From Thermoplasmata archaeon (GTDB lineage: Archaea > Thermoplasmatota > Thermoplasmata > GCA-020350865): DNA of 64,000 nucleotides. The translations under genes and the position numbers were made by a program. Within the stretch, counting starts at the first letter, position 1. Each line of letters opens with the position of its first letter. This document shows positions 1 to 64,000 of this stretch, piece after piece. Below the pieces are notes generated by a model. That model was not told where the DNA came from and ran no database searches. It saw only the letters and a program-made list of their open reading frames with translations. The stretch covers positions 279,672-343,671 of the forward strand of contig CP070751.1 in the NCBI GenBank assembly GCA_020348445.1, written 5' to 3'.

Positions 1-1
1 C

Positions 2-454
2 AAAGGAACGGAAATATTACCTGATACAACCATATGTTTTTTCCCATCGAGTAAATTGCCCTTTACGAGATTGTATGAAATGGCAAAATACAGCCCCCTA
101 ACATGTCCTGAGGGTTACACCTCGTTGGGTGTTGAAATACCGTGTTTCTATCAGGATAAATCGTGGAATAAGAAAGACGATGATACTGCCGAAGAGGTGG
201 TAAATTATTTAGAAAATGAGAAGATAATTAAAAGAGAGAATTTGAAGGGATATATTGTACAAAAAGAACGATATTCCTATCCAATACCAACCATTGAATA
301 TTATCAGAAAATTGAAAAATTGCGGGCCTCACTAAAAATTTCTAATCTACATCTTGCTGGAAGAATGGGCTACTTCAAATATCTAGATATGTGCGATGCA
401 ATGGAGAGTGGTGAGAGAGCGGTGAACTCTCTTATATCTTCACATGAGAAATAG
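2..454 (+). CDS. FAD-dependent oxidoreductase, C-terminal part (UDP-galactopyranose mutase / protoporphyrinogen oxidase-like); 5' end outside window
   Basis: Frame is open from position 2 (KGTEILPDTTICFFPSSKLPFTRLYEM...). C-terminal YSYPI...LHLAGRMGYFKYLDMCDAMESG matches the GRxGxF/YxYxDM tail of this family. Lies in a glycan cluster. Confidence 0.6.
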   Translation, partial: KGTEILPDTTICFFPSSKLPFTRLYEMAKYSPLTCPEGYTSLGVEIPCFYQDKSWNKKDDDTAEEVVNYLENEKIIKRENLKGYIVQKERYSYPIPTIEYYQKIEKLRASLKISNLHLAGRMGYFKYLDMCDAMESGERAVNSLISSHEK

Positions 455-472
455 AACATATAAATTATAGTA

Positions 473-1588
473 TCATTTCTTTTGAATACAGCTTTTATAT
501 ACATTTAAATATGACTCGACCATCTGGTCAAAGTTAAAATTACTTTCAACGGTGTTCCGAGCATTCTTTCCTAGGATTTTACTTGCTTCTTGGTTGTTGA
601 TACACCATACTAATTTTTCGAGGATATCCTCTACATTCCTTGGTTTTATAAGAAAACCATTTTGTCCATTTTCAATAACAGCGCTTATGTCCCCAACATC
701 GCTTGCTATCACTACCATCTCACTTGCCATTGCCTCAAGCAACGCGTAGGGCAATCCCTCGGTATACGTGGGTAGAATAAAAACATCGCCCATATTATAG
801 AACCCAGAAATATCATTTTGTTGTTGAACATTAATTATATTTTGCTTTAGATCTAATCTTTCCACTGCCTCTAAATAACTATCTATATCTTGGTCTTTAA
901 CTAAGCCTACATTTACAAGCCGAAAATTGATAGATTCGGACTTTTTCAGTTTGCTAAGGGCCTCAAGTAGCTCATATATGCCTTTTGTGAACGTAAGACG
1001 ACCAACAAATAGAATTATAAATGAATTTTCAACATTGTACTTCAGCCGCATTCTTTTTCTTTGTTCCTTGTCCAAGTAGTATTTAGCTATATTCACACCA
1101 TTTTGTATCACTAATCCCCTTTTTTTATAGTATTTGTATGTGTCTTCGCTCACGTAAACTATTTGATCTGAAAAAGTCAGTATTACCCATTCCCCAATAA
1201 TTGTGACCTGTTTCAAGGGGAATGATTTACCATAAGGAATCTTACCATGAATAGTTGTAAGGATTGGGATTCTTAGAATCTTGCCAATGATCACAATAGG
1301 TGCAAGAAGGTGATTAGATGTCTGTAAATGTAAAACATCAATTTGCCGTGAATTTTTGAAAATAAAAAGAATCATTTTTAGTGTAAATATTAAGCTCCTC
1401 ACATATCTTAGGTCGGATATTGGTATCTCAATAATCTGCTCAGTTGAATTGTTATTTTTATCATAATCCTTGGTCAATATTACATAATCAATACCCCTTT
1501 TTTTTAAACGCTGACACAATTCTCTAATAAAAGTTCCTACACCACCAACAACTTTAGGAGAATACGGAGTAACGAAGCAAATCCTCAT
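473..1588 (-). CDS. GT4 family glycosyltransferase
   Basis: MRICFVTPY...GGVG N-terminus, ILFVGRL, EGLPYALLEAMA (E-x7-E). Start trimmed from 1648 to the ATG at 1588. Confidence 0.9.
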   Translation of the reverse strand: MRICFVTPYSPKVVGGVGTFIRELCQRLKKRGIDYVILTKDYDKNNNSTEQIIEIPISDLRYVRSLIFTLKMILFIFKNSRQIDVLHLQTSNHLLAPIVIIGKILRIPILTTIHGKIPYGKSFPLKQVTIIGEWVILTFSDQIVYVSEDTYKYYKKRGLVIQNGVNIAKYYLDKEQRKRMRLKYNVENSFIILFVGRLTFTKGIYELLEALSKLKKSESINFRLVNVGLVKDQDIDSYLEAVERLDLKQNIINVQQQNDISGFYNMGDVFILPTYTEGLPYALLEAMASEMVVIASDVGDISAVIENGQNGFLIKPRNVEDILEKLVWCINNQEASKILGKNARNTVESNFNFDQMVESYLNVYKSCIQKK

Positions 1589-1626
1589 TAGATTCAAACT
1601 CCTTCGTCTTTTTCTAAATTCATAAG

Positions 1627-3291
1627 CTATGGATGATCGAAATACCATACCTCATATGCACCGTTATCGTATATTTTATATCTCGCCTCGATGGAAGATG
1701 TTAAAAACCGCGAATAATAAGACCGTGCAAAGGCCCAATATCCAGTTAACCAATTCTTATCGACTACTGAGTACTGCAATCTATATTTAATTATTAATTG
1801 GTCAGAAACATCATCACACTGGGTTTGATGAATAGTGGTCCAATCCTGTTCGACGTTACCTGCACCCTTTGCTTTATATAAAGCATCTGAACCAACAGTA
1901 ATTTTATCGATGGCAATCGGGATTATTTGATAGTCCTCCTCATGAAGATAATCGTAAATGAGCTGTTCCGGTCCGTTATCAACTAAAGTGGCCCCACCTA
2001 TCGGTAAGCATGATTTCCCTGATATAGCACTTATCCTCGCAGCTTTAAGCCCGTTGTTTGCGATATAGGTATTGTTAGTGTTATACTTCACATATATTGC
2101 ACAATCATAAGTTGGTTCAGTCATGGTGTAATCGGTCACCCTCCAGTGACTCCACATGTAGCTGTGAAATCCAACAGAAGCTATAAGGGCAGCAGCCATT
2201 ATTGCCAAGGCAAGGCCAGTAACCTTTTTTCTTTTTAGAAATTTAAAAATTTGGAGGAAAGAATAACCCGCTAAAAGAGAAAAGAATATGAGAAAGAAAT
2301 AGGATGAATATGTTCTCATGCCTATTGTTGGAAAGATAAAAATCAAAGATACAACTATAAAAACTTCGTAAAGTCCCTTGTTCTTTTTCCAAATCAGGTA
2401 TGCAAATCCGATCATTGCGAACAATATCATAAAGCCTATCCTACCGATCAAGCTCACGAAAAGATTGAGTAAAAGGATGGGGATCGACCTCCCTGTAAAA
2501 AACACGGTCTCTTGATAGACCACGAGGCCTTGAGCTCCTTGAAGGGGATTGTTGCCTGAAATTAGCATACCCAAAAGAGCAACGAATATCCCCGTTATTA
2601 TCAAAGGTCCCGCAATCCTGAAACTCCGATTTAATTTCTTGGACTTTATTGTCATTGGAAGAATCTGTTTGTATAAAGCAAACATAATCACGCCGGTGAG
2701 ATACGCTATTAAGATAAATATCATGAACACGCCAAGCCTATGACTGGTTCCCACTGTGAAAAGGGTGATTACGAACAGAATGTTGAGCCTGTTTATCGCA
2801 AATCCCCTGGTTTTGAGAAGAAGCAACATACAGGACGGGGCCAGTGCTACAAACAGATTTCTTGTGGAGGCCTGCCAGAATGTCGTTCTGACGAAAACAG
2901 GGGATAAAGTGAAGGTCAATGCAGCCACAAAACAGAACAAATCATCCTTCTTTATCTCCCTTGCAAGGAAGTAGGTTCCAAAAACCCCTATAAGACCAAG
3001 GGCAATTGAGATTAAGAAAATTGAACTCTCAACATCCAAACCGGTGCTTACTGAGACATCTGCAGCTAGGAATGGATAGGCACTTGGATAAGAAAAGGGG
3101 TATAGTCCAATATACGATAAAGGATGAAGAATCCACTTTGCATAATGGTGCCTTGTTATCGAGTCTCCAAGTATATGGATGACAAAAGAATCTGCACCGA
3201 GTTCATGCTGAACTGTGGGGTATCTGAGCGCTACATTTAACGTAATTAAAAAGGAAAGTAATAGGAAGTTCACCCTTTTTGAGAATTTCAT
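1627..3291 (-). CDS. Polytopic membrane protein with C-terminal soluble domain, GT-C-like (lipid-linked-sugar glycosyltransferase or polymerase)
   Basis: Many hydrophobic segments in the first ~380 aa, acidic ELGADSF loop after TM1, then a soluble tail. No WWDYG motif. Glycan-cluster context. Confidence 0.5.
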   Translation of the reverse strand: MKFSKRVNFLLLSFLITLNVALRYPTVQHELGADSFVIHILGDSITRHHYAKWILHPLSYIGLYPFSYPSAYPFLAADVSVSTGLDVESSIFLISIALGLIGVFGTYFLAREIKKDDLFCFVAALTFTLSPVFVRTTFWQASTRNLFVALAPSCMLLLLKTRGFAINRLNILFVITLFTVGTSHRLGVFMIFILIAYLTGVIMFALYKQILPMTIKSKKLNRSFRIAGPLIITGIFVALLGMLISGNNPLQGAQGLVVYQETVFFTGRSIPILLLNLFVSLIGRIGFMILFAMIGFAYLIWKKNKGLYEVFIVVSLIFIFPTIGMRTYSSYFFLIFFSLLAGYSFLQIFKFLKRKKVTGLALAIMAAALIASVGFHSYMWSHWRVTDYTMTEPTYDCAIYVKYNTNNTYIANNGLKAARISAISGKSCLPIGGATLVDNGPEQLIYDYLHEEDYQIIPIAIDKITVGSDALYKAKGAGNVEQDWTTIHQTQCDDVSDQLIIKYRLQYSVVDKNWLTGYWAFARSYYSRFLTSSIEARYKIYDNGAYEVWYFDHP

Positions 3292-3371
3292 TGATATCCC
3301 CTATATGACAGGCTATTTAAATATTTTTTAGGTGCATTATGGCCTAAGATAACCTAATTTTAAAATCTATT

Positions 3372-4124
3372 TTATAGGTTCTCGAGCTTTTTTATCAAAA
3401 TCTTTTCCAAATAATGATTCATAACAAAATATTGCTTTCCATCGTCTTTATCTTGTCTAATTGGTTTATGTTTAATCTCTTTAATTTTTAAAATCACCTT
3501 GGTAAAAGCTGAACTGGTATTTTCTTGGCATTTCAATCTAATGCTTTGCAGAGAGTCTCCTTTCTCAATTTGGAATTTTTGGAGGTGTAAGATATCGCCC
3601 ATATCCACTCCAGGTGAAACGAAATGTATGGTAATACCTGTTTCCTGCCCCATTAAGATGGCCCACTTGGTTACATCCATTCCCCTGATTTTTGGGAGAA
3701 TGGCATAATGGCTGTTCAACGTTCCAATTTTTGGTATATCCAATATTCTCTTTCGGATTATTCCTGTCCCCCATAATAAAATCAAGTCAGGTTGCATTTT
3801 ATTAAGGATTTTAATGCATTTTTTACTATTATGGTCTCTGACATAAAAGACGGGAATTTGCAATTCTTTTGCTACTTTACTGATTCTTCTGGAAAACATT
3901 TTACTTTCTATATCCATTTCATTTCCATTATTACCCATGATTTTTTTCAGAGTTCCCTTAAAACCATAGGTCTTCATCCCCCACTTGAATGAGTCGAAAA
4001 GGCTAGTATTGCCATATATCAAAGCCACGGGTTTGACACCCATTGCCGTTAAATCACGTAATGTTCTTTCTTTCCATGCTAGTTTATCAAACCTAGGATA
4101 TCTAGAAAAAATGACGATGTTCAT
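3372..4124 (-). CDS. N10-formyl-THF-dependent formyltransferase (probable nucleotide-sugar N-formyltransferase)
   Basis: PDLILLWG...LNSHYAILPKIRG...TGITIHFVSPGVDMGDI matches the NxHxxxLPxxRG and GxTxH...DxG signature. Confidence 0.8.
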   Translation of the reverse strand: MNIVIFSRYPRFDKLAWKERTLRDLTAMGVKPVALIYGNTSLFDSFKWGMKTYGFKGTLKKIMGNNGNEMDIESKMFSRRISKVAKELQIPVFYVRDHNSKKCIKILNKMQPDLILLWGTGIIRKRILDIPKIGTLNSHYAILPKIRGMDVTKWAILMGQETGITIHFVSPGVDMGDILHLQKFQIEKGDSLQSIRLKCQENTSSAFTKVILKIKEIKHKPIRQDKDDGKQYFVMNHYLEKILIKKLENL

Positions 4125-5305
4125 GGCAGCCTTTCCTCCAGATCTTTTGTAATTTTCAGCCGCAGCATAAGAGCATCAACAAAAAATTTTGTTGCCCAGT
4201 TTGGATATTGGAAAGGTGCATATATGCCCCAGATTGGGTGAGAGCCTGAAATGGCTCCCCTGATATCTTTAGATCGTGAATTTATATTCTGTAAATAACA
4301 AAGAAGATCTGTTGCATCCAAACCAGCATTTAGATATCGAATATCATCTGTTAATTCATAGATTTTAAACCAAATAAAGCTGTGTTGAGCAATCCCTGTC
4401 AAGCATTCGGTATCAACTATCGGCTTCCATTTCTCGTTATAGGATGTTTGTAAAAACTTCTTAATCTCAAATTTCCTCATTAAAACCTCGCTAGTTTTTA
4501 TAACAGATTCTAAATATCTGTTATCATGCAGAATTTTATATCCTTCCAATAACCCTCTTAGGGTATAAGCAATGCCATGTGTATTACAGGTACGATAATC
4601 CTTTTCAAAACAACAATTTTCAAAATAGCCATTTTCCTTTTGTTGTGACAAAACCCATGAATAAATATCCAATGCAGTATCTAAGTAGCCTTGTTTTTGA
4701 CTCAATGAATGCAATTCCAAAATCGCCCAAGCAACCCTTGAATGATAAGTATGCAAGATATTTTGGTAGCAATGTTTTAGCCACAGGCGATCATCCTTTC
4801 TAATTTCTTCAAGAAAGTCCCCGGCTTTGGTCAAGGCCTTCATGTACTTCATATCGTTGGTTCTCTTATATGCCTCAATCCAGCCCAACATAACCATGCC
4901 AGTATTGAATATTACTGAAGGTTTCCTGCTCCTATCTTTTATGGAGCCTTCATTTATTCCCCCATCTTTCTTTTGAATCTCAATCAACCAATCGCACATG
5001 GCGATGGCCTCATCAAAATACTTTTTTTGTGATGAAAAGTCCGAGTATTCGAAGAGTGATTTTGCTATATATCCAGTGGTTTCGGGATATGCTGGTTCCC
5101 ACCCCTTGGAATATCTGAAGGCAGCAGCAGAACCTCTATAATTTGTAACCTTATGAGTCATATGCAACCACATAATTGCATGCTTGAGATTGATATCAAT
5201 TGATTGATTTAATTCCGGGAATGGTAAATATTTCCTCTTTAGATTGGTCCAGGGGTCTTTAATTACCTGGTATGAAAGTCTTAATGCCCTCGCAGCAGGA
5301 TTCAT
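4121..5305 (-). CDS. Alpha/alpha-toroid protein (prenyltransferase/squalene-oxidase-repeat-like) of glycan loci, function unknown
   Basis: YPETTGYI, QxxDGG, QxENGYF repeats and YPNWATKFF tail. Start moved to ATG 5305, which has an AAGGAG Shine-Dalgarno. Overlaps the formyltransferase start by 4 bp. Confidence 0.6.
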   Translation of the reverse strand: MNPAARALRLSYQVIKDPWTNLKRKYLPFPELNQSIDINLKHAIMWLHMTHKVTNYRGSAAAFRYSKGWEPAYPETTGYIAKSLFEYSDFSSQKKYFDEAIAMCDWLIEIQKKDGGINEGSIKDRSRKPSVIFNTGMVMLGWIEAYKRTNDMKYMKALTKAGDFLEEIRKDDRLWLKHCYQNILHTYHSRVAWAILELHSLSQKQGYLDTALDIYSWVLSQQKENGYFENCCFEKDYRTCNTHGIAYTLRGLLEGYKILHDNRYLESVIKTSEVLMRKFEIKKFLQTSYNEKWKPIVDTECLTGIAQHSFIWFKIYELTDDIRYLNAGLDATDLLCYLQNINSRSKDIRGAISGSHPIWGIYAPFQYPNWATKFFVDALMLRLKITKDLEERLP

Positions 5306-5489
5306 TATATTCTCCTTTAGTAATCCATTATGAAATACATTTTGTTTTGGGACAAATGGCGTTGAAGTTAAAAGTAATCTTACATAAAATATTTTTCTAA
5401 TCATTCTTTTAATCGGTATTTTCTCCATAAATATTATTATATACTTTACATATCGCAAAGCAGACTAGAAAAAAGACCGTAATGCTAAA

Positions 5490-6356
5490 TTGGAAGTAAT
5501 TGAAATGAAAAAAGAGAATCTTGAATCAAATATGAATGAAGATCCTGAGTATTATGGTGCAGGTTACTCGATATTCTTTAGGGAGGACAAACTGCTTTCT
5601 TACTCAGAAATATACAACTGGTGGAAATTGAAACGCATGATATCCAAGATGATAGAAGGAGAACGATTCAGTAAAAATAGAGAATACAGTCTTTTGGATA
5701 TGGGCTGCAGTAGGGGTCATGATCTCTTCAGAATTAACAGTGAATTTAATAATTATAATCTAAAATTAGTTGGCTATGATATCATCCCACAGGACATAGA
5801 GTATGCCAACAGGATATTGAAGCAAAAAGGTTTGAAAAATATGAGTTTCAAGGTGGCAAACGCGGAAAATCCAGGTTTTGAGGACAATTCCTTCGATGTT
5901 ATCACGTGCTCAGAAGTGATGGAACATCAAGAAAAACCCAAACAGGTCTTAAGGGAGTGTCATAGGATTCTCAAACCCAACGGTATTATAATAATCACAA
6001 CTCCGAACATAGCTTATAATGACATGTTGCCTAAGAGGTTGAGAAAAAGATTGAAGTCAAAGGTCCATGCTCAAAGCGATCAGACGCATACGAAAAAGCA
6101 CAAAGGAAAACAAAAAGAAATGCCCTATGAAAAGCACGTTTTTGTCGCGAATGTGGATGAATGGATTGATACCCTAAATAAAATCGGATTCCATGTGGAG
6201 GAACTGAAAAGGGGAAGTATCGTTTATGGTGGCCCTTTTTTTGATAGACATGTAAAACTAATGGGTTTTCTGCTGTTTTTCGATGATATATTAGACCATC
6301 TCACATATGGATATTCCTGGAATATCATAATAAAAGCAAGAAAAAGAGGCAAATAA
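5490..6356 (+). CDS. Class I SAM-dependent methyltransferase
   Basis: LLDMGCSRG motif I, NSFDVITCSEVMEH, RILKPNG. Confidence 0.85.
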   Translation: MEVIEMKKENLESNMNEDPEYYGAGYSIFFREDKLLSYSEIYNWWKLKRMISKMIEGERFSKNREYSLLDMGCSRGHDLFRINSEFNNYNLKLVGYDIIPQDIEYANRILKQKGLKNMSFKVANAENPGFEDNSFDVITCSEVMEHQEKPKQVLRECHRILKPNGIIIITTPNIAYNDMLPKRLRKRLKSKVHAQSDQTHTKKHKGKQKEMPYEKHVFVANVDEWIDTLNKIGFHVEELKRGSIVYGGPFFDRHVKLMGFLLFFDDILDHLTYGYSWNIIIKARKRGK

Positions 6357-6424
6357 TACTTAAATATCATGAATCATTTCAATTGCATAATAACTTGGAA
6401 ATGAAGATGTAAAAAAACAGTCTC

Positions 6425-7690
6425 GTGGATATTATGGACAAGAAAATTTGCATCATGGGTCTTGGCTATATAGGTTTACCTACAGCCAGCATGTTCGCAA
6501 CCCACGGTTATAACGTCATAGGAGTTGACGTAAACGAGAAAATCATAAAAAGTATGACCAATGGAACCATCCATATAAAGGAGCCTGGTCTTGAGACCAT
6601 AGCCCTTGCCGCATTGAATTCCAAACGACTTACAGTAAAAACAGATCCTGAGCCAGCTGATGTGTTCATAATTTGCGTTCCTACCCCTATCGATGAAAAC
6701 ACAAAGAAATCGGATCTAAGCTATGTGAAATCGGCCTGCGAGAGCATTCTTCCCTATCTTCAGAAGGGCAACCTGGTTATATTGGAATCAACGGTACCGC
6801 CCCTGACAACTAAAAACATATTGATACCGATTCTTGCCAAAAGCAAACTTGTGGTGGGTGAAGACATATTTATTGCATACTGCCCTGAGAGGGTTCTACC
6901 CGGTAAGATTCTAACAGAGCTCGTTAAAAATGATAGAATCATCGGTGGTTTTAATCTAAAATCGGCCCAAACTGCAAAAAAGCTGTACAAATCCTTTGTA
7001 GAAGGTGAAATCCATCTTACAGATTGCACAACTGCCGAGATGGTTAAGCTTATGGAGAACACCTTCAGGGATGTGAACATTGCACTGGCCAATGAATTTA
7101 TGAAGGTATCAGAACATGTGGGAACCGATGTTTGGGAGGCCATGTCCCTGGCAAATAAGCATCCACGGGTCAATTTTCACGACCCGGGGCCCGGAGTTGG
7201 AGGGCATTGCATTGCAATTGACCCTTGGTTCCTAGTTGATGCTGATAGGGAGGATACTGAACTTATTCAAATCGCCCGAAGGATCAATGATGACATGCCA
7301 AAGTATATAGTAGAGATCGTTGAAAAAGAACTTGAGGGTGTTGATAAACCGATTATAACCATATTTGGGGTGGCCTACAAGGGAAATGTTGGCGACACCC
7401 GCAAGTCCCCTGCAATAGACATCATCTCAATTTTAAAGGAAAAAGGCCACGAAGTAAGGATATATGATCCTCTAGTTGAGGAATTTGATCACAGACTTTC
7501 TCCTCTTTTTGAAGCCGTGGAAGATTCAGATTGCATACTTGTACTTGCAGATCATAGGATCTTCAACACCTTGGATTTGAAAGAAATATTTTCGAAGATG
7601 AGAGGCAAGAAGGTCATTGATACAAAAAATTGCCTCTCAAAAAGTTGGAAAAATACCGGCTTTGATTTAAGGATTTTAGGAAATGGATAA
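6425..7690 (+). CDS. wecC: UDP-N-acetyl-D-mannosamine dehydrogenase
   Basis: GLGYIGLP, CPERVLPG, KLMENTFRDVNIALANE, GPGVGGHC. Adjacent to wecB. Confidence 0.85.
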   Translation: MDIMDKKICIMGLGYIGLPTASMFATHGYNVIGVDVNEKIIKSMTNGTIHIKEPGLETIALAALNSKRLTVKTDPEPADVFIICVPTPIDENTKKSDLSYVKSACESILPYLQKGNLVILESTVPPLTTKNILIPILAKSKLVVGEDIFIAYCPERVLPGKILTELVKNDRIIGGFNLKSAQTAKKLYKSFVEGEIHLTDCTTAEMVKLMENTFRDVNIALANEFMKVSEHVGTDVWEAMSLANKHPRVNFHDPGPGVGGHCIAIDPWFLVDADREDTELIQIARRINDDMPKYIVEIVEKELEGVDKPIITIFGVAYKGNVGDTRKSPAIDIISILKEKGHEVRIYDPLVEEFDHRLSPLFEAVEDSDCILVLADHRIFNTLDLKEIFSKMRGKKVIDTKNCLSKSWKNTGFDLRILGNG

Positions 7691-8784
7691 TGATGAACAT
7701 ATGCATTGTTGTGGGCACACGCCCTGAGATTATCAAAATGTCTCCTATTGTAAGGGAATGTGAAAAAAGACAACTAAATTATTTTATGATTCACACCAAT
7801 CAACATTATTCCTACAATATGGACAGGATATTTTTTGAGGAGCTGCAGTTGGCTGAGCCAAAATACAATCTGGAAGTGGGCTCTGGAACCCATGGAGCTC
7901 AAACTGGAAAGATGCTAATTGAACTGGAAAAGATAATATCAAAAGAGATGCCCGATATCGTACTGGTTGAGGGTGATACCAATACCATCTTGGCGGCCTC
8001 ACTTTGTGCATCAAAATTACACATCGACGTGGGCCATGTGGAAGCCGGCTTAAGAAGTTTCGATAGGGCCATGCCCGAGGAGCTTAACAGGTTATTGGCA
8101 GATCATCTTTCAACATTCTTGTTCGCCCCAACAAAGATCTCGAAAGGAAATCTGACAAATGAAGGCATTCCTGAAAATAAAATATTCGTAGTAGGTAACA
8201 CGATCGTTGATGCAACATTGCGACATCTGAAAATCGCCCAATCCAAATCCAAGATCATGGAGAAACTGAATCTTATTGAATCAGGATATCTTTTACTAAC
8301 GCTGCACCGCCAGGAAAACGTTGATGATAAAGATAGATTGGAAAAAATAGTAACGTCCATCGAGGAAATTGTAAAGGATTTTAAATTACCAATTTTATAT
8401 CCAATCCATCCAAGATCAGATAAGATGATTAAGAAATTTGGACTGAAGGAGAGACTAGAGTCAAATTCAAAAATAAGATTAATTGAGCCTGTGGGTTACC
8501 TGGATTTTCTTGTTTTAGAAAAAAATGCAAAACTGGTCCTTACAGATTCTGGAGGAGTCCAGGAAGAGACCTGTATAATGAATGTCCCGTGTGTCACATT
8601 GCGCTATAATACCGAAAGACCAGAAACCGTGGAAGTTGGGAAGAATGTGATAGTAGGGGTGGAAACAAAGGATGTTTTAGAGGGTGTACAGGAGATGATA
8701 AACAAAGAATTGGGCCCTGAGAATCCTTTTGGGGACGGAAGGACAGGTGAAAAAATAGTGGATATTTTAGTAGAATCGTATTAA
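7690..8784 (+). CDS. wecB: UDP-N-acetylglucosamine 2-epimerase (non-hydrolysing)
   Basis: GTRPEIIK, HVEAGLRS, TLHRQEN, TDSGGVQEE, TERPE. Confidence 0.95.
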   Translation: MMNICIVVGTRPEIIKMSPIVRECEKRQLNYFMIHTNQHYSYNMDRIFFEELQLAEPKYNLEVGSGTHGAQTGKMLIELEKIISKEMPDIVLVEGDTNTILAASLCASKLHIDVGHVEAGLRSFDRAMPEELNRLLADHLSTFLFAPTKISKGNLTNEGIPENKIFVVGNTIVDATLRHLKIAQSKSKIMEKLNLIESGYLLLTLHRQENVDDKDRLEKIVTSIEEIVKDFKLPILYPIHPRSDKMIKKFGLKERLESNSKIRLIEPVGYLDFLVLEKNAKLVLTDSGGVQEETCIMNVPCVTLRYNTERPETVEVGKNVIVGVETKDVLEGVQEMINKELGPENPFGDGRTGEKIVDILVESY

Positions 8785-9953
8785 ATTACACCGGCCAATT
8801 CATTATGCATTTTCATAATCCTTTTTACCATTGCATTGGACGAATATCTCTCTGCTACTTCTCTTCTATCAGCTTTATATTCGTCTGACATCTTTAAGGC
8901 TGAAGTTAACTTGTTTTTATAATCTTCTTTGCTTCTGTTTTTCAAAAGAAAACCGATTCTTTCGGATGTTACAACATTACCAATATCCCCTACATCGGTG
9001 GAAACCACGGGAAGGCCGCAGGCTAAGGCCTCCAGTAGTATGGTTGGCAGGCCCTCAGTATACGAGGCCATGGCCAAAACATCTGCACAATTCAGTATAT
9101 TTGGCACATCTTCATGGGGCAAGGTTCTCAAAAAGTGTACATTTTTCACCCTTAAGCTTGATATCAATTCCCGAAGGCGCCCTTCCTCCTCCCCCTGCCC
9201 GACCAAAACCAAATCCACATCAGGCACTTCTTTATTTAAATCCAAAAAAGCCCTTATAATTAGATCGATACCCTTTACCTTGGAGAAACGCCCGACATAG
9301 AGAATGATTTTGTGATCTTGATTCAAACCTAATCTGTTACGAAGATCTTTTTTACCGGCTTTTATATCAAATTCATCGACGTTTATAGGAATTGGGATGG
9401 TAATGATCTTCTCTTTTTCCTTTGGGTATTTGTTTGCGTAGAATTCTTCATCTTTCTTGCTCACAGTCACTATCTTATCCACATTAGGAAGGATAAGATG
9501 CTCTAATATCAAATAGATATATCCTTTAATTTTTGACTTGAGACCTTTTCCAGTGAGATATCCTTTTGAAGCTGCACCATGAAAATAAAGGACGATCTTA
9601 CCTTTCTTAGATGGGAATAGAAATGGTATGGCAAAATCCAATCGTTGAATGTGAAGGACATTTTGAGCCAAAAAGGTATCTTTCTTTCTTTTATAGAGGG
9701 CAAGTATGAATTTAAATGTCTGGGGAAATAGGAAGCGGTCTTTTTTCTTCTCATATACGACTAAAGGTAAAAAACGGATGTTACTTCTGATGTTTTTGTT
9801 AACATTTTCGATAGTTGTATATCCGCAGAGCATAACCCTTTCGGTTTTGTTTACAGAATTTAAAAAATTCATTACATAATTTTGAGTGCCACTGATTTTC
9901 GAATCAAAAGGATTTATAGGTCCAATGAAAATCATGTTATCAGTATTATTCAT
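8781..9953 (-). CDS. GT4 family glycosyltransferase
   Basis: ILYVGRFSKVKG, EGLPTILLEALACG. Confidence 0.9.
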   Translation of the reverse strand: MNNTDNMIFIGPINPFDSKISGTQNYVMNFLNSVNKTERVMLCGYTTIENVNKNIRSNIRFLPLVVYEKKKDRFLFPQTFKFILALYKRKKDTFLAQNVLHIQRLDFAIPFLFPSKKGKIVLYFHGAASKGYLTGKGLKSKIKGYIYLILEHLILPNVDKIVTVSKKDEEFYANKYPKEKEKIITIPIPINVDEFDIKAGKKDLRNRLGLNQDHKIILYVGRFSKVKGIDLIIRAFLDLNKEVPDVDLVLVGQGEEEGRLRELISSLRVKNVHFLRTLPHEDVPNILNCADVLAMASYTEGLPTILLEALACGLPVVSTDVGDIGNVVTSERIGFLLKNRSKEDYKNKLTSALKMSDEYKADRREVAERYSSNAMVKRIMKMHNELAGVI

Positions 9954-10025
9954 ATTACGAATCGAACAACTTTAAAGATATATTAATTTACCTATGTTTT
10001 TTTTATTGGATCTTATTTAAAAAGA

Positions 10026-10976
10026 CTAGATTGGATGAGAAAACATTCTCTCGAAGAATCCGAACCAGATTCCCACCATATGTGCCAATTGTTTAAATGT
10101 GTGAATAACTGAAAAAGTCAACACGCTAATTTTTAGTGTATTTTGTGGTATTTTCATTCCAATGTTTACATATGAGAAAAACAAAGTAAACAACTGAAGA
10201 AAGGCGATATAAGCCACAATTGGAATTATAAAGGACAATCCTATCAGGACGCAAAATAAAGGAATATAAAACACTTTAATATAGAACATGATGCCAATCA
10301 TCCTCCTGTGCTTCAAATATGAAAGAGGATAACTTTTTCCATAGGTGAACCATTTTTTAAAGATTCCTTTTAATGTGCTTGGATTATGATGGTATATATA
10401 TAAACTGTCATCGTAAAGGATTTTGTATCCTTTTCCAATGATTCTAAATCCCAATTCTGTATCTTGTCCTCTAACAAAATCTTCATCAAATTTTATCTCA
10501 TCAAGTATCCTTCTAATAAACATGATCCCAGAGGCGTTTAATACCTTAACGTAAGCCCGTTTTACAATGCTGGGTGTTCCATAAGAAAGAGCATCCAAAG
10601 CCCTCCCAACATTACTCTTTTTCATACTTCGTAACGGGCCCCTTGCACATACTACATTTTCATCTGTTTCCTTTAATGCCTGGATAGCCCGTAAAGCCCA
10701 GTCTTTTGGAAGATATGCATCTGCATCAACAAAGGCAATATAATTTCCCCTGGCAACTGTCAATCCTCGATTCCTAGCAGCGCCAGCCCCTTTTTTCTTT
10801 TCTAAAAGAATTTTTACTGGAAATTTTTCAATGACAGACCGTGTGTTATCTGTGGAACAGTTATCTACCACTATGACTTCCTTTTTACAGGATTGTGCCA
10901 ATATTGATTCAAGGCTTTTACCTATGGTTTTTTCATTGTTGTAGGCAGGAACAATAAAGGATACCAGATCTTCCAT
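10026..10976 (-). CDS. GT2 family glycosyltransferase with C-terminal membrane helices
   Basis: VSFIVPAYN, VVDNCSTD, GAGAARNRG, AFVDAD (DxD), GQD, hydrophobic C-terminus. Confidence 0.9.
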   Translation of the reverse strand: MEDLVSFIVPAYNNEKTIGKSLESILAQSCKKEVIVVDNCSTDNTRSVIEKFPVKILLEKKKGAGAARNRGLTVARGNYIAFVDADAYLPKDWALRAIQALKETDENVVCARGPLRSMKKSNVGRALDALSYGTPSIVKRAYVKVLNASGIMFIRRILDEIKFDEDFVRGQDTELGFRIIGKGYKILYDDSLYIYHHNPSTLKGIFKKWFTYGKSYPLSYLKHRRMIGIMFYIKVFYIPLFCVLIGLSFIIPIVAYIAFLQLFTLFFSYVNIGMKIPQNTLKISVLTFSVIHTFKQLAHMVGIWFGFFERMFSHPI

Positions 10977-10986
10977 TATTTTTCAC

Positions 10987-12195
10987 CTAAATATTTTCGT
11001 ATAGGGTTTGCAATCTGATTTTCATGACATCCCAGTTATGCTCTTCATATACCTTGCGGGCCTGATTTACAAACGTTTTTGCCTCATCCTTATTGTGATA
11101 AATCCATTTTATCTTTTCAGCCAATTCCTTGTGGTTCTGTGACTCGTAATATATTGCACCATCTTCGCCCAAAAGGGTGTAAATTCCCTTTAACCTGCAC
11201 GAAATTATGGGAATATCTGCCATGGAGTACTCAAAAACCTTATTTGGCATGGCAAGTTCGGTCATTGGGTTTTTTACATAAGATACAACTCCAAAATCGG
11301 CCAGTTCCATGTAACTTGCCACATCTTCGCCAGGGAGCTGCCCGCCAAAGTACACATTTTCAAAAATACCCAGGTCTTGAGCCAAGCTCTTCAGTTCATT
11401 TACGTATTTTTCACCCTGTCCATATATATGACCAAAGACTATGAAAAATATATTTGGGATATCCTTTTTCACAATTGACATAGCTTTAAGGATAACCTCT
11501 AAATTTCTCTCGTAATTTATACCACCCACATAAACGGTAATGAATTTGGAATCTAGCTGGAATTTTTCCAAAAAATCTGTTAAATCTTTCTTTACAAAAA
11601 GCTTTTCATTAGGGGTATTCATTATCACTGTGATTTTCTCTTTTGGAATCCCGCGGTTTACTAGAACATCCTTTCTCACATCATTTACAGTGATGACATA
11701 ATTTGCAAATCCGGAACTAATTTTTTCTAAGAAACACACAAATTTCACAAACCGTGAGTCCATTCTCTTGTTGAATCGTGCGGCATATATCTCTGGCATG
11801 ACCTCATGAAGATCCAATACGATTTTCTTACCTTTGAACTTTTGAATTACGGCAACAAACACGAGAAAGTCGGGTAAAGAATGTACATGAACAACATCGA
11901 ATTTCTTTTTCCTATCCAATGAATTCAATTTCATGAACACCTGAAAGAAGAAAGATAGATAATGATAGAAATATCTTAAGTAGCCCCCTCTTTTATGGGT
12001 CAAAGAGACCCGGTGAATCCCAACACCTTTGAACGAATCAGATTTCTTGTCCCCTTCCTCTTTTAAGCAGATCACATCGACTGAATGGTCTTTCTCCAAT
12101 AGAGCTTCTGCAGCACGCCTAACCCTGGGGTCAAAGGGATAGAATGAATAGACAGGCATGCAAACAGACTTTTTTGGGGACCTATTTTTTACCAT
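10987..12195 (-). CDS. GT4 family glycosyltransferase
   Basis: VCMPVYSFYPFDPRVRR, HVHSLPD, LDLHE, PNKVFEY. Start trimmed to MVKNR at 12195 (GGAGG upstream). Confidence 0.85.
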   Translation of the reverse strand: MVKNRSPKKSVCMPVYSFYPFDPRVRRAAEALLEKDHSVDVICLKEEGDKKSDSFKGVGIHRVSLTHKRGGYLRYFYHYLSFFFQVFMKLNSLDRKKKFDVVHVHSLPDFLVFVAVIQKFKGKKIVLDLHEVMPEIYAARFNKRMDSRFVKFVCFLEKISSGFANYVITVNDVRKDVLVNRGIPKEKITVIMNTPNEKLFVKKDLTDFLEKFQLDSKFITVYVGGINYERNLEVILKAMSIVKKDIPNIFFIVFGHIYGQGEKYVNELKSLAQDLGIFENVYFGGQLPGEDVASYMELADFGVVSYVKNPMTELAMPNKVFEYSMADIPIISCRLKGIYTLLGEDGAIYYESQNHKELAEKIKWIYHNKDEAKTFVNQARKVYEEHNWDVMKIRLQTLYENI

Positions 12196-13015
12196 GATAT
12201 TTTTCGCCCTCCAGAATATCTTGGAATAAGATGAATCTGCTTTTACTATCAACATAATCCAGGAACTTTTCTAAACATGATAGCGCTTTTACTCCTCGAT
12301 TTCTTTTATGCCTTTTGGGCAATCCCTCCCAAAGACGAATCTCATCCATTTCCATTACTTCCCATGGATGCATATAGAATACCACTGGATCAAAGAAATG
12401 AGAAGACATGTTAAAGAGGTAATTAACCTCTTTTGCTCCAAAGGTTCTTAATGCGGACATGGTAAGGGGAACAACAAAGGCGGAAATTGGAACCTCCAGT
12501 ATTTTTGAGTCACCTTTTTTGAAAAGGTTGTTTTTGGATGGGTGGTATGGCTTTCTTGCAGCAAAAAACGCCCTTAAATTGTTACCCACACCCATTCCAA
12601 AATCGAACCGCATTGAGGTAACAGAACTGTCACTTTCGTATCCAAGTTCCTCCAAAACATTGATGGTAATATGATTGGCCTTGGCAAAGGGAGCCCGAAA
12701 GACCTTTACATCCTGACCCGTAATATTCATTAATATCTCCGAGCTTTTGATGATCCTTTTCTTTTGTTCATGGGCTTTCATATCCACGAAATTCTCTGAG
12801 GTATCAAGTCCATGGGAATACCCGTGGCAACCAATTTCATGTCCCTCTAAATGTATTTTCTTGATGATATCTTCATTTTCTTCGGCAAATTTACCTGCGA
12901 CAAAGAAAACTGCCTTAAGCCCCCTCTTATCAAATATATTTAAAAACCTCTCTATTCCGACTTCACTTCCAGGAAAGTGGTCCACATCAACAGATATAAT
13001 CGTGCTTATAGTCAT
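12182..13015 (-). CDS. Polysaccharide deacetylase (CE4/NodB) family protein
   Basis: SVDVD, GHEIGCHGYSH, FRAP, YMHPWE. Start trimmed to MTIS. Confidence 0.85.
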   Translation of the reverse strand: MTISTIISVDVDHFPGSEVGIERFLNIFDKRGLKAVFFVAGKFAEENEDIIKKIHLEGHEIGCHGYSHGLDTSENFVDMKAHEQKKRIIKSSEILMNITGQDVKVFRAPFAKANHITINVLEELGYESDSSVTSMRFDFGMGVGNNLRAFFAARKPYHPSKNNLFKKGDSKILEVPISAFVVPLTMSALRTFGAKEVNYLFNMSSHFFDPVVFYMHPWEVMEMDEIRLWEGLPKRHKRNRGVKALSCLEKFLDYVDSKSRFILFQDILEGEKYHGKK

Positions 13016-13071
13016 TTTAGCCGATCCTTTTCTGAGCAGTTTGGGGAAAGATCCCATCAATTACCCATGAA

Positions 13072-14151
13072 TTATACGACATCAGTATCTCCCCAGGTAA
13101 TGAACCAATTGGCAGGCTCCTTTACAAATTCCAAGTTCAACTCCTCTGACAGGGGATAGATGATAAAGGGCTCCTCTTTTGGATTTAAATTCTTAGGACA
13201 GGTTATAAAACCGCATTTTTTTAATATTTTGTAATAGTCACTAGATTTTGGAATTGAACATGCCATAAGATCAACTCCCTCTTGTTGCAAATCCTCCATC
13301 GCCTTGAGTATTAATGCATGGACCGCTTCCTTTTGATTTGGTGAGGCTAGTAAGTCTACTATGGCACCATTATTAAGACCAAATTTTTCCAAAATCCTCA
13401 CAACCACCCAAGCAAGCAGTATATTATCTTTCTCGGCCACAAAAATCTTATAATGTTTTTCAGGGCATTGAGTATATCTCCAATTCAAATAGGTACTATC
13501 ACGCCTTAGGATTATGTCATGGGCTGCTTGAGCCTCTTTCCAGAGATCATCAGTTCTTGAATCAAATTGGGTTATCGTTTTAATAACCATATCATCATAA
13601 TGCGGTCTTTTTGGTCTATAAAATACCTTGAATGCAGCTCTTCCTGCCAAATTCGCAAAAAAAACCAATATCCTGTTTGAAAACATTTTTTGGGAAACTT
13701 TTTTAAAATCCACAGGCCTGATCATTACATGCAATGAAAAAATCTCAAAGCATTTAAGTTTCCTGTGACCTGGCAGAGCATTTTCATTTGGAAATCCGTA
13801 CACAATATCGATACCCTCTTTTTTGGACTCAGACAACATCTTTTGCCCCAGGGTTACGAATATGCCCTGTCGTCCATATTTTGGGTGAGTCACCCCTTCT
13901 ACTTCTAAAGAGGCCAATATTTCCGATTCATGGATCTTAATTTTCCTTTTTAAGGATGCAAGGTGGCCAACAATGTTGGATTCGTCTACCGCTAAGAGTA
14001 TCTTAGACCCTTCGGGATTACCTTTAAATTCCCAATACCAATACGATAAGCTCCTGTTGATTTTATATACAAAATTTAACAACGTATTGATCTTATCTTC
14101 GTCCCCGTCCTCATAATTCCTTATTAACCAGTTCTTATTCATTAATTGCAA
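13072..14151 (-). CDS. GNAT family acyltransferase (tandem GNAT fold)
   Basis: THPKYGRQGIF acetyl-CoA loop, YGFPN, RDSTYLNWRY, TWGDTD tail, typical of glycan-locus GNATs. Confidence 0.75.
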   Translation of the reverse strand: MQLMNKNWLIRNYEDGDEDKINTLLNFVYKINRSLSYWYWEFKGNPEGSKILLAVDESNIVGHLASLKRKIKIHESEILASLEVEGVTHPKYGRQGIFVTLGQKMLSESKKEGIDIVYGFPNENALPGHRKLKCFEIFSLHVMIRPVDFKKVSQKMFSNRILVFFANLAGRAAFKVFYRPKRPHYDDMVIKTITQFDSRTDDLWKEAQAAHDIILRRDSTYLNWRYTQCPEKHYKIFVAEKDNILLAWVVVRILEKFGLNNGAIVDLLASPNQKEAVHALILKAMEDLQQEGVDLMACSIPKSSDYYKILKKCGFITCPKNLNPKEEPFIIYPLSEELNLEFVKEPANWFITWGDTDVV

Positions 14152-14475
14152 CTCCGAATTCGAAATTCATTCTAAATTTCTATGGATTCCACAATCGAAT
14201 TAATTTTCAAATTCACAAGCAATCTCATCGAATAGAATTGATATGATATTTTGATGGTATTTTAGTTTTTCCTTCTTTATTTTATTTTAGGAACCTATAT
14301 TCTATATCATTTTCTTGGCTTTTAGCCTAATGATCCTTATTATCCTATTTGATATTCAATTCATTATAAAAGGAAAAGTTTATAAGCGCATGATTGTAAT
14401 TTGAGTTATTTAATTATTGTAAATTTGAGGATTGCACTGGTTAATAATCACAATCGATGGTATAGCGGGATATTG

Positions 14476-15225
14476 ATGATGAAAAAATCAACCAAATCGA
14501 TCTCTGCCAATAGATTTGATGAAGCGCAAGAGGCAGAACAAAATTATTGGCGGCGTAGGGAAGAAGAGATCATATCAGATAAATTTCGACGACAAAAACG
14601 ACATGAAGCCCTTACAATTCTAAATGAGTTACGAGAAGTAACTGGTAATGGGCATTTAAAGAACGTACTCGAGATAGGTGGAGCAGGGGACCCCATCCTC
14701 GAATATTATTATGCAGGTCATGGTGTTGTGTTAGATCCTCTCGCCAAATTCTTTAAGACCGAGCTTTTCCCGATGCAATTGAAATCAGTAGAATATTATT
14801 GCGGTATAGGTGAACATTTGCCCTTTAAATCCAACTCATTTGATGGTGTGTTATTATACAATTGCATTGATCATGGCCTCGCCCCTTTTGATATACTTAG
14901 TGAAAGTAAAAGGGTGCTTCGGCGTGGAGGGGCTTTGCACTTACTGGTTGACACCTACTCTTTGATCTCTAATACATATCGAATGATGGTGGAGCAGGTT
15001 CTCCCCATGCGAAGAGTCGACGAGCATCCTCATGGCCTGAGATTCAATGTAATAGAAAAATACCTCAAAGATATAGGATTTGTTGAGGTTATCAGTGGTC
15101 ATGATGAGCATCCGTATTCCCAAAATCTGAATAAACCTCCGGTATCTACAAAAAGATTCATAAAAGACATGGTTCGTTGTCATCGCAAATTAAGGGCATT
15201 CTACAGACTGGAAGATATGAATTAA
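14476..15225 (+). CDS. Class I SAM-dependent methyltransferase
   Basis: VLEIGGAG, GEHLPFKSNSFD, RVLRRGG. Start trimmed from 14401. Confidence 0.75.
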   Translation: MMKKSTKSISANRFDEAQEAEQNYWRRREEEIISDKFRRQKRHEALTILNELREVTGNGHLKNVLEIGGAGDPILEYYYAGHGVVLDPLAKFFKTELFPMQLKSVEYYCGIGEHLPFKSNSFDGVLLYNCIDHGLAPFDILSESKRVLRRGGALHLLVDTYSLISNTYRMMVEQVLPMRRVDEHPHGLRFNVIEKYLKDIGFVEVISGHDEHPYSQNLNKPPVSTKRFIKDMVRCHRKLRAFYRLEDMN

Positions 15226-15341
15226 ATGGAGTATGTTCCGAAAATGAGTCATTCAACCTATACCAAAAGCCAATGACCTGATATTTTAAACAAATCATTT
15301 CACAGGATAATCTATAAATATCAAAATAATAATGCGAAAGC

Positions 15342-16319
15342 ATGGATAGTTTTACCATACAGGTATCCTTTTTATCTGGTTTAATCGCTCTTGTCACCAG
15401 TATTATCATCACGAAAAAATTGATTCCGATTTTGAGAAAACAAAAAATCTTAAGTCCTGATATGAACAAGAAAGACAGGCCTTTAATACCAGAGATGGGG
15501 GGTATCGGTGTAATCTTTGCATTTTTTCTTGCAATGAATTTTTCTCTTTTTTGGATCTCAACATTGGATTCTCGGCTTTTGGCAATGGTATTATTCACCA
15601 TTATGGGAGTTGCTTTTGTGGGTATAATGGACGATTTACTGGACCTCCATCAACTTACAAAGACGGTTTTACCTTTTGTTATTGCCATACCTTTGGGTAT
15701 CTATTTACATGATGAAGCCCTCACACTACCTTTATTTGGCAGTGTTTCTATGGGATTTTGGATGGTTATTTTGATACCCTTGGGTATAACCACGGCAACA
15801 AATCTTACAAACATCTTGGAGGGATTCAACGGTCTGGGAGCGGGATTGGGTATTATCATGACCACAACGCTCATAATCATCTCGTTCGTTACTGAAAAAT
15901 TAGACGGATTATTCCTGTTAATACCACTTCTTGGGGCGTTAATTGGTTTTTATTATTACAATAGATTTCCAAGCAAGATCTTCCCAGGAGATACGCTTTT
16001 ATTCTTTCAAGGAGCAACAATAGGTTGTGCTGCCATTATTGGAAATCTAAAAACAATAGCGGCAATACTTTTTTTACCGTTGTTGGTGGAATTTATACTG
16101 AAGGCCAGGGGGAAATTTCCCGCAGAAAATCATGGGATTATTAAAGATGACGGTACCTTAACTTATGATGGAAAGGTACATTCCCTAAGTCATTTATTAA
16201 TGAAATATTTCAAGGTAACGGAAAAACAACTGGTAACTATACTTTGGATGGTGGAGGCTATATTGTGTGTGGTAATGATATCAATAACATACTGGCTGGG
16301 ACCAGAGTATGCATGGTAG
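15342..16319 (+). CDS. MraY/WecA/AglH-like polyprenyl-phosphate HexNAc-1-phosphate transferase, copy 1
   Basis: PEMGG, GIMDD, NILEGFNGL, IFPGD, about 10 hydrophobic segments. Confidence 0.85.
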   Translation: MDSFTIQVSFLSGLIALVTSIIITKKLIPILRKQKILSPDMNKKDRPLIPEMGGIGVIFAFFLAMNFSLFWISTLDSRLLAMVLFTIMGVAFVGIMDDLLDLHQLTKTVLPFVIAIPLGIYLHDEALTLPLFGSVSMGFWMVILIPLGITTATNLTNILEGFNGLGAGLGIIMTTTLIIISFVTEKLDGLFLLIPLLGALIGFYYYNRFPSKIFPGDTLLFFQGATIGCAAIIGNLKTIAAILFLPLLVEFILKARGKFPAENHGIIKDDGTLTYDGKVHSLSHLLMKYFKVTEKQLVTILWMVEAILCVVMISITYWLGPEYAW

Positions 16320-17497
16320 TATATTCCTATTATCCTATGGATCAGAGGGTTAGAAGGGAAGCAGAGAGTCTCAGCAAAAGCGGAGCCATCATTCATGTGA
16401 TTTGTTTGAGAAATGAGAATGAAACTAAATTTGGAATTTACAATAATATTCATGTTTATAGGGTTCCTCTTGGGTTAAGAAGAAACGTTGGGTTTTTACA
16501 ATATTTCTTCAGATATTTAATATTTCTAATCTTATCAACATCCGCTCTTGTTAGATTGTTTGCCAAACATAAATATAAAGTTGTACATGTCCACTCTATT
16601 CCAGATTATCTCGTGTTTTGTGCAGTCGTTCCAAAATTATTTAAAGTAAAGATCATCTTAGACCTTCACGAGCTCATGCCTGAAATTTTTGCTACGAAGT
16701 TCGATATTTCCATGGACTCAAAAAGGGTAGGCCTTGTAAAATTTTTGGAAAGGACAAGCGTCCGTTTTTCAGATTTTATAATCACAACAAGTCAAATAAG
16801 AAAAAAGACACTCTCACTAAGAACACAAAAGAAGGATATTGCCATTATCATGAACCTTCCTCAAAAAGATTTCTTTAAAACTCGTGACATGAGGGATTTT
16901 ATCGAGAAAAATGGCCTAAGAGAATCATTTATTATTATTTACGTGGGCGGTTTATATCCAGAAAGGGAATTGGATGTTGTTATTAAAGCCATGAAATATA
17001 TTGAAGTAAAAATCCCGAACATTAAGTTCGTCATCTGCGGTACGGGAGGAGATGAATATGTTGCTTCATTGCATGATCTTATAAAAGATTTAAATCTTGA
17101 AAAGAAGGTATTGTTCGTGGGATATGTCCCTCAGGATGATGTTTTAAATTATATCGATTTATCAGATGTTGCAATTTGCCCATATAGATTTTATCCAAAG
17201 CTAGGAGATGTTTTGGACGGGGTCAGTTCTACAAAAGTATTTGAATATCTCCTAGTTCCGAAACCTGTTATTGTATCCAATACGTCTGCAACAAATGAAG
17301 AATTCAAAGATTTGGTATCTTTTTATGAAAGTGGTGATCACAAGAATTTAGGAGATAGATTATATGAAGTGTATAAAAACGGAGATGAATTCAATAAAAT
17401 GGCAAAGAAGGCACAGGAGGTATTATTTAAAAGATATGATCCTGAGAAGAATGAACAAAAATTCTTAGAAATTTACAAGAACCTAATTACAAGATGA
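16244..17497 (+). CDS. GT4 family glycosyltransferase
   Basis: VCMVVYSYYPMDQRVRR, HVHSIPD, LDLHE, STKVFEY. Start uncertain (TTG 16244, GTG 16265 or ATG 16313), overlapping the end of the upstream gene. Confidence 0.85.
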   Translation: MDGGGYIVCGNDINNILAGTRVCMVVYSYYPMDQRVRREAESLSKSGAIIHVICLRNENETKFGIYNNIHVYRVPLGLRRNVGFLQYFFRYLIFLILSTSALVRLFAKHKYKVVHVHSIPDYLVFCAVVPKLFKVKIILDLHELMPEIFATKFDISMDSKRVGLVKFLERTSVRFSDFIITTSQIRKKTLSLRTQKKDIAIIMNLPQKDFFKTRDMRDFIEKNGLRESFIIIYVGGLYPERELDVVIKAMKYIEVKIPNIKFVICGTGGDEYVASLHDLIKDLNLEKKVLFVGYVPQDDVLNYIDLSDVAICPYRFYPKLGDVLDGVSSTKVFEYLLVPKPVIVSNTSATNEEFKDLVSFYESGDHKNLGDRLYEVYKNGDEFNKMAKKAQEVLFKRYDPEKNEQKFLEIYKNLITR

Positions 17498-17513
17498 GAA
17501 AGGTGCAAGCGTC

Positions 17514-18167
17514 ATGAACAAAGAAAAACAGCAATCAGATTTTTGGGATGATTACAGCGAAGATTTCGATGCTATCTATTCACATGAAAAATCTAAATTT
17601 AACAATCTATTGGATAAGGTATTTCGGCAGGATATGTACGAGCGTTTTCAATTTACTATTGAAGAATCCCAGCCCATAAGTGATAGAACCATTCTTGATG
17701 TGGGGTGTGGCCCTGGTTACTATTCCCTGGCCTATGCAAGGCAAGGAGCAAAGAAGGTCATTGGTATCGATTATTCTGAGAAAATGATTAGATTAGCCAA
17801 TGAACGTATGAAGAAGGAAAATCTGGGTGGCAATTGTCAGTTTCTAGTCGAAGATATAAAGGATTACAATCCAGATTTAAAGTTCGACATTTCAGTGGCC
17901 ATCGGGTTGTTTGACTATATTAAGGATCCTTTACCATATTTAATTAAAATGCGGGAGTTAACAAATGAAAAAATAATTCTTACATTTCCAAGGTTGTATA
18001 CCTGGCGTGTCCCTATAAGAAAAATCAGGCTAATGATAAAGAAATTGGATGTATATTTCTATTCAAAAGGTAGGTTGAAGATATTATTAGAATCTGCAGG
18101 CCTTAAAAAATACAAAATTGTTGACATAGGCAAATTGCACTGTGTAGTTGTTTTCATAGATAAATGA
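17514..18167 (+). CDS. Class I SAM-dependent methyltransferase
   Basis: ILDVGCGPG, IGIDYS. Confidence 0.85.
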   Translation: MNKEKQQSDFWDDYSEDFDAIYSHEKSKFNNLLDKVFRQDMYERFQFTIEESQPISDRTILDVGCGPGYYSLAYARQGAKKVIGIDYSEKMIRLANERMKKENLGGNCQFLVEDIKDYNPDLKFDISVAIGLFDYIKDPLPYLIKMRELTNEKIILTFPRLYTWRVPIRKIRLMIKKLDVYFYSKGRLKILLESAGLKKYKIVDIGKLHCVVVFIDK

Positions 18168-18226
18168 TATTTTTATCAAAAGAAATTATTAACTAAACAA
18201 TTAAATATCACTAAAACCTACCAACG

Positions 18227-19216
18227 GTGAAGCAAATGCTCAATGTTGGCGTGATTGGCATAGGCATGATGGGTCAAAACCATGCAAGGGTATATTCTGA
18301 GATAGCAAATTTGGTGGGTCTTGCTGATCAGAACGAGAAGGTACTAAGACGGTTTTCTAAGAGGTTCAAAGTTAGAGGATATGAAGATTACAATGAATTA
18401 CTTGAAAGTCCAGATTTGGACGCAGTAAGTGTTTGCACTCCCACCACAACCCATTTTAAGATAGTAAATGATGCCATCTCAGCCAAAAAACATGTTCTAG
18501 TTGAAAAGCCCATGGGTGGTGAATTGGAAAAGGCAAATAAGCTCGTTGCCAATGCTAAAAAAAAGGGCGTGGTTCTGGCTGTGGGTTATATCGAGAGATA
18601 CAATCCAATCGTGGGATTCACCAAGAGCCTGATTGAAAAGGGGCAGTTCGGTGATGTGATATCGATTTCCTCAAGAAGGGTCAGCTCGTTCCCTTCGAGA
18701 ATCAAGGATGTGGGTGTTATTTTAGATTTAGGCATACATGATATTGATGTGATCAGGTATCTATTAGGTTCCAAAGTCAAAAGTGTTTATTCCCTGGCAG
18801 GCAAACCCAATGAGGCCGAATTCGAGGATCATGCCAACATACTTCTCGAATTCGAAAACGAGGTACTTGCCCATGTGGAGGTAAATTGGCTCACACCCAT
18901 GAAGGTAAGACGCGTTTCGTTAACATGCTCCAAGAACTTCGTAGAGATGGATTACATCAACCAGATCCTGCAGGTTTCCTCATCCACAATAAAGAAAATC
19001 GACTACGGCAACCTTTACAGGATTCCCCAGGAGTACTCAGAAAGAAAAATCCAAATAGAGAGAAGCGAACCCTTAAAAAATGAGCTTACAGATTTCTTAA
19101 GTGCAATAGAATTTGATAGGGAGCCCCTGGTATCGGGAGAGGAAGGGGTTGAGACCTTAAAAATCGCCCATGCAGCCATAAGATCATCGGTAAGCGGTAA
19201 AAAAGTCACAATCTAA
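18227..19216 (+). CDS. Gfo/Idh/MocA oxidoreductase, probable UDP-HexNAc(A) 3-dehydrogenase (WbpB-like)
   Basis: GVIGIGMMG, HVLVEKP, DLGIHDID. Glycan-cluster context. Confidence 0.8.
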   Translation: MKQMLNVGVIGIGMMGQNHARVYSEIANLVGLADQNEKVLRRFSKRFKVRGYEDYNELLESPDLDAVSVCTPTTTHFKIVNDAISAKKHVLVEKPMGGELEKANKLVANAKKKGVVLAVGYIERYNPIVGFTKSLIEKGQFGDVISISSRRVSSFPSRIKDVGVILDLGIHDIDVIRYLLGSKVKSVYSLAGKPNEAEFEDHANILLEFENEVLAHVEVNWLTPMKVRRVSLTCSKNFVEMDYINQILQVSSSTIKKIDYGNLYRIPQEYSERKIQIERSEPLKNELTDFLSAIEFDREPLVSGEEGVETLKIAHAAIRSSVSGKKVTI

Positions 19217-19315
19217 TTTCTTTTATCTAAATACTGTGCAAAGACCAGCATCAGGCAAATATAAAAATAGTTTTATTGCAATGTGGTTTGATAAGAGGTA
19301 AAGGAGGTAAATAAC

Positions 19316-19873
19316 ATGGCTGGAGTGAAAATAAAAACCATAAATGCTCAAAAACTGGCTTATCTTGAACATACAGGAGATTACAGCAGTATACCCTATG
19401 GCCAGTACTTTGATAAGCTTTATGCATGGGCAAAGGAAAAGAAAGTTCGTCCAGGATTCAAACCTCTGGGTATATTCCATGATAATCCTGAAAAAACGCC
19501 ACCCGAGCAGTGCAGAAGCGAGATCGCTATTCCCATTATTGGGGATGCAGAGTCTGATGAAGAAATAAAAGTTAAGGAGCTTCCGGAAATGGAGGTTGCG
19601 GTAATCAAGCACAAGGGTTCCTCTGAGGAGTACCAGAACACCTACAAAACCTTGGGAGAATGGATAATCCAAAACGGTTATGAATGGGCAGGACCCTGCA
19701 TGGAGGTGTACACAAAGAAGCCCAAGGTGAAAGGCGAGCAAACCATCATGTACGCCACGATTCAGGCCCCAGTTAAGAAAAAAGAGCCATTGCTTAGGAA
19801 ATTGGCGGACAAGGAAGAATCAACAGAATCAAAAACCGAGGAATCAGAAGACGAGCCAAAGGACGAGGAATAA
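19316..19873 (+). CDS. GyrI-like small-molecule-binding domain protein with acidic tail
   Basis: GIFHDNPEKTPPEQCRSEIAIPI, HKGSSEEY...W...GY...E.Y. Confidence 0.8.
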   Translation: MAGVKIKTINAQKLAYLEHTGDYSSIPYGQYFDKLYAWAKEKKVRPGFKPLGIFHDNPEKTPPEQCRSEIAIPIIGDAESDEEIKVKELPEMEVAVIKHKGSSEEYQNTYKTLGEWIIQNGYEWAGPCMEVYTKKPKVKGEQTIMYATIQAPVKKKEPLLRKLADKEESTESKTEESEDEPKDEE

Positions 19874-19880
19874 AAGGTTA

Positions 19881-21179
19881 CTATTTACCAATTCCAAAAT
19901 AAACAAATCCCATCTTGATGCATTCATCTTTATCAAACATGTTTCTTCCATCAACGATAATAGGATTTCTCATCAATTTCTTGATATGATCGAGTTTTAG
20001 ATTCTGATAAGCAGAATGCGCAGTTACCAAAACGAGGCAGTCCGAACTAGCAAGAGCCTCATCCAAATTATCAGACATCTCAACGTCCTCAAAATCCTTG
20101 ACAAAAGGATCATGGGCTCTTATCTTCGCCCCTTTGTTTTTCAATTCATTTATTATTGTTTGTGCAGGAGAATTTCTTGTATCATCCGAGTCTGCAAGAT
20201 ATGCAACACCAAGAATCGAGATCACGGCATCTTGCATTTTCAATTGTGCTTCTGAAAGTGCGGATTCAGTTAGTTCCACCATATGATGGGGCATAAAATC
20301 GTTGATGTTCCTTGCCAGGGCAATTAACTTGGGCGAAAGTTTATTTTTCACTCCGTAAGCTAAAAGCCACGAATCCTTGGGTAAACAATGGCCTCCAACT
20401 CCCGCGCCAGGAATATGCATGTCCCTGAAAGGACATTTGTTCACCAAATCCTTGACCTCGTATGCATTCATACCAAGTTTTTCGCATATCTGTGCTATCT
20501 CATTTGCAAAGGCGATTTGAACGTCTCTGTAAGCATTTTCCGCGGTCTTTACTATCTCTGCAGTGAGTGAGTCTGTTGGAAATAGCTCCCCTTCCACGAT
20601 ATTGCTGTACAATTCAACTGCCATGTTGGCACTCTCTTCGTTGATTCCCCCCACAACCCTGTCGTATTCTTTGATGTTTTGAAGCAATCTACCTGGCATC
20701 ACCCTCTCAGGGCAGTTCGCGAGATAGAAATCTTTACCTGCAGTCAATCCCGATTCCTCCTCTAGAATCGGTTTTACAATTTTATCCATGGTCGTGGGGG
20801 CAATAGTGGATTCTATCACCACAAGTGTACCTTTCGAGAGGTTTTTTCCTATATCCTTTAAGGCGGATTCAAGAGAGGAATAGTTAGGTTCCATCTTTTG
20901 GGTGTCAAAGGGCGTCTGTACAGAGATAAGAATCGCATATGCATCTTTGCACACAGAGAAATTTTGGGTTGCAGAGAGCTTCTTTTTGGAAACTTGCTCT
21001 GCAAGCAATTCCTGAAGATGGGGCTCCTTACCCTTTATCGGAGATTCGCCCTGGTTTATCATATCAACCTTTGGCTTTGAGCGATTGATACCGATGACAT
21101 TAAATCCCTTTTTAGCAAAAGCGCAGGCAACAGGGATGCCAACATATCCCATACCCACCACAACGATTTTCCTATCCAT
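19881..21179 (-). CDS. Nucleotide-sugar 6-dehydrogenase (UDP-GlcNAc/ManNAc dehydrogenase family), second copy
   Basis: GMGYVGIP, CPERVMPG, ENAYRDVQIAFANE, GAGVGGHCLPKD. Start trimmed to MDRK (GGAGG upstream). Confidence 0.9.
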   Translation of the reverse strand: MDRKIVVVGMGYVGIPVACAFAKKGFNVIGINRSKPKVDMINQGESPIKGKEPHLQELLAEQVSKKKLSATQNFSVCKDAYAILISVQTPFDTQKMEPNYSSLESALKDIGKNLSKGTLVVIESTIAPTTMDKIVKPILEEESGLTAGKDFYLANCPERVMPGRLLQNIKEYDRVVGGINEESANMAVELYSNIVEGELFPTDSLTAEIVKTAENAYRDVQIAFANEIAQICEKLGMNAYEVKDLVNKCPFRDMHIPGAGVGGHCLPKDSWLLAYGVKNKLSPKLIALARNINDFMPHHMVELTESALSEAQLKMQDAVISILGVAYLADSDDTRNSPAQTIINELKNKGAKIRAHDPFVKDFEDVEMSDNLDEALASSDCLVLVTAHSAYQNLKLDHIKKLMRNPIIVDGRNMFDKDECIKMGFVYFGIGK

Positions 21180-21193
21180 AATAAACTCCTCCG

Positions 21194-22156
21194 TCACAGG
21201 ATTTCCACAACCGCCAATAAACCCACGATAAGGCAAAGTAATGCTTCAATGCCCCAAATTAACCAGACCAAGTGCTTTTCCTTGATCCTTTTTTTCTTCA
21301 TTACTAAATGGGTCAGCGATTCCGATCTTTTTGAATATGATAAGAATCCCTCCTTATCTGGAGTACCGTAATTCTCGCTTTGAAAATGGCCTCTGAGTTT
21401 CAGGAAGAATTCTATTATCATAGGTATGAACAAAAGAGCCCCTATTGTCTTCATGTCACCTATTATTGCGGCGCAGGCAATTGTGGCGCCCATAAAAAGG
21501 GTGAGAGTGTCACCGGGGAAGATTTTTGATGGAAAGCGATTGAACCAGAGAAATGCAAAAAGAGCACCAAGAAGCGGAAACAGCAGCATCAGCGAGTCCG
21601 TGGCTTCAAATGAAAAAGAGATTATTATCAATGTTAAGGTGATTATTATTCCCAGGCCTGCACCAAGACCATTGAAACCTTCGAGCATGTTACCAGCATT
21701 TGCAGCGCATGTCACGCCAAAGGGGGCAATCAGAACCATCAAAACCCCAAAATCCACTGTTATGAAAACAAAAGACATTGTGGTTTTGTCGGCAGTATAC
21801 ACCCCCACAGGTATGGCAAACAAAAAGGGGATTACTGCCTTGAGCCTCTGTCTTATACTGAAGAGATCATCCATAATGCCGGTAAGCGCGGCTCCCACTA
21901 CAGCCAAAAGTGGGGCTGCCAGAATAGGGAAGTCGTCATTGTCGAAAATCTTGTTGATCACAAGTAGCGTTGAAACCCCTGCAATGAAGCCTATAACTAC
22001 TGCCAATCCGCCCATCTCGGGAATTTTCGGCTTGTCAAATTTGTTATGATCAACACCTACAAGCCCGCTCTCTGTTAATTTCTTGATGAGCCAGGGTACG
22101 GTTATGATGGTTGTTATAAATGATACAATTAAAGAAATGATCAATATTTCCGGCAT
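21194..22156 (-). CDS. MraY/WecA/AglH-like polyprenyl-phosphate HexNAc-1-phosphate transferase, copy 2
   Basis: PEMGG, GIMDD, NMLEGFNGL, IFPGD. Confidence 0.85.
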   Translation of the reverse strand: MPEILIISLIVSFITTIITVPWLIKKLTESGLVGVDHNKFDKPKIPEMGGLAVVIGFIAGVSTLLVINKIFDNDDFPILAAPLLAVVGAALTGIMDDLFSIRQRLKAVIPFLFAIPVGVYTADKTTMSFVFITVDFGVLMVLIAPFGVTCAANAGNMLEGFNGLGAGLGIIITLTLIIISFSFEATDSLMLLFPLLGALFAFLWFNRFPSKIFPGDTLTLFMGATIACAAIIGDMKTIGALLFIPMIIEFFLKLRGHFQSENYGTPDKEGFLSYSKRSESLTHLVMKKKRIKEKHLVWLIWGIEALLCLIVGLLAVVEIL

Positions 22157-22288
22157 GCCTCTCTAGCCAAGTGAACTAACTAATTCCCTAAAAAGTTTTT
22201 CTTTTGAATATCCATTTTCAGAAGTTCAAATCTTCGGATAAATCAGGGAATAGGTTCGATATCTCGATTTTAAGTGAAAAAAAATGGT

Positions 22289-24571
22289 TTACGTAATCTC
22301 TTTTTTATTACGTGCCATCTTCCTTGTCATAATGTATCCCAAAATCAATAAAATCAATATTGCAGATGCCACCAGGGCCCAAGGAATCCCCTCCTCCTTT
22401 TTAGGAGGTTTTTTCCCGAGTTCTACGTACTCCACAGCTTCAAGATCATAGAGGTTTACTGTCATTTCCATTTCATTTCCATCGTAATCAGAACTGGGGG
22501 TACCAAATCTAAGGGGTGCGATCATTGAATTTTCTTGGCTGAAGTCTATGAAATTCCCTTCACCGTCCAAATCCCCCCAAACAAGCTGCACTGATATGGA
22601 ATATTCTATCCTCAGTTCCACGTAGCTGTTATCCCGAAGTGGATTTTGGAATTTGAAGCCCTGTCCAACTATTCCGAAGGCCCAAAGCGCATCAGTTGTG
22701 GAAGAGTCCACCTCGAGTTCTTCGTGTCGGGTGCCTGAGAGCTCGGGGCTCATATCGCCGTTATAATCAACGGAACCATCGTTGTCGAAGTCGATTGTAA
22801 AGGAGATATCTCCAGCTGACATTGTAGAGGCGTCCACTGGATCGTAAGCGAGGTCCACAATTACCCTTTTTACACCCGCTGGGACGAACACGTTCTTGGT
22901 TTGATTAACTGTTGTAATAGATATTCCATTTTGATCGATATACCTGCTGTATTCACCGTCCCACTGGGTATAAAGGACATTGGTGGATTCTGACAGATTC
23001 ACCTCAACCATCATATTCTCGAAGCTTCTAAGGGCATCGGCCACGGTGATATCCTTCTCGGGGTACATTTTTCTGAGTCGTTCCAAAGTCAAGGCCACCC
23101 CCACAGCCTTCTCCACGTTAACTATTCCATAACCCTGGCAGTAGTCCATGGGCCTTCCGTCCATACCTGTGATGTTATCTTGGGCTGGAACACCTGTCTC
23201 TTCAGAGGGCTCAAGATAAGTGGCAGTAGCTTCCATTATCCATTCGATTTCGTGTATTCTCGTCTTAGGATTCTCCCACCAACTTGCATCTTCACCGCTA
23301 TAATCCTCATGTCTCTCGCTTATTGTAAGAGACGGGGCAGCCTGCCACAAAAGTGCTACCAATCCAGCAACATGGGGCGTGGACATGGAGGTGCCGCTTA
23401 TGGCCAAGTAGTACGGATTGGGATTGCCGCCGACCTTTGATCCAGCGCTGATTAAAGTTCTCCTTGCATGGGCACTCCATATGCTTCTACCAGGTGCCCC
23501 TATATCAGGATAGGTGTGGTTTTGCCCGATATAACCTTTGGAGCTGAAGTCAGTCACAGCTGAGCCGTCTCTTTCATAAGCAGCGCACATTATTGCAACT
23601 GGTGTGTTGCCCTGGGGGCTGGTAAGTCCCTGCTCTCCTTGCGGATCATCTCTTCCATGATTTCCAGCAGACCATGTAGAAACCACGTTATTATCGAAGG
23701 CAAGCATCTCTATAACCTGGGTTAGCGGCGATTCGGGATCGTATAAGCCATGTTCCTGATCCTCCACATGCCAACTGTTGGTGGCGAGCCTGATGTTGTT
23801 AGGATTTGCATTGGGACGTGAATTGTCGTACACCCATTCGAGGCTTATTAGATAATCTGCTACAGTGGGATCAACCAAAGTGAGTCCAATTAAATTGGCA
23901 CCAGGAGCCACACCTCTTCTGGCCCCTGCAGAAGCGTCACCGTTTCCTGCCACAGTGCCTGCGACGTGCGTCCCGTGCCCGTAGTCAAAATCCGTGTTTT
24001 CCATCTCTACCCAGGCATAACCTCCGTCTCGATTGAGAAATAGATTCATGATGGTCTTTTCCCCGTAATCCAGATCAGGATGTCCCGCGTCGATACCGGT
24101 ATCAACCACGACAGCCGTGACTCCGGACCCATCGATAAACGTGTGTTTGGACGAGCCATTGACCTCACGGTTCCATGCACTTGGTGCGTCGATTACAGAT
24201 AGCGACAGCTCCATGTCAAGTTCTATCTCACTATTGAAATCTATTCTGCTTGCACGGTTATAGCTACTTAGGGTCTTAATTGAATCCACTTTTCCTCTTA
24301 AATAGACCGCGGGTATCACATGATAGGTATAAAGGATATCAATATCCAATGCATTTATCAAATCAATATCCTTCTCCTTAACCTCCCCTTGAAATTGAAC
24401 TATGACCTCCATTTCATCTGTGGGAGATAGTCTTTTAATTTCACGGAGGGCAGAAGGTGCAAAGACATCTTCTCGTATACTGGAATCACCATAAATAACA
24501 GGTGTTGAGGGTAAAATGATCATTAATACGATAATAAAGCAAATCTCAAACCCCCTTGATATTTTATGCAT
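22289..24571 (-). CDS. Secreted, C-terminally anchored S8 (subtilisin-like) serine peptidase
   Basis: Signal peptide and propeptide. Catalytic triad VVDTGID, HGTHVAG, GTSMSTPHVAG. Oxyanion AGN. C-terminal TM helix followed by basic residues. Confidence 0.92.
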   Translation of the reverse strand: MHKISRGFEICFIIVLMIILPSTPVIYGDSSIREDVFAPSALREIKRLSPTDEMEVIVQFQGEVKEKDIDLINALDIDILYTYHVIPAVYLRGKVDSIKTLSSYNRASRIDFNSEIELDMELSLSVIDAPSAWNREVNGSSKHTFIDGSGVTAVVVDTGIDAGHPDLDYGEKTIMNLFLNRDGGYAWVEMENTDFDYGHGTHVAGTVAGNGDASAGARRGVAPGANLIGLTLVDPTVADYLISLEWVYDNSRPNANPNNIRLATNSWHVEDQEHGLYDPESPLTQVIEMLAFDNNVVSTWSAGNHGRDDPQGEQGLTSPQGNTPVAIMCAAYERDGSAVTDFSSKGYIGQNHTYPDIGAPGRSIWSAHARRTLISAGSKVGGNPNPYYLAISGTSMSTPHVAGLVALLWQAAPSLTISERHEDYSGEDASWWENPKTRIHEIEWIMEATATYLEPSEETGVPAQDNITGMDGRPMDYCQGYGIVNVEKAVGVALTLERLRKMYPEKDITVADALRSFENMMVEVNLSESTNVLYTQWDGEYSRYIDQNGISITTVNQTKNVFVPAGVKRVIVDLAYDPVDASTMSAGDISFTIDFDNDGSVDYNGDMSPELSGTRHEELEVDSSTTDALWAFGIVGQGFKFQNPLRDNSYVELRIEYSISVQLVWGDLDGEGNFIDFSQENSMIAPLRFGTPSSDYDGNEMEMTVNLYDLEAVEYVELGKKPPKKEEGIPWALVASAILILLILGYIMTRKMARNKKEIT

Positions 24572-24646
24572 TTTCCAAACACCGCAAATTACAATATAAC
24601 ATTCCCGATATATATATTTCTTTGAAATAAAGGCAGATTGGACCCC

Positions 24647-25582
24647 TTAAAGGCTTCCCAACATCTCCGAGAATGCCTCAAGCCTCAACTTAACCTGCTT
24701 TGTTGTTTTTTTTGGCATGTCACCTTGAATCGTGAGGAACGGGTAGTTCAGATTCTTTCTAAATATATCGTCCTCAAGAAGGTGATGACATGCAAATTGA
24801 GTGTAATGGATTATGCCATCCACCCTTCTTCTTTTAAGTTCTTTTTCGAGGAATTTTAGCCTGAAATCCAGATTTCTGGCAAAGGTATAGTTGCAATAAC
24901 TTTTTGCAAGTTCGTCGATATTCACCCCTGAAAGCCTTACAAATTCATAGGGCAGTTCATCGTAAACCACATGAAGCCCAAGCGATGCCAGATTCTCATG
25001 AAAATCAGGGTATATGGGAGGCACACCCAAAAGGGCTATCCTACTTAAGAAGTCGATATCCTCCTCCTTTACATTCTCAAGCAGCCTTTCAAATTCTGAA
25101 ATGTCCCCTCTAAGATCGCTTGCTGAGACCATGATCTCGAATGCCTTTTCTGCGGAAATCTTTCCAGCAATCCTTTTATCGTCGATCTCTAGAATCTTCT
25201 TTTTGATTTCCTTTACTTCCTTGAACGCTTTGTGTTCTTTTATTCCCCCCAAAAAGACGGTGAGCTCCTCCAACTGATCTTTGAGATAATCAGAGTCATC
25301 ATCAAAAGGATAGAATAAAAAGAAGGTGGGAAGCCCTTTCATTTCCACCTTTTGCCCGTCGACGAGAGCATTGTGACAATCACCTCCTGCCACAACCACC
25401 AGATACTCAAGTGCAAGCTCATTTTTCAGTATCATGTCCCTCCAGATGGCGGTCCAAGCACACAGCTTATTTGATGGCTGCAGATTCGATAGAGGTACGA
25501 AATTGTTGATATCACAGGGTTTTTTTCCACAGGCAAATATCAGCTCAGGTGGAATTAAGGCGGTGATGCCTACTTTTGTCAT
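24647..25582 (-). CDS. 2-hydroxyacyl-CoA dehydratase family (HgdA/B, FldB/C) Fe-S protein, short single subunit
   Basis: LCAW, GGDC, VDGIIHYTQFACH, RLEAF. Three spaced Cys. Start trimmed to MTKVG (AGGAAGG upstream). Confidence 0.75.
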   Translation of the reverse strand: MTKVGITALIPPELIFACGKKPCDINNFVPLSNLQPSNKLCAWTAIWRDMILKNELALEYLVVVAGGDCHNALVDGQKVEMKGLPTFFLFYPFDDDSDYLKDQLEELTVFLGGIKEHKAFKEVKEIKKKILEIDDKRIAGKISAEKAFEIMVSASDLRGDISEFERLLENVKEEDIDFLSRIALLGVPPIYPDFHENLASLGLHVVYDELPYEFVRLSGVNIDELAKSYCNYTFARNLDFRLKFLEKELKRRRVDGIIHYTQFACHHLLEDDIFRKNLNYPFLTIQGDMPKKTTKQVKLRLEAFSEMLGSL

Positions 25583-25736
25583 TTTACTTTCCTTCCTGTC
25601 AGGGTGGAGAACAAAGACGAATCCGATATTTATCGTTTTTGACAAACACTTTTAATAGGAATAAGCCCATGTATCTAATACTATTGTGAGCTCAACACAG
25701 ATGTCTGATTAAAGAGAATATAAAGGGGAGGATCAA

Positions 25737-26114
25737 ATGAAGGAATTCAAGATTCAGGTAAAACACCAACCAGGAGAATTGGCAAAGGTAACAGAAACAC
25801 TTGCGGCAAGAGCAGTCAACATTAAGGCAATAGCCAGTGAAGCTTTGGGGGAGGACGCCTTCCTTAGGGTTGTGACCAATGATGTTAATACAACCACGAA
25901 AGCACTGAAAGAATCAGGGACAAAATATGTGCAGAACGATTTACTGACATTGTCGCTTATAGACAGGCCAGGAGAGTTGGCCAAGGTGGCCAAAAAACTG
26001 GGCAAGGCCAAGATAAACATAGAATCCATCTATATTTTGGGCCAAAAGGAGGGCAAAACAGAAGTGGCTTTGGTCGTGGATGATATGAAGAAGGCAAGCA
26101 ACCTTCTTGGTTAA
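25737..26114 (+). CDS. Tandem ACT-domain protein
   Basis: HQPGELAKV...NI and DRPGELAKVA...INI ACT signatures. Confidence 0.85.
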   Translation: MKEFKIQVKHQPGELAKVTETLAARAVNIKAIASEALGEDAFLRVVTNDVNTTTKALKESGTKYVQNDLLTLSLIDRPGELAKVAKKLGKAKINIESIYILGQKEGKTEVALVVDDMKKASNLLG

Positions 26115-26197
26115 GTCCGCCCTCTCGCGAAAATCCCTTCACATGGTAAGATACCTTTGAAATACTGTATTTCCAGGTTCTCACAAGAGGCCTTTTT

Positions 26198-27217
26198 ATG
26201 CATCTTTCAGATTTCGATTATCAGCTACCTACGCACTTAATAGCACAAAGACCTGCGGAACCAAGGGACTCCTCAAGGCTAATGGTCATGCAAAGGGACA
26301 TAATCGAGCATAAGAAATTTCGGGATTTAAAGGATTATTTAGATCGTGGAGACATTTTGATTCTCAACGATTCAAAGGTTTTGCCTGCCAGAATTTTCGG
26401 AAAAAAAGTGACAGGCGGGAAGGTGGAAGTTCTTTTAGTTACTAAAGAAGATGAATCTACTTGGGAATGCCTAATAAAAGGTAAAAACATAAAGGAAAAT
26501 ACACGCCTTTTTTTCGGGGATAATGAATTGGTAGGGAAAATAATGGAGAGAATCGAGGGAGGAAGATATAGGATAGAATTTGAAGCACAAAAAGATCTAG
26601 GGGAAATATTAAAGAGAATCGGAAAAATGCCAACCCCGCCTTACATAAAGGAGTTACTTTTGGATCAGGACAGATACCAGACTGTGTACGGTAAAGAAAA
26701 TGGTTCAATTGCCGCGCCTACGGCGGGTCTGCATTTTACTGAAGATTTTCTAGCACAGCTTCGCGAAAAGGGAGTGGTTATTACCCCTCTCACCCTCCAT
26801 GTCAGTGTGGGAACGTTTCTTCCCGTAAAGGTGAAATACATAAGGGAACACAAGATGGAACCTGAACTTTTTGAAATAGATAACAAAACTGCAAAAACCA
26901 TAAATTCAGCAAGGGAAGACAAGAAGAAAATAATTGCAGTTGGCACCACCACATTAAAGGCTCTTGAGAGTGCCTGCGATGATAATGGTAGAATTTCCGA
27001 AACAAAAGGAGAAAGCGATCTGTTTATTTATCCTGGCTACGAATTCAAGTTCAAATTGGATGGCCTTCTCACAAATTTTCATCTTCCTAAATCCACGCTT
27101 ATTATGCTCGTTTCAGCTTTTGCAGGAAAGGATACTATACTGGATTCTTATAACGTTGCCATAGAACATTCGTACAGATTCTACAGCTTTGGAGACGCCA
27201 TGTTGATATTAAAGTGA
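26198..27217 (+). CDS. queA: S-adenosylmethionine:tRNA ribosyltransferase-isomerase
   Basis: FDYQLP..LIAQ.P, NDSKV.PAR, PPYI, YQTVY, AAPTAGLHF, LHV..GTF, VGTT, TNFHLPKSTL, YRFYSFGDAM. Confidence 0.97.
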   Translation: MHLSDFDYQLPTHLIAQRPAEPRDSSRLMVMQRDIIEHKKFRDLKDYLDRGDILILNDSKVLPARIFGKKVTGGKVEVLLVTKEDESTWECLIKGKNIKENTRLFFGDNELVGKIMERIEGGRYRIEFEAQKDLGEILKRIGKMPTPPYIKELLLDQDRYQTVYGKENGSIAAPTAGLHFTEDFLAQLREKGVVITPLTLHVSVGTFLPVKVKYIREHKMEPELFEIDNKTAKTINSAREDKKKIIAVGTTTLKALESACDDNGRISETKGESDLFIYPGYEFKFKLDGLLTNFHLPKSTLIMLVSAFAGKDTILDSYNVAIEHSYRFYSFGDAMLILK

Positions 27218-28323
27218 TTATAATGTTCGAAATTGAATATGAGGACGAAAAGTCAGAGGCAAGGGCAGGAACATTAACCGTCAACAATAGAATCTTCGAA
27301 ACTCCTGGATTCCTACCTGTTGCCACAAAGGCAGATGTAAAGCTCATCTCCCCTGATGAGTTACAGGAGATCGGAGCTTCGGGAGTCATCACAAACGCCC
27401 TTGTTCTTTTCCTAAGACCGGGCCTTGAGGTAGTTGAAGCAGCAGGCGACATTCACAAGTTCATGTCATGGGACGGTATCGTCTTCTCGGACAGCGGCGG
27501 CTTTCAGATGCTCAACTCCGACTTTCTTGTGAAGGTCACAGAAGAACTAGTAACATTTAAATCACCATTTACAGGTTCCATACTTGATTTTTCCCCAGAA
27601 TTATGCGTTGAAATCCAGATGCGGTTAGGTTCTGATATTGCCATGGTACTTGACGACTGCCCTTCATATGGAAGCAGTTACGATGATATCTTAGCATCGA
27701 CAAAACGAACCCTTTTCTGGGCAAAGAGATTTAGAGATTCCCATAAAAACCAGTCCCAGGAAGTCTTTGGAATTGTCCAGGGCGGGGTGTTTAAGGATTT
27801 GAGGGATAATTGTGCAGAGAGTCTTGTAAAAATGGATTTTGACGGATACGCGATCGGGGGGCTTTGCATCGGTGAGCCCAAGGATGTGATGCACGAGGTA
27901 ATCCAGAAAACGACACCTCTTTTACCTCCCCAAAAACCCAGGTATTTAATGGGTGTGGGTTCCCCGGAGGACATGCTCAAGGCAATATCATGCGGGGTTG
28001 ACATCTTTGATTCTGTTTTTCCCACAAGAAACGCCAGGCACAACACTGTGTACACCAAGAACGGAAAGGTGAATTTGGGTAAGGAGAAGTTCAACTCGGA
28101 TATTGGGCCTATTGATGAAGGATGCAAGTGCTACACCTGCAGCAAGTTTTCACTGTCCTATGTAAATCATCTACTTCGGGAGTACGAGTACTTTGGCATG
28201 CGGTTGGCAACCATACACAACCTGCATTTTCTCGTGAATCTGATGAAGGAGGCAAGAGAGGCCATTTTAGAGGGAAGGTTCGAGGGATTTAAAGGGGAAT
28301 TTCTACAAAATTATAAATTTTAA
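27214..28323 (+). CDS. tgt: tRNA-guanine(34) transglycosylase, bacterial type
   Basis: DSGGFQ, LDDCP, GIVQGG, IGGL, RYLMGVG, DIFDSVFPTR, CxCxxC...HN zinc site. 369 aa with no archaeal C-terminal PUA extension. GTGA overlap with queA. Confidence 0.93.
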   Translation: MIIMFEIEYEDEKSEARAGTLTVNNRIFETPGFLPVATKADVKLISPDELQEIGASGVITNALVLFLRPGLEVVEAAGDIHKFMSWDGIVFSDSGGFQMLNSDFLVKVTEELVTFKSPFTGSILDFSPELCVEIQMRLGSDIAMVLDDCPSYGSSYDDILASTKRTLFWAKRFRDSHKNQSQEVFGIVQGGVFKDLRDNCAESLVKMDFDGYAIGGLCIGEPKDVMHEVIQKTTPLLPPQKPRYLMGVGSPEDMLKAISCGVDIFDSVFPTRNARHNTVYTKNGKVNLGKEKFNSDIGPIDEGCKCYTCSKFSLSYVNHLLREYEYFGMRLATIHNLHFLVNLMKEAREAILEGRFEGFKGEFLQNYKF

Positions 28324-28499
28324 TTGTCCGATTCCTTTTGAAAGTAAAAAAACAGATTAATTAGCCTGCACACCGAAAGAAATTCCAAATACCCAAAAAT
28401 ATTTAAAGAGATACCATTACCGAAAAATATATGCCATCAAATTCTGATGGGGACTCATCCATTCTATCTTAATAAAAGGTAGATAAAGGAGGGATTGTC

Positions 28500-31400
28500 A
28501 TGGAAAAAGTAAGAAAGAAGAGTTTTAATGGCAGATTTAAAAAAGGAATAACCACGGTGTTTATCACCATATTTTTAGTGTCTTCGATGTTTGTACCTTT
28601 GGATATGATGCAGGAAGCAAAAGCACATACAGGAGACAAGATCAGGTCTCCAATGACGACAACGCCACCAACAATAGATGGAAATTTCACTCCTGGGGAA
28701 TGGAACGATGCGGTAATGATCGATCTCACCACAATTCCTGGAAATATGGTGGGCTCATATATGTATGTCATGAACAACGACACTTGTCTTTTCATTCTTT
28801 ACGATGCTTTCGGTGATAATACCAATGATCCCATGGATGGCACGGCTGCGGGATTTGACACCAATCACGATGGAGTAAACGGCCCAAATGATGGTGATGA
28901 TGATTACTTTTACTTTGGCGGCCCCATGGTAGGCGAGGGACATTATGATTATAACATGCTTATTATGGATTGGCAGGAGCATTGCTCTCCGTTTTCAGAT
29001 CCTGGCCTCGCCGCGGCCATGGGATTCAACACAACACCCAACAGTGGCAGCGATCACAGAATATATGAATGGTCAATACCCTTGGATCAACTCGATGCAT
29101 CTCTTGGAGACATTATAGGTTTTGCAGCGGGCTGTCAATTAATGCCAGGCGTTTATGATGCCGATTCAGGCAACTATGACCAGTGGCCAGTGAATCTACC
29201 CCCAATTCCCCTGGATCAATACGGCAATTTAATTATAGGAGGCCCATACAACGTTGACATAAAACCAGAAAAACAGACAAAATATGGCCTTGCAGGGCAG
29301 GAAACCTCATATAAGTTAAGGATAAACAATACCGGAATCAACCCTGACATTTTTGACCTCACATACCTTTCATCTCTAGGGTGGAGTGTAACGTTTTACG
29401 ATGCCAGTTGGAATCCGCTGGTTGATAACGGAGGTGGCCCTGAGGTGGATACTGGATCCGTAGCAGCGAAAACTTCGGTTGTCATCCATGCTAACATCTC
29501 TGTTCCCCTTTTAGCAAATCCTGGTGACATCGATATCACGATAATACAGGGCAATTCATCCGGTGATCCCACTGTTAACGACACCACCAGCTTGAGAACG
29601 CAGGTGGTATACAATATAGACTGGTTCGATGGTTTCGAAGCTGGTTGGGATGCATGGACAGCGCAGGTCATTAGACCGAGTTTCCCCTCTCCAACAATAT
29701 GGGAGATAGGCGATCCCAGTGGAACAGGACCCGGCACAGCTTTCAATTACACCAACTGCTCCGGAACCAATATTAATGATGCTTATTACATGAATGCAGA
29801 CATCTGTTTAATTTCACCCTATGTCCAGCTTGGATCAGGATATCAAATATTATCGTTCTATCAATGGTATTATATGGATACAATGGGTGACGATGGCGGT
29901 TTCGTGGAGATATCAGTAAATGACAATCCCTGGGTACAGATCTGGCCAGATATAGAGTATCCATGGGTTGGTGGATATCTAGGTGGTTATAATACTGATG
30001 GCTACTCGGGAATAAGCAGTGGCTGGGAATATGATGAGTACGATTTAAGCCCATATGCAAACCAGGTCGTACGGGTGAGGTTCCACTTTGCAGCAAGCGA
30101 CTGGCATGGTGGGGACGACGGATGGTATATTGATGATGTTTTTATGGGCAGCCCGCCACCTTACAGACTCGATCTTGAACCAGATTACCAGATAGGAACC
30201 GGCAATGCAGGCACAGATGTGAGTTATGTTCTAACAGTTACAAATAATGGAGCCGACGATGACGCATACGATCTAAGTAGCGGAGGCACATGGGGCGTGA
30301 CCATAAGGGATATAACAGATACATGGGATATTTTCAGCATCTTCGTTGCCAGTGGCAACAGTGCTGACTTCATTGCTAAAGTGACAATACCGGGTTTAGC
30401 TTCTCCCGGAGATTTCGATGTTTCCTCCATCAAAGCCTCTTCCCAGAACGATACCTCAAAGAGTGAAAAGGCTGAGGTTGAAACCAATGTCCCTGAGATA
30501 CCTCCTTGGTTCGATGATATGGAATTTGGGCCTGGATGGTGGAAAAATCAAACAGACGGTGATGGCACTGAATGGCAATTGGGAGACCCCTCACTTGGAG
30601 CATACGGTCCTCCTAAATCCTATTCACCAATTAACTGCTGGGGAACGAACATAGCTTCCAACTACACAATTGGCGGGGAGTGCAATCTTACCACAGCCTA
30701 TATTGACCTTACATGGGCAGCAAATGCAAATCTATCTTTCTGGCACTGGTACGATATAAATGGTTTTTGGACTGATGGTGGATGGGTGGAGGTCAGTGAC
30801 GATTACGGCAGCACCTGGATACCCATCGAACCTTTGGGAGGTTACCCCGACATAAATGATTGGGGAATCCCTTGTTATGCAGGAAGCAGCGTTAAGTGGA
30901 TCAGGGCAGACTTCGACCTCTCTGATTATACAGGTTCCGTGATACAGCTTCGGTTCCACTTCCTAGATGCCGACTGGGACGGTGTGGAGCGTGCGGGATG
31001 GTACGTAGATGACATAATGATATATGCTTCTAAGTACGGAGTCGATATAGAACCTAATTCCTTTGGCTTTGGGGATGCCGGGGATACTGTCGAGTACATC
31101 CTTACCGTGACGAACACAGGTGATTTGGATGATTCGTTTACTCTTTCAGTTTCCGGAAATACTTGGCCCACCACGATATATGATTCTACTGGAACTTTTG
31201 TCATTACCAACACTGGTTTCTTGGGAGCTAATAACAGTATCGACATAATGATAAAGGTCGATATACCGATAGGAGCTAACCCGGGAGACTTCGACATTTC
31301 CAAAATCACGGCAACATCAGACAACGATACTGGGATGTTTGCCAGTGTAAGGCTGGATACTAACTATCCGGTTATGCCACTGTGGTTCGACGATATGGAG

Positions 31401-34400
31401 TCAGGGAAAGGAGGGTGGCGGCCATGGAACAACAATCGAGGCACTTCATGGCAGCTGGGCAATCCTTCTGGTTTTGGACCGGGTTCAGCCTATTCATTGC
31501 CTAACTGCTGGGGCACGAATTTAGTGACCGACTACACAACTTCCGCGGAAGCGACATTAAGAATGCCATATTTGGATCTGAGGCTGGCTCAGGAAGCTAA
31601 TTTGACATTCATGCACTGGTATGATATAAACGGTGTTTGGAATGATGGAGGTTGGGTGGAGGTGAGCCTTGATAATGGCCAAACATGGATGAGGATATAT
31701 CCTGAGGGCGGTTATCCTGATATCGATGGCAATTGGTTTGATGGTTGCTATGCCGGGACAACAGCGGCCTGGACAAAAGCTGAATTCAATCTTACAGCCT
31801 TCGTGGGAAATATCATACTCATTCGTTTCAGGCTCTATGATTACATGTGGGACGGTCCCATGGAGGGAGCCGGCTGGTACATCGACGATGTCAATGTATC
31901 AGCTACTTATCTTGCCTATGGCGTTGACCTGACCCCTGATATAGATTCTATAATCGCCTCTGACGGAACAAGTGTTCTTTATCTTATGACAGCAACCAAC
32001 ATGGGAACCGCAGGTCCAGACACATTCAATCTAAACTACCTGGCTATGCTTGGATGGTCGGCGGCATTCTATGATCTTTCAATGACTCCGATAACATCCG
32101 TAGGTCCCATTGACACCAGCAATTCAATGGATTTCTATGTGAATGTGACCATACCAATAGGAGAATTACCTGGAACCATTGAAAGGACCATAGTGATAGC
32201 AACCTCGCAAAACGATTCATCCTTCCCTCCAGCCGATGACAATTCATTTCTGTTCACACAGGTCCTTGCACCGATACTATTTGTAGATGATGATGGTGGT
32301 ATAGACACAGAGGCCAATTTCACTACAGCCTTAGATGATGGAGGTTATAGTTATAATGTGTGGAATTACCAGGTACTTGGCGAATTGAGTTTAAGTGATC
32401 TTCAACAACATGAAGTTATTATATGGGGAACTGGGAACACAGAAGATGATTTGACAGAGGGAACACTTACACCCACAGACAGGATGAACCTCGGTAATTA
32501 TTTGGATGGCGGTGGTCGCCTTTATCTCTCAAGTAGCCTTGCAGGTGCGGACGCAGTAAACTATTGGAGTGGAACCGATTTCTGGTTGTCATGGTACCAG
32601 ACCTATCTGCACTCCGACTTTGTTGATATTTTTGGAGGCCCCTCTACCATTAATGGAGTAACTTCGGATCCCATTAGCGATGGATTGAATTACAACCTCT
32701 ACCAAGGAGATTACAATCCAAACCTCATGCAGGTTTGGACTCACCACAACCCCGTAAATGATGGAATAACGTTTTTCACTGAACCCTGGCCTTCGAATGT
32801 TGCTACAAGAGCCGATACCGGGACCAACAGGGTCGTCTATACTGGATTCGATTTCTCTGCAGTTGACGGGGTCGCAAACAGGGCAACTTTAATGGACAGG
32901 ATTCTCAAGTGGTTGCTTTTCGGTGACTTGCCCTATGTAATCGAGACCGATCCCACCCATGGAGCCAGCGGAATTGTAGTTGATCAAGATGTGGTTGTAA
33001 TCTACTCCGAGAGTATGAACACGAGTGTGGAACCAACGTTATCGCAGGTTGGAGGCCCTGATCCAGGTGGATGGACGTTCTCGGGATGGTCCACAACCTA
33101 CATTACAGACGACACGGCTACCTGGACCCACAACAGCTGGTCACCCAGCCAGACTGTCAATATGAGCGTTTCAGGCGGCGAAGACTTAGAGGGGAATTCA
33201 GCATCTGAATATCTGTTCAACTTCACTATTGTCGCATCAGCTGATCCGTGGGCTTTTGCCACAGGACCCACATCAACTGGAACGAACGCGACTTTGCCGC
33301 AAATAACATACAATTTCGGTAACAGTCCCACGAACGTGCAGATATATTGGAGCAATGATGGCGGCAGCACCTGGAACATGTGGGGTTCAGATAATTCCGT
33401 GGACGGTTCATGGACCCCAGGCAGTCCATTATCAACGTCAGGTACATACTATTGGTCAGCCAGGGCAATGGGTGGTTCAAGCGAACCTCCACCTAGTGGG
33501 CCTGGAGACATCGAGGCAGGCCCATACGTTCTTGATATCGATGCACCCACGATATTTTCCACAGATCCTGTAGATGGGGCAACAGATGTGAGCACTGCCG
33601 CAGGGACTTATGTTATCGAATTCAGTGAGCCCATGAGTTTGACAGGTACAGATCCACTTTCAAATCTTCCGGGTATAATGTGGACCTGGGATTCTTCAGG
33701 TCTCTGGCTCAATGGAACATATACTGTTCTTTCATCAAGTACAACTTATTACGTGAACCTAACAGACCGGGGATTCATAGATGCAGCGGGCAACCATCTA
33801 ACAGGGGACATGTACAAGAATTTCACAACCATGTCAGTTCCCTGGGCCACTGCAACTGGTCCCACATCCTCAGGCACCAATGTTTCAACCCCCACGATCA
33901 CATATGATCAAACCGACGGTCCCACGAGTGTGGAGATATACTGGAGTGATAATGGAGGCACCACTTGGAACCTGTGGGGTACCGACTCAAGTGTAGACGG
34001 CTCCTGGTCACCAGGCAGTCCATTACCCGCCTCTGGAACATACTATTGGAGTGCGAGAGCAATAGGCCCTCCAAGTGAATCGGTTCCAATTGATTTCGGA
34101 GATATCGAGGCTGGCACTTATGTTCTTGATATAGATTCGCCCACGATTATTTCCACAACTCCTTTGGATGAGGCAACAGGTGTAAGTACTGCAGCAGGAA
34201 CTTATATTATCGAATTCATTGAACCCATGGCCTTGACTGGAACAGACCCACTTTCGGATCTTCCGGGAGTCTCTTGGAGCTGGGATCCCTTGGGCCTATG
34301 GCTTAACGGGACATATACTGCTCTTTCTCCCGGTACAACCTACTATGTCAATCTTACGGACCTAGGATTTACTGATGCGTATGGTAATCACCTTACAGGT

Positions 34401-37400
34401 GATATGTACAAGAATTTCACAACCACCTCTGATCCTTGGGCAACTGCAACAGGTCCCACATCCTCAGGCACCAATGATACCACCCCCACCATTACTTACG
34501 ATCAAGGCAACGGCCCGACGAGTGTAGAGATATACTGGAGTGATGATGGCGGTGCGTCTTGGAATCTGTGGGGTACCGACACAAGCGTTGACGGCTCTTG
34601 GACACCAGGCAGCCCATTACCTGCCTCCGGAACGTACTACTGGAGTGCAAGAGCAATAGGTATTCCAAATGAAACGATTCCAAGTGGTGTAGGGGATATC
34701 GAGGCAGACTTTTATGTTCTTGATATAGATGGACCGACGACATTCTCTACGACACCAGCAGATGGGGCAACAGGTGTTGACATCGCCGCGGGAACGTACG
34801 TTATCCAATTTAGCGAGCCAATGACCCTGGTGGGTACGCCTGATACCAATTTATCCATCATATCATGGATTTGGGATCCATCAGGTCTCTGGCTCAACGG
34901 GACTTATACAGGACTCATCTCTGGTGCGACATACTATGTCAATTTAACAGATTTAGGATTTACAGATGCGTATGGTAACCACCTCACAGGTGATATGTAC
35001 AAGAATTTCACAACAGCGGTAGGTGTCACAACTGCCAATGCAACAGGCCCCATAGGAGGCCCAACAAATGTCGCGGCAATCACGATTATCTACACCACAG
35101 CAGGAGGTCCGGCGACAGTGGATCTTTACTACACAATGAACACAACCGGACCATACATCTGGACATTAATCGGTACCGATATTTCAGTTGATGGCAATTT
35201 TGATTGGACAATACCAGCAGATGGATCATATGGTTGGCTCGCTGTCTCACCAGACGAGCCGGCGCCTACATCTTCTGATGCACCCGAGGCCTTCTGGTAC
35301 ATTTACGACGGCACACCACCTGAGGTCGTTAGCACTGATCCCGTAAACATGACAACTTCGATTTCAGTAGGCCAAGATATTGTGATCACCTTCAACGAGA
35401 CAATGAACAACGTTACCTTCACTTACACCATAGAGCCGAGCATAACAGGGCTCTTAGAAGTGTGGAGCGGCGGCAATACTATTTTAACTATCTCCCATGA
35501 TGACTTCCCAACAGGAACAAGAATCTGGGTGAACATATCAGTAGCAACCGACCTTGCAGGCAATAATTTGAGACCACGGCCGTACTGGTTCTACTTTGAC
35601 ACAGACAATTCTGCCACTGTGACAGGTCCAATCACAGTCACCCCAACAAATGATGACACGGTAACTATCACATACACTACTACAGGCAATCCGATCAGTG
35701 TTGATCTCTATTACACAACAAATTTGACTGCACCATATACCTGGACATTCATGGGCACCGATGACACCCCTGAAAATGGCTTTGGATGGCTCTTAGCTGT
35801 GGATGGCTCTTATGGTTGGTTTGCAAATTCCACTGATGAACTTCCACCCACATCAACAGATGCTCCAGAGGCATCGTACTACATCTATGATGGCACACCA
35901 CCTGAGGTGGAAAGTACAATCCCTGCAAACAAATCCACTGGTGTTCCAATTAACCAGGATATCGTGATTACATTTAACGAGACCATGGATATAGTCACTT
36001 TTACATACCAAATTGAACCAACTGTTACGGGCCTTATAGACACATGGAGTGCATTAAACTCGATTTTGACAATCTCTCATGATGACTTTGCACTTGATAC
36101 CAGGTATTGGGTGAACATTACATATGCTAGGGACTTGGCTGGTAACTTTCTAGACCCATATCCCTTACCCTACTCCATCTACTTCGATACTGCAACAACA
36201 GGGGCAGAGGCAACTGGTCCTGTAGGCGGCCCAACCAATGTATCTGATATCACGATCACCTACAATACAATTGGGGGACCTTCGAGAGTCTACCTTTGGT
36301 ACACCACAAATACAACTGCACCCTACACATGGATCCATTTTGCTACTGATGATCCTGCAGATGGCAGTTATGATTGGACAATTACAAGCGATGGATATTA
36401 CGGCTGGTTAGCAAATTCCACTGATGAACTTCCACCCACATCAACAGATGCACCTGAAAGTTCTTGGTACATATATGATGGTACACCACCTGCTGTTAAC
36501 AGCACAAACCCCGTCAATGCCACTATTGATGTTTTAACAACCCAGGACATCGTGATCACCTTCAATGAGACAATAAACAATGTTACATTCACTTACACAA
36601 TTGAACCATCTATTACTGTTCTCTCAGAGGTATGGAACAATGATGATAAAAATCTAACAATAACCCACGACGGCTTTGTAATTGCAACAAGATATTGGGT
36701 GAACATCACAGCGGCCATGGATTTGGCAGGAAACAATATGGTACCGTATTCATTCTACTTCGACACCACAACAACAGATATCGTTCCTCCCACAGTAATG
36801 ACAGGAACACCAACAGGCTCAAGCGTTCTCATCACCTCAAATATCGTAATCACATTTGACGAGGCCATGAACACTACATCTGTCAATAACGCATTCAGCT
36901 TCAATGATGGCATAACAACATGGGACATATCAGATGGGATGGTCAGTTGGAACGTTGCAAACACCATTATGACGTTCAATCCCACTGTGGACTTCGGCTA
37001 TTACACTCAATTCAATGTAACGATCGACGGAAGTATTGCAAAGGATGAGGCTGGCAACACCCTTGACGGTAATGACAACGGCACCTCGGAAGGCTCACCC
37101 ATCGACGATTATACATGGCAGTTCACAACCGAGTCGGCACCACCTCCTGATACAACGCCGCCCACTTCATCTGTTTCTGCCCTGCCCACCTACCATACTT
37201 CACTGAGCTTTTCGGTGAGCTACACAGCAACCGATACTCAAAACAACGTAATGGAGGTCGAACTATGGTTCAAGAAGGATAGCGGTGAATGGAATCTATA
37301 TAACACATACAGTGGAGGCTCAAATACAGTTACATTTACCGCAGATTCTGATGGAGTGTATTATTTCTATACAAGAGCAAGAGACGATGTCGTTCCTTCA

Positions 37401-38729
37401 AACTACGAGACTGAACCATCCTCTGAAGATGCTTTCACAACCGTGGACACCACCTTACCAACCGTCGATTCCGGCTCTGATACCATTGGAAATTCACAGT
37501 TCACCCGGGATGCAACTGCAAGCGACGCAGGCTCAGGCATAGCAACATATTCCTGGACAATGGTTTCCGGCCCTGGGACAATAACTTTCGGCACTCCCTC
37601 TGCTGAAGACACTACAATTAGTGCAGACACGGACGGCACATATGTTATCAGGCTTACTGTCACCGACAATGCTGGCCACAGCGCGTCCGATGAATTCACT
37701 CTTGACTGGGATGCCACACCACCTACAGTGTCAAGCAAAACTCCAACTGGAACGAACATATCAATTACTTCACTGATCTCAATTACTTTCAGTGAGACTG
37801 TGATTGAAACATCAGTTGAGAACGCCTTTACCTTTACAGATGGAACCACAACATGGTCAATTCTCAACGGCTCAGCAACTTGGGCTGACAGCACCATGAC
37901 CTTTGATCCTGATTTTGATCTAAGTCACGGAACCGCGTACACCGTTAACATCGGTTCTGGTGTCATTGACACATCAGGAAACACCATGACACCTTATCAC
38001 TGGACGTTTTCAACAGCAGAAGCCGTGGATACAACTGCACCCACTGTGGCAATTGTGAATCCCGTTGATGGGGCTGTAATTGACGTGACAAAAACGATCA
38101 TTATCACATTCAGTGAGGCAATGAATAAATCCTCGGTTGAGGCTGCGATCTCCATTTCCCCAGATGCGACTATCTCGGACTTTAGCTGGGAGGGCAACAC
38201 CTTGACCATAACCCTTGAATCTGATTTGGAGGCAGGCAAGGACTACACAGTGACAATTGGAACAGGTGCAAAGGATGCAGCAGGAAATGCTCTTGAAGAA
38301 CCTTATACCTGGCAGTTCACCACAGAGAAAGCGGGTGAGAAAGAGCCTGAGGAAGATACGTCATGGTTATTCATACTCCTCATCGTGATAGTGATCATAG
38401 TGATATTGCTGCTTCTATTCCTCATGAAGAAGAAAAAGCCAGAGGAAGAAGAAAGGCCGCCTGAAGGACTGGGCGAAGGAGCAGTGGAGGAAGAGATGCC
38501 AGAGGAAACTCCTGAAGGGGAAGGTGCAGAGGTGGAAGGAGAAGAAGGGCCAGAAGGGATAGAAGGTGTAGAAGAGGCAAAAGGGACAGAAGAAGGGCCA
38601 AAAGAAACTCCCGAAGGAGAAGGTGAAGCAGTAGAAAAAGCACCAGAGGAATTATCAGAAGAAACAGGTGAGAAGGAAGGCGAAGCTCCCAAGTCTTCTG
38701 AGGAAAAAAAGGAGCCTGAGGAGATATAG
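28500..38729 (+). CDS. Giant (3409 aa) secreted, membrane-anchored surface protein with repeated jelly-roll and Ig-like domains
   Basis: AGGAGG SD and signal peptide (…QEAKA). Three WYIDD-ending jelly-roll domains alternate with Ig domains. Many Big_5-like 'P.V.ST.P...ITF.E.M' repeats. TM at ~38360-38425, then a Glu-rich tail. Confidence 0.9.
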   Translation: MEKVRKKSFNGRFKKGITTVFITIFLVSSMFVPLDMMQEAKAHTGDKIRSPMTTTPPTIDGNFTPGEWNDAVMIDLTTIPGNMVGSYMYVMNNDTCLFILYDAFGDNTNDPMDGTAAGFDTNHDGVNGPNDGDDDYFYFGGPMVGEGHYDYNMLIMDWQEHCSPFSDPGLAAAMGFNTTPNSGSDHRIYEWSIPLDQLDASLGDIIGFAAGCQLMPGVYDADSGNYDQWPVNLPPIPLDQYGNLIIGGPYNVDIKPEKQTKYGLAGQETSYKLRINNTGINPDIFDLTYLSSLGWSVTFYDASWNPLVDNGGGPEVDTGSVAAKTSVVIHANISVPLLANPGDIDITIIQGNSSGDPTVNDTTSLRTQVVYNIDWFDGFEAGWDAWTAQVIRPSFPSPTIWEIGDPSGTGPGTAFNYTNCSGTNINDAYYMNADICLISPYVQLGSGYQILSFYQWYYMDTMGDDGGFVEISVNDNPWVQIWPDIEYPWVGGYLGGYNTDGYSGISSGWEYDEYDLSPYANQVVRVRFHFAASDWHGGDDGWYIDDVFMGSPPPYRLDLEPDYQIGTGNAGTDVSYVLTVTNNGADDDAYDLSSGGTWGVTIRDITDTWDIFSIFVASGNSADFIAKVTIPGLASPGDFDVSSIKASSQNDTSKSEKAEVETNVPEIPPWFDDMEFGPGWWKNQTDGDGTEWQLGDPSLGAYGPPKSYSPINCWGTNIASNYTIGGECNLTTAYIDLTWAANANLSFWHWYDINGFWTDGGWVEVSDDYGSTWIPIEPLGGYPDINDWGIPCYAGSSVKWIRADFDLSDYTGSVIQLRFHFLDADWDGVERAGWYVDDIMIYASKYGVDIEPNSFGFGDAGDTVEYILTVTNTGDLDDSFTLSVSGNTWPTTIYDSTGTFVITNTGFLGANNSIDIMIKVDIPIGANPGDFDISKITATSDNDTGMFASVRLDTNYPVMPLWFDDMESGKGGWRPWNNNRGTSWQLGNPSGFGPGSAYSLPNCWGTNLVTDYTTSAEATLRMPYLDLRLAQEANLTFMHWYDINGVWNDGGWVEVSLDNGQTWMRIYPEGGYPDIDGNWFDGCYAGTTAAWTKAEFNLTAFVGNIILIRFRLYDYMWDGPMEGAGWYIDDVNVSATYLAYGVDLTPDIDSIIASDGTSVLYLMTATNMGTAGPDTFNLNYLAMLGWSAAFYDLSMTPITSVGPIDTSNSMDFYVNVTIPIGELPGTIERTIVIATSQNDSSFPPADDNSFLFTQVLAPILFVDDDGGIDTEANFTTALDDGGYSYNVWNYQVLGELSLSDLQQHEVIIWGTGNTEDDLTEGTLTPTDRMNLGNYLDGGGRLYLSSSLAGADAVNYWSGTDFWLSWYQTYLHSDFVDIFGGPSTINGVTSDPISDGLNYNLYQGDYNPNLMQVWTHHNPVNDGITFFTEPWPSNVATRADTGTNRVVYTGFDFSAVDGVANRATLMDRILKWLLFGDLPYVIETDPTHGASGIVVDQDVVVIYSESMNTSVEPTLSQVGGPDPGGWTFSGWSTTYITDDTATWTHNSWSPSQTVNMSVSGGEDLEGNSASEYLFNFTIVASADPWAFATGPTSTGTNATLPQITYNFGNSPTNVQIYWSNDGGSTWNMWGSDNSVDGSWTPGSPLSTSGTYYWSARAMGGSSEPPPSGPGDIEAGPYVLDIDAPTIFSTDPVDGATDVSTAAGTYVIEFSEPMSLTGTDPLSNLPGIMWTWDSSGLWLNGTYTVLSSSTTYYVNLTDRGFIDAAGNHLTGDMYKNFTTMSVPWATATGPTSSGTNVSTPTITYDQTDGPTSVEIYWSDNGGTTWNLWGTDSSVDGSWSPGSPLPASGTYYWSARAIGPPSESVPIDFGDIEAGTYVLDIDSPTIISTTPLDEATGVSTAAGTYIIEFIEPMALTGTDPLSDLPGVSWSWDPLGLWLNGTYTALSPGTTYYVNLTDLGFTDAYGNHLTGDMYKNFTTTSDPWATATGPTSSGTNDTTPTITYDQGNGPTSVEIYWSDDGGASWNLWGTDTSVDGSWTPGSPLPASGTYYWSARAIGIPNETIPSGVGDIEADFYVLDIDGPTTFSTTPADGATGVDIAAGTYVIQFSEPMTLVGTPDTNLSIISWIWDPSGLWLNGTYTGLISGATYYVNLTDLGFTDAYGNHLTGDMYKNFTTAVGVTTANATGPIGGPTNVAAITIIYTTAGGPATVDLYYTMNTTGPYIWTLIGTDISVDGNFDWTIPADGSYGWLAVSPDEPAPTSSDAPEAFWYIYDGTPPEVVSTDPVNMTTSISVGQDIVITFNETMNNVTFTYTIEPSITGLLEVWSGGNTILTISHDDFPTGTRIWVNISVATDLAGNNLRPRPYWFYFDTDNSATVTGPITVTPTNDDTVTITYTTTGNPISVDLYYTTNLTAPYTWTFMGTDDTPENGFGWLLAVDGSYGWFANSTDELPPTSTDAPEASYYIYDGTPPEVESTIPANKSTGVPINQDIVITFNETMDIVTFTYQIEPTVTGLIDTWSALNSILTISHDDFALDTRYWVNITYARDLAGNFLDPYPLPYSIYFDTATTGAEATGPVGGPTNVSDITITYNTIGGPSRVYLWYTTNTTAPYTWIHFATDDPADGSYDWTITSDGYYGWLANSTDELPPTSTDAPESSWYIYDGTPPAVNSTNPVNATIDVLTTQDIVITFNETINNVTFTYTIEPSITVLSEVWNNDDKNLTITHDGFVIATRYWVNITAAMDLAGNNMVPYSFYFDTTTTDIVPPTVMTGTPTGSSVLITSNIVITFDEAMNTTSVNNAFSFNDGITTWDISDGMVSWNVANTIMTFNPTVDFGYYTQFNVTIDGSIAKDEAGNTLDGNDNGTSEGSPIDDYTWQFTTESAPPPDTTPPTSSVSALPTYHTSLSFSVSYTATDTQNNVMEVELWFKKDSGEWNLYNTYSGGSNTVTFTADSDGVYYFYTRARDDVVPSNYETEPSSEDAFTTVDTTLPTVDSGSDTIGNSQFTRDATASDAGSGIATYSWTMVSGPGTITFGTPSAEDTTISADTDGTYVIRLTVTDNAGHSASDEFTLDWDATPPTVSSKTPTGTNISITSLISITFSETVIETSVENAFTFTDGTTTWSILNGSATWADSTMTFDPDFDLSHGTAYTVNIGSGVIDTSGNTMTPYHWTFSTAEAVDTTAPTVAIVNPVDGAVIDVTKTIIITFSEAMNKSSVEAAISISPDATISDFSWEGNTLTITLESDLEAGKDYTVTIGTGAKDAAGNALEEPYTWQFTTEKAGEKEPEEDTSWLFILLIVIVIIVILLLLFLMKKKKPEEEERPPEGLGEGAVEEEMPEETPEGEGAEVEGEEGPEGIEGVEEAKGTEEGPKETPEGEGEAVEKAPEELSEETGEKEGEAPKSSEEKKEPEEI
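33240..36770 (+). repeat. Six tandem ~195-200-codon units inside the giant gene (two subtypes of three)
   Basis: Units begin at ~33240, 33840, 34435 (PWA.ATGPTS.GTN) and ~35035, 35615, 36205 (A..TGP....TN). A 41-bp identical stretch is seen at 35823 and 36411. Confidence 0.85.
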
Positions 38730-38974
38730 GATTTGTTTGGTAAGGAACCTACTTGAAAGTCATTTAAATTAGCCATGCCTATTCAAATCATCATTGGTTA
38801 TCCTCCATGACAATATAGGCTAAACGCATTTTGGCAATTTGGTTATGTTTCCTTTTGCATAAAAAAAATCGGTGAAATGCAATAAAAATCCACAAAAAAA
38901 CCTCTAAAACCCCATTTTGCGGTCAATTTATGGCGATAATCTCAGAATCCAAAAAAATGCCCTAACAAAAAAAC

Positions 38975-39027
38975 ATAAATATATCTACTTGCATCCTATG
39001 GGAAAGGTCGTGGGGTCTACGGCCTTT
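38975..39027 (+). promoter_or_regulatory. Putative TATA box plus 5'-leader hairpin of the S-layer-like gene
   Basis: ATAAATATA at ~38975. Hairpin AAAGGTCGTGG-GGT-CTACGGCCTTT at 39003-39027. AAGGAGGA SD before ATG 39058. Confidence 0.45.
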
Positions 39028-39057
39028 AATACTAAAAAAATTAAGGAGGATTTTGAT

Positions 39058-41886
39058 ATGAAAAAGGGAAATATGAAAATAAATACCATGATTTTGGCTG
39101 TGTGTATGATCGCGACCGCATTTGTGGTTGTGAGCTTGCCTGTGGGAGCAGATGATGTAAGTGACAATAATTTCTTTGATATAGTATGGCAAGACTCGTG
39201 GATGGAAGATCATCCAACTCTACCAGACGCACAGAAAGAAATTATTTACAACTTTGATGCCACAAATTCCCGTCGGTACCACCTTGGAGATGAGAATGCC
39301 GAAATCTATCTTTGGATCAATAGCAGGGAAACTGATCCAATTGATGATGTTTGGATAGAACTGGATAAAGGAACAGGAGGGACCGATATAATTGCAGACA
39401 TCCCGATAAACAGATGGCCAGATACAGGTGATAGAGATGGTTTTACTAACGGTGATCCAATAGACCTTATTCCAGACGGAACACGTGACGCTTACCCCAA
39501 TAGCCCTTTATTTGAAATAGATATCGCAAATACTGGAGATGTGAATACAGTTTATGAAAATGCATTGCTAATTACAATTCACTATTGGGACACCGGTGGT
39601 GCAGGCTCCCTGGAAGAAGATACTTTCTCCTTTGACCTCTATGTCAGTTCTATATTTGATGATCCAGCTGATACAGATGAAGACGACCACCATGACTTGC
39701 CCACTCTAGAAGAGCAGGTCGGAGATATACAATTCGAGGCGGGTGAGACATTTCAGCATGGTATGTTAACTCTTACTAATCATCATCCGATGATTGCCCC
39801 TGTAGGTACGATTTCCGATGTATGGATCAACGGAAGCCTTCCATCTGGACTCAGCTTCTTCCAAGGAAATAACCTTGCAAGAATTCCTACTGCAACTGAT
39901 CCCGGAGGTAATTTTGAGGTTAACTATAGAATTAATGTGAACTCAGGAGTATTACCCGGTATGTATTATGGGAGTTTATCTATACACTACACCCGAAATG
40001 GAAAGAGAATCATAGAGAACCCAAGGTCCCTAGAGGTAATTGTAGACTTCACCCCTGTTTTACAGGCCAGTGCAACAGTTCCTGATATCAACCAGGGAGA
40101 CACGAACGTAACAATTAGTATAACCTTCAGAAACACTGGAAATGTCCCGCTGGGACAGCTATTTGTGAGGGTAAGCATGATATCTGTAAGTGAGCCCGGT
40201 GATAATGAATATCTATTCACACCCCTTGATCATTACGAAGGCACGACAGTAAAGGTCACGGATTGGTTTGGTGTGAATGTAGGCACAGATGAATCGTTAA
40301 TTCTAAATGAAGTCTCGGCACCAGTTACAATCAACAAAGGACTTGACGCTTATATACCAGCAGGAACCCATAAAGTGCTCTTTGACTGGTATGCATTTTA
40401 CTTCGATACTGGGGTAATAGGAGGCGGCACAGATTATCAGCATGTTGTTCAGCTATGGGAACCTGAAGATGGCACGGGAGTTGAAAATGTCCCAGCAATG
40501 TATAAGGACAACACAGCACCAGGCGATGATTTATATCCCGTCGACACTGATCTAACTGCTGCACCTGACGAACTAGATGGAAGTCCATGGCAAATGGGAA
40601 CATATGCCACAGTTGAGGTTGTAGATCCCAAACTCAGCGTTTGGGCTTCCATAGGTGTTATAGACGCATCAGGTGATGTAACTTATGTTGAGCTCACCGT
40701 TAATTTAAACAACGATGAGAATGTGGACCTCATCAATCTGATGGTAACCCTGGAAGTCGGACCAAATAGCCCGTTTTTAGACCCAGCAAATCATGCTGCA
40801 ACAACTCTGGCAATGGATCCCTCCTCTCCAGACGGCATTACTGCAGGATCCGATGTGGACATCATATTCTATGTGGACATTAACTCGGCCTGGTTCACTT
40901 CCGGCGCACTTGCTCCCGGAGTCTTCGAGGTTGATTTGACAATCGAGGCAACAAATTTCGATACCCTGGAAGTCTATGCACCGACCACAATCCAGATGGA
41001 TGCACCAATAAATGGATTCGGACCTGAATTGTTCGCCACCATGGTGAACTACGATGAAATTAAGCCGGGAGAGACCTTCACACTCTCGATTAGCATCGAG
41101 AACTTCGGCGACGACGTGGCAAGAGAGGTGGATGCCTATCTCAGGGCAGACTTCGTTTCAGGATGGAGTATTGTCGATCAGTTCACAACTAGCATTGGTG
41201 GATATGGAGGCGAAGGTGGCGGACCAGTCGGAGATGCCAGCTGGGGATGGCGAACAGGTTGGAGTGGATATACACAATTCAACAGATCCCATGATGTGAG
41301 ACCAGGTGAAATCGGTGTTGATAACGTACCGCAAATAGTAGAGCTGCACGATTGGATAAGGCGCAGGGAAACACCCCCGCAGGGAATAATTCTGTGGCTG
41401 CATCTAGACAGACTCGGACCTGGAGAGAACTACACATTCGTATTCGAGATGGTATCAGACAAGAACATGGTGGAAGGTATGGTCTACTACGAGGTCCTAG
41501 AGCTTTACTATGTCGATTCAATCAACGGCGAGACATACGGACCTCAGGGACCACCTTTTCAGAATCATTACACACCACCACAAGAGGTTCTCATCAGAGC
41601 AGGCAAGGGAGAGAAGTACCAAACTGAAGAGGAATTTGACTACACATATGTCCTCTACGCGCTGATATTCCTCATCATAGCCTTCATCATCTTCCTCATT
41701 GGATACGCCCTTGGCGGAAGAGGAGGAAGAGAGAGGATCGAAGAACCATACGAGCCATATACAGAGGACTACGGCATGCCAGAAGAAGGCGGAGAAGATC
41801 TTGGATTGCCACCGGAAGAGGACCTCGGACCGCCGCCAGAACCAGAAGAAGATCTTGGCCCGTCCCTAGAGGAAGAGAAAAAATAA
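39058..41886 (+). CDS. S-layer-type (COG1361-like) multi-Ig surface protein with C-terminal TM anchor
   Basis: Strong SD at 39043, signal peptide, Ig-like strands (ITFRNTGN, ISIENFG), TM helix, acidic/Pro tail. Start trimmed from 38917. Confidence 0.7.
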   Translation: MKKGNMKINTMILAVCMIATAFVVVSLPVGADDVSDNNFFDIVWQDSWMEDHPTLPDAQKEIIYNFDATNSRRYHLGDENAEIYLWINSRETDPIDDVWIELDKGTGGTDIIADIPINRWPDTGDRDGFTNGDPIDLIPDGTRDAYPNSPLFEIDIANTGDVNTVYENALLITIHYWDTGGAGSLEEDTFSFDLYVSSIFDDPADTDEDDHHDLPTLEEQVGDIQFEAGETFQHGMLTLTNHHPMIAPVGTISDVWINGSLPSGLSFFQGNNLARIPTATDPGGNFEVNYRINVNSGVLPGMYYGSLSIHYTRNGKRIIENPRSLEVIVDFTPVLQASATVPDINQGDTNVTISITFRNTGNVPLGQLFVRVSMISVSEPGDNEYLFTPLDHYEGTTVKVTDWFGVNVGTDESLILNEVSAPVTINKGLDAYIPAGTHKVLFDWYAFYFDTGVIGGGTDYQHVVQLWEPEDGTGVENVPAMYKDNTAPGDDLYPVDTDLTAAPDELDGSPWQMGTYATVEVVDPKLSVWASIGVIDASGDVTYVELTVNLNNDENVDLINLMVTLEVGPNSPFLDPANHAATTLAMDPSSPDGITAGSDVDIIFYVDINSAWFTSGALAPGVFEVDLTIEATNFDTLEVYAPTTIQMDAPINGFGPELFATMVNYDEIKPGETFTLSISIENFGDDVAREVDAYLRADFVSGWSIVDQFTTSIGGYGGEGGGPVGDASWGWRTGWSGYTQFNRSHDVRPGEIGVDNVPQIVELHDWIRRRETPPQGIILWLHLDRLGPGENYTFVFEMVSDKNMVEGMVYYEVLELYYVDSINGETYGPQGPPFQNHYTPPQEVLIRAGKGEKYQTEEEFDYTYVLYALIFLIIAFIIFLIGYALGGRGGRERIEEPYEPYTEDYGMPEEGGEDLGLPPEEDLGPPPEPEEDLGPSLEEEKK

Positions 41887-41887
41887 T

Positions 41888-41946
41888 AAGGGGCAAAACC
41901 CCTTTTTTATTTCTATTTTTTTCTTTTTTTATATTTTTGTTTTTTA
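41888..41946 (+). terminator. Hairpin plus long oligo-T terminator
   Basis: AAGGGG-CAAAA-CCCCTT followed by several T tracts directly after the stop codon. Confidence 0.7.
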
Positions 41947-42000
41947 GCGAGATGACAATCTTTTTAAATACAGAATATATTACAAACCAAAGGTGAGAAC

Positions 42001-42273
42001 ATGGAGGATAAAGAGGAAATCGGACACGTGTTCAAGTTCTTTGCAAAGCCCTGCGTGGCTGCAATCAACATAACATCAGGCGAGCTTAAGGTTGGAGACA
42101 CCATTCAAATTAAAGGGGAGACCACGGATTTCACCCAAAAGATTGATTCCATGGAAATTGACAAGGTGAAAATCGAGGTTGCAACTGCAGGCCAAGGTGT
42201 GGGAATCCAGGTAAAAGACCGTGTGCGACCCAACGACAAGGTGTACAAGCTACTTGGAGAACAAGAACCATAA
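42001..42273 (+). CDS. Stand-alone beta-barrel protein (EF-Tu domain-2-like / peptidase U32 C-terminal-like)
   Basis: IG.V..FF.K..VA, LKVGDTI.IKG.TTDF.Q...SM.I, VGI.V..RVR.ND.VYK. Confidence 0.7.
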   Translation: MEDKEEIGHVFKFFAKPCVAAINITSGELKVGDTIQIKGETTDFTQKIDSMEIDKVKIEVATAGQGVGIQVKDRVRPNDKVYKLLGEQEP

Positions 42274-42286
42274 AAAACAACTAACA

Positions 42287-43084
42287 CTATTCTTTCTGTT
42301 CTAATATCTCATAGTCTATCTTATCCTCGATGGTGCTGTTGATATTCTCGATTGTGGAGACAACATTGTGAATCTGGTCACTTGATGCAAAGAGCATCAC
42401 AGAAAGGCCCCTTTCAACTGCCTCAACAGCGCATAAAAGAGGTGCGAACTCGAAATCGGGTACAAGATTTGCTTTTCTTACGACAGCCTGAGACACCATT
42501 CCCACAACTCCAAGCTTATGTGGATTTCGCTCTCGATGAAGCTTCTTAACCCACTCAGTGGAAACAGAGCTGCTGCCCCCTTCCCTGATGGAGGGCAGTT
42601 TCACGATATGCATTTTTCCAGGTGAAAGCGCAACCATACCATCCAAATCCTTTATGGCCACATCTTCCCCTATTTCTGCATTGGAAAGTGCAGTTCCTTT
42701 TGACTGGGATTTCTTATCTGCATAGGCTACAAGAATGCCATTTTCCATATACAATCCCACCTCATCGCCTTTTTTTATCGGGGTTTTGGCAATTGCTGCA
42801 CAGACATCGATTATGTTCAACTCTGAAATTTTCAAATCCACAAATTCCTTGAGCTCTGAGAAGTTGGTATGTAAAAATTCGATTCCTTTCTTTGTGGCCC
42901 TGTATTCCCTGCCAATATCCTGGATAAAACCATTTTTTTTCATTCTTCTCAGGTACTCGGAGGCTCCTTGAACTGTAATATCCAGTTTCTCTGCAATGGT
43001 TTTGAGCTTGATGTGGGGATTCTTGATCACCTCAAGGAGTATCAGAAGCTCGGTGCTCAATCTAAGGTCTCTTAGGATTTTCAT
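42287..43084 (-). CDS. Archaeal winged-helix transcriptional regulator (COG1497-like)
   Basis: N-terminal IAEKLDITVQGASEYLRRM HTH and wing, followed by a C-terminal domain. Confidence 0.75.
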   Translation of the reverse strand: MKILRDLRLSTELLILLEVIKNPHIKLKTIAEKLDITVQGASEYLRRMKKNGFIQDIGREYRATKKGIEFLHTNFSELKEFVDLKISELNIIDVCAAIAKTPIKKGDEVGLYMENGILVAYADKKSQSKGTALSNAEIGEDVAIKDLDGMVALSPGKMHIVKLPSIREGGSSSVSTEWVKKLHRERNPHKLGVVGMVSQAVVRKANLVPDFEFAPLLCAVEAVERGLSVMLFASSDQIHNVVSTIENINSTIEDKIDYEILEQKE

Positions 43085-43139
43085 GGTGTTTCACGATTCC
43101 ATATGCCTTCTGTGACACAAATACATTGATTATAGGCTG

Positions 43140-43757
43140 TCAGCCGGCATCACCTTTGTTATCTGATGGGGATTTAATGGTGGTGATATATGGTATTCCA
43201 TGCTCGTGCACATACATGAATATTGTTGTGAATAAAGGAACGAAAATAAGCGAACTTATAAGATGATAAATAGTAAATGGGACCTGCATGGCCAATACTG
43301 TAAAAAGCCAATTTGAGGTCCTCGGAGTCAGGAAAATCCAATATCCAAAAGCAGTCCATAGATCATATATTAGTGTTGCAACAACTCCATATCCTGCTAC
43401 CATGGCCACTCCCTTCACTGTGTATAAGACCCTTGGTTTAATTGCCCTTCCCATCAATCCGATTATGACGTATCCGGTCCAGGTAAAGAAGGTAAGACCG
43501 ATTATCGCGCCCATACCAAAAGCAGAACCGTAATCTGTGAAGGTATAAATCCACCAATCCGAAATCAACATAACGATAAGAGGAACCAAAATACAGTAAA
43601 AACCTCCTAAAATAACGCCTGAAAGAAGCGCGATGGCCAAAACAGTTTCTATGTTCGCATACGATATAAGGAGAATCCTGCCGCATACGCCCACAATGAT
43701 TAGGAGAGTTGCTACTGTTACCTTATTCATGTCTGTGTTTACTGGTAATTTGAACAT
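43140..43757 (-). CDS. ECF-type S component, probably cobalamin-related (CbrT/DUF6580-like)
   Basis: About 6 TM helices, NIETVLAIALLSG, MLISD, PF..HL. Follows DUF4430-like genes. Confidence 0.65.
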   Translation of the reverse strand: MFKLPVNTDMNKVTVATLLIIVGVCGRILLISYANIETVLAIALLSGVILGGFYCILVPLIVMLISDWWIYTFTDYGSAFGMGAIIGLTFFTWTGYVIIGLMGRAIKPRVLYTVKGVAMVAGYGVVATLIYDLWTAFGYWIFLTPRTSNWLFTVLAMQVPFTIYHLISSLIFVPLFTTIFMYVHEHGIPYITTIKSPSDNKGDAG

Positions 43758-43780
43758 TATTCAAACTCCTTTTCGTTCCC

Positions 43781-44230
43781 CTATTGCATGGGTTCTTCAA
43801 ACCTCCACTCTACCAAATCACCGTCGAAGATCTCTTTTTTATCGCAACCAACTTCACCATAGGCACCATTGACGTAGTACTGCCACCAAAGGCCGTTTTC
43901 CCCGTTCTCAGTGCCGTTTATGGATGTTACGAATATGGAATCATAACCCTGCCAGTATATGTAGCCCACAATGAAATTGAATTTCTCGGAGCATTCGATC
44001 AAGAACTTGTATACTGTGTTGTTTAACGTCTGAACATTCATATTCTCTAACATCCATTCCCCCCCATCTATCTTCAGGCTCACATTTATTGGGGTGTCTA
44101 TATCCCCAACAACATTGCCTTCTTCTAGATGCTCGGCCAACAACCAAAGACTAAAAGCTGCGAGAGCAAGAACTGACACAAGGGCAATTGCCTGGAAGGC
44201 CGTTTTTTTTCTATCTCTGTTCTCTTTCAT
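43781..44230 (-). CDS. DUF4430 (transcobalamin C-terminal-like) domain protein with N-terminal anchor
   Basis: FVTSING.EN...WQYYVNG....G...EI.DGD.VEWRF. Confidence 0.8.
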   Translation of the reverse strand: MKENRDRKKTAFQAIALVSVLALAAFSLWLLAEHLEEGNVVGDIDTPINVSLKIDGGEWMLENMNVQTLNNTVYKFLIECSEKFNFIVGYIYWQGYDSIFVTSINGTENGENGLWWQYYVNGAYGEVGCDKKEIFDGDLVEWRFEEPMQ

Positions 44231-44262
44231 TGTACCGCCATATTTTTAAGTAAGTCGAAATT

Positions 44263-46197
44263 CTATTTACGTCTTTTCTTTATGACCACAATGGATAATA
44301 TTATGATAATCACCACGATTATTATAATAAGAACATATAATAAATATAATGAATCATCCTGGGGCTCATCTTCAGCCGTGAGCGTAAGAGAAACGGTTTG
44401 GGAGGATGTATCCACGCTGTTTATCGTTATGGCGAGATCATTTTTCCCATTTCCATCGATATCCAGCTTCTTGGTCTCCCCCACTTCAATCTGTATTGGT
44501 TGCGCATAGGAATCGATTTCTAAAGTCACTGTGTTTGCATCGAAGTTTGTAATAGTTAATATGTATTCTGCGCCCTTGTGGAGGAGCTTCACATCTTCGC
44601 CTACATGAATGGTCTTCGTTGAACCAGTTTCTCCAACTGTAACGTTCGTGGGATTCCCGCCTAAGCAGTAAAGTATTCCATTATCAGAACCTATATACAA
44701 CTTACCGTTGACCACAGAAGGGGAGGAGATGATATACTGCTCTGGCAAAGGTCGATACTGCCAAACCAACAGACCTTTATGGCGATTTAGGCAGTAGATT
44801 GTACCATTTTGAACATTTGTAGAAAAATAAACGCAATCTCCGGCAAGAGCTGGAGAGGACTGAACTGCACCATTGGGAATAAATTCCCATAATATATTTT
44901 CATTAAGGTCCAAACAGTAGAATTTCCCTTCCAGGCTCATCTCCCCGGACCCCACAAATATCTTATCTCCCGAAACTGCAGGAGAAGAGACGCTGCTTCC
45001 AATATATTTTTTCCATAAGAGAATACCATTTTCTGCTTTAAGGCAGTAAAGATAACCATCCTTGGATGTGAAAAGGACTTTACTATCCAATACCACAGGT
45101 GAGGAGCCAACAGAGCCGTTCACAGGAAAATACCACAGTTCATCACCGTGTTCCTTATCAAGGCAAGAGACTCCATAGGGCTCCTTCCATTTCAATGTTG
45201 AGGAGTTGTAAAGGCCCATGAGTCCCACGTAAACCTTATCTTTGGTGACACACGGGGAGGAAAAGTAAATAGAACTGAAGATAGGACTTTCCCAAATAAC
45301 CTGACCTCCTTCTGTATCCAGGCACAATAAGGCTCCGAAACCACCGTTAAAATTGAATGCGCCCACATAAATCCTGTTCTTATCAACAGTTGGAGAAGAG
45401 GTCACTCCTGATTGCCCTGGATTGGATGTGATTAAAGTGCTCCATATAATCTCCCCGTTCGTGAAATTCAAGCAGTATAAATATCCATCCTTTCCCCCAA
45501 CATAAACCAATTCATCGGCTATGGCAGGGGAGAAACCACCCACGACTTCTTCGTTTTTCCACAACAGCTCGCCTTCATCATTTAGGCAAAAAACACCACC
45601 ATAGTTGTTTATGACCACCTTATTGTGTGCAATTGCTGGCGAAGCTGCCATTTCAATGACACCGGTATCGTATATCCAAGATACGGCGTTCGTATCGGGA
45701 CCTTGGCTTTTAGTATATCCAAGATTGAGAGAATCGTGCCTGAATCCTGCCCAAGCATATCTATCATTGGAATCAGTCATCGGTTCTGAGGAACTTGGAC
45801 ACCAGCCTATAATCTCGCCCTCTTGAAGCTCAAGAGAGCTTGCTCCCTCAGATGCCCCCTCCCATTCAGCCATTGAATTGTTCCATAATAGAAACGACCA
45901 AAACCAGCTCCAGTCATCAGGTGAATCAACACCTCCGATCCCCTTGACAAATGCACCAAATGAAAACCATTCTAAATTCAGGTCAAAACCCAATTGCTCA
46001 CAGGCCTTTTCAGTGGTCTTTAGGGCAGTGCGATTCGAATCGAGGCTGACATCGCTCCATTCAACAATGCCATTTCCGAAATCTATCATCACTGAAACAT
46101 TGATCTCTGAATCTCCCTCAGAGCTAATTGGCGAAATTGAGGGTAAAAATATCATACCAAGCAGAAGGATAACAATGAATAATGTTTTGCACTTCAC
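44263..46197 (-). CDS. Secreted DUF4430-like plus PQQ-type beta-propeller protein with C-terminal TM anchor
   Basis: Signal peptide, FVKGIGG...WSFLLWN...GEIIGW domain, about 8 'SSP.V....Y.G..DG.LYCL' blades, TM plus KKRRK. Confidence 0.8.
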   Translation of the reverse strand: MKCKTLFIVILLLGMIFLPSISPISSEGDSEINVSVMIDFGNGIVEWSDVSLDSNRTALKTTEKACEQLGFDLNLEWFSFGAFVKGIGGVDSPDDWSWFWSFLLWNNSMAEWEGASEGASSLELQEGEIIGWCPSSSEPMTDSNDRYAWAGFRHDSLNLGYTKSQGPDTNAVSWIYDTGVIEMAASPAIAHNKVVINNYGGVFCLNDEGELLWKNEEVVGGFSPAIADELVYVGGKDGYLYCLNFTNGEIIWSTLITSNPGQSGVTSSPTVDKNRIYVGAFNFNGGFGALLCLDTEGGQVIWESPIFSSIYFSSPCVTKDKVYVGLMGLYNSSTLKWKEPYGVSCLDKEHGDELWYFPVNGSVGSSPVVLDSKVLFTSKDGYLYCLKAENGILLWKKYIGSSVSSPAVSGDKIFVGSGEMSLEGKFYCLDLNENILWEFIPNGAVQSSPALAGDCVYFSTNVQNGTIYCLNRHKGLLVWQYRPLPEQYIISSPSVVNGKLYIGSDNGILYCLGGNPTNVTVGETGSTKTIHVGEDVKLLHKGAEYILTITNFDANTVTLEIDSYAQPIQIEVGETKKLDIDGNGKNDLAITINSVDTSSQTVSLTLTAEDEPQDDSLYLLYVLIIIIVVIIIILSIVVIKKRRK

Positions 46198-46244
46198 TCA
46201 ATCACCCGAAAGTCCATCCTCACTTAGCTGAGTTTATCGGTTAT

Positions 46245-46317
46245 TTCAAGTGAGTATACTTGTAAAATTCTTATTTGTTATATTACCGGTGAACGAATAT
46301 TTACAAGTGAACTTGAA
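46245..46317. promoter_or_regulatory. Imperfect inverted repeat upstream of the DUF4430/ECF unit
   Basis: TTCAAGT(46245)/ACTTGAA(46311), ACTTGTAAA(46258)/TTTACAAGT(46300), ATTC/GAAT. Confidence 0.45.
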
Positions 46318-46484
46318 TATATTAAAGTGTATTTTAATATTTCGGTAGAAAGCAACACCCTTCAATTCACTGGGCCTCATAATCTCTTGATCTTTAGCTT
46401 CTAACTATGGATATAGATAATCACATCTGATAATTGAGGATGATAACCGAACCTATGCAATTAATGTAGTCTTTGTTATCATAA

Positions 46485-46727
46485 TTGAATCTGATTGATA
46501 TGATAGAAGACGCAAGTGAGGCCATGCTGAGAATAGCCGCAAGAAGAGGAAATATCGGGGCCAGCAGAGATGATATCTTCAGGGAGCTAAAAGGTGGCAT
46601 CCCATACCATGAATTGGAAAGGCTGATACAGGAACTTGAACAGCTGGGATTTATCACAGTGGATTGGCTAGGAACCTATGATTTTGTGGTTACCATCACA
46701 CAAGAGGGCTTGGCACAGTTGACCTGA
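46485..46727 (+). CDS. Small winged-helix protein
   Basis: ELERLIQELEQLGFI...V.IT.EG is a wHTH-type ending. Confidence 0.55.
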   Translation: MNLIDMIEDASEAMLRIAARRGNIGASRDDIFRELKGGIPYHELERLIQELEQLGFITVDWLGTYDFVVTITQEGLAQLT

Positions 46728-46782
46728 TTCCCAAAAAAAGTATTTCTTATACCCCCTCCCCACCATATCTATATTTGTTATT

Positions 46783-47871
46783 TTAAAGAAGTTCGTCCAC
46801 GAGCTCAACTATGTCTTTTACCTCTATTTCGCTTTTGGACAGTTCCTTTCCAAAGGCAAGGTTGTTCACACAAAAAGGACATGATGTCAAAAGTAGATCA
46901 GCGAACTCGGCATCAGAAACTCGTCTTCCCGCGATTCTCTGGGAGATGTCTCCAAAAGCTGCCCGCAACCCTCCTCCACCGCCGCAGCATCTAGCCAGTT
47001 CGCGATTAAGGTCCATTTCCTTAAACTGGGCCTTTGGGATTTTCTTAATAATTTTCCGGGGTGCATCATATACCTTTGCGTGTCTGCCCAAATGGCACGG
47101 ATCATGGTAAGTAAGGGTCTTGGGGAACTCCTTTAATGGCAGATCCTGCTCAGCCAGAAATTCTGTTATGTGCATGGGTTTGAACTTCAAATCCCTGAAT
47201 TCAGGGTAATGGTTCTTGAACATGTTATAGCAGCCTGCACATGAGAAGATCAAGGTCTCTATACCCAATTCCTCCACTGAATTTAGGTTGTGGTCCACCA
47301 ATTTCTTTATGTCCTCGTCATTACCGCCGATCCTTTGAAGTGGGCTTCCACAGCATACCTCATCGATCACAGTATAGTCCACCCCCAATTTATCCAGTAT
47401 CGACATTGCGGTCTTGGCGATGTTTGGATTCCTGTAACCTGGAGTGCACCCCAAAAAGTAGCCCACCTTGGCCTTATGCGGGGTTTTGCCGAACTCCTCC
47501 CCGCGTTTTGTTGTTTCACCGTATGGATTACCAAATTCATTGATGCGGTCCGCCAATTTCTTATGTTTTTCCAATGCATAGTCTTCGAAAAGCTCCTTTC
47601 TTGCAGCCTCGATTATATCCACAACACATACATTTGAGGGGCAACGCCTTTCACAATCTCCGCATGTGGAGCATTCATAGAGGGTTTCAACTATGGAATC
47701 GTCTATATCGAACCTGTCTTTAAGCATCCCGTAAGCCAAAATCACCCTACCCCTGGCAACAGAAGAATCCCAACCGAGGTCCTCAAAAATGGGGCATACA
47801 CTCCTGCAGTAACCGCATTGAGTGCAGACGAGCATCTCCTTTTCCAGGGAGTCTAGGTCCTTTTCCGTCAT
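46783..47871 (-). CDS. (Fe-S)-binding protein: 2x[4Fe-4S] plus two CCG domains (HdrD/GlpC/GlcF-like)
   Basis: CTQCGYCRSVCP, CSTCGDCERRCP, VCCG, YHDPCHLGR, CCGGGGG. Confidence 0.9.
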   Translation of the reverse strand: MTEKDLDSLEKEMLVCTQCGYCRSVCPIFEDLGWDSSVARGRVILAYGMLKDRFDIDDSIVETLYECSTCGDCERRCPSNVCVVDIIEAARKELFEDYALEKHKKLADRINEFGNPYGETTKRGEEFGKTPHKAKVGYFLGCTPGYRNPNIAKTAMSILDKLGVDYTVIDEVCCGSPLQRIGGNDEDIKKLVDHNLNSVEELGIETLIFSCAGCYNMFKNHYPEFRDLKFKPMHITEFLAEQDLPLKEFPKTLTYHDPCHLGRHAKVYDAPRKIIKKIPKAQFKEMDLNRELARCCGGGGGLRAAFGDISQRIAGRRVSDAEFADLLLTSCPFCVNNLAFGKELSKSEIEVKDIVELVDELL

Positions 47872-48186
47872 GATGAGCTCCTCTTGAGATAATCAAATCA
47901 TCTTTGGATATTATTTCAAGTGTAGACACATAAATATGTTTTTGTTACCGTATGACGTAACGATTCCCTCAATTATTTTCGCCCTATTTTCTTGGGTATC
48001 ATGTGTATACTTTATGTGGTTTTAATTCTTTTGATACTGGGTATCGAAAATATTATACTGAAATATGGAAGTGATTTTCGAGGAAGTAAAACTAGAAGAA
48101 ACTGCCTGCTTCCACTCGGTATTCCAGCACATAACTTATATATACGAACACTATTAGGGTAGACACCACAAAGGAGAGTTGAGCAA

Positions 48187-49056
48187 TTGGCTGCAAAGAG
48201 AACCTCAAGAACCACGGCACGAAAGGTGAAGGACAAGTGGCGGTCCAAGGAGTGGTACAGGATTCTTGCCCCTGACATGTTCAACAATGCCCAGATAGCG
48301 GAGACCCTAAGCGATGAAAAGGAGAAATTGATAGGCAGAGTAACAGAGGTCACTATGCAGGATCTGACTGGCGATTTCTCGAAGATGCACATAAAACTTC
48401 AATTTAAGATCAATGATGTGAGCGGTTTCGATGCCCATACACATTTTATTGGCCATACACTGACAAGCGACTACATCAGGAGATTGACAAGAAGAAAACA
48501 TTCGAAAACAGATGGTGTATTTGATGTGCTAACAAAAGACAAGGCCCTGGTTCGGGTTAAGCCAATGGCAGTCACTGAAAAGAGAATCCAAGTATCCCAG
48601 CAGCAGGCTATTCGCGGCATCATGAGGAATATCATAGATAAGGAAGCAAAAAAGCGAATGAGTAGCGAATTCATTAAGGAGCTGCTCTCAGGTAATATCT
48701 CAAAAAATATATTGAAGGCCTGCAAGCCCATATATCCGTTGAAGAGGGTGGAGATACGCAAATCCGAGGTTCTTAGATTGGCTACAGAGAAGGTTGTGGA
48801 GGCACCAACCGAACCAAAGGCCGAGGTAGAGGCCGAGAAGACAATCGAGGAAGATGTAATGGAAGTTGTTGGGGAAGAACTTGAGGAAGAAAAACCGATT
48901 GAGAAAAAAGAGATACCTCCACCTCCGCCTCCCCCGCCCCCTCCAGAAGAACAGGAAACCAAGGTTACCCCCAAGATACCACCTCCTCAGGAAGATGAGG
49001 TTTCCGAGGTAGAGGAAGAATTACCAAAAAAAGTCGAGAAAATTACAGAGGATTAA
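48187..49056 (+). CDS. rps3ae: 30S ribosomal protein S3Ae (eS1) with long acidic/Pro-rich C-terminal extension
   Basis: KVKDKWRSKEWY.I.AP..F, GRV.EVT..DLTGDFSK.H.KL.F, IYPLKRVEIRK.EV. TTG start with AAGGAG SD. Confidence 0.95.
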   Translation: MAAKRTSRTTARKVKDKWRSKEWYRILAPDMFNNAQIAETLSDEKEKLIGRVTEVTMQDLTGDFSKMHIKLQFKINDVSGFDAHTHFIGHTLTSDYIRRLTRRKHSKTDGVFDVLTKDKALVRVKPMAVTEKRIQVSQQQAIRGIMRNIIDKEAKKRMSSEFIKELLSGNISKNILKACKPIYPLKRVEIRKSEVLRLATEKVVEAPTEPKAEVEAEKTIEEDVMEVVGEELEEEKPIEKKEIPPPPPPPPPPEEQETKVTPKIPPPQEDEVSEVEEELPKKVEKITED

Positions 49057-49097
49057 AACTCTCTCTTTTACATATTTGAAAATTATCATTATCATGT

Positions 49098-49241
49098 GCC
49101 GAGGTGGCTCAGCCTGGTGGAGCGTCGGACTCATAGGGTTGCGCTTTGCGCTCCAAGGCACCTTTCTGGGAAATCCGGAGGTCACGGGTTCAAAAACAGG
49201 CCAGTTAAGTGCTGACACTGTTGAAATCCCCGTCCTCGGCA
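49098..49241 (+). tRNA. tRNA-Met(CAU), elongator type, with two BHB introns (37/38: 49136-49172; 59/60: 49195-49227)
   Basis: Acceptor GCCGAGG/CCTCGGC-A, D arm GCTC/GAGC, anticodon stem TCGGA/TCCGG with CAT at 49132-49134, T stem ACGGG/CCCGT. Both introns fold into bulge-helix-bulge motifs. No encoded CCA. Oligo-T follows. Confidence 0.92.
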
Positions 49242-49248
49242 CTTTTTT
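49187..49248 (+). repeat. 62-bp direct repeat, copy 1 (tRNA 3' end with T-loop intron and terminator Ts)
   Basis: GGTTCAAAAACAGG...CCTCGGCACTTTTTT, identical to 49894-49955. Confidence 0.95.
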
Positions 49249-49299
49249 CTAATTCACCATAAATTATAATTAAGCAGAAATCAATAGATATAGGACCAT

Positions 49300-49881
49300 A
49301 TGGAAGGGGTAATAATGAGTTTGATTGACCAATTGAAAGGAAATGGAAACGAGGCTCCTACAAAAGTGTATGCTTTGGTTTTTGTTATATCTTTTATCGT
49401 GTTAGCAGGAAATATTATCATTCTCTGGGTGAACTTTCTTCCTCAAATGCAGGATGCTGCCGAAGAAACAGAAGAGATAATAGAGGATTCAGAGGAGGGT
49501 AATCCAATAATACGAGCAGATGCAATTCCCAAGATTAGATTTGTTTATATTCTTTACTTGATATGTTTTGGAATATTGGATAGCGTCCTCGCCCTAATGC
49601 TTTGGAGAAACCAGGTTCCGAAAAGCCAGGAACCTGTTATTAAGGCACTGGCAAATACCTATGTCTTTGTAAGGTTATTCAATATTTTTATTATAACTAT
49701 GTTATCAATAATCGTTCTAGTTGGATCAGATTATTTGCTAGCTTTAAATCTTTTATATGTATCAATTTTGTTCTTTTCGATTGTAAGTTTATTTTATATC
49801 ATTTACCTTAAGAGGAAGATTTTAAGCGAAAAAATGGATAATGAGATCACGTTTAAAATCCCTGATGAAGTAACCCCTTGA
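49300..49881 (+). CDS. Hypothetical membrane protein (~4 TM), sole cargo between the repeats
   Basis: 193-aa ORF with four hydrophobic stretches. Likely start ATG 49315. Confidence 0.6.
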   Translation: MEGVIMSLIDQLKGNGNEAPTKVYALVFVISFIVLAGNIIILWVNFLPQMQDAAEETEEIIEDSEEGNPIIRADAIPKIRFVYILYLICFGILDSVLALMLWRNQVPKSQEPVIKALANTYVFVRLFNIFIITMLSIIVLVGSDYLLALNLLYVSILFFSIVSLFYIIYLKRKILSEKMDNEITFKIPDEVTP

Positions 49882-49893
49882 TATGGTATTCCA

Positions 49894-49955
49894 GGTTCAA
49901 AAACAGGCCAGTTAAGTGCTGACACTGTTGAAATCCCCGTCCTCGGCACTTTTTT
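49894..49955 (+). repeat. 62-bp direct repeat, copy 2 (att-like duplicate of tRNA 3' end)
   Basis: Identical to 49187-49248, offset 707 bp. Confidence 0.95.
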
Positions 49956-50150
49956 TATCTGTGTTTCTTATAAAGCTCCTAATCTGATTAATCATTCATT
50001 ATTTTTTAACCAAAGGATCCATTAAATTAATACGAAAGTATAATTTTATTTCCCTATAGCATGATTATCTTCAAGATATATGTATAATAAGGAAAAATAT
50101 TTATACATTAAGGCCATATATGTTACTAATGGAACATTGAGGAAGATAAA

Positions 50151-50858
50151 ATGAGCCTTTCGGATAGATATGAATACTATCCAACAATTTCTCAGAAGAA
50201 TAATGATGATTTTATTTTTAAAGGAAGAATATTTACCGACAATTCAAATATAATAAATCTTAAACTACACCGAAAACTTTCCTTAAAAATTTTTTGGATA
50301 TATTTTTTCATTTTCAATGTGCCTTTTTTTATGCTAATTATTTTATTAAGTCACCCCGAATACGGAATAATTACAAATTATAAACCGGAAATATTTATCC
50401 CATTCTATATTTTTTTATGCTTAATTATCGGGACCGAATGTGGTTTTTTAGTAATTAACAGATTAAAGCAATCATTGAAAATTATACAAAATAATGTTTG
50501 CGATACAAAATGGAATGTTATAGTAAGAGACAAGTTGTATTTCAAACGCCCACCATATCAAGTTCATGAAATCTTGATTTCAAGTCTTTCTTCATTTCAC
50601 TGGAATATTCTATACGAAAAAAAGTATTACAAAGGTGTTCCGATTTTTGTAAAGATCATAGGTGTTACAAATCTTGGATTATTTTTGAATCCTGATATTT
50701 TCATTATCTGTGTATGTAAGAATGAGAGAGGTTATACAACAGTTGATTGTTCAATTAGGCCGCATTCAAATGCATCTGAACTTGGATCTTACAGGTGCAA
50801 AAAACGCCTTGAAAAGCTAATGAACTGCTTGAGTTCCTGCGAGGATATCAGGTATTGA
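50151..50858 (+). CDS. Hypothetical AT-rich membrane protein
   Basis: 235-aa ORF with two hydrophobic segments, visibly AT-richer than its neighbours. Confidence 0.5.
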   Translation: MSLSDRYEYYPTISQKNNDDFIFKGRIFTDNSNIINLKLHRKLSLKIFWIYFFIFNVPFFMLIILLSHPEYGIITNYKPEIFIPFYIFLCLIIGTECGFLVINRLKQSLKIIQNNVCDTKWNVIVRDKLYFKRPPYQVHEILISSLSSFHWNILYEKKYYKGVPIFVKIIGVTNLGLFLNPDIFIICVCKNERGYTTVDCSIRPHSNASELGSYRCKKRLEKLMNCLSSCEDIRY

Positions 50859-50874
50859 GCTTTCAAGAAGTTTA

Positions 50875-51828
50875 TTAGTCCCTCACTCCTTCCTCACAGA
50901 GCGTAACCACGGCTTCTCCATCCGGAAGACTGGGGGAATCCACAAGCCTGCAAATTCTTTTTCCGCCCTTGCTTTTTCTCATGTAGATTCTGAATGTTGC
51001 TGTGTGTCCCACGATATGACCGCCGATGGGTCTTGTTGGGTCGCCGAAAAACGCATCAGGTTTGGCGGAAACCTGGTTCGTAACGAGAATCACAGCGTTG
51101 TTCAAATCAGCGAACCTCTGAAGGTCGTGCATGTGCCTGTTCAGCTTCTGCTGGCGCTCGGCCAATGCTCCCCTGCCGATGTACTCTGCACGAAAATGAG
51201 CAGTAAGTGAATCCACAATAAGAAGTTTAACAGGAAATTCCTTTGCAAGGGCCTTTGCCCGGTCCATCAAAAGCATCTGATGATGGGAATTAAATGCCCT
51301 TGCGACATGTACATTTGTTAAGGCTTCCTGGGGATCCAAATCCAGGGCTCCTGCGATCTGTACTATCCTTTCAGGTCTGAAGGTGTTCTCTGTATCTATC
51401 ATCAAGGCATGACCTCCCAGACCGCCCTGATCCTCTGGTAACTGGACATTCACAGCCAGCTGATGCGCAATCTGGGTTTTTCCGGAGCCAAACTCCCCAT
51501 AAAGCTCGATAATCGCCTGGCTCTCAAATCCTCCGCCCAACAGTTCATCCAGGGCCTTTACTCCGGATGTGAGCTTTCCAACTGCCTTTCTTCTCTCAAG
51601 GAGTGCATCCCCTGTTTCGAAGTTTCCGATATCTGCCTCCCTCTTTGCTAGGTTGATGATTTTATTGGCAGTGGCCTCGCCTATCTCCGCCATCTCAGCA
51701 AGGTTCTTTGGAGACTCCACGGCTATGGTCATCAGGTCCGAGTAACCTGCCTCTCTCAATTTTTCCGCAGTTGCTGGTCCTACTCCTGGCAACTCATCTA
51801 TTTTCATTTCTTCGGTCATTTTATTCAC
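50875..51828 (-). CDS. radA: DNA repair and recombination protein RadA
   Basis: Hh[11 protein letters not shown], Walker [45 protein letters not shown]. No intein. Confidence 0.97.
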
Positions 51829-51913
51829 CGTTTTGTTTGTTTTTTCCGTAATTAATGGTAATTTGAACTTATAAGGCTATCTATGAGGGGTGGGTGAAAG
51901 TAATGCTTTACAA

Positions 51914-51937
51914 AGCTCCGTCCTTTAGGACGGGGTT
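51914..51937. repeat. GC-rich hairpin resembling an IS200/IS605 terminal palindrome (may serve as purP terminator)
   Basis: AAGCTCCGTCCT-TT-AGGACGGGG: 9-bp stem with one G-T pair. No transposase nearby. Confidence 0.45.
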
Positions 51938-51980
51938 CTTTAATTCCCTCTCTCCCTTTGCTTTAGCATAGGGCTTGCAT

Positions 51981-53138
51981 CTATGTAACAATCTCCTCCA
52001 CCTTGTCCATCTCAATTGCACGCCTGACCTCCATGGCCACTCTTCTTCCTGTGCTTAGATTGATTCTCCAAAGCGTATTGCCGTACGGATGCCCCACCGA
52101 CATGTGGACATTGGTTCCGCCTCCAACCCTTGGCGCGACATCGTAGATAAAGAAGTCAAGATCCTTGTCAACACAGGTCTGCAAACAGAAAGGCCCTATT
52201 ATTCCTGGAGGATGATGTTCCCGGGTCGCCTCAACGTACTTCTCTGCAAGCGGGAAAACCTTCTCCAAAAGGGATTCACGAAGCGTTGCACTGTTGTGGC
52301 CGCAAACTGTATACTCGGGGTTCATCTGCTCCTCGGCTAGCTCCATCTGCTGAGGTGCAGGCAACCTCACATGCCCGTCTAAGCTGGTTTCGAATCGCCA
52401 GTCAACCCCGATAAGCTCGATTTTCGCATTCGATTTCTCGATAGGTGAATAAAAGAAATCGAAGTTGAATACAGGCCCTAGGATATAGCGTTCGATCCTA
52501 GCATTTTTCAAAGCCTCTTCAGTTATCACGTTCTGTTTCAATAGTTGTTCTGATTTCTTTAGATATTCATTATAAGATGAGGCACTAAAAAATCCACGCT
52601 CCAGTTTTTTGACTGCATGATGTAGTTTTATGATGCTGAGTTCCTTAATTTCCTCTGGATTTTCAACCTTATCGGGGAAGGGTAGTCCAGCCTTTTCCAA
52701 AAGCCAGTAGTAATCCTGTTTTTCTCCCCTTTCCTCTGTTCTTAAGAGGTTTCTGCTCCCCACCATGGGCACCCTGAAATCATTTTCTATCTCGTCCAAA
52801 CCTATGTAGGACGAAAATGACCTGTTTGGTATGAAAAGAGCGTTCTCATCAATTAACATCCTTTGATTCTCGGTTTTCATGATCTCCTTGAACTTGTCGT
52901 ATATCACAGCCTTATCCACCACACCCCTTACTATATTTCCATTTCCATCCCTTTCGGCAAGAAAGTATTTGTTGTAGGTTTTCTCCCTGCCCCTCTGGCA
53001 AATGACAAGGGTCTCAAATCCTTCTTCTATTGCACCATCACAGACATCCAGTGCCGAATGGGATGCGATCATCCCAAGCTTTGCCTTATCTAGGTCATAC
53101 TCCTTTAAAACTTCCTTTATCTCATCTCTTTCAATCAT
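51981..53138 (-). CDS. purP: PurP family ATP-grasp formate-AICAR ligase (FAICAR synthetase or paralog)
   Basis: ASHSALD, IPNRSF, ERGFF, HVRLPA, GIIGPFCLQ, APRVGGGTN. Confidence 0.85.
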   Translation of the reverse strand: MIERDEIKEVLKEYDLDKAKLGMIASHSALDVCDGAIEEGFETLVICQRGREKTYNKYFLAERDGNGNIVRGVVDKAVIYDKFKEIMKTENQRMLIDENALFIPNRSFSSYIGLDEIENDFRVPMVGSRNLLRTEERGEKQDYYWLLEKAGLPFPDKVENPEEIKELSIIKLHHAVKKLERGFFSASSYNEYLKKSEQLLKQNVITEEALKNARIERYILGPVFNFDFFYSPIEKSNAKIELIGVDWRFETSLDGHVRLPAPQQMELAEEQMNPEYTVCGHNSATLRESLLEKVFPLAEKYVEATREHHPPGIIGPFCLQTCVDKDLDFFIYDVAPRVGGGTNVHMSVGHPYGNTLWRINLSTGRRVAMEVRRAIEMDKVEEIVT

Positions 53139-53265
53139 TAATCCTCACCCCCAATCGTGATGGGGTAATGGTATTTTATAAGATAAATATTGGGGTAGCA
53201 TCTGAACCTGTTTGTCACCAATCAACGTAAATAGATATTATATAGAAACGCAACCTTATTAATTT

Positions 53266-53769
53266 ATGATGAAGCCGGATTTCGATACTCTCTTAAAAAA
53301 CGCCACCTCATTGGCCGATATATTCGAAATTGTCAAGACCGCTGTTTTAGAGAGCGATAAGAAGAGCAGGGGAGGCCTTATGCTGGGTCTTGCCGATCTG
53401 GGAAACCATCCTCAGGGATGGATGGGAGCCTTCTATCCAGTGGGTACAAACATAATTGTGATGAACAAAATTCCCCTGCAAAGGATCAAGGAGACCAATC
53501 TGAAATTGTACAAACCCTACGCCTTTCATGTTCTGCTTCACGAATACATACACTCCCTGGGTTATTTGGATGAAGGTTTGGCAAGAAAGAAGGTATATGA
53601 GATCACCAAAGCCGTGTTTGGAGAGGAGCACCTTTCAACCCAGCTTGCAAAGGACACATCAACTTTTTTTCCGAATCTTGTGTATCCGGATGTTTTATGG
53701 CGACCAGAGGATTTGCATATCGAGCTCGTTGAAGGGTTCGATTATGGAAGTGTGAATTACATTGGTTAG
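53266..53769 (+). CDS. Hypothetical protein with HExxH zinc-binding motif
   Basis: HVLLHEYIHSLGYLDE. Confidence 0.6.
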   Translation: MMKPDFDTLLKNATSLADIFEIVKTAVLESDKKSRGGLMLGLADLGNHPQGWMGAFYPVGTNIIVMNKIPLQRIKETNLKLYKPYAFHVLLHEYIHSLGYLDEGLARKKVYEITKAVFGEEHLSTQLAKDTSTFFPNLVYPDVLWRPEDLHIELVEGFDYGSVNYIG

Positions 53770-53779
53770 ATGAAAAAAA

Positions 53780-56700
53780 TCATGTGCCCACAAAAATGAA
53801 CTTGGTTTGGCCACTTGTGGAAATCTGATAACCTTCACCCATCACAACATCAACATCGTATACCCCCTCTAGCATTCTCGTAGAATGCCAACCCCATCGA
53901 TACTCTGAATAGATATAATAGTTGATTCCCACCGTGTTTTCTATATTCTGGCAGTACCAATTTACGCTTTGATCAGCAGCAAGTTTTAAAGGCATGCTTA
54001 GGGTATCATAACCAGAATCATAAGAAGCAGTCCAAACACCGATGCTGTAGCTGGAAACTCCCCTTTCACCCGTACTTTGGTTCACAGGCACGATAACATA
54101 GTAATACTCTGTTTCGGGGATTGCTGCCTGCCGGTCCTTGAACGTGGTCGTGTCAATGGACAGGCTTGCGATCTGCTCATAGTCCTGATCCAAGTTGCCC
54201 CAGAATCCATCCCTTTTTGCGGAACGCAAAACGAAAAACCTATCATCTGAACCTATGTTTGTAGGTTGGGCCCAGCTTAAGGTGATTGTCCCATAGTTGT
54301 CCACAGAGGCAGTCAAGGAGTCTGCATCGCCATTTATATGGCTTGTATCAAAACCAAATGGGGTGTTTTCGTATTGGATCATAGCCCCGGGCATACCGCA
54401 AAATGTATATGTTGTAGGATACGAGAACATTGCCTCGTAACCCTCTCCTACTACCATATCTGTATTATTATGTTGACAATCTCCAGAATTATGCCGAACC
54501 CAACGATGATCTGATCCCATCCATTTGATATATCCTGCCCTCATGTCTGTGGAGTACCACTCAACATCGCGCGTTTGCAGAGGTTCCAAAGGCAAAGAAA
54601 AAGTGTTCAGATAACCAACAAACTGCGAGGTCCATTTTCCAACTGTTCTGCTTGTTGCGCTGACCTTTCCATCGATACTAATGGCTCTTATAATGTAGTA
54701 ATATTGCTGCCGATAATTATCCTCTCCAGGCTTGGCTGCATAGGTATCGTTCCAAGTTGTTCTTTTCGGTATGATCCCATTATCGTCATGTGAATCGGTA
54801 CGCTTCCAAGGTTGCGAGAAGTCAAATTCGGTTTGACTTTCTGATCTGTAGATAAGATAATATGCCATTGTTTTTGCATTTGGAGTTGTCCATGAAAGTC
54901 GAATGTTGTCCCCTAATCCGTTAACACGACCTTTATCATCCACAACTGTAATTGACAACGTGGGAGGTTTTGGGTCCGGTGTTTTCACGGTGATCATGGT
55001 CTTTGGAAAGAGTCGCATAACAGGGGTATCAGCCCAATTGTTGTAACTTATTCTCGATTGCGTGAAGTTGTTGGCCTCCCGGTAACCAGGATTTAAGGAT
55101 GTTATATCGAAATCTACGGTCCACGTTTCTCCAATAAAAAGACTGCTTAAGTTCCATTCAAGGATCGTATACCCTAAATCATTTACATAAATATAATCAG
55201 GTGCAATTGAAAAGCTCCCAGGGACATAGTCTATATCTGGGGGTAAAACATCTCTTACCAAGGGATTTGAATCTGATGGATCAGGGTCGTAACCCGCCAT
55301 CTTGTATACTATAGTGGTCAACTCATCATAAATGGCCCTGAATTTATCGATTGAGTCCACAGGGAAGTATTGCGCCCCTGTGATTCTTGCGATTTCCTTT
55401 AATAGCTTACTATCTTGCGAGCCACTTAAATCCAGGGTAAATATAAAAGTCCTGTTCTCCCGGGCCCAATACGCCACAGTTTCTGGGTCCAGATCCCCGT
55501 TCCAACCCCCGTCTGTAAACAGGATTATGATATGATTATGATCACTTCGACCATTTGCATTCAACTCTTGCAGGGCTTCGAGCAGGGCTTCACCCATGTA
55601 TGTGAACTCCCCGACCCCGGGTATATTTTCGATATTAGTTTTGAGTCTATTGTAATTGCTGGTCAAAGAATTCATCAGCACAACATCGGTATCGAAATGC
55701 ATAATTGCTCCCCTATCAGGGGAACTCATGTTCTCCACATATTCTATAGCAATCTCTTTTGCGAATTCAATATCACCAGGCAGCATGCTGTTTGATCTGT
55801 CGATTACAAGGACAACATCTTGGGGAAGGTCCTTTTCTATACCAAATCCCCTTCCTGTGACGTTCAATGTTATGGTGGCCTTCTCAGGGGAGCCATATCC
55901 AAGAACATTGATGTGGGTGGGGGTGACGTGCTTCAAAGGCAAAAGATAAGGATAGAACCTAGTTTGAACCAAGGCCGAGGATTGGATTGAGGGATTTGAA
56001 TTTGCCTTTACTGTAACGATGGTATCACCGGAATCTCCTGATAATTCGGATTGTAGTATGGAGATCTTTACAGAAATATCTACAAAGGAAAGAGCAGCAA
56101 CAGAAATATCTGGAGCACCATCGGAATCTGAATCAGTTATCTTTGTTAGCTTATCTTCTTCATAAAACTCGATTATCCAATTTGGAAGGGATTGATAAAA
56201 CAAATCGACAAGTTCTCCTGTGTCCATTTTGTTTGTTATCTTTAAATCGTACCACAATACATCACTCGGTTCTCCAAATTTATATTGACTTACAGGACTT
56301 ATTTGTAAAAAAGGTATGGAGGGCTCCGAATCAAATACCCATCCTGCCTGCCCTGATGTAAAATCATTATAACCTTGATAGGCGCCCATGCCGTCAGGGA
56401 TCCTCTTTATAGTCTTGTCCACTTGATGTGCAGAATTCCAACCAACCATATCGAGCAAGGAGCCGTAATTATCGTAAAGGTATACATTATCAGAGGATTT
56501 GGATAGATGTCCATTGTCAAATAACATGGGAGCATCGTCTCTAAATATTATATAGTAAGGATCATCTGGCTTCAAAATATAGCTTTCTGTTATGGAAAAT
56601 ATATTGTCTGTTGCTATTGTAAAACCATTCAGGTCAATGGACGTTGAACCAATGTACATCAATTCTATGAATCCATCTTCAGGCTCAGAGGGATTGAACA

Positions 56701-58129
56701 TGACCTCGTTCATAACAACATCCGGCTCTAATGTTATGGAATTATCAACACTATTTCGTTGCCCGAAGGTCATACCCTCCAGGCTGTGCACCCAGTCCTT
56801 GATATTTACCCTTGAAATCGAGCCATAAACCGCATCATCAACTGGATCCGGGGCTATACCTTCCTGTCCAAATGCTACTTCATCGTACTTAGTTCCCGAA
56901 AAGATATCATAAAGCCCGATGGTGTCCCCTTCGGTGCTGTCAAAGGCATCGTTTCCATTTAAAGTCCAAACACTAAAACCTTCTTTTGGTATGGGATTAA
57001 CATCCCAAGTTCCACCTAACCAGTATCCTAAACCGCCATTTACAGAGAGCCTGATATTTGTCAAATACTGGGGAGTTGAAGCGATATTCTGTATCTCGAT
57101 GCACTTTGTGCCCTCATCTGAGATTTCTGAGATGACCAAAGCCCTCGGAAGATAAAAATTTCTTGCCCTCTCAATAGCCTCCACAAGATCGGCAAAGGAT
57201 GTTGCACCCGCCACAATCAAGGCTCTGGATACGCTCTCTTTGGCTGGTAGTGTAAGGCCCTGATTCCCACTCTCATCATCAGTCCAGCCAACGACACATC
57301 CAAGGTCATTGTGATGTCCTGATACATAAGGGGATGAAGTGATCGCATTGTAGATGTCGCTATCCTGGAACAGATCGTTATTTGGGCCATCCCAATATAG
57401 ATTGACAGGCAACCCCAAGTCTGCGGAAGCAAAACCCATGTAGGTTGAGGAACCCGAATCCTTGATGTAGTATATTTTATATGTTGAATTCCAATGTGCC
57501 TTATCATCGAAATTGTCGCCCCCTACACAGGCATAATATCTAAGACCGAACCTAACCTCAGTTAAATCTGAGTCATAGAGATTCAGAATCTGCCACTGGA
57601 TTATACCCCATTTTTCATCCTGCTTGCTCCACGCCGTTTGAAATACCCTTATATCCTTTGCTTGTCCGTTGATATCTGCATCCTTAGTAAATGATCCATA
57701 ACTCTTATCCACTGTACCATCCTCTAAAAACGAGATAGGTACGTCCTCTGCCAAAGTGTTGAATTCAGGGGAATATTTGCCTGGGATGTATTTTCTTCCT
57801 GTTGCTATATCACCGGTACCATAATGGAGATATTGTGACTGGTCAAAAAAGAAAAAGGTTTCGTCAAGCCATCCATCTTCTTCGTCACTTTGTTGGACCC
57901 CCAGATAGTTCATGCAAAACGGCAGCGCTGCATGGCTATCGACCCGAAAAGTAAGATTTCCAGCATCATGCAAAAGCTCTATTGTCTCTGCTTTTGCGCA
58001 AGGCATAAAAAACATTTCAACTCCAAACATCCCGAACGTTGTACTGAAAATTATAAGTGTTATCATCATTGATACTGATAATTTCCTGAATCTCTTCATC
58101 GAATATCTTATATAGGTTCCAAGAAGCAT
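53780..58129 (-). CDS. Secreted 1449-aa modular protein: two lamin-tail-like domains, VWA domain, shared C-terminal module
   Basis: Signal peptide from ~58099, ISEISD/MNEVMFNP...FIEL, VWA DRSNS...T...FTDG, no C-terminal TM. Confidence 0.85.
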   Translation of the reverse strand: MLLGTYIRYSMKRFRKLSVSMMITLIIFSTTFGMFGVEMFFMPCAKAETIELLHDAGNLTFRVDSHAALPFCMNYLGVQQSDEEDGWLDETFFFFDQSQYLHYGTGDIATGRKYIPGKYSPEFNTLAEDVPISFLEDGTVDKSYGSFTKDADINGQAKDIRVFQTAWSKQDEKWGIIQWQILNLYDSDLTEVRFGLRYYACVGGDNFDDKAHWNSTYKIYYIKDSGSSTYMGFASADLGLPVNLYWDGPNNDLFQDSDIYNAITSSPYVSGHHNDLGCVVGWTDDESGNQGLTLPAKESVSRALIVAGATSFADLVEAIERARNFYLPRALVISEISDEGTKCIEIQNIASTPQYLTNIRLSVNGGLGYWLGGTWDVNPIPKEGFSVWTLNGNDAFDSTEGDTIGLYDIFSGTKYDEVAFGQEGIAPDPVDDAVYGSISRVNIKDWVHSLEGMTFGQRNSVDNSITLEPDVVMNEVMFNPSEPEDGFIELMYIGSTSIDLNGFTIATDNIFSITESYILKPDDPYYIIFRDDAPMLFDNGHLSKSSDNVYLYDNYGSLLDMVGWNSAHQVDKTIKRIPDGMGAYQGYNDFTSGQAGWVFDSEPSIPFLQISPVSQYKFGEPSDVLWYDLKITNKMDTGELVDLFYQSLPNWIIEFYEEDKLTKITDSDSDGAPDISVAALSFVDISVKISILQSELSGDSGDTIVTVKANSNPSIQSSALVQTRFYPYLLPLKHVTPTHINVLGYGSPEKATITLNVTGRGFGIEKDLPQDVVLVIDRSNSMLPGDIEFAKEIAIEYVENMSSPDRGAIMHFDTDVVLMNSLTSNYNRLKTNIENIPGVGEFTYMGEALLEALQELNANGRSDHNHIIILFTDGGWNGDLDPETVAYWARENRTFIFTLDLSGSQDSKLLKEIARITGAQYFPVDSIDKFRAIYDELTTIVYKMAGYDPDPSDSNPLVRDVLPPDIDYVPGSFSIAPDYIYVNDLGYTILEWNLSSLFIGETWTVDFDITSLNPGYREANNFTQSRISYNNWADTPVMRLFPKTMITVKTPDPKPPTLSITVVDDKGRVNGLGDNIRLSWTTPNAKTMAYYLIYRSESQTEFDFSQPWKRTDSHDDNGIIPKRTTWNDTYAAKPGEDNYRQQYYYIIRAISIDGKVSATSRTVGKWTSQFVGYLNTFSLPLEPLQTRDVEWYSTDMRAGYIKWMGSDHRWVRHNSGDCQHNNTDMVVGEGYEAMFSYPTTYTFCGMPGAMIQYENTPFGFDTSHINGDADSLTASVDNYGTITLSWAQPTNIGSDDRFFVLRSAKRDGFWGNLDQDYEQIASLSIDTTTFKDRQAAIPETEYYYVIVPVNQSTGERGVSSYSIGVWTASYDSGYDTLSMPLKLAADQSVNWYCQNIENTVGINYYIYSEYRWGWHSTRMLEGVYDVDVVMGEGYQISTSGQTKFIFVGT

Positions 58130-58584
58130 ATTTGTTTTGGCACGATTTTCAAATCATAGAAAAATATGGTACATATGCGATTTGCTCAAGAAAAAAATCC
58201 GAAACAGAATCAAAAGCCTTTATCTGATGGCGTTTTTTGTAGAACCGGCTCTTTTCATAATTGATAATAAGACATAATCAAGATCGGTGACGAATTGCTG
58301 AACCGCTAGTTTTATCTTTTATCATTTTTGATTATCTAAATGACGAATTTAGTCTTTGCATTATCAGTTTTGATTTTAATAGGATTGCCCAAAGCCTAAA
58401 ATTGGTGTGCAGTGGTAAGTTAAAAAAGAAATCCCCCATCAAAACCTCTTTCGTTTGGCTAAATTTACCCTTTTTCTTATTATTTTTTCAAGTTCTTGCA
58501 GTTATTGATAAAAACCTGAAATCTTAGCCCTTAACCTCAATGAGATAAATATGTTTGGAATATTTAGATTTAATTGGGGTAATT

Positions 58585-58606
58585 GACAATCGGTAAACCG
58601 ATTGTA
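58585..58606. promoter_or_regulatory. Palindromic motif copy 1 (GACAATCG-N6-CGATTGTA)
   Basis: Perfect 9-bp IR ACAATCGGT-AA-ACCGATTGT, next to a TATA-like TTTATATA on the minus strand. Confidence 0.55.
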
Positions 58607-58687
58607 TATAAAAAAGGGGGTCCTGCTTCTCCTACTTAGCACGCCAATAGAGATCGCCTTATTTGTTATATCTATCAGGGTGTTCTA

Positions 58688-60835
58688 TCATCGTGGCGGT
58701 GGAGGCAATGGTGATTTGGGCGTTTTGGGCGGTGGTTGTGGATAATTTGGCTTTAGTTCCTTTTTCCTTTTTAGTGCTAAAAGGAGAATAACTGCAATAA
58801 GAATAGCAAGTACTATTCCAATTAATAACCATAACCACAACTCTTCTAGAACTGATTTTTCTTTGTCAGGAGAACTAATAAATTCCCTAGTAGGCGTAGC
58901 AAAAGTTTCGTTAGATTTTGCTCCTTCACCAACACCGTTCACAGCGCTAACTTTATAATAGTAAATTTGCCCATTAATCACATTAGTATCTATGTATGTT
59001 AAAACATTCCCTACAATATCGAGAAGGGTCTCATTACCTGATGTTGTACCTCGATATATCTTATAATTCATAATTGCTGAGCCCCCGTTCGACCTTGGTG
59101 CAATCCATGTCAATGTAATCTGAGCATCGCTAGTCAATGCATGTAGGTTATGTGGGGCTGATGGTACAGTCATCGGAGTTTCGTTAATGCTCGAGTTTGC
59201 CCCTATACCAATAATATTAATTGCAGAAACATGATAAGTGTAATTCACACCATTAACCACGTTTGTATCGTTATACCATAACTGATTCGCAGAAACAAAA
59301 GCGTAAACTTCTGCAGTGCTATTTCTATAGATATTATACCCAATAATCGCAGATCCCCCGTCGTCCAATGGGACAGACCAAGATAGATTTACGAATTTAG
59401 TACCTGCATCAGCTTCCAGATTCTGGGTAGCTGATGGTACTGTTGCGGGAGAAGCTGATGCTTCGTTCGATAATGGTCCCTCACCAATGCTATTTACTGC
59501 ACTCACTTTGTACCAATAAGTCTGCCCATTTGTGAGGCTTGTGTCTGTATAAGTCAAAATATTGCCTACCGTGGTTAAGTACTTTTCTCCATCTGAAGTA
59601 TTTCCTCTATAAATTTTGTAGCCAGTTATTGAAGAGCCACCATCTGAATCGGGTGCTTCCCAAGATATTGTTATTTCAGAATTTGAGGGAGTGGCTATTA
59701 GGTTCTTTGGTTTATCAGGAGGTGTATGTATCCCCTTAGCATATTTGAGATCCCCGTTGTTTCCGTCATAGTAAACTATATGAGGATGCCCATCGCTATC
59801 AAGAGCTATTGAGCTGTACATCCCAATAGATATTCCAGAGTCGACTGTTTGAATAATCCTTTCACTTTCGGTCCGTTTAGCGTATTTAAGACCACCATTG
59901 CTGTCATAGTAGCTAATATGAGGATTATCATCACCATCTATTGCTATTGATGTGTATTTACCGACGTCACCTTTGGAGTCTATAATTTGCAAATTCCAAG
60001 AAGTTTCCGTTCTTCTGGCGTATTTGAGGTTACCATTAGTCTTGTCATAATAACTGATGTGAGGAAAGCCATTACTATCAAGCGCTATGGATGTATAGTG
60101 ACCAACGTCTCCTCCCATATCTCTGGTTTGAGTGTTCCATGCGCTTCCATTCCACTCGGTATATTTAAGATTGTCTTCAGTTGCATCGTAATGGCTAATA
60201 CGAGCATACCCGGTATCATTGAGGGCCAAAGAACAGTCCCAGCCTACATCATATTGGGACGCTGCAATTTGAAGATCCCATGAAAGGCCATTCCACTTGG
60301 CATACCTTAGATCTCCATTATCTCCCATAAAAAATTCATATTTATAGTAGCAGATATGTGGATACCCATTATTATCTAAAGCCATTGAGATGGAACCACC
60401 AACACCGTTTGCGAGATGAACGTTTTCAACCTCCCAACCGCTACCATTCCATTTGGCATATTTAATGGCATCCGCGCCACCGCAACGTGTGAAACCTATA
60501 TGAGGATATCCATTATTATCAAGAGCTATTGATGTGGATATCCAATCACACACAGAGCTATAAACTGTTTCGTTAGTCCACGAAGTTCCTGACCATTTCG
60601 CGTATTTTAGATTCCCCCCGGTATCATCATAATAGCTTACATGAGGATTTCCTTCAGCGTCGATAGCTATTGAAGGAGATTTCCCTACATCGTTTCCCGA
60701 ACCAGTATCGACTATTTGCTTAATCCAAATAAACCCATGTACATTCTCGCTCACCAAATTTATTGCTCCAAAAAACCCTCCGAGAACGAATAGATATAAG
60801 AGACCCAGTGCTTCAATTTTTTTATTCATTATCAT
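58688..60835 (-). CDS. Secreted 7-bladed beta-propeller plus three FN3 domains plus TM anchor and Pro-rich tail
   Basis: Seven SIALD.NG.PHISYYD...LKYA repeats, three P.NL.A......L.W..P..DGGS.I.GY.IYR FN3 units. Confidence 0.85.
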   Translation of the reverse strand: MIMNKKIEALGLLYLFVLGGFFGAINLVSENVHGFIWIKQIVDTGSGNDVGKSPSIAIDAEGNPHVSYYDDTGGNLKYAKWSGTSWTNETVYSSVCDWISTSIALDNNGYPHIGFTRCGGADAIKYAKWNGSGWEVENVHLANGVGGSISMALDNNGYPHICYYKYEFFMGDNGDLRYAKWNGLSWDLQIAASQYDVGWDCSLALNDTGYARISHYDATEDNLKYTEWNGSAWNTQTRDMGGDVGHYTSIALDSNGFPHISYYDKTNGNLKYARRTETSWNLQIIDSKGDVGKYTSIAIDGDDNPHISYYDSNGGLKYAKRTESERIIQTVDSGISIGMYSSIALDSDGHPHIVYYDGNNGDLKYAKGIHTPPDKPKNLIATPSNSEITISWEAPDSDGGSSITGYKIYRGNTSDGEKYLTTVGNILTYTDTSLTNGQTYWYKVSAVNSIGEGPLSNEASASPATVPSATQNLEADAGTKFVNLSWSVPLDDGGSAIIGYNIYRNSTAEVYAFVSANQLWYNDTNVVNGVNYTYHVSAINIIGIGANSSINETPMTVPSAPHNLHALTSDAQITLTWIAPRSNGGSAIMNYKIYRGTTSGNETLLDIVGNVLTYIDTNVINGQIYYYKVSAVNGVGEGAKSNETFATPTREFISSPDKEKSVLEELWLWLLIGIVLAILIAVILLLALKRKKELKPNYPQPPPKTPKSPLPPPPR

Positions 60836-60958
60836 TCTCCATGATACTCTTTCAATCTTACTTCATATGCTCATGTCTTTTAGATTTTTCGATTATGTTT
60901 TGATATTTGTAAGAATATCGAACTTGGGAAGCTTAAATATATTCTTTGGTATTTAATT

Positions 60959-60984
60959 TGGACAGTCGGAGTAGCGATTGTCCA
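60959..60984. promoter_or_regulatory. Palindromic motif copy 2 (GACAGTCG-N6-CGATTGTC)
   Basis: TGGACAGTCG-GAGTAG-CGATTGTCCA, with the same half-sites and spacing as 58585-58606. Confidence 0.55.
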
Positions 60985-61046
60985 CATATCATCAATCTCT
61001 ATTGAAGTTATTTAGTCAATAGGAGTTTTATGCAGGGAATCCGATC

Positions 61047-63737
61047 CTACACCCCTATAAAAGTGAATTTCGTTGATCCAGAGGTGGAAACCTGATAACC
61101 CTCTGTCATCTTTAAAGTACAATCAAACGCCCCCTCGGGCATTATTGTTGAATGCCAGTACCAACGCTCTTTGCTGTTGTTGAAATAGTTAATTCCCACG
61201 CAATCAGGGATGTTGTCACAATACCAGTCTGCCGTATGGTTAACATCCGGTTTCAGTGGTATTCCAAATGTATCATATCCTTGGAGATATTCCTCAGTCC
61301 AAACCGAGATGCTGTATGTGCTCGAACCTCTAATACCATTAGCATTGAAAGGAACTACTATAAAATACAACCTTGCCCCAGGATCACTGGCCCCAAGACC
61401 TGTGATTGTGGTAGTATTGGTTCCAAAATTAATAGCAGGGCAAGTAAGGTTATGGTGAATACCAGGAGTCCCAAAGAAGCCATCTCTCGTATTTGAAAAA
61501 TACACCTCATACCAATCTCCAACGCTCATACTTAGGGGTTCAGACCAAGTTAGAGTTACACTTCCGTTAACTTCAACAGAAACATTGAGTTTTTTCGCCT
61601 CAGAATCGGGATCGAATCCTGAAAATAGAATATCATCATCGTAACTGACCATCGCCCCGGGTAAACCTGTGAAGGTGTAGTTGGTTTGAGTATCGAATTT
61701 TACCTCGTAGCCTTCACCGAGTTTCATCTGCGTGTCGTTTACACAACCATCTCCATGTTTCATCCATTTATATAACTCTGGATGCATCCATTTGATGTAT
61801 CTAGCGTTCATGTCATTTAGACAATTATCTATCGTCATGCTCTCCAATGGTTCTAAAGGCAGAGAGAAGGTCGAGACTCCTTTCTGGAATATCTTTGTCC
61901 ATTTGCCAACAGTTCTTGATGTGGAGCTGATTTCCCCTAATTTAAAAACTGTTCTTATCGTGTAATAATATTGTTGGTGAGCGATATCAAATGCAGCGCC
62001 TGTGTCGTTCCAAGTAGTTCTTAAAGGTATGACGCCGCTATCGTTATGTAGCGAAGTGTTAACCCATACATTAGAGAAATCAAATTCGATCTGTGATGTA
62101 GAGCGATAGAGAAGGTAGTGTGAAAGACCTGTTGTTGGAAGTGGAGTCCAATTGAGAATAATGTCATCTCCAATTGCTTTGATGTAAAGTGTAGGAGGCA
62201 AGAAAGCTATAATCTCTAAAACTTTCGATGCGATGTTATTTGTCTCATTGCTTTCGGCTATAACATCAATGGGATCGATAACCACATAAATATTATGAAT
62301 CCCTGGTGGGCCTGCAGTCCAATGTACTTGGACAGTTCTATTTTCTCCTGATGGAATTGAAAATAATATCTGATCAACATCAATCTGAATGCCTGGTCCG
62401 GAACCAATTGGATAGCCGGGGTCACCATCGTAGAATCTGACAATAACCTCAGGACCGTTTCCCGCGCCAATATTATGGATTGTGGCGTTGATCGTCACGT
62501 CCGTGCCACATAACACTGGGCCTGGGGGGGCAAATTTGATATCATCAATTGTTATCTCAAAGTCAGGCGGAACGAAACGCCGGTAATACACGTCCCAATC
62601 ACCATGTCGTGTATCTTCCCAAACGATATGAACCTCAGCGTTTTCTACGGCTATGGCAGCATTAGCGTTATTTACCATAGGAATACCGGCTATTTCAATC
62701 TCCTGTTCCCAAGTTACGCCATTGAAATGTTTGTAATAAATATCATAGAAGCCAAGCGCCACCTCCATCCTCTGCCAAGTCACGTATATATCATTGTTTT
62801 CCACAGCGATTTTAGGAAACTGTGAGTGGCTGGTATTCGTAATAATTGGTACATCTTCGTGCCAGAAATTACCATCAAAATACCGGTAATAAATATCATC
62901 GATATCAAACATTACATTCTCATATTCATGCCAAACGACATGTACTTTGCCATTTTCTACTGCAATCGAAGGGCTCATTTGGCGTTCTGTCGCATTATCT
63001 GTACTGATAACTTGTTCCCACTGCCAATCAATTCCATTGTAATATCGATAATAAATATCATTATCACCGTCTCGGTTATCTTCCCAAACGACATGAACCT
63101 TACCATTCTCAACCGCGAGTGAAGGATCGAATTGCGTTTCTGACCCAATATCTGTGCTGATTTCTTGTTCCGGTTCCCAACCAATCCCATTGTAAAATCT
63201 ATAATAAATGTCCCAATCTCCATCACCATAATCCATCCAAACAACATGGGCCTTGTCGTTTTCAACAGCTATCGCTGGATATGATTGATTTTCTGTCCCA
63301 ATGTCTGTACTGATTTCCTGCACTGGCTCCCAATCAGTCCCATTGTAAAATCTATAATATATGTCATAATCATCATCTCTAAAATCCATCCAAACAACAT
63401 GCAGTTTGCCGTTATCCACTGCAATCCGAGCAAATGCTTGATCTCCTGTCCCGCTATCATTACTGATTTCCTGCTCAGGCTGCCAAATTGTACCATCAAA
63501 ATACTTGTAATAAATGTCAGTATTTCCGCCGGAATAATCCCCCCAAACAACGTGCACTTTTCCATTTTCAACTGCAATGGATGGCGCAACCTGATAATCT
63601 AACTCAGGGTTTGTACTGAGCCTTATTTCAGGCAACCACTCTGCATTCGCAGAAATTTCAGGTTCTAAATCATGATATCCTAGAAAAATAGCAGATACAA
63701 ATAAGCCGATTATAACTAAAGTTGATATTTTTTTCAT
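61047..63737 (-). CDS. Secreted 7-bladed beta-propeller (BNR-like) plus CARDB-like Ig plus shared C-terminal module
   Basis: Seven IAVENGKVHVVW.D...DIYY repeats, IYVVIDP...I.ESNETNN (CARDB), ends ...TKFTFIGV without TM. Confidence 0.85.
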   Translation of the reverse strand: MKKISTLVIIGLFVSAIFLGYHDLEPEISANAEWLPEIRLSTNPELDYQVAPSIAVENGKVHVVWGDYSGGNTDIYYKYFDGTIWQPEQEISNDSGTGDQAFARIAVDNGKLHVVWMDFRDDDYDIYYRFYNGTDWEPVQEISTDIGTENQSYPAIAVENDKAHVVWMDYGDGDWDIYYRFYNGIGWEPEQEISTDIGSETQFDPSLAVENGKVHVVWEDNRDGDNDIYYRYYNGIDWQWEQVISTDNATERQMSPSIAVENGKVHVVWHEYENVMFDIDDIYYRYFDGNFWHEDVPIITNTSHSQFPKIAVENNDIYVTWQRMEVALGFYDIYYKHFNGVTWEQEIEIAGIPMVNNANAAIAVENAEVHIVWEDTRHGDWDVYYRRFVPPDFEITIDDIKFAPPGPVLCGTDVTINATIHNIGAGNGPEVIVRFYDGDPGYPIGSGPGIQIDVDQILFSIPSGENRTVQVHWTAGPPGIHNIYVVIDPIDVIAESNETNNIASKVLEIIAFLPPTLYIKAIGDDIILNWTPLPTTGLSHYLLYRSTSQIEFDFSNVWVNTSLHNDSGVIPLRTTWNDTGAAFDIAHQQYYYTIRTVFKLGEISSTSRTVGKWTKIFQKGVSTFSLPLEPLESMTIDNCLNDMNARYIKWMHPELYKWMKHGDGCVNDTQMKLGEGYEVKFDTQTNYTFTGLPGAMVSYDDDILFSGFDPDSEAKKLNVSVEVNGSVTLTWSEPLSMSVGDWYEVYFSNTRDGFFGTPGIHHNLTCPAINFGTNTTTITGLGASDPGARLYFIVVPFNANGIRGSSTYSISVWTEEYLQGYDTFGIPLKPDVNHTADWYCDNIPDCVGINYFNNSKERWYWHSTIMPEGAFDCTLKMTEGYQVSTSGSTKFTFIGV

Positions 63738-63882
63738 TCACTGCCTTCTTTTATCTTAAATAACTAACCTCATTCCTTGAACCTCAATAACTACATTCGT
63801 TTATGGGTATATAATACATATAGTTCTTTTTTATCTAGAGACCTTAATATTAATCTCGAGTTTTCATGTTGAAATGTCGATT

Positions 63883-64000
63883 TTAGACTCCTATAAAAGT
63901 AAATTTCGTGGTACTTGAAGTGGATATTTGATAACCCTCTGTCATCACTAATATGGGGTCATAAGCTCCTTCAGGCATCCTTGTTGAGTGCCAACTCCAT
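63883..64000 (-). CDS. 3' end of a third protein carrying the shared C-terminal module (gene extends beyond window)
   Basis: Reads WSWHSTRMPEGAYDPILVMTEGYQISTSSTTKFTFIGV*, nearly identical to the end of 61047-63737. Missing from the ORF track. Confidence 0.9.
   Translation of the reverse strand, partial: WSWHSTRMPEGAYDPILVMTEGYQISTSSTTKFTFIGV

Follow-up and report, generated by a model that had tools for sequence, protein, structure and literature searches.

The window analysed here, a 64,000-nucleotide stretch of a Thermoplasmata genome, carries two adjacent genes of the bacterial queuosine (Q) type on its forward strand. The first, queA (26198..27217, + strand, 339 aa; NF001140, TIGR00113, PF02547), encodes a tRNA preQ1(34) S-adenosylmethionine ribosyltransferase-isomerase, and the second, tgt (27214/27223..28323, + strand; TIGR00430), encodes a bacterial-type tRNA-guanine(34) transglycosylase. 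A stand-alone double-ACT-domain protein of 125 aa (25737..26114, + strand; Pfam ACT/ACT_8) is encoded 83 nt upstream of queA. In profile searches QueA scored 443.3 bits against NF001140 over residues 1-338, above the curated equivalog cut-off of 324, and 402.9 bits against TIGR00113, for which the curated cut-off is 267.45. PF02547 matched the protein over its full length at 425 bits, and Bacillus subtilis QueA (PDB 1yy3) matched it at 349 bits. Tgt reached 442.3 bits against TIGR00430 (curated equivalog cut-off 306.75) and 145.8 bits with the arcTGT model TIGR00432, below that model's cut-off of 350, and it aligns end to end with the enzymes from Thermotoga maritima (2ash, 347 bits) and Escherichia coli (10fb, 344 bits). 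The earlier note on this DNA had read the pair as a bacterial-type queA and a preQ1-type tgt, and with both proteins above their curated cut-offs and the arcTGT model below its own, that reading is borne out. The note had further described a complete QueA coupled by a GTGA overlap to a Tgt of 369 aa. Both open reading frames are intact and the overlap is present, with the GTG at 27214 giving 369 aa; the part that needs revision is the start, because an ATG at 27223, 5 nt past the QueA stop, opens a 366-aa protein beginning MFEIEY, in agreement with the starts of homologues, and appears to be the more likely initiation codon. The two genes are tightly coupled whichever start is used.

The Tgt protein contains the motifs DSGGFQ, LDDCP, IVQGG, GGLCIGE, IFDSV, which holds the nucleophile aspartate, and CKCYTC...H. 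We take the catalytic aspartates to correspond to D102, D156 and D280 in Z. mobilis numbering and the zinc site to be CxCxxC...H, and we likewise assume that a preQ1-type pocket is marked by Cys at position 158 and a bulky residue at position 233, positions at which the queuine enzymes of eukaryotes carry Val and Gly. Alignment placed DSGGFQ, LDDCP, IFDSV and CKCYTC...TIHNL in columns that are identical in T. maritima and E. coli Tgt, and every catalytic Asp motif and the zinc site, which the earlier note had called complete, could be aligned to bacterial Tgt. The Cys158/bulky-233 pocket that the note had proposed is also confirmed, by the Cys in LDDCP and by the Ile in GGLCIGE, which stands at the position of the bacterial Val (GGLSVGE). 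The pocket and catalytic motifs are retained across all archaeal Tgt copies in the alignment, and these copies have FDS in common beside the nucleophile Asp, as opposed to FDC in bacteria. Archaeal Tgt proteins from QueF-containing and QueF-less genomes showed no pocket difference in this alignment, all being of the preQ1 type.

The source genome is a metagenome-assembled genome (MAG) of 5.16 Mb in about 360 pieces joined by N runs, 81.7% complete with 3.8% estimated contamination, and the window is the terminal 64 kb of a 153.7-kb piece. A fragmented assembly with this level of contamination is what would favour an artefact, either a mis-binned bacterial contig or a chimeric join, as the source of the gene pair, but we regard that explanation as vanishingly improbable in view of the surroundings and recurrence of the genes. 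The archaeal hallmarks RadA (50875-51828), about 24 kb from the gene pair, and PurP (51981-53138) lie in the same window, GC content over queA and tgt is 0.426 against 0.415 genome-wide, and other parts of the genome contain a fragment of an archaeal SSU and tRNAs with introns. The order ACT-queA-tgt recurs in other families and in three further MAGs of the genus that are independent of this one, and in the trees described below the archaeal sequences group in a clade of their own. The genes also occur on closed archaeal chromosomes, namely CP070767.1, where queA and tgt are present with the archaeal resolvase Hjc directly after tgt, and the chromosome of a class relative whose QueA is letter-for-letter identical to Aciduliprofundum boonei T469 Aboo_1294 / WP_008083824.1. 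Contamination or chimerism is effectively excluded because of the RadA and PurP genes on the contig, the native GC, the recurring synteny and the closed archaeal chromosomes, in line with the earlier note, which had judged contamination unlikely from the archaeal flanks.

Beyond the window, the earlier note had proposed searching the genome for queF, QPTR/YhhQ or QueT, queG/queH and a separate arcTGT, and the outcomes differed by gene. A true TgtA (arcTGT) is encoded separately (651 aa, 575 bits), together with ArcS (489 bits), and QueC and QueE are encoded by adjacent genes. QueH, the cobalamin-independent epoxyqueuosine reductase, is encoded at G000:C1:5095080-5095595 (PF02677, 209 bits) on the same piece as HdrA2, and conservation of the queH neighbours outside the genus was not found. 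For QueG, the genome search gave weak ferredoxin-domain matches only, none of which reached the cut-off, so that of the two reductases it is QueH that was recovered. All four GUN tRNAs (Asp, Asn, His, Tyr) are present in the genome, each with an intron. The last three steps of Q synthesis are thus predicted to be encoded, and preQ0 is predicted to be made for archaeosine; the step that would supply preQ1, or its import, is missing from the assembly.

The missing step was searched for in several ways. QueF (PF14489) had no match in the genome, which is about 82% complete, and QueF proteins of class relatives used as tblastn queries against the genome returned nothing below E = 1. Four importer families were searched for, QPTR/YhhQ, QueT, HlyIII and ureide permease, and none of them gave a match; HlyIII and ureide permease are two of the three newer importer families (PMC11130926). 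Profile and tblastn searches therefore gave a negative answer for queF, QPTR/YhhQ and QueT alike. The preQ1-I riboswitch RF00522 was not found, and in the search for the preQ1-III riboswitch RF02680 the control was also without any match anywhere. An ordinary de novo pathway, with QueF or a known importer encoded in the unassembled part of the genome (roughly 18%), would be compatible with the 81.7% completeness, with the small size of a QueF gene and with the presence of QueF in five other families of the class. We nonetheless consider it quite unlikely, given the negative tblastn result and the consistent lack of QueF among relatives: the gene was found in 0/6 genomes of the order (80-91% complete), in none of the three genomes of family f15 (94-95% complete) and not in the 98%-complete genome of family f19.

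The distribution of the four enzymes was followed through the genus, class and phylum. QueA is present in 5/5 genomes of the genus and in 20/41 genomes of the class, with QueH in 19, Tgt above the bacterial cut-off in 17 and QueF above its cut-off in 10 of 41 class genomes. Tgt, QueA, QueH and QueF occur together in class families f10, f12, f13, f14 and f16, and Tgt, QueA and QueH occur without QueF in the window's own family (f1, 5 genomes) and in f2, f15 and f19. In the cultured A. boonei T469 the genes for QueA (Aboo_1294), Tgt, QueH and QueF are dispersed on the closed chromosome. Across the phylum, QueA was found in 58 of 151 evenly sampled genomes (~38%); counted by high-quality genomes the figure is 33/101, and counted by genera it is 41/95. 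The earlier note had believed that the trait was at most sporadically predicted in archaea, a view that does not hold against this frequency, the long-standing annotation of the A. boonei gene as QueA and the publication of such pathways in 2021 (PMC8204110).

Trees were built by quick maximum-likelihood searches with SH-aLRT support from the 80 most similar loci of a scan with one genome per prokaryote species, plus the copies from relatives, and the bacterial sequences in them are accordingly the nearest ones only. In the QueA tree, 14 archaeal sequences were split from 74 such bacterial sequences and one unlabelled Saccharibacteria sequence with an SH-aLRT of 98. Besides the window's own QueA, the archaeal side holds sequences from Methanoperedens, a Woesearchaeote, two MAGs (one of Thermoplasmata, one of Methanobacteriota) and four Thermoplasmata families. 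Only one bacterial sequence (L101), from a Neisseriaceae MAG, falls within the archaeal QueA clade, on a long branch where the tree is poorly resolved; mis-binning of this sequence was ruled out, as its contig carries Lnt and a two-component system of the OmpR type and is bacterial. In the Tgt tree the 11 archaeal sequences group together with an SH-aLRT of 100, in subclades congruent with those of the QueA tree, and the archaeal clade that the earlier note had suggested testing for with QueA and TGT trees is therefore recovered for both proteins.

Within the genus, dN is 0.15-0.26 and dS is saturated for queA and tgt, and dN/dS, where computable, is 0.10-0.12 for queA and 0.04-0.08 for tgt. 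Given the congruent archaeal clades and the low dN/dS, the comparison indicates that the pair would be of old bacterial origin, moved as a unit, with a long archaeal residence and continued function, that is, an old acquisition that was inherited and maintained. Loss does occur in the class, as family f8 has remnant or fragmentary QueA matches, including one interrupted by an in-frame stop, and a decaying, non-functional relic of the transfer could be envisaged for the window as well. Here, however, both ORFs are full length, the catalytic residues are all kept and dN/dS lies at 0.04-0.12, and we hold the relic explanation to be highly improbable.

How preQ1 reaches these enzymes can be approached through the QueF-less relatives. 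In family f15, a sister lineage, and in CP070767.1, a single yhhQ(QPTR)-ACT-queA-tgt cluster is found, and this arrangement has what we read as the signature of a preQ1/preQ0-salvage operon. QPTR was seen only in these two, clustered with queA-tgt in both, and in the window's genus the cluster is ACT-queA-tgt, with no yhhQ. Because QueF is missing in the genus and the order, preQ1 is most likely scavenged there, as happens in many QueF-less bacteria, with an importer taking it up from the surrounding community. It is conceivable, and we suggest it tentatively, that the order depends on an undescribed component, either a new preQ1 importer or a non-homologous preQ0 reductase. A NitT/TauT-type ABC system beside queH, at approximately C1:5097000-5099800, could be a candidate preQ1 importer on the basis of its position.

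The main rival to salvage is a pathway that stops short of Q or serves another role, in which Tgt would place endogenous preQ0, or some other 7-deazaguanine, at G34 and QueA and QueH would act differently or conditionally. Bacterial Tgt accepts preQ0, and E. coli queF mutants have preQ0 in their tRNA. The genes for preQ0 synthesis are present here, the genome gave no match for QueF or for any of the four importer families searched, and no QueF turned up anywhere in the order; preQ0-tRNA is, in addition, not usable by QueA. This explanation fits poorly, however, because QueA and QueH are strictly kept in four QueF-less families, where they are intact and under strong purifying selection, and we know of no use for QueA and QueH without preQ1-tRNA. 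The QPTR gene in the same cluster of the sister QueF-less lineage likewise points to salvage, and we judge preQ0 loading as the end point to be unlikely.

We consider it probable, from the gene content and conservation described above, that queA and tgt form the functional core of a bacterial-type Q34 pathway permanently resident in an archaeal lineage; the enzymatic activities, tRNA substrates, final product and preQ1 salvage are what we infer for it. In tRNA-Asp, -Asn, -His and -Tyr, whose anticodons are of the GUN type, Tgt would exchange G34 for preQ1 after intron removal, and QueA would then transfer the ribosyl moiety of SAM and isomerise it onto the aminomethyl group to give epoxyqueuosine. 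QueH, encoded elsewhere, would reduce epoxyqueuosine to queuosine. The pathway is predicted to run beside the native archaeosine route, in which QueC and QueE would lead to preQ0 and arcTGT and ArcS would then act at G15. Both queA and tgt would have entered archaea from bacteria long ago and would now be inherited within Thermoplasmatota. In the searchable literature we found no biochemical demonstration of Q in archaeal tRNA, and our literature search found no papers tying queuosine to Thermoplasmatota lineages.

The pair resembles the bacterial queA-tgt pairs of E. coli, B. subtilis and T. maritima (PDB 10fb, 2ash, 1yy3, 1vky) in its enzymes, their order and their close adjacency, and the window proteins are 45-53% identical to bacterial copies, with the same catalytic Asp, zinc site and preQ1-type pocket. 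It differs from them in that the archaeal host also makes archaeosine, that the proteins form their own clade and that Tgt has FDS rather than FDC. Unlike the bacterial pathway, neither QueF nor QueG was found here, and QueH is the reductase. The window Tgt shares the TGT-superfamily TIM barrel and base-exchange chemistry with arcTGT/TgtA (Pyrococcus horikoshii, PDB 1iq8) but is without the C-terminal C1-C3/PUA domains of that enzyme.

Bacterial-type Q genes in archaea are already known. A 2021 study by Castelle et al. (PMC8204110) described bacterial Q pathways with QueA, QueH-like and Tgt enzymes, either complete or partial, in 34 genomes of archaea, DPANN and Methanosarcinales among them, and the A. 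boonei gene carries the QueA name in databases. The system described here is like theirs in having bacterial-type enzymes in archaea and the last three steps only, and the Methanoperedens and Woesearchaeota copies share a clade with the window's QueA and Tgt. It is unlike the co-localised QueA, QueH-like and Tgt genes of that study (PMC8204110) in its Thermoplasmata host, in having queH elsewhere and in the double-ACT gene before queA. Bacteria that salvage preQ1 are without QueF and have Tgt, QueA and QueG or QueH along with a QPTR/YhhQ or QueT importer (PMC5372724, PMC11130926). The combination of Tgt, QueA and a reductase without QueF matches this pattern, and in f15 and CP070767.1 the match extends even to clustering with yhhQ. 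The window's genome departs from it in having none of the four searched importer families and, unlike most such bacteria, in making preQ0 endogenously.

In the textbook split, queuosine belongs to bacteria and eukaryotes, and archaeosine to archaea. In the genome considered here the Q and archaeosine gene sets occur in one cell, both drawing on preQ0 chemistry, and across an entire archaeal phylum the trait is common. Three points seem worth carrying forward: how widely the trait is spread in Thermoplasmatota, that a cultured organism is available for testing it, and the question of where the order obtains its preQ1. The QueF-less order, in which none of the four importer families searched was found, marks a specific gap in knowledge of how Q precursors are acquired, and with the full QueF-Tgt-QueA-QueH set in A. 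boonei T469 the question of queuosine in archaeal tRNA becomes answerable by one LC-MS run.

The double-ACT gene immediately precedes queA in the genus (f1), in f15 and in CP070767.1, and is positioned between yhhQ and queA in the latter two. Conservation of the double-ACT protein exceeds that of QueA. A general role for the gene as part of the Q module was considered and rejected, since homologues also occur in QueA-less families and 75 of 80 metagenome double-ACT loci have no QueA, Tgt, YhhQ, QueC, QueE, QueH, arcTGT or ArcS nearby. Binding or sensing of a 7-deazaguanine base by the protein is conceivable but unsupported, and the gene is best treated as a lineage-specific neighbour whose membership in the Q module is doubtful; among the metagenome loci, queA follows only the five closest double-ACT homologues (76-87% identity).

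A four-gene cluster in the order yhhQ (encoding the Q-precursor importer QPTR), the double-ACT protein gene, queA and tgt was found in one Thermoplasmata family that lacks QueF, the preQ0 to preQ1 reductase, and in the closed metagenome-assembled genome CP070767.1. The clusters lie at G029:C56:7222-10287, G018:C1:213655-216719, G039:C24:17923-20987 and L025:4873-8101 (G and L handles denote the genomes and loci compared), and the arrangement is a predicted archaeal Q-precursor salvage operon. A second kind of ACT-TGT adjacency was observed once, in a family without QueA, where a double-ACT homologue is positioned directly 5′ of the gene for the archaeosine enzyme arcTGT (G026:C23:7788-9365).

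The otherwise archaeal QueA clade also contains, on a long branch, a QueA from a Neisseriaceae metagenome-assembled genome of sheep omasum (JAFWTP010000126.1, L101:5989-7020). This contig is truly bacterial, carrying Lnt and an OmpR-type two-component system; the gene could have passed from archaea to bacteria or be related to the donor, or its placement could be artefactual.

In the window's own genome (G000), each of the four tRNAs that Tgt is predicted to modify, tRNA-His, -Tyr, -Asp and -Asn, has an intron adjoining the anticodon (C1:797551-797755, 2737555-2737673, 4223106-4223201 and 4350262-4350356), and G34 exchange by Tgt would therefore have to come after splicing. These GUN tRNAs, all intron-bearing in the rest of the genome, have duplicates in an array outside the window, which packs 13 short intron-less tRNA genes into 2.8 kb (C1:4640736-4643566; tRNA-Thr, Met, His, Asp, Asn, Tyr, Phe, two Gly, Ala, Val, Cys and Glu). 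Its appearance suggests that it stems from a virus or mobile element or is a contaminant.

The gene for the epoxyqueuosine reductase QueH lies ~1.4 kb from a NitT/TauT-family ABC transporter (ATPase, permease and binding protein; C1:5097000-5099800, equivalent to L110:10003-12806). The tie between them is positional only, and this proximity is not conserved in the queH neighbourhoods compared from other families.

Within the window, tgt is followed immediately 3′ by a 3409-aa ORF (28500-38729) with seven Big_5 Ig-like, two InhA-like MAM and one PKD domain, presumably encoding a giant surface protein. Other large proteins of surface type are encoded at 53780-58129 (VWA, LTD), 58688-60835 (fn3) and 61047-63737 (CARDB), and a long glycosylation/cell-envelope gene cluster (473-22156) comprises glycosyltransferases (GT1, GT2, GT4), UDP-glucose/GDP-mannose dehydrogenases, UDP-GlcNAc 2-epimerase, polysaccharide deacetylase and methyltransferases.

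Follow-up and report, generated by a model that had tools for sequence, protein, structure and literature searches.

A perfect second copy of the intron-bearing tail of a tRNA-Met gene, probably a young duplication of the organism's own gene, in a variable slot of a Thermoplasmata genome

The window analyzed here is a stretch of 64,000 nucleotides from the genome of a Thermoplasmata archaeon (assembly GCA_020348445.1, contig CP070751.1). In its tRNA-Met region, the gene order is an HdrD-like gene (− strand), the gene of ribosomal protein eS1/S3Ae (+), tRNA-Met, a small gene for a membrane protein (4-TM gene), a second copy of the tRNA tail (R2), orf235, radA (−), and purP (−). The features are listed in Table 1. 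S3Ae was found upstream of tRNA-Met in 11 of the 15 outgroup loci searched and is a conserved left neighbor across the class. RadA shows 88–91% amino acid identity over its full or near-full length in the four congeners (G001–G004) and in two metagenomic loci (L060 and L063), and it forms the conserved right border of the slot within the genus.

Table 1. Features of the tRNA-Met locus (positions counted from the first base of the window)
Feature	Position	Strand	Basis
Ribosomal protein eS1 (S3Ae)	48187..49056	+	Pfam PF01015, E 9.8e-71
tRNA-Met(CAT) with two BHB introns; exons 49098–49135, 49173–49194, 49228–49241	49098..49241	+	Read by hand; ortholog alignment
Intron 1, position 37/38, 37 nt	49136..49172	+	Central helix CTCA/TGGG, bulges TAG and AAA
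Repeat copy R1, tRNA tail from G52 to CTTTTTT	49187..49248	+	Repeat search
Intron 2, T-loop position 59/60, 33 nt	49195..49227	+	BHB motif; intron-less orthologs
Bracketed segment, 645 bp, 33% GC, promoter and membrane-protein gene	49249..49893	+	GC 0.332
Small membrane-protein (4-TM) gene, 193 aa	49300..49881	+	ORF, hydrophobic stretches
Repeat copy R2, perfect second tRNA tail	49894..49955	+	Repeat search, alignment
Block found only in this genome, 28% GC, from R2 to the radA stop	49956..50874	+	Absent at this place in all relatives recovered; GC 0.283
orf235, ORFan with several hydrophobic stretches	50151..50858	+	No Pfam match
radA (Rad51/RadA recombinase)	50875..51828	−	Pfam PF08423, E 8e-89

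The two introns of the tRNA-Met(CAT) gene kept both ARAGORN and Rfam from calling it. Running ARAGORN on versions spliced by brute force gave no useful result, and the gene was therefore read by hand and checked against intron-less orthologs. A strict 3-4-3 BHB motif is present at both introns. At intron 2, the motif consists of the T stem (ACGGG/CCCGT), the helix TTCA/TGAA flanked by the bulges AAA and ATC, and an inner helix (ACAG/CTGT). The predicted cut after the second base of each bulge leaves TTCAAAC as the loop, the same T loop that the intron-less orthologs have. Intron 2 thus has the 3-nt bulges and the 4-bp helix of a BHB intron, and its predicted splicing restores a canonical tRNA. 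As is also typical of such introns, the exons are invariant among eight genus-level tRNA-Met sequences, whereas intron 2 is variable at many positions of its interior. No paralogous copy of intron 2 was found in the same genome by BLAST, which gives no support to intron transposition.

A direct-repeat search of the window showed that R1 and R2 are identical at 62 of 62 positions, with a start-to-start spacing of 707 bp. The repeat begins at G52-G53 of the T stem, passes through the entire intron 2 and the 14-nt 3′ exon, and ends in CTTTTTT. A 30-mer taken from it occurs twice in the window versus 0 times expected from 100 shuffles, and a BLAST search of the whole genome (5.16 Mb) returned exactly two copies of the repeat and nothing longer than 17 nt elsewhere. 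The initial annotation of this DNA, made from the sequence alone, had described a perfect 62-bp repeat that starts just before intron 2 and runs through the acceptor end and the terminator, bracketing ~650 bp with one membrane-protein gene and no integrase. This description was borne out: the repeat is perfect and occurs in two copies genome-wide, the reading of the tRNA gives the same borders, the bracketed segment measures 645 bp and contains one ORF, and no integrase was detected by Pfam among the nine neighboring ORFs, including that of the bracketed segment. The arrangement, a direct repeat of part of a tRNA gene with the complete tRNA at one border, is that of an att site. A local tandem duplication, which had been named as an alternative, does not describe it: only 62 nt recur and not the whole unit, orf235 is unrelated to the bracketed gene, and the flanks are dissimilar. 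No third or degenerate tail copy rose above shuffled sequences to the right of orf235 or inside the bracketed segment.

R2 begins 12 nt past the stop codon of the 4-TM gene. Its end is the sole T run downstream of that gene and could act as its terminator. R2 was also considered as the 3′ half of a split tRNA, a candidate that was rejected since it has neither a partner 5′ half nor a complementary leader. As to a possible BHB in an mRNA, the intron hairpin of R2 folds and the outer helix is lost.

The junction between the 4-TM gene and R2 rests on one assembly, a scaffolded metagenome-assembled genome (MAG) with runs of N. An independent Logan assembly (SRR14739665), which also has a contig with S3Ae, includes a contig that begins inside R2, 30 nt from its end and 225 nt ahead of orf235. 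Its assembler presumably worked with k = 31, and a k = 31 graph is expected to break at this distance where the tail end has two continuations. The contig start thus indicates that both continuations exist in the SRR14739665 sample; that they lie on one molecule does not follow. The locus could accordingly be read as an assembly chimera of two haplotypes, one carrying tRNA-Met with the 4-TM gene and the other tRNA-Met with orf235, in which case the real chromosomes would contain no duplication. The scaffolded state of the MAG with its N runs, the Logan graph, which shows only the existence of two continuations at the tail end, and the failure to find the exact 4-TM product in the contig collection are compatible with this reading, but we consider it very improbable. 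The junction from the 3′ end of the 4-TM gene into GGTTCAAAA needs spanning reads, and repeat collapse cannot produce it. Moreover, read lengths and final k-mers usually exceed the 62 nt of the repeat, and similar perfect tail copies exist at other tRNA genes of the same genome.

The bracketed segment is distinguished by its low GC content (0.332) compared with 0.45–0.50 for the flanking genes, and no other copy of it exists in the genome. By our own reading of the hydrophobic stretches, the gene product has four transmembrane (TM) segments. Translation more likely starts at 49315 (188 aa), directly downstream of GGAAGGGG. The protein gave no Pfam match even at E values up to 1, and hence no T2SSF domain. 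In a BLASTP search, 86 aa of it matched at 35% identity (E 9e-11) to residues 275–360 of a T2SSF protein of 384 aa, a paralog encoded elsewhere in the genome in a pilus-type T2SSF-T2SSF-T2SSE operon. The similarity is between the N-terminal half of the 4-TM protein and the C-terminal TM hairpin of the T2SSF/TadC-like platform protein, beyond the Pfam domain. Because only this hairpin is shared, the 4-TM protein is a fragment-derived paralog and not a platform protein.

Homologs of the 4-TM protein with 36–77% identity occupy the same slot in relatives, and the gene was found only in this genus, as was intron 2. The identity is 36–49% to the copies of the congeners and 65–77% to those of a second group of contigs, whereas RadA, PurP, and HdrD are 82–94% identical throughout. 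The discordance is illustrated by L063, where the 4-TM protein is 65% identical and PurP 87%, and by G001, where the values are 49% and 89%. This suggests that 4-TM alleles have been exchanged or differentially retained. The C-terminus of the 4-TM protein (FKIPDE) was tried as a decayed att site and dropped, as the similarity did not exceed that of shuffled sequences except in the first copy of G002.

Comparison of the slot among relatives reveals several arrangements. In G004, the tRNA with its single tail is followed by a small gene on the minus strand and radA. In G001, L041, and L060, the 4-TM gene directly adjoins radA and their convergent stop codons overlap, as taken from gene coordinates for L060 and read from the sequence for G001 and L041. 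A small minus-strand gene stands between the 4-TM gene and radA in G003, in L062, and in a second contig with the same protein (P0006), and a PIN-MazE pair stands there in L063 and two P0009 contigs. G002 has three tandem 4-TM genes, the first of which is followed by a 33-nt tail remnant of 88% identity (0 of 1000 shuffles reached its score). No remnant above shuffles was found after the 4-TM gene in G001, G003, L041, L060, L062, L063, and L064 or after copies 2 and 3 of G002. R2 and orf235 were seen only in the present genome among the relatives recovered. The slot is hypervariable: it holds zero to three fast-evolving 4-TM copies, followed by nothing, a small minus-strand gene, a PIN-MazE toxin–antitoxin pair, or orf235. 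The synteny of the relatives places the variable part between the 4-TM stop and the radA stop, and the genome-specific novelty is thus 49882–50874. The nearest relatives keep the bracketed gene and are without R2 and orf235 only, while G004 has no insert and a single tail. Exact-protein look-ups of the 4-TM product and RadA gave no match, and no conspecific strain was recovered, so that for this species the genomes showed neither an empty nor an unstacked allele.

A search for orf235 homologs among 5.8 billion proteins returned only orf235 itself. One homolog with 33% identity is encoded elsewhere in G002, in an ordinary chromosomal context. From this context and from the missing matches to other proteins, orf235 was rejected as part of a recognizable mobile element. 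Sequence comparison also ruled out that it is a diverged 4-TM copy.

The age of intron 2 relative to the tail copy was examined using eight genus-level tRNA-Met genes (one from the present genome, four from congeners, and three from metagenome contigs). Every one of them carries intron 2. In seven other families, one of them in the same order, the tRNA-Met ortholog has intron 1 and lacks intron 2; intron 1 was found in every ortholog of the class examined. A pattern scan of 185,579 species genomes matched the intron-bearing tail only in the four congeners. The intron evolves rapidly, the present sequence differing from that of G001 at six of the 28 leading positions (counted by hand on the alignment). 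R2 nevertheless equals the intron in its own R1 at every site that is variable among the genus sequences. R2 must therefore have been copied from the resident gene of this lineage or from its counterpart in a conspecific, which excludes a foreign attP with a separate history. These identities bear out the earlier proposal that perfect identity points to a recent event. Judged from the divergence within the genus, the copying of the tail, or the last homogenization of the two copies, is recent, since a neutral copy of genus age would be expected to have decayed. The earlier statement that the duplicated segment includes the intron, with recombination at an intron-bearing site, is likewise supported, as the entire intron 2 lies within the repeat. 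As a part of the explanation that we favor on balance, the copy would have arisen long after the fixation of intron 2 in the genus, with the intron as a passenger in the copied tail.

The initial annotation had gone further and seen here a possible snapshot of intron gain or spread through an integrative element, whose attP may have carried the intron and helped to install it. The comparison with related genomes that it called for gave a different picture. Intron 2 is present at the empty site of G004, and it is accompanied by the 4-TM gene without a second tail in G001, G003, L041, L060, and L062. The annotation itself had named, as the observation that would count against it, intron 2 in relatives that show no trace of integration; G004 and the five gene-only loci are such relatives. 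Gain or spread of the intron via an element is unsupported, given its presence in all eight genes of the genus and the identical intron in both copies. Nor is the membrane-protein gene a new arrival, as it stands behind the tRNA or beside radA in nearly all relatives. A snapshot of intron gain would show the intron in one att copy only, and here the same 33-nt intron stands in both. None of the eight genus-level sequences is an allele without intron 2; such forms were seen in other families only.

We therefore regard delivery of the intron into the tRNA gene by an attP, with the locus as a snapshot of that event, as hardly credible. In its favor, neither intron 2 nor the 4-TM cassette was found outside the genus, such delivery has been modeled (PMC3293823), and the G002 remnant fits an intron-less T arm almost as well as the intron junction in a hand alignment. 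A single crossover, however, would leave the intron in one copy only, and both copies carry the identical species-specific sequence. The intron is also present regardless of insert or second tail. At best, such an event would belong at the base of the genus, where it is unreadable from R1 and R2.

Another possibility is that R2 is an old attR, dating from when the 4-TM gene entered the genus ancestor and kept identical in this lineage by repeated gene conversion or by selection on the terminator or 3′ end. The decayed remnant of G002 is at the equivalent place, after the first 4-TM copy, both intron 2 and the 4-TM gene are genus-restricted, and the end of R2 supplies the only T run after the 4-TM gene. 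We judge this quite unlikely, as six other 4-TM loci show no significant remnant, and conversion would have had to restore 62/62 identity with sharp edges. The loss of the outer BHB helix in R2 leaves no RNA role evident.

In the whole genome, only two C-terminal integrase fragments were detected, both far from the locus (the N runs of the assembly could hide genes), and the SSV-type family PF16795 is absent from it. No reverse transcriptase was detected. The congeners each have two to seven matches to the tyrosine recombinase family, many in open frames of 346–407 aa. The tail pattern gave no match in 2.9 million viral contigs, so that the search for a free element with an attP, which the initial annotation had suggested, turned up none.

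These data bear on the view that the 707-bp unit, the 4-TM gene plus one tail, is an integrase-less mobile cassette, comparable to a cis-mobilizable element (CIME), that recently excised and re-integrated at the tRNA-Met tail by means of a trans-acting integrase, with orf235 as an older resident pushed outward. The geometry is classical (intact tRNA, insert, and tail fragment), and the sole remnant of G002 follows the tRNA-proximal copy, as if new units enter beside the tRNA. The discordance between 4-TM alleles and flanking genes and the tyrosine recombinases of the congeners also agree with mobility. The nearest 4-TM alleles (65–77%; L060, L062, and L041), however, are at the same place with the same promoter junction and no second tail, the genome has no intact integrase, neither a circle nor an attP was found (viral contigs), and the identical introns demand a conspecific donor. 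We consider this cassette rather doubtful, though worth keeping in mind.

Here, we propose an explanation that builds on what the locus and the genome display, namely the duplicated tail, the old intron, the variable slot, and a genome-wide excess of tail copies described below, and we infer from these the kind of enzyme and the order of events. With moderate confidence, we take R1 and R2 as a young duplication of the organism's own tRNA-Met tail, marking an insertion or stacking border in the variable slot. Two low-GC cassettes, the 4-TM gene and orf235, would have been stacked behind tRNA-Met with the tail copy between them, likely through recombination in the tRNA tail, with sister chromosomes or conspecific variants of the locus as partners. 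Catalysis could be due to a trans-acting tyrosine integrase, which is possible because the congeners carry matches to the family, many of them in open frames, or to whatever process produces the tail copies at many other tRNA genes of the genome. The perfect 62-bp direct repeats may in turn allow the 4-TM gene to loop out, giving an empty site like that of G004, or allow unequal exchange and amplification into an array like that of G002.

Two observations concern the identity of the newcomer. The classical integration geometry and the G002 array favor the 4-TM gene as having come in with R2. R2 and orf235 are favored by the nearest relatives, in which the 4-TM gene has the same promoter junction but R2 and orf235 are missing.

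The locus resembles several known systems. CIMEs are integrase-less segments flanked by attL and attR that are left at tRNA and other att sites by the accretion of integrative elements in streptococci. They are bacterial, and their mobilization has been demonstrated experimentally. The segment behind tRNA-Met is similarly integrase-less and placed between two att-type repeats, with units stacked at one site; unlike that of CIMEs, its mobility is only deduced. In archaea, SSV1 generates a 44-bp repeat of the 3′ end of tRNA-Arg, and pNOB8-type plasmids are likewise att-flanked at tRNA genes (PMC3293823). As in those att repeats, the direct repeat here is the downstream part of a tRNA, with the intact tRNA on one side, a tail fragment on the other, and DNA of lower GC content between them. 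The differences are that the present locus has neither a whole nor a partitioned integrase, comprises 645 bp only, and brackets a gene that is resident in relatives. In addition, its repeat holds a complete BHB intron that matches the fast-evolving intron of the host, and no free element was found among the viral contigs.

The intron-gain model of Sugahara et al. (2012), in which an intron-bearing attP brings the new intron, was based on tRNA-Thr of Caldiarchaeum subterraneum (PMC3293823). There, the new intron is found in the rebuilt gene alone, the upstream fragment being of the one-intron type. The insert contains a recombinase gene, and alleles with and without the intron occur side by side in one population (PMC3293823). 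Both loci have a multi-intron archaeal tRNA gene beside its own partial copy and inserted DNA. In the present case, by contrast, the intron is in both copies and in every relative, and there is no recombinase. At tRNA-Met, an integrase-less, att-like repeat of the tail thus encloses a complete T-loop intron.

The locus offers a clean, dated counterexample to the view, in its simple form, that introns protect the 3′ end of a tRNA gene from recombination. The species-specific intron sequence serves as a clock, by which the copy is both recent and home-made, and the attractive reading of an element-delivered intron is removed. The system should also be easy to follow by experiment: the cargo is one gene of pilus-platform origin, the repeat measures 62 bp, and the expected loop-out or circle 707 bp.

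Partial copies of tRNA ends are not confined to tRNA-Met. Local direct partial copies were detected for 11 of the 67 tRNAs called by ARAGORN, versus 6 of 1500 random 125-nt segments under the same BLAST settings; the calls were made with the intron option on and some are probably false. tRNA-Phe has a perfect copy of its leader and 5′ end of about 64 nt in our own reading (46 and 44 nt by BLAST), tRNA-Ser(GCU) has a perfect 41-nt tail copy, and tRNA-Gln and tRNA-Thr have 34-nt copies from the T arm to the trailer. Behind tRNA-Thr, copies from the T loop to the trailer bracket a repeated element of about 250 nt (bracketed length, 277 nt). Together with five further matches of 99–246 nt, the element forms a repeat family, and two of these matches are also flanked by repeats starting at GGTTC or a T-loop-like sequence. 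Hairpin modules, in numbers of one to three, follow tRNA-His, tRNA-Trp, two tRNA-Ala genes, and two tRNA-Leu genes. They have a common core of ~45 nt, and their outer arms repeat the last 9–14 bases of the adjoining tRNA, once inverted and once in direct orientation. Neither the ~250-nt element nor the hairpin modules matched an Rfam family. The bracketed segment at tRNA-Met shows no similarity to the hairpin family, and the copy there is 62 nt long, contains an intron, and flanks genes for proteins.

Given this genome-wide excess, the 62-nt repeat appears as one gene-carrying instance of a recurrent process at tRNA ends, and the tRNA-Met locus adds such a case to the unexplained tail copies behind many Thermoplasmata tRNA genes. 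It is conceivable, though we think it unlikely, that the lineage has an active process, independent of a resident integrase, that copies the tRNA tail, T loop through terminator, each time new DNA inserts or stacks up downstream of the gene, for protein-coding cassettes and hairpin modules alike. The intron within the 62-nt copy would then imply that the template is the gene itself or an unspliced primary transcript, not the mature tRNA. In G013, which belongs to another family, a second CTGTCCTCGGCAC is located 94 nt downstream of tRNA-Met.

The 4-TM gene family behind tRNA-Met apparently derives from the C-terminal transmembrane hairpin of the second platform protein encoded in a pilus-type operon. 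In some relatives, a PIN-MazE (VapBC-like) toxin-antitoxin pair fills the space that separates the 4-TM gene from radA, and in one of them, contig L063, a large surface-protein gene, no longer tRNA-Met, precedes the 4-TM gene. In the congener G002, which carries three tandem 4-TM genes, a decayed copy of the tRNA tail encodes the protein C-terminus of the first gene (..LFKIPSSALFF..). Since this C-terminus is translated from the tRNA tail, a portion of a tRNA gene has turned coding.

Intron 2 has a 3' end (GTTGAAAT) that resembles a one-base variant of the pre-intron T-loop start GTTCAAA (window 49189-49227). Speculatively, the intron could have originated when a 24-nt hairpin was inserted and a short stretch of the target was duplicated. 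The tRNA-Met of G013 is without intron 2; 94 nt downstream of it come a hairpin of high GC content and another CTGTCCTCGGCAC tail copy.

Outside the window, the genome harbors a family of hairpin modules immediately 3' of the genes for tRNA-Ala(UGC), Ala(CGC), Trp, His, Leu(UAA), and Leu(CAG). The modules, present as one to three units per tRNA, share the core TGTTCGAG..TTATAATTG..TCTTAAG..CTCGAACA, and their outer arms are copies of the last 9-14 bases of the adjoining tRNA, one inverted and one direct. A structured non-coding repeat of ~250 nt, with six genome matches, was also observed. At tRNA-Thr(UGU), it is flanked by a 34-nt tRNA copy spanning the T loop through the trailer, and in locus L058 by two copies of a hairpin-module end, one on each side. 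Neither the modules nor the ~250-nt repeat matched Rfam.

Coordinates of the features described (L, locus or contig; G000, whole genome of the archaeon)
Feature	Location	Remarks
Pilus-type operon	L042:3-3864	encodes two T2SSF platform proteins plus one T2SSE/PilB3-like ATPase
PIN-MazE pair	L063:2470-3187	also on two P0009 contigs (relatives)
C-terminus of first G002 4-TM gene, from tRNA tail copy	L035:3840-3905	
G013 tRNA-Met region	L009:1590-1710	another Thermoplasmata family
Hairpin modules	L048:175-420	also L049, L050, L051, L052, L053; own genome, outside window
~250-nt structured repeat	L056:175-450	related copies in L057, L058, L059
tRNA-Phe(GAA) leader/5'-end duplication	G000:C1:3438735-3439000	outside window
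Dense tRNA gene array	G000:C1:4640570-4643566	- strand; ARAGORN; outside window
Tyrosine-integrase fragment 1	G000:C1:1863587-1864591	abuts tRNA-Leu(UAA); adjoins rve-type transposase ORF; outside window
Tyrosine-integrase fragment 2	G000:C1:2412539-2412823	abuts second tRNA-Met; outside window

Only two tyrosine-integrase matches were found in the genome, both of them C-terminal fragments. The leader and the first 21 nt of the tRNA-Phe(GAA) gene are perfectly duplicated (~64 nt); the copy is located 138 nt upstream of this tRNA, and the duplication encloses a GC-rich hairpin. Elsewhere, ~25 tRNA genes are packed into 3 kb, an unusual density for an archaeal chromosome. Within the window, the eS1/S3Ae protein bears a C-terminal extension of ~85 residues (48800-49056) that is rich in Glu, Lys, and Pro and includes a run of about ten prolines; alignment with relatives is confined to the first 200-214 residues.
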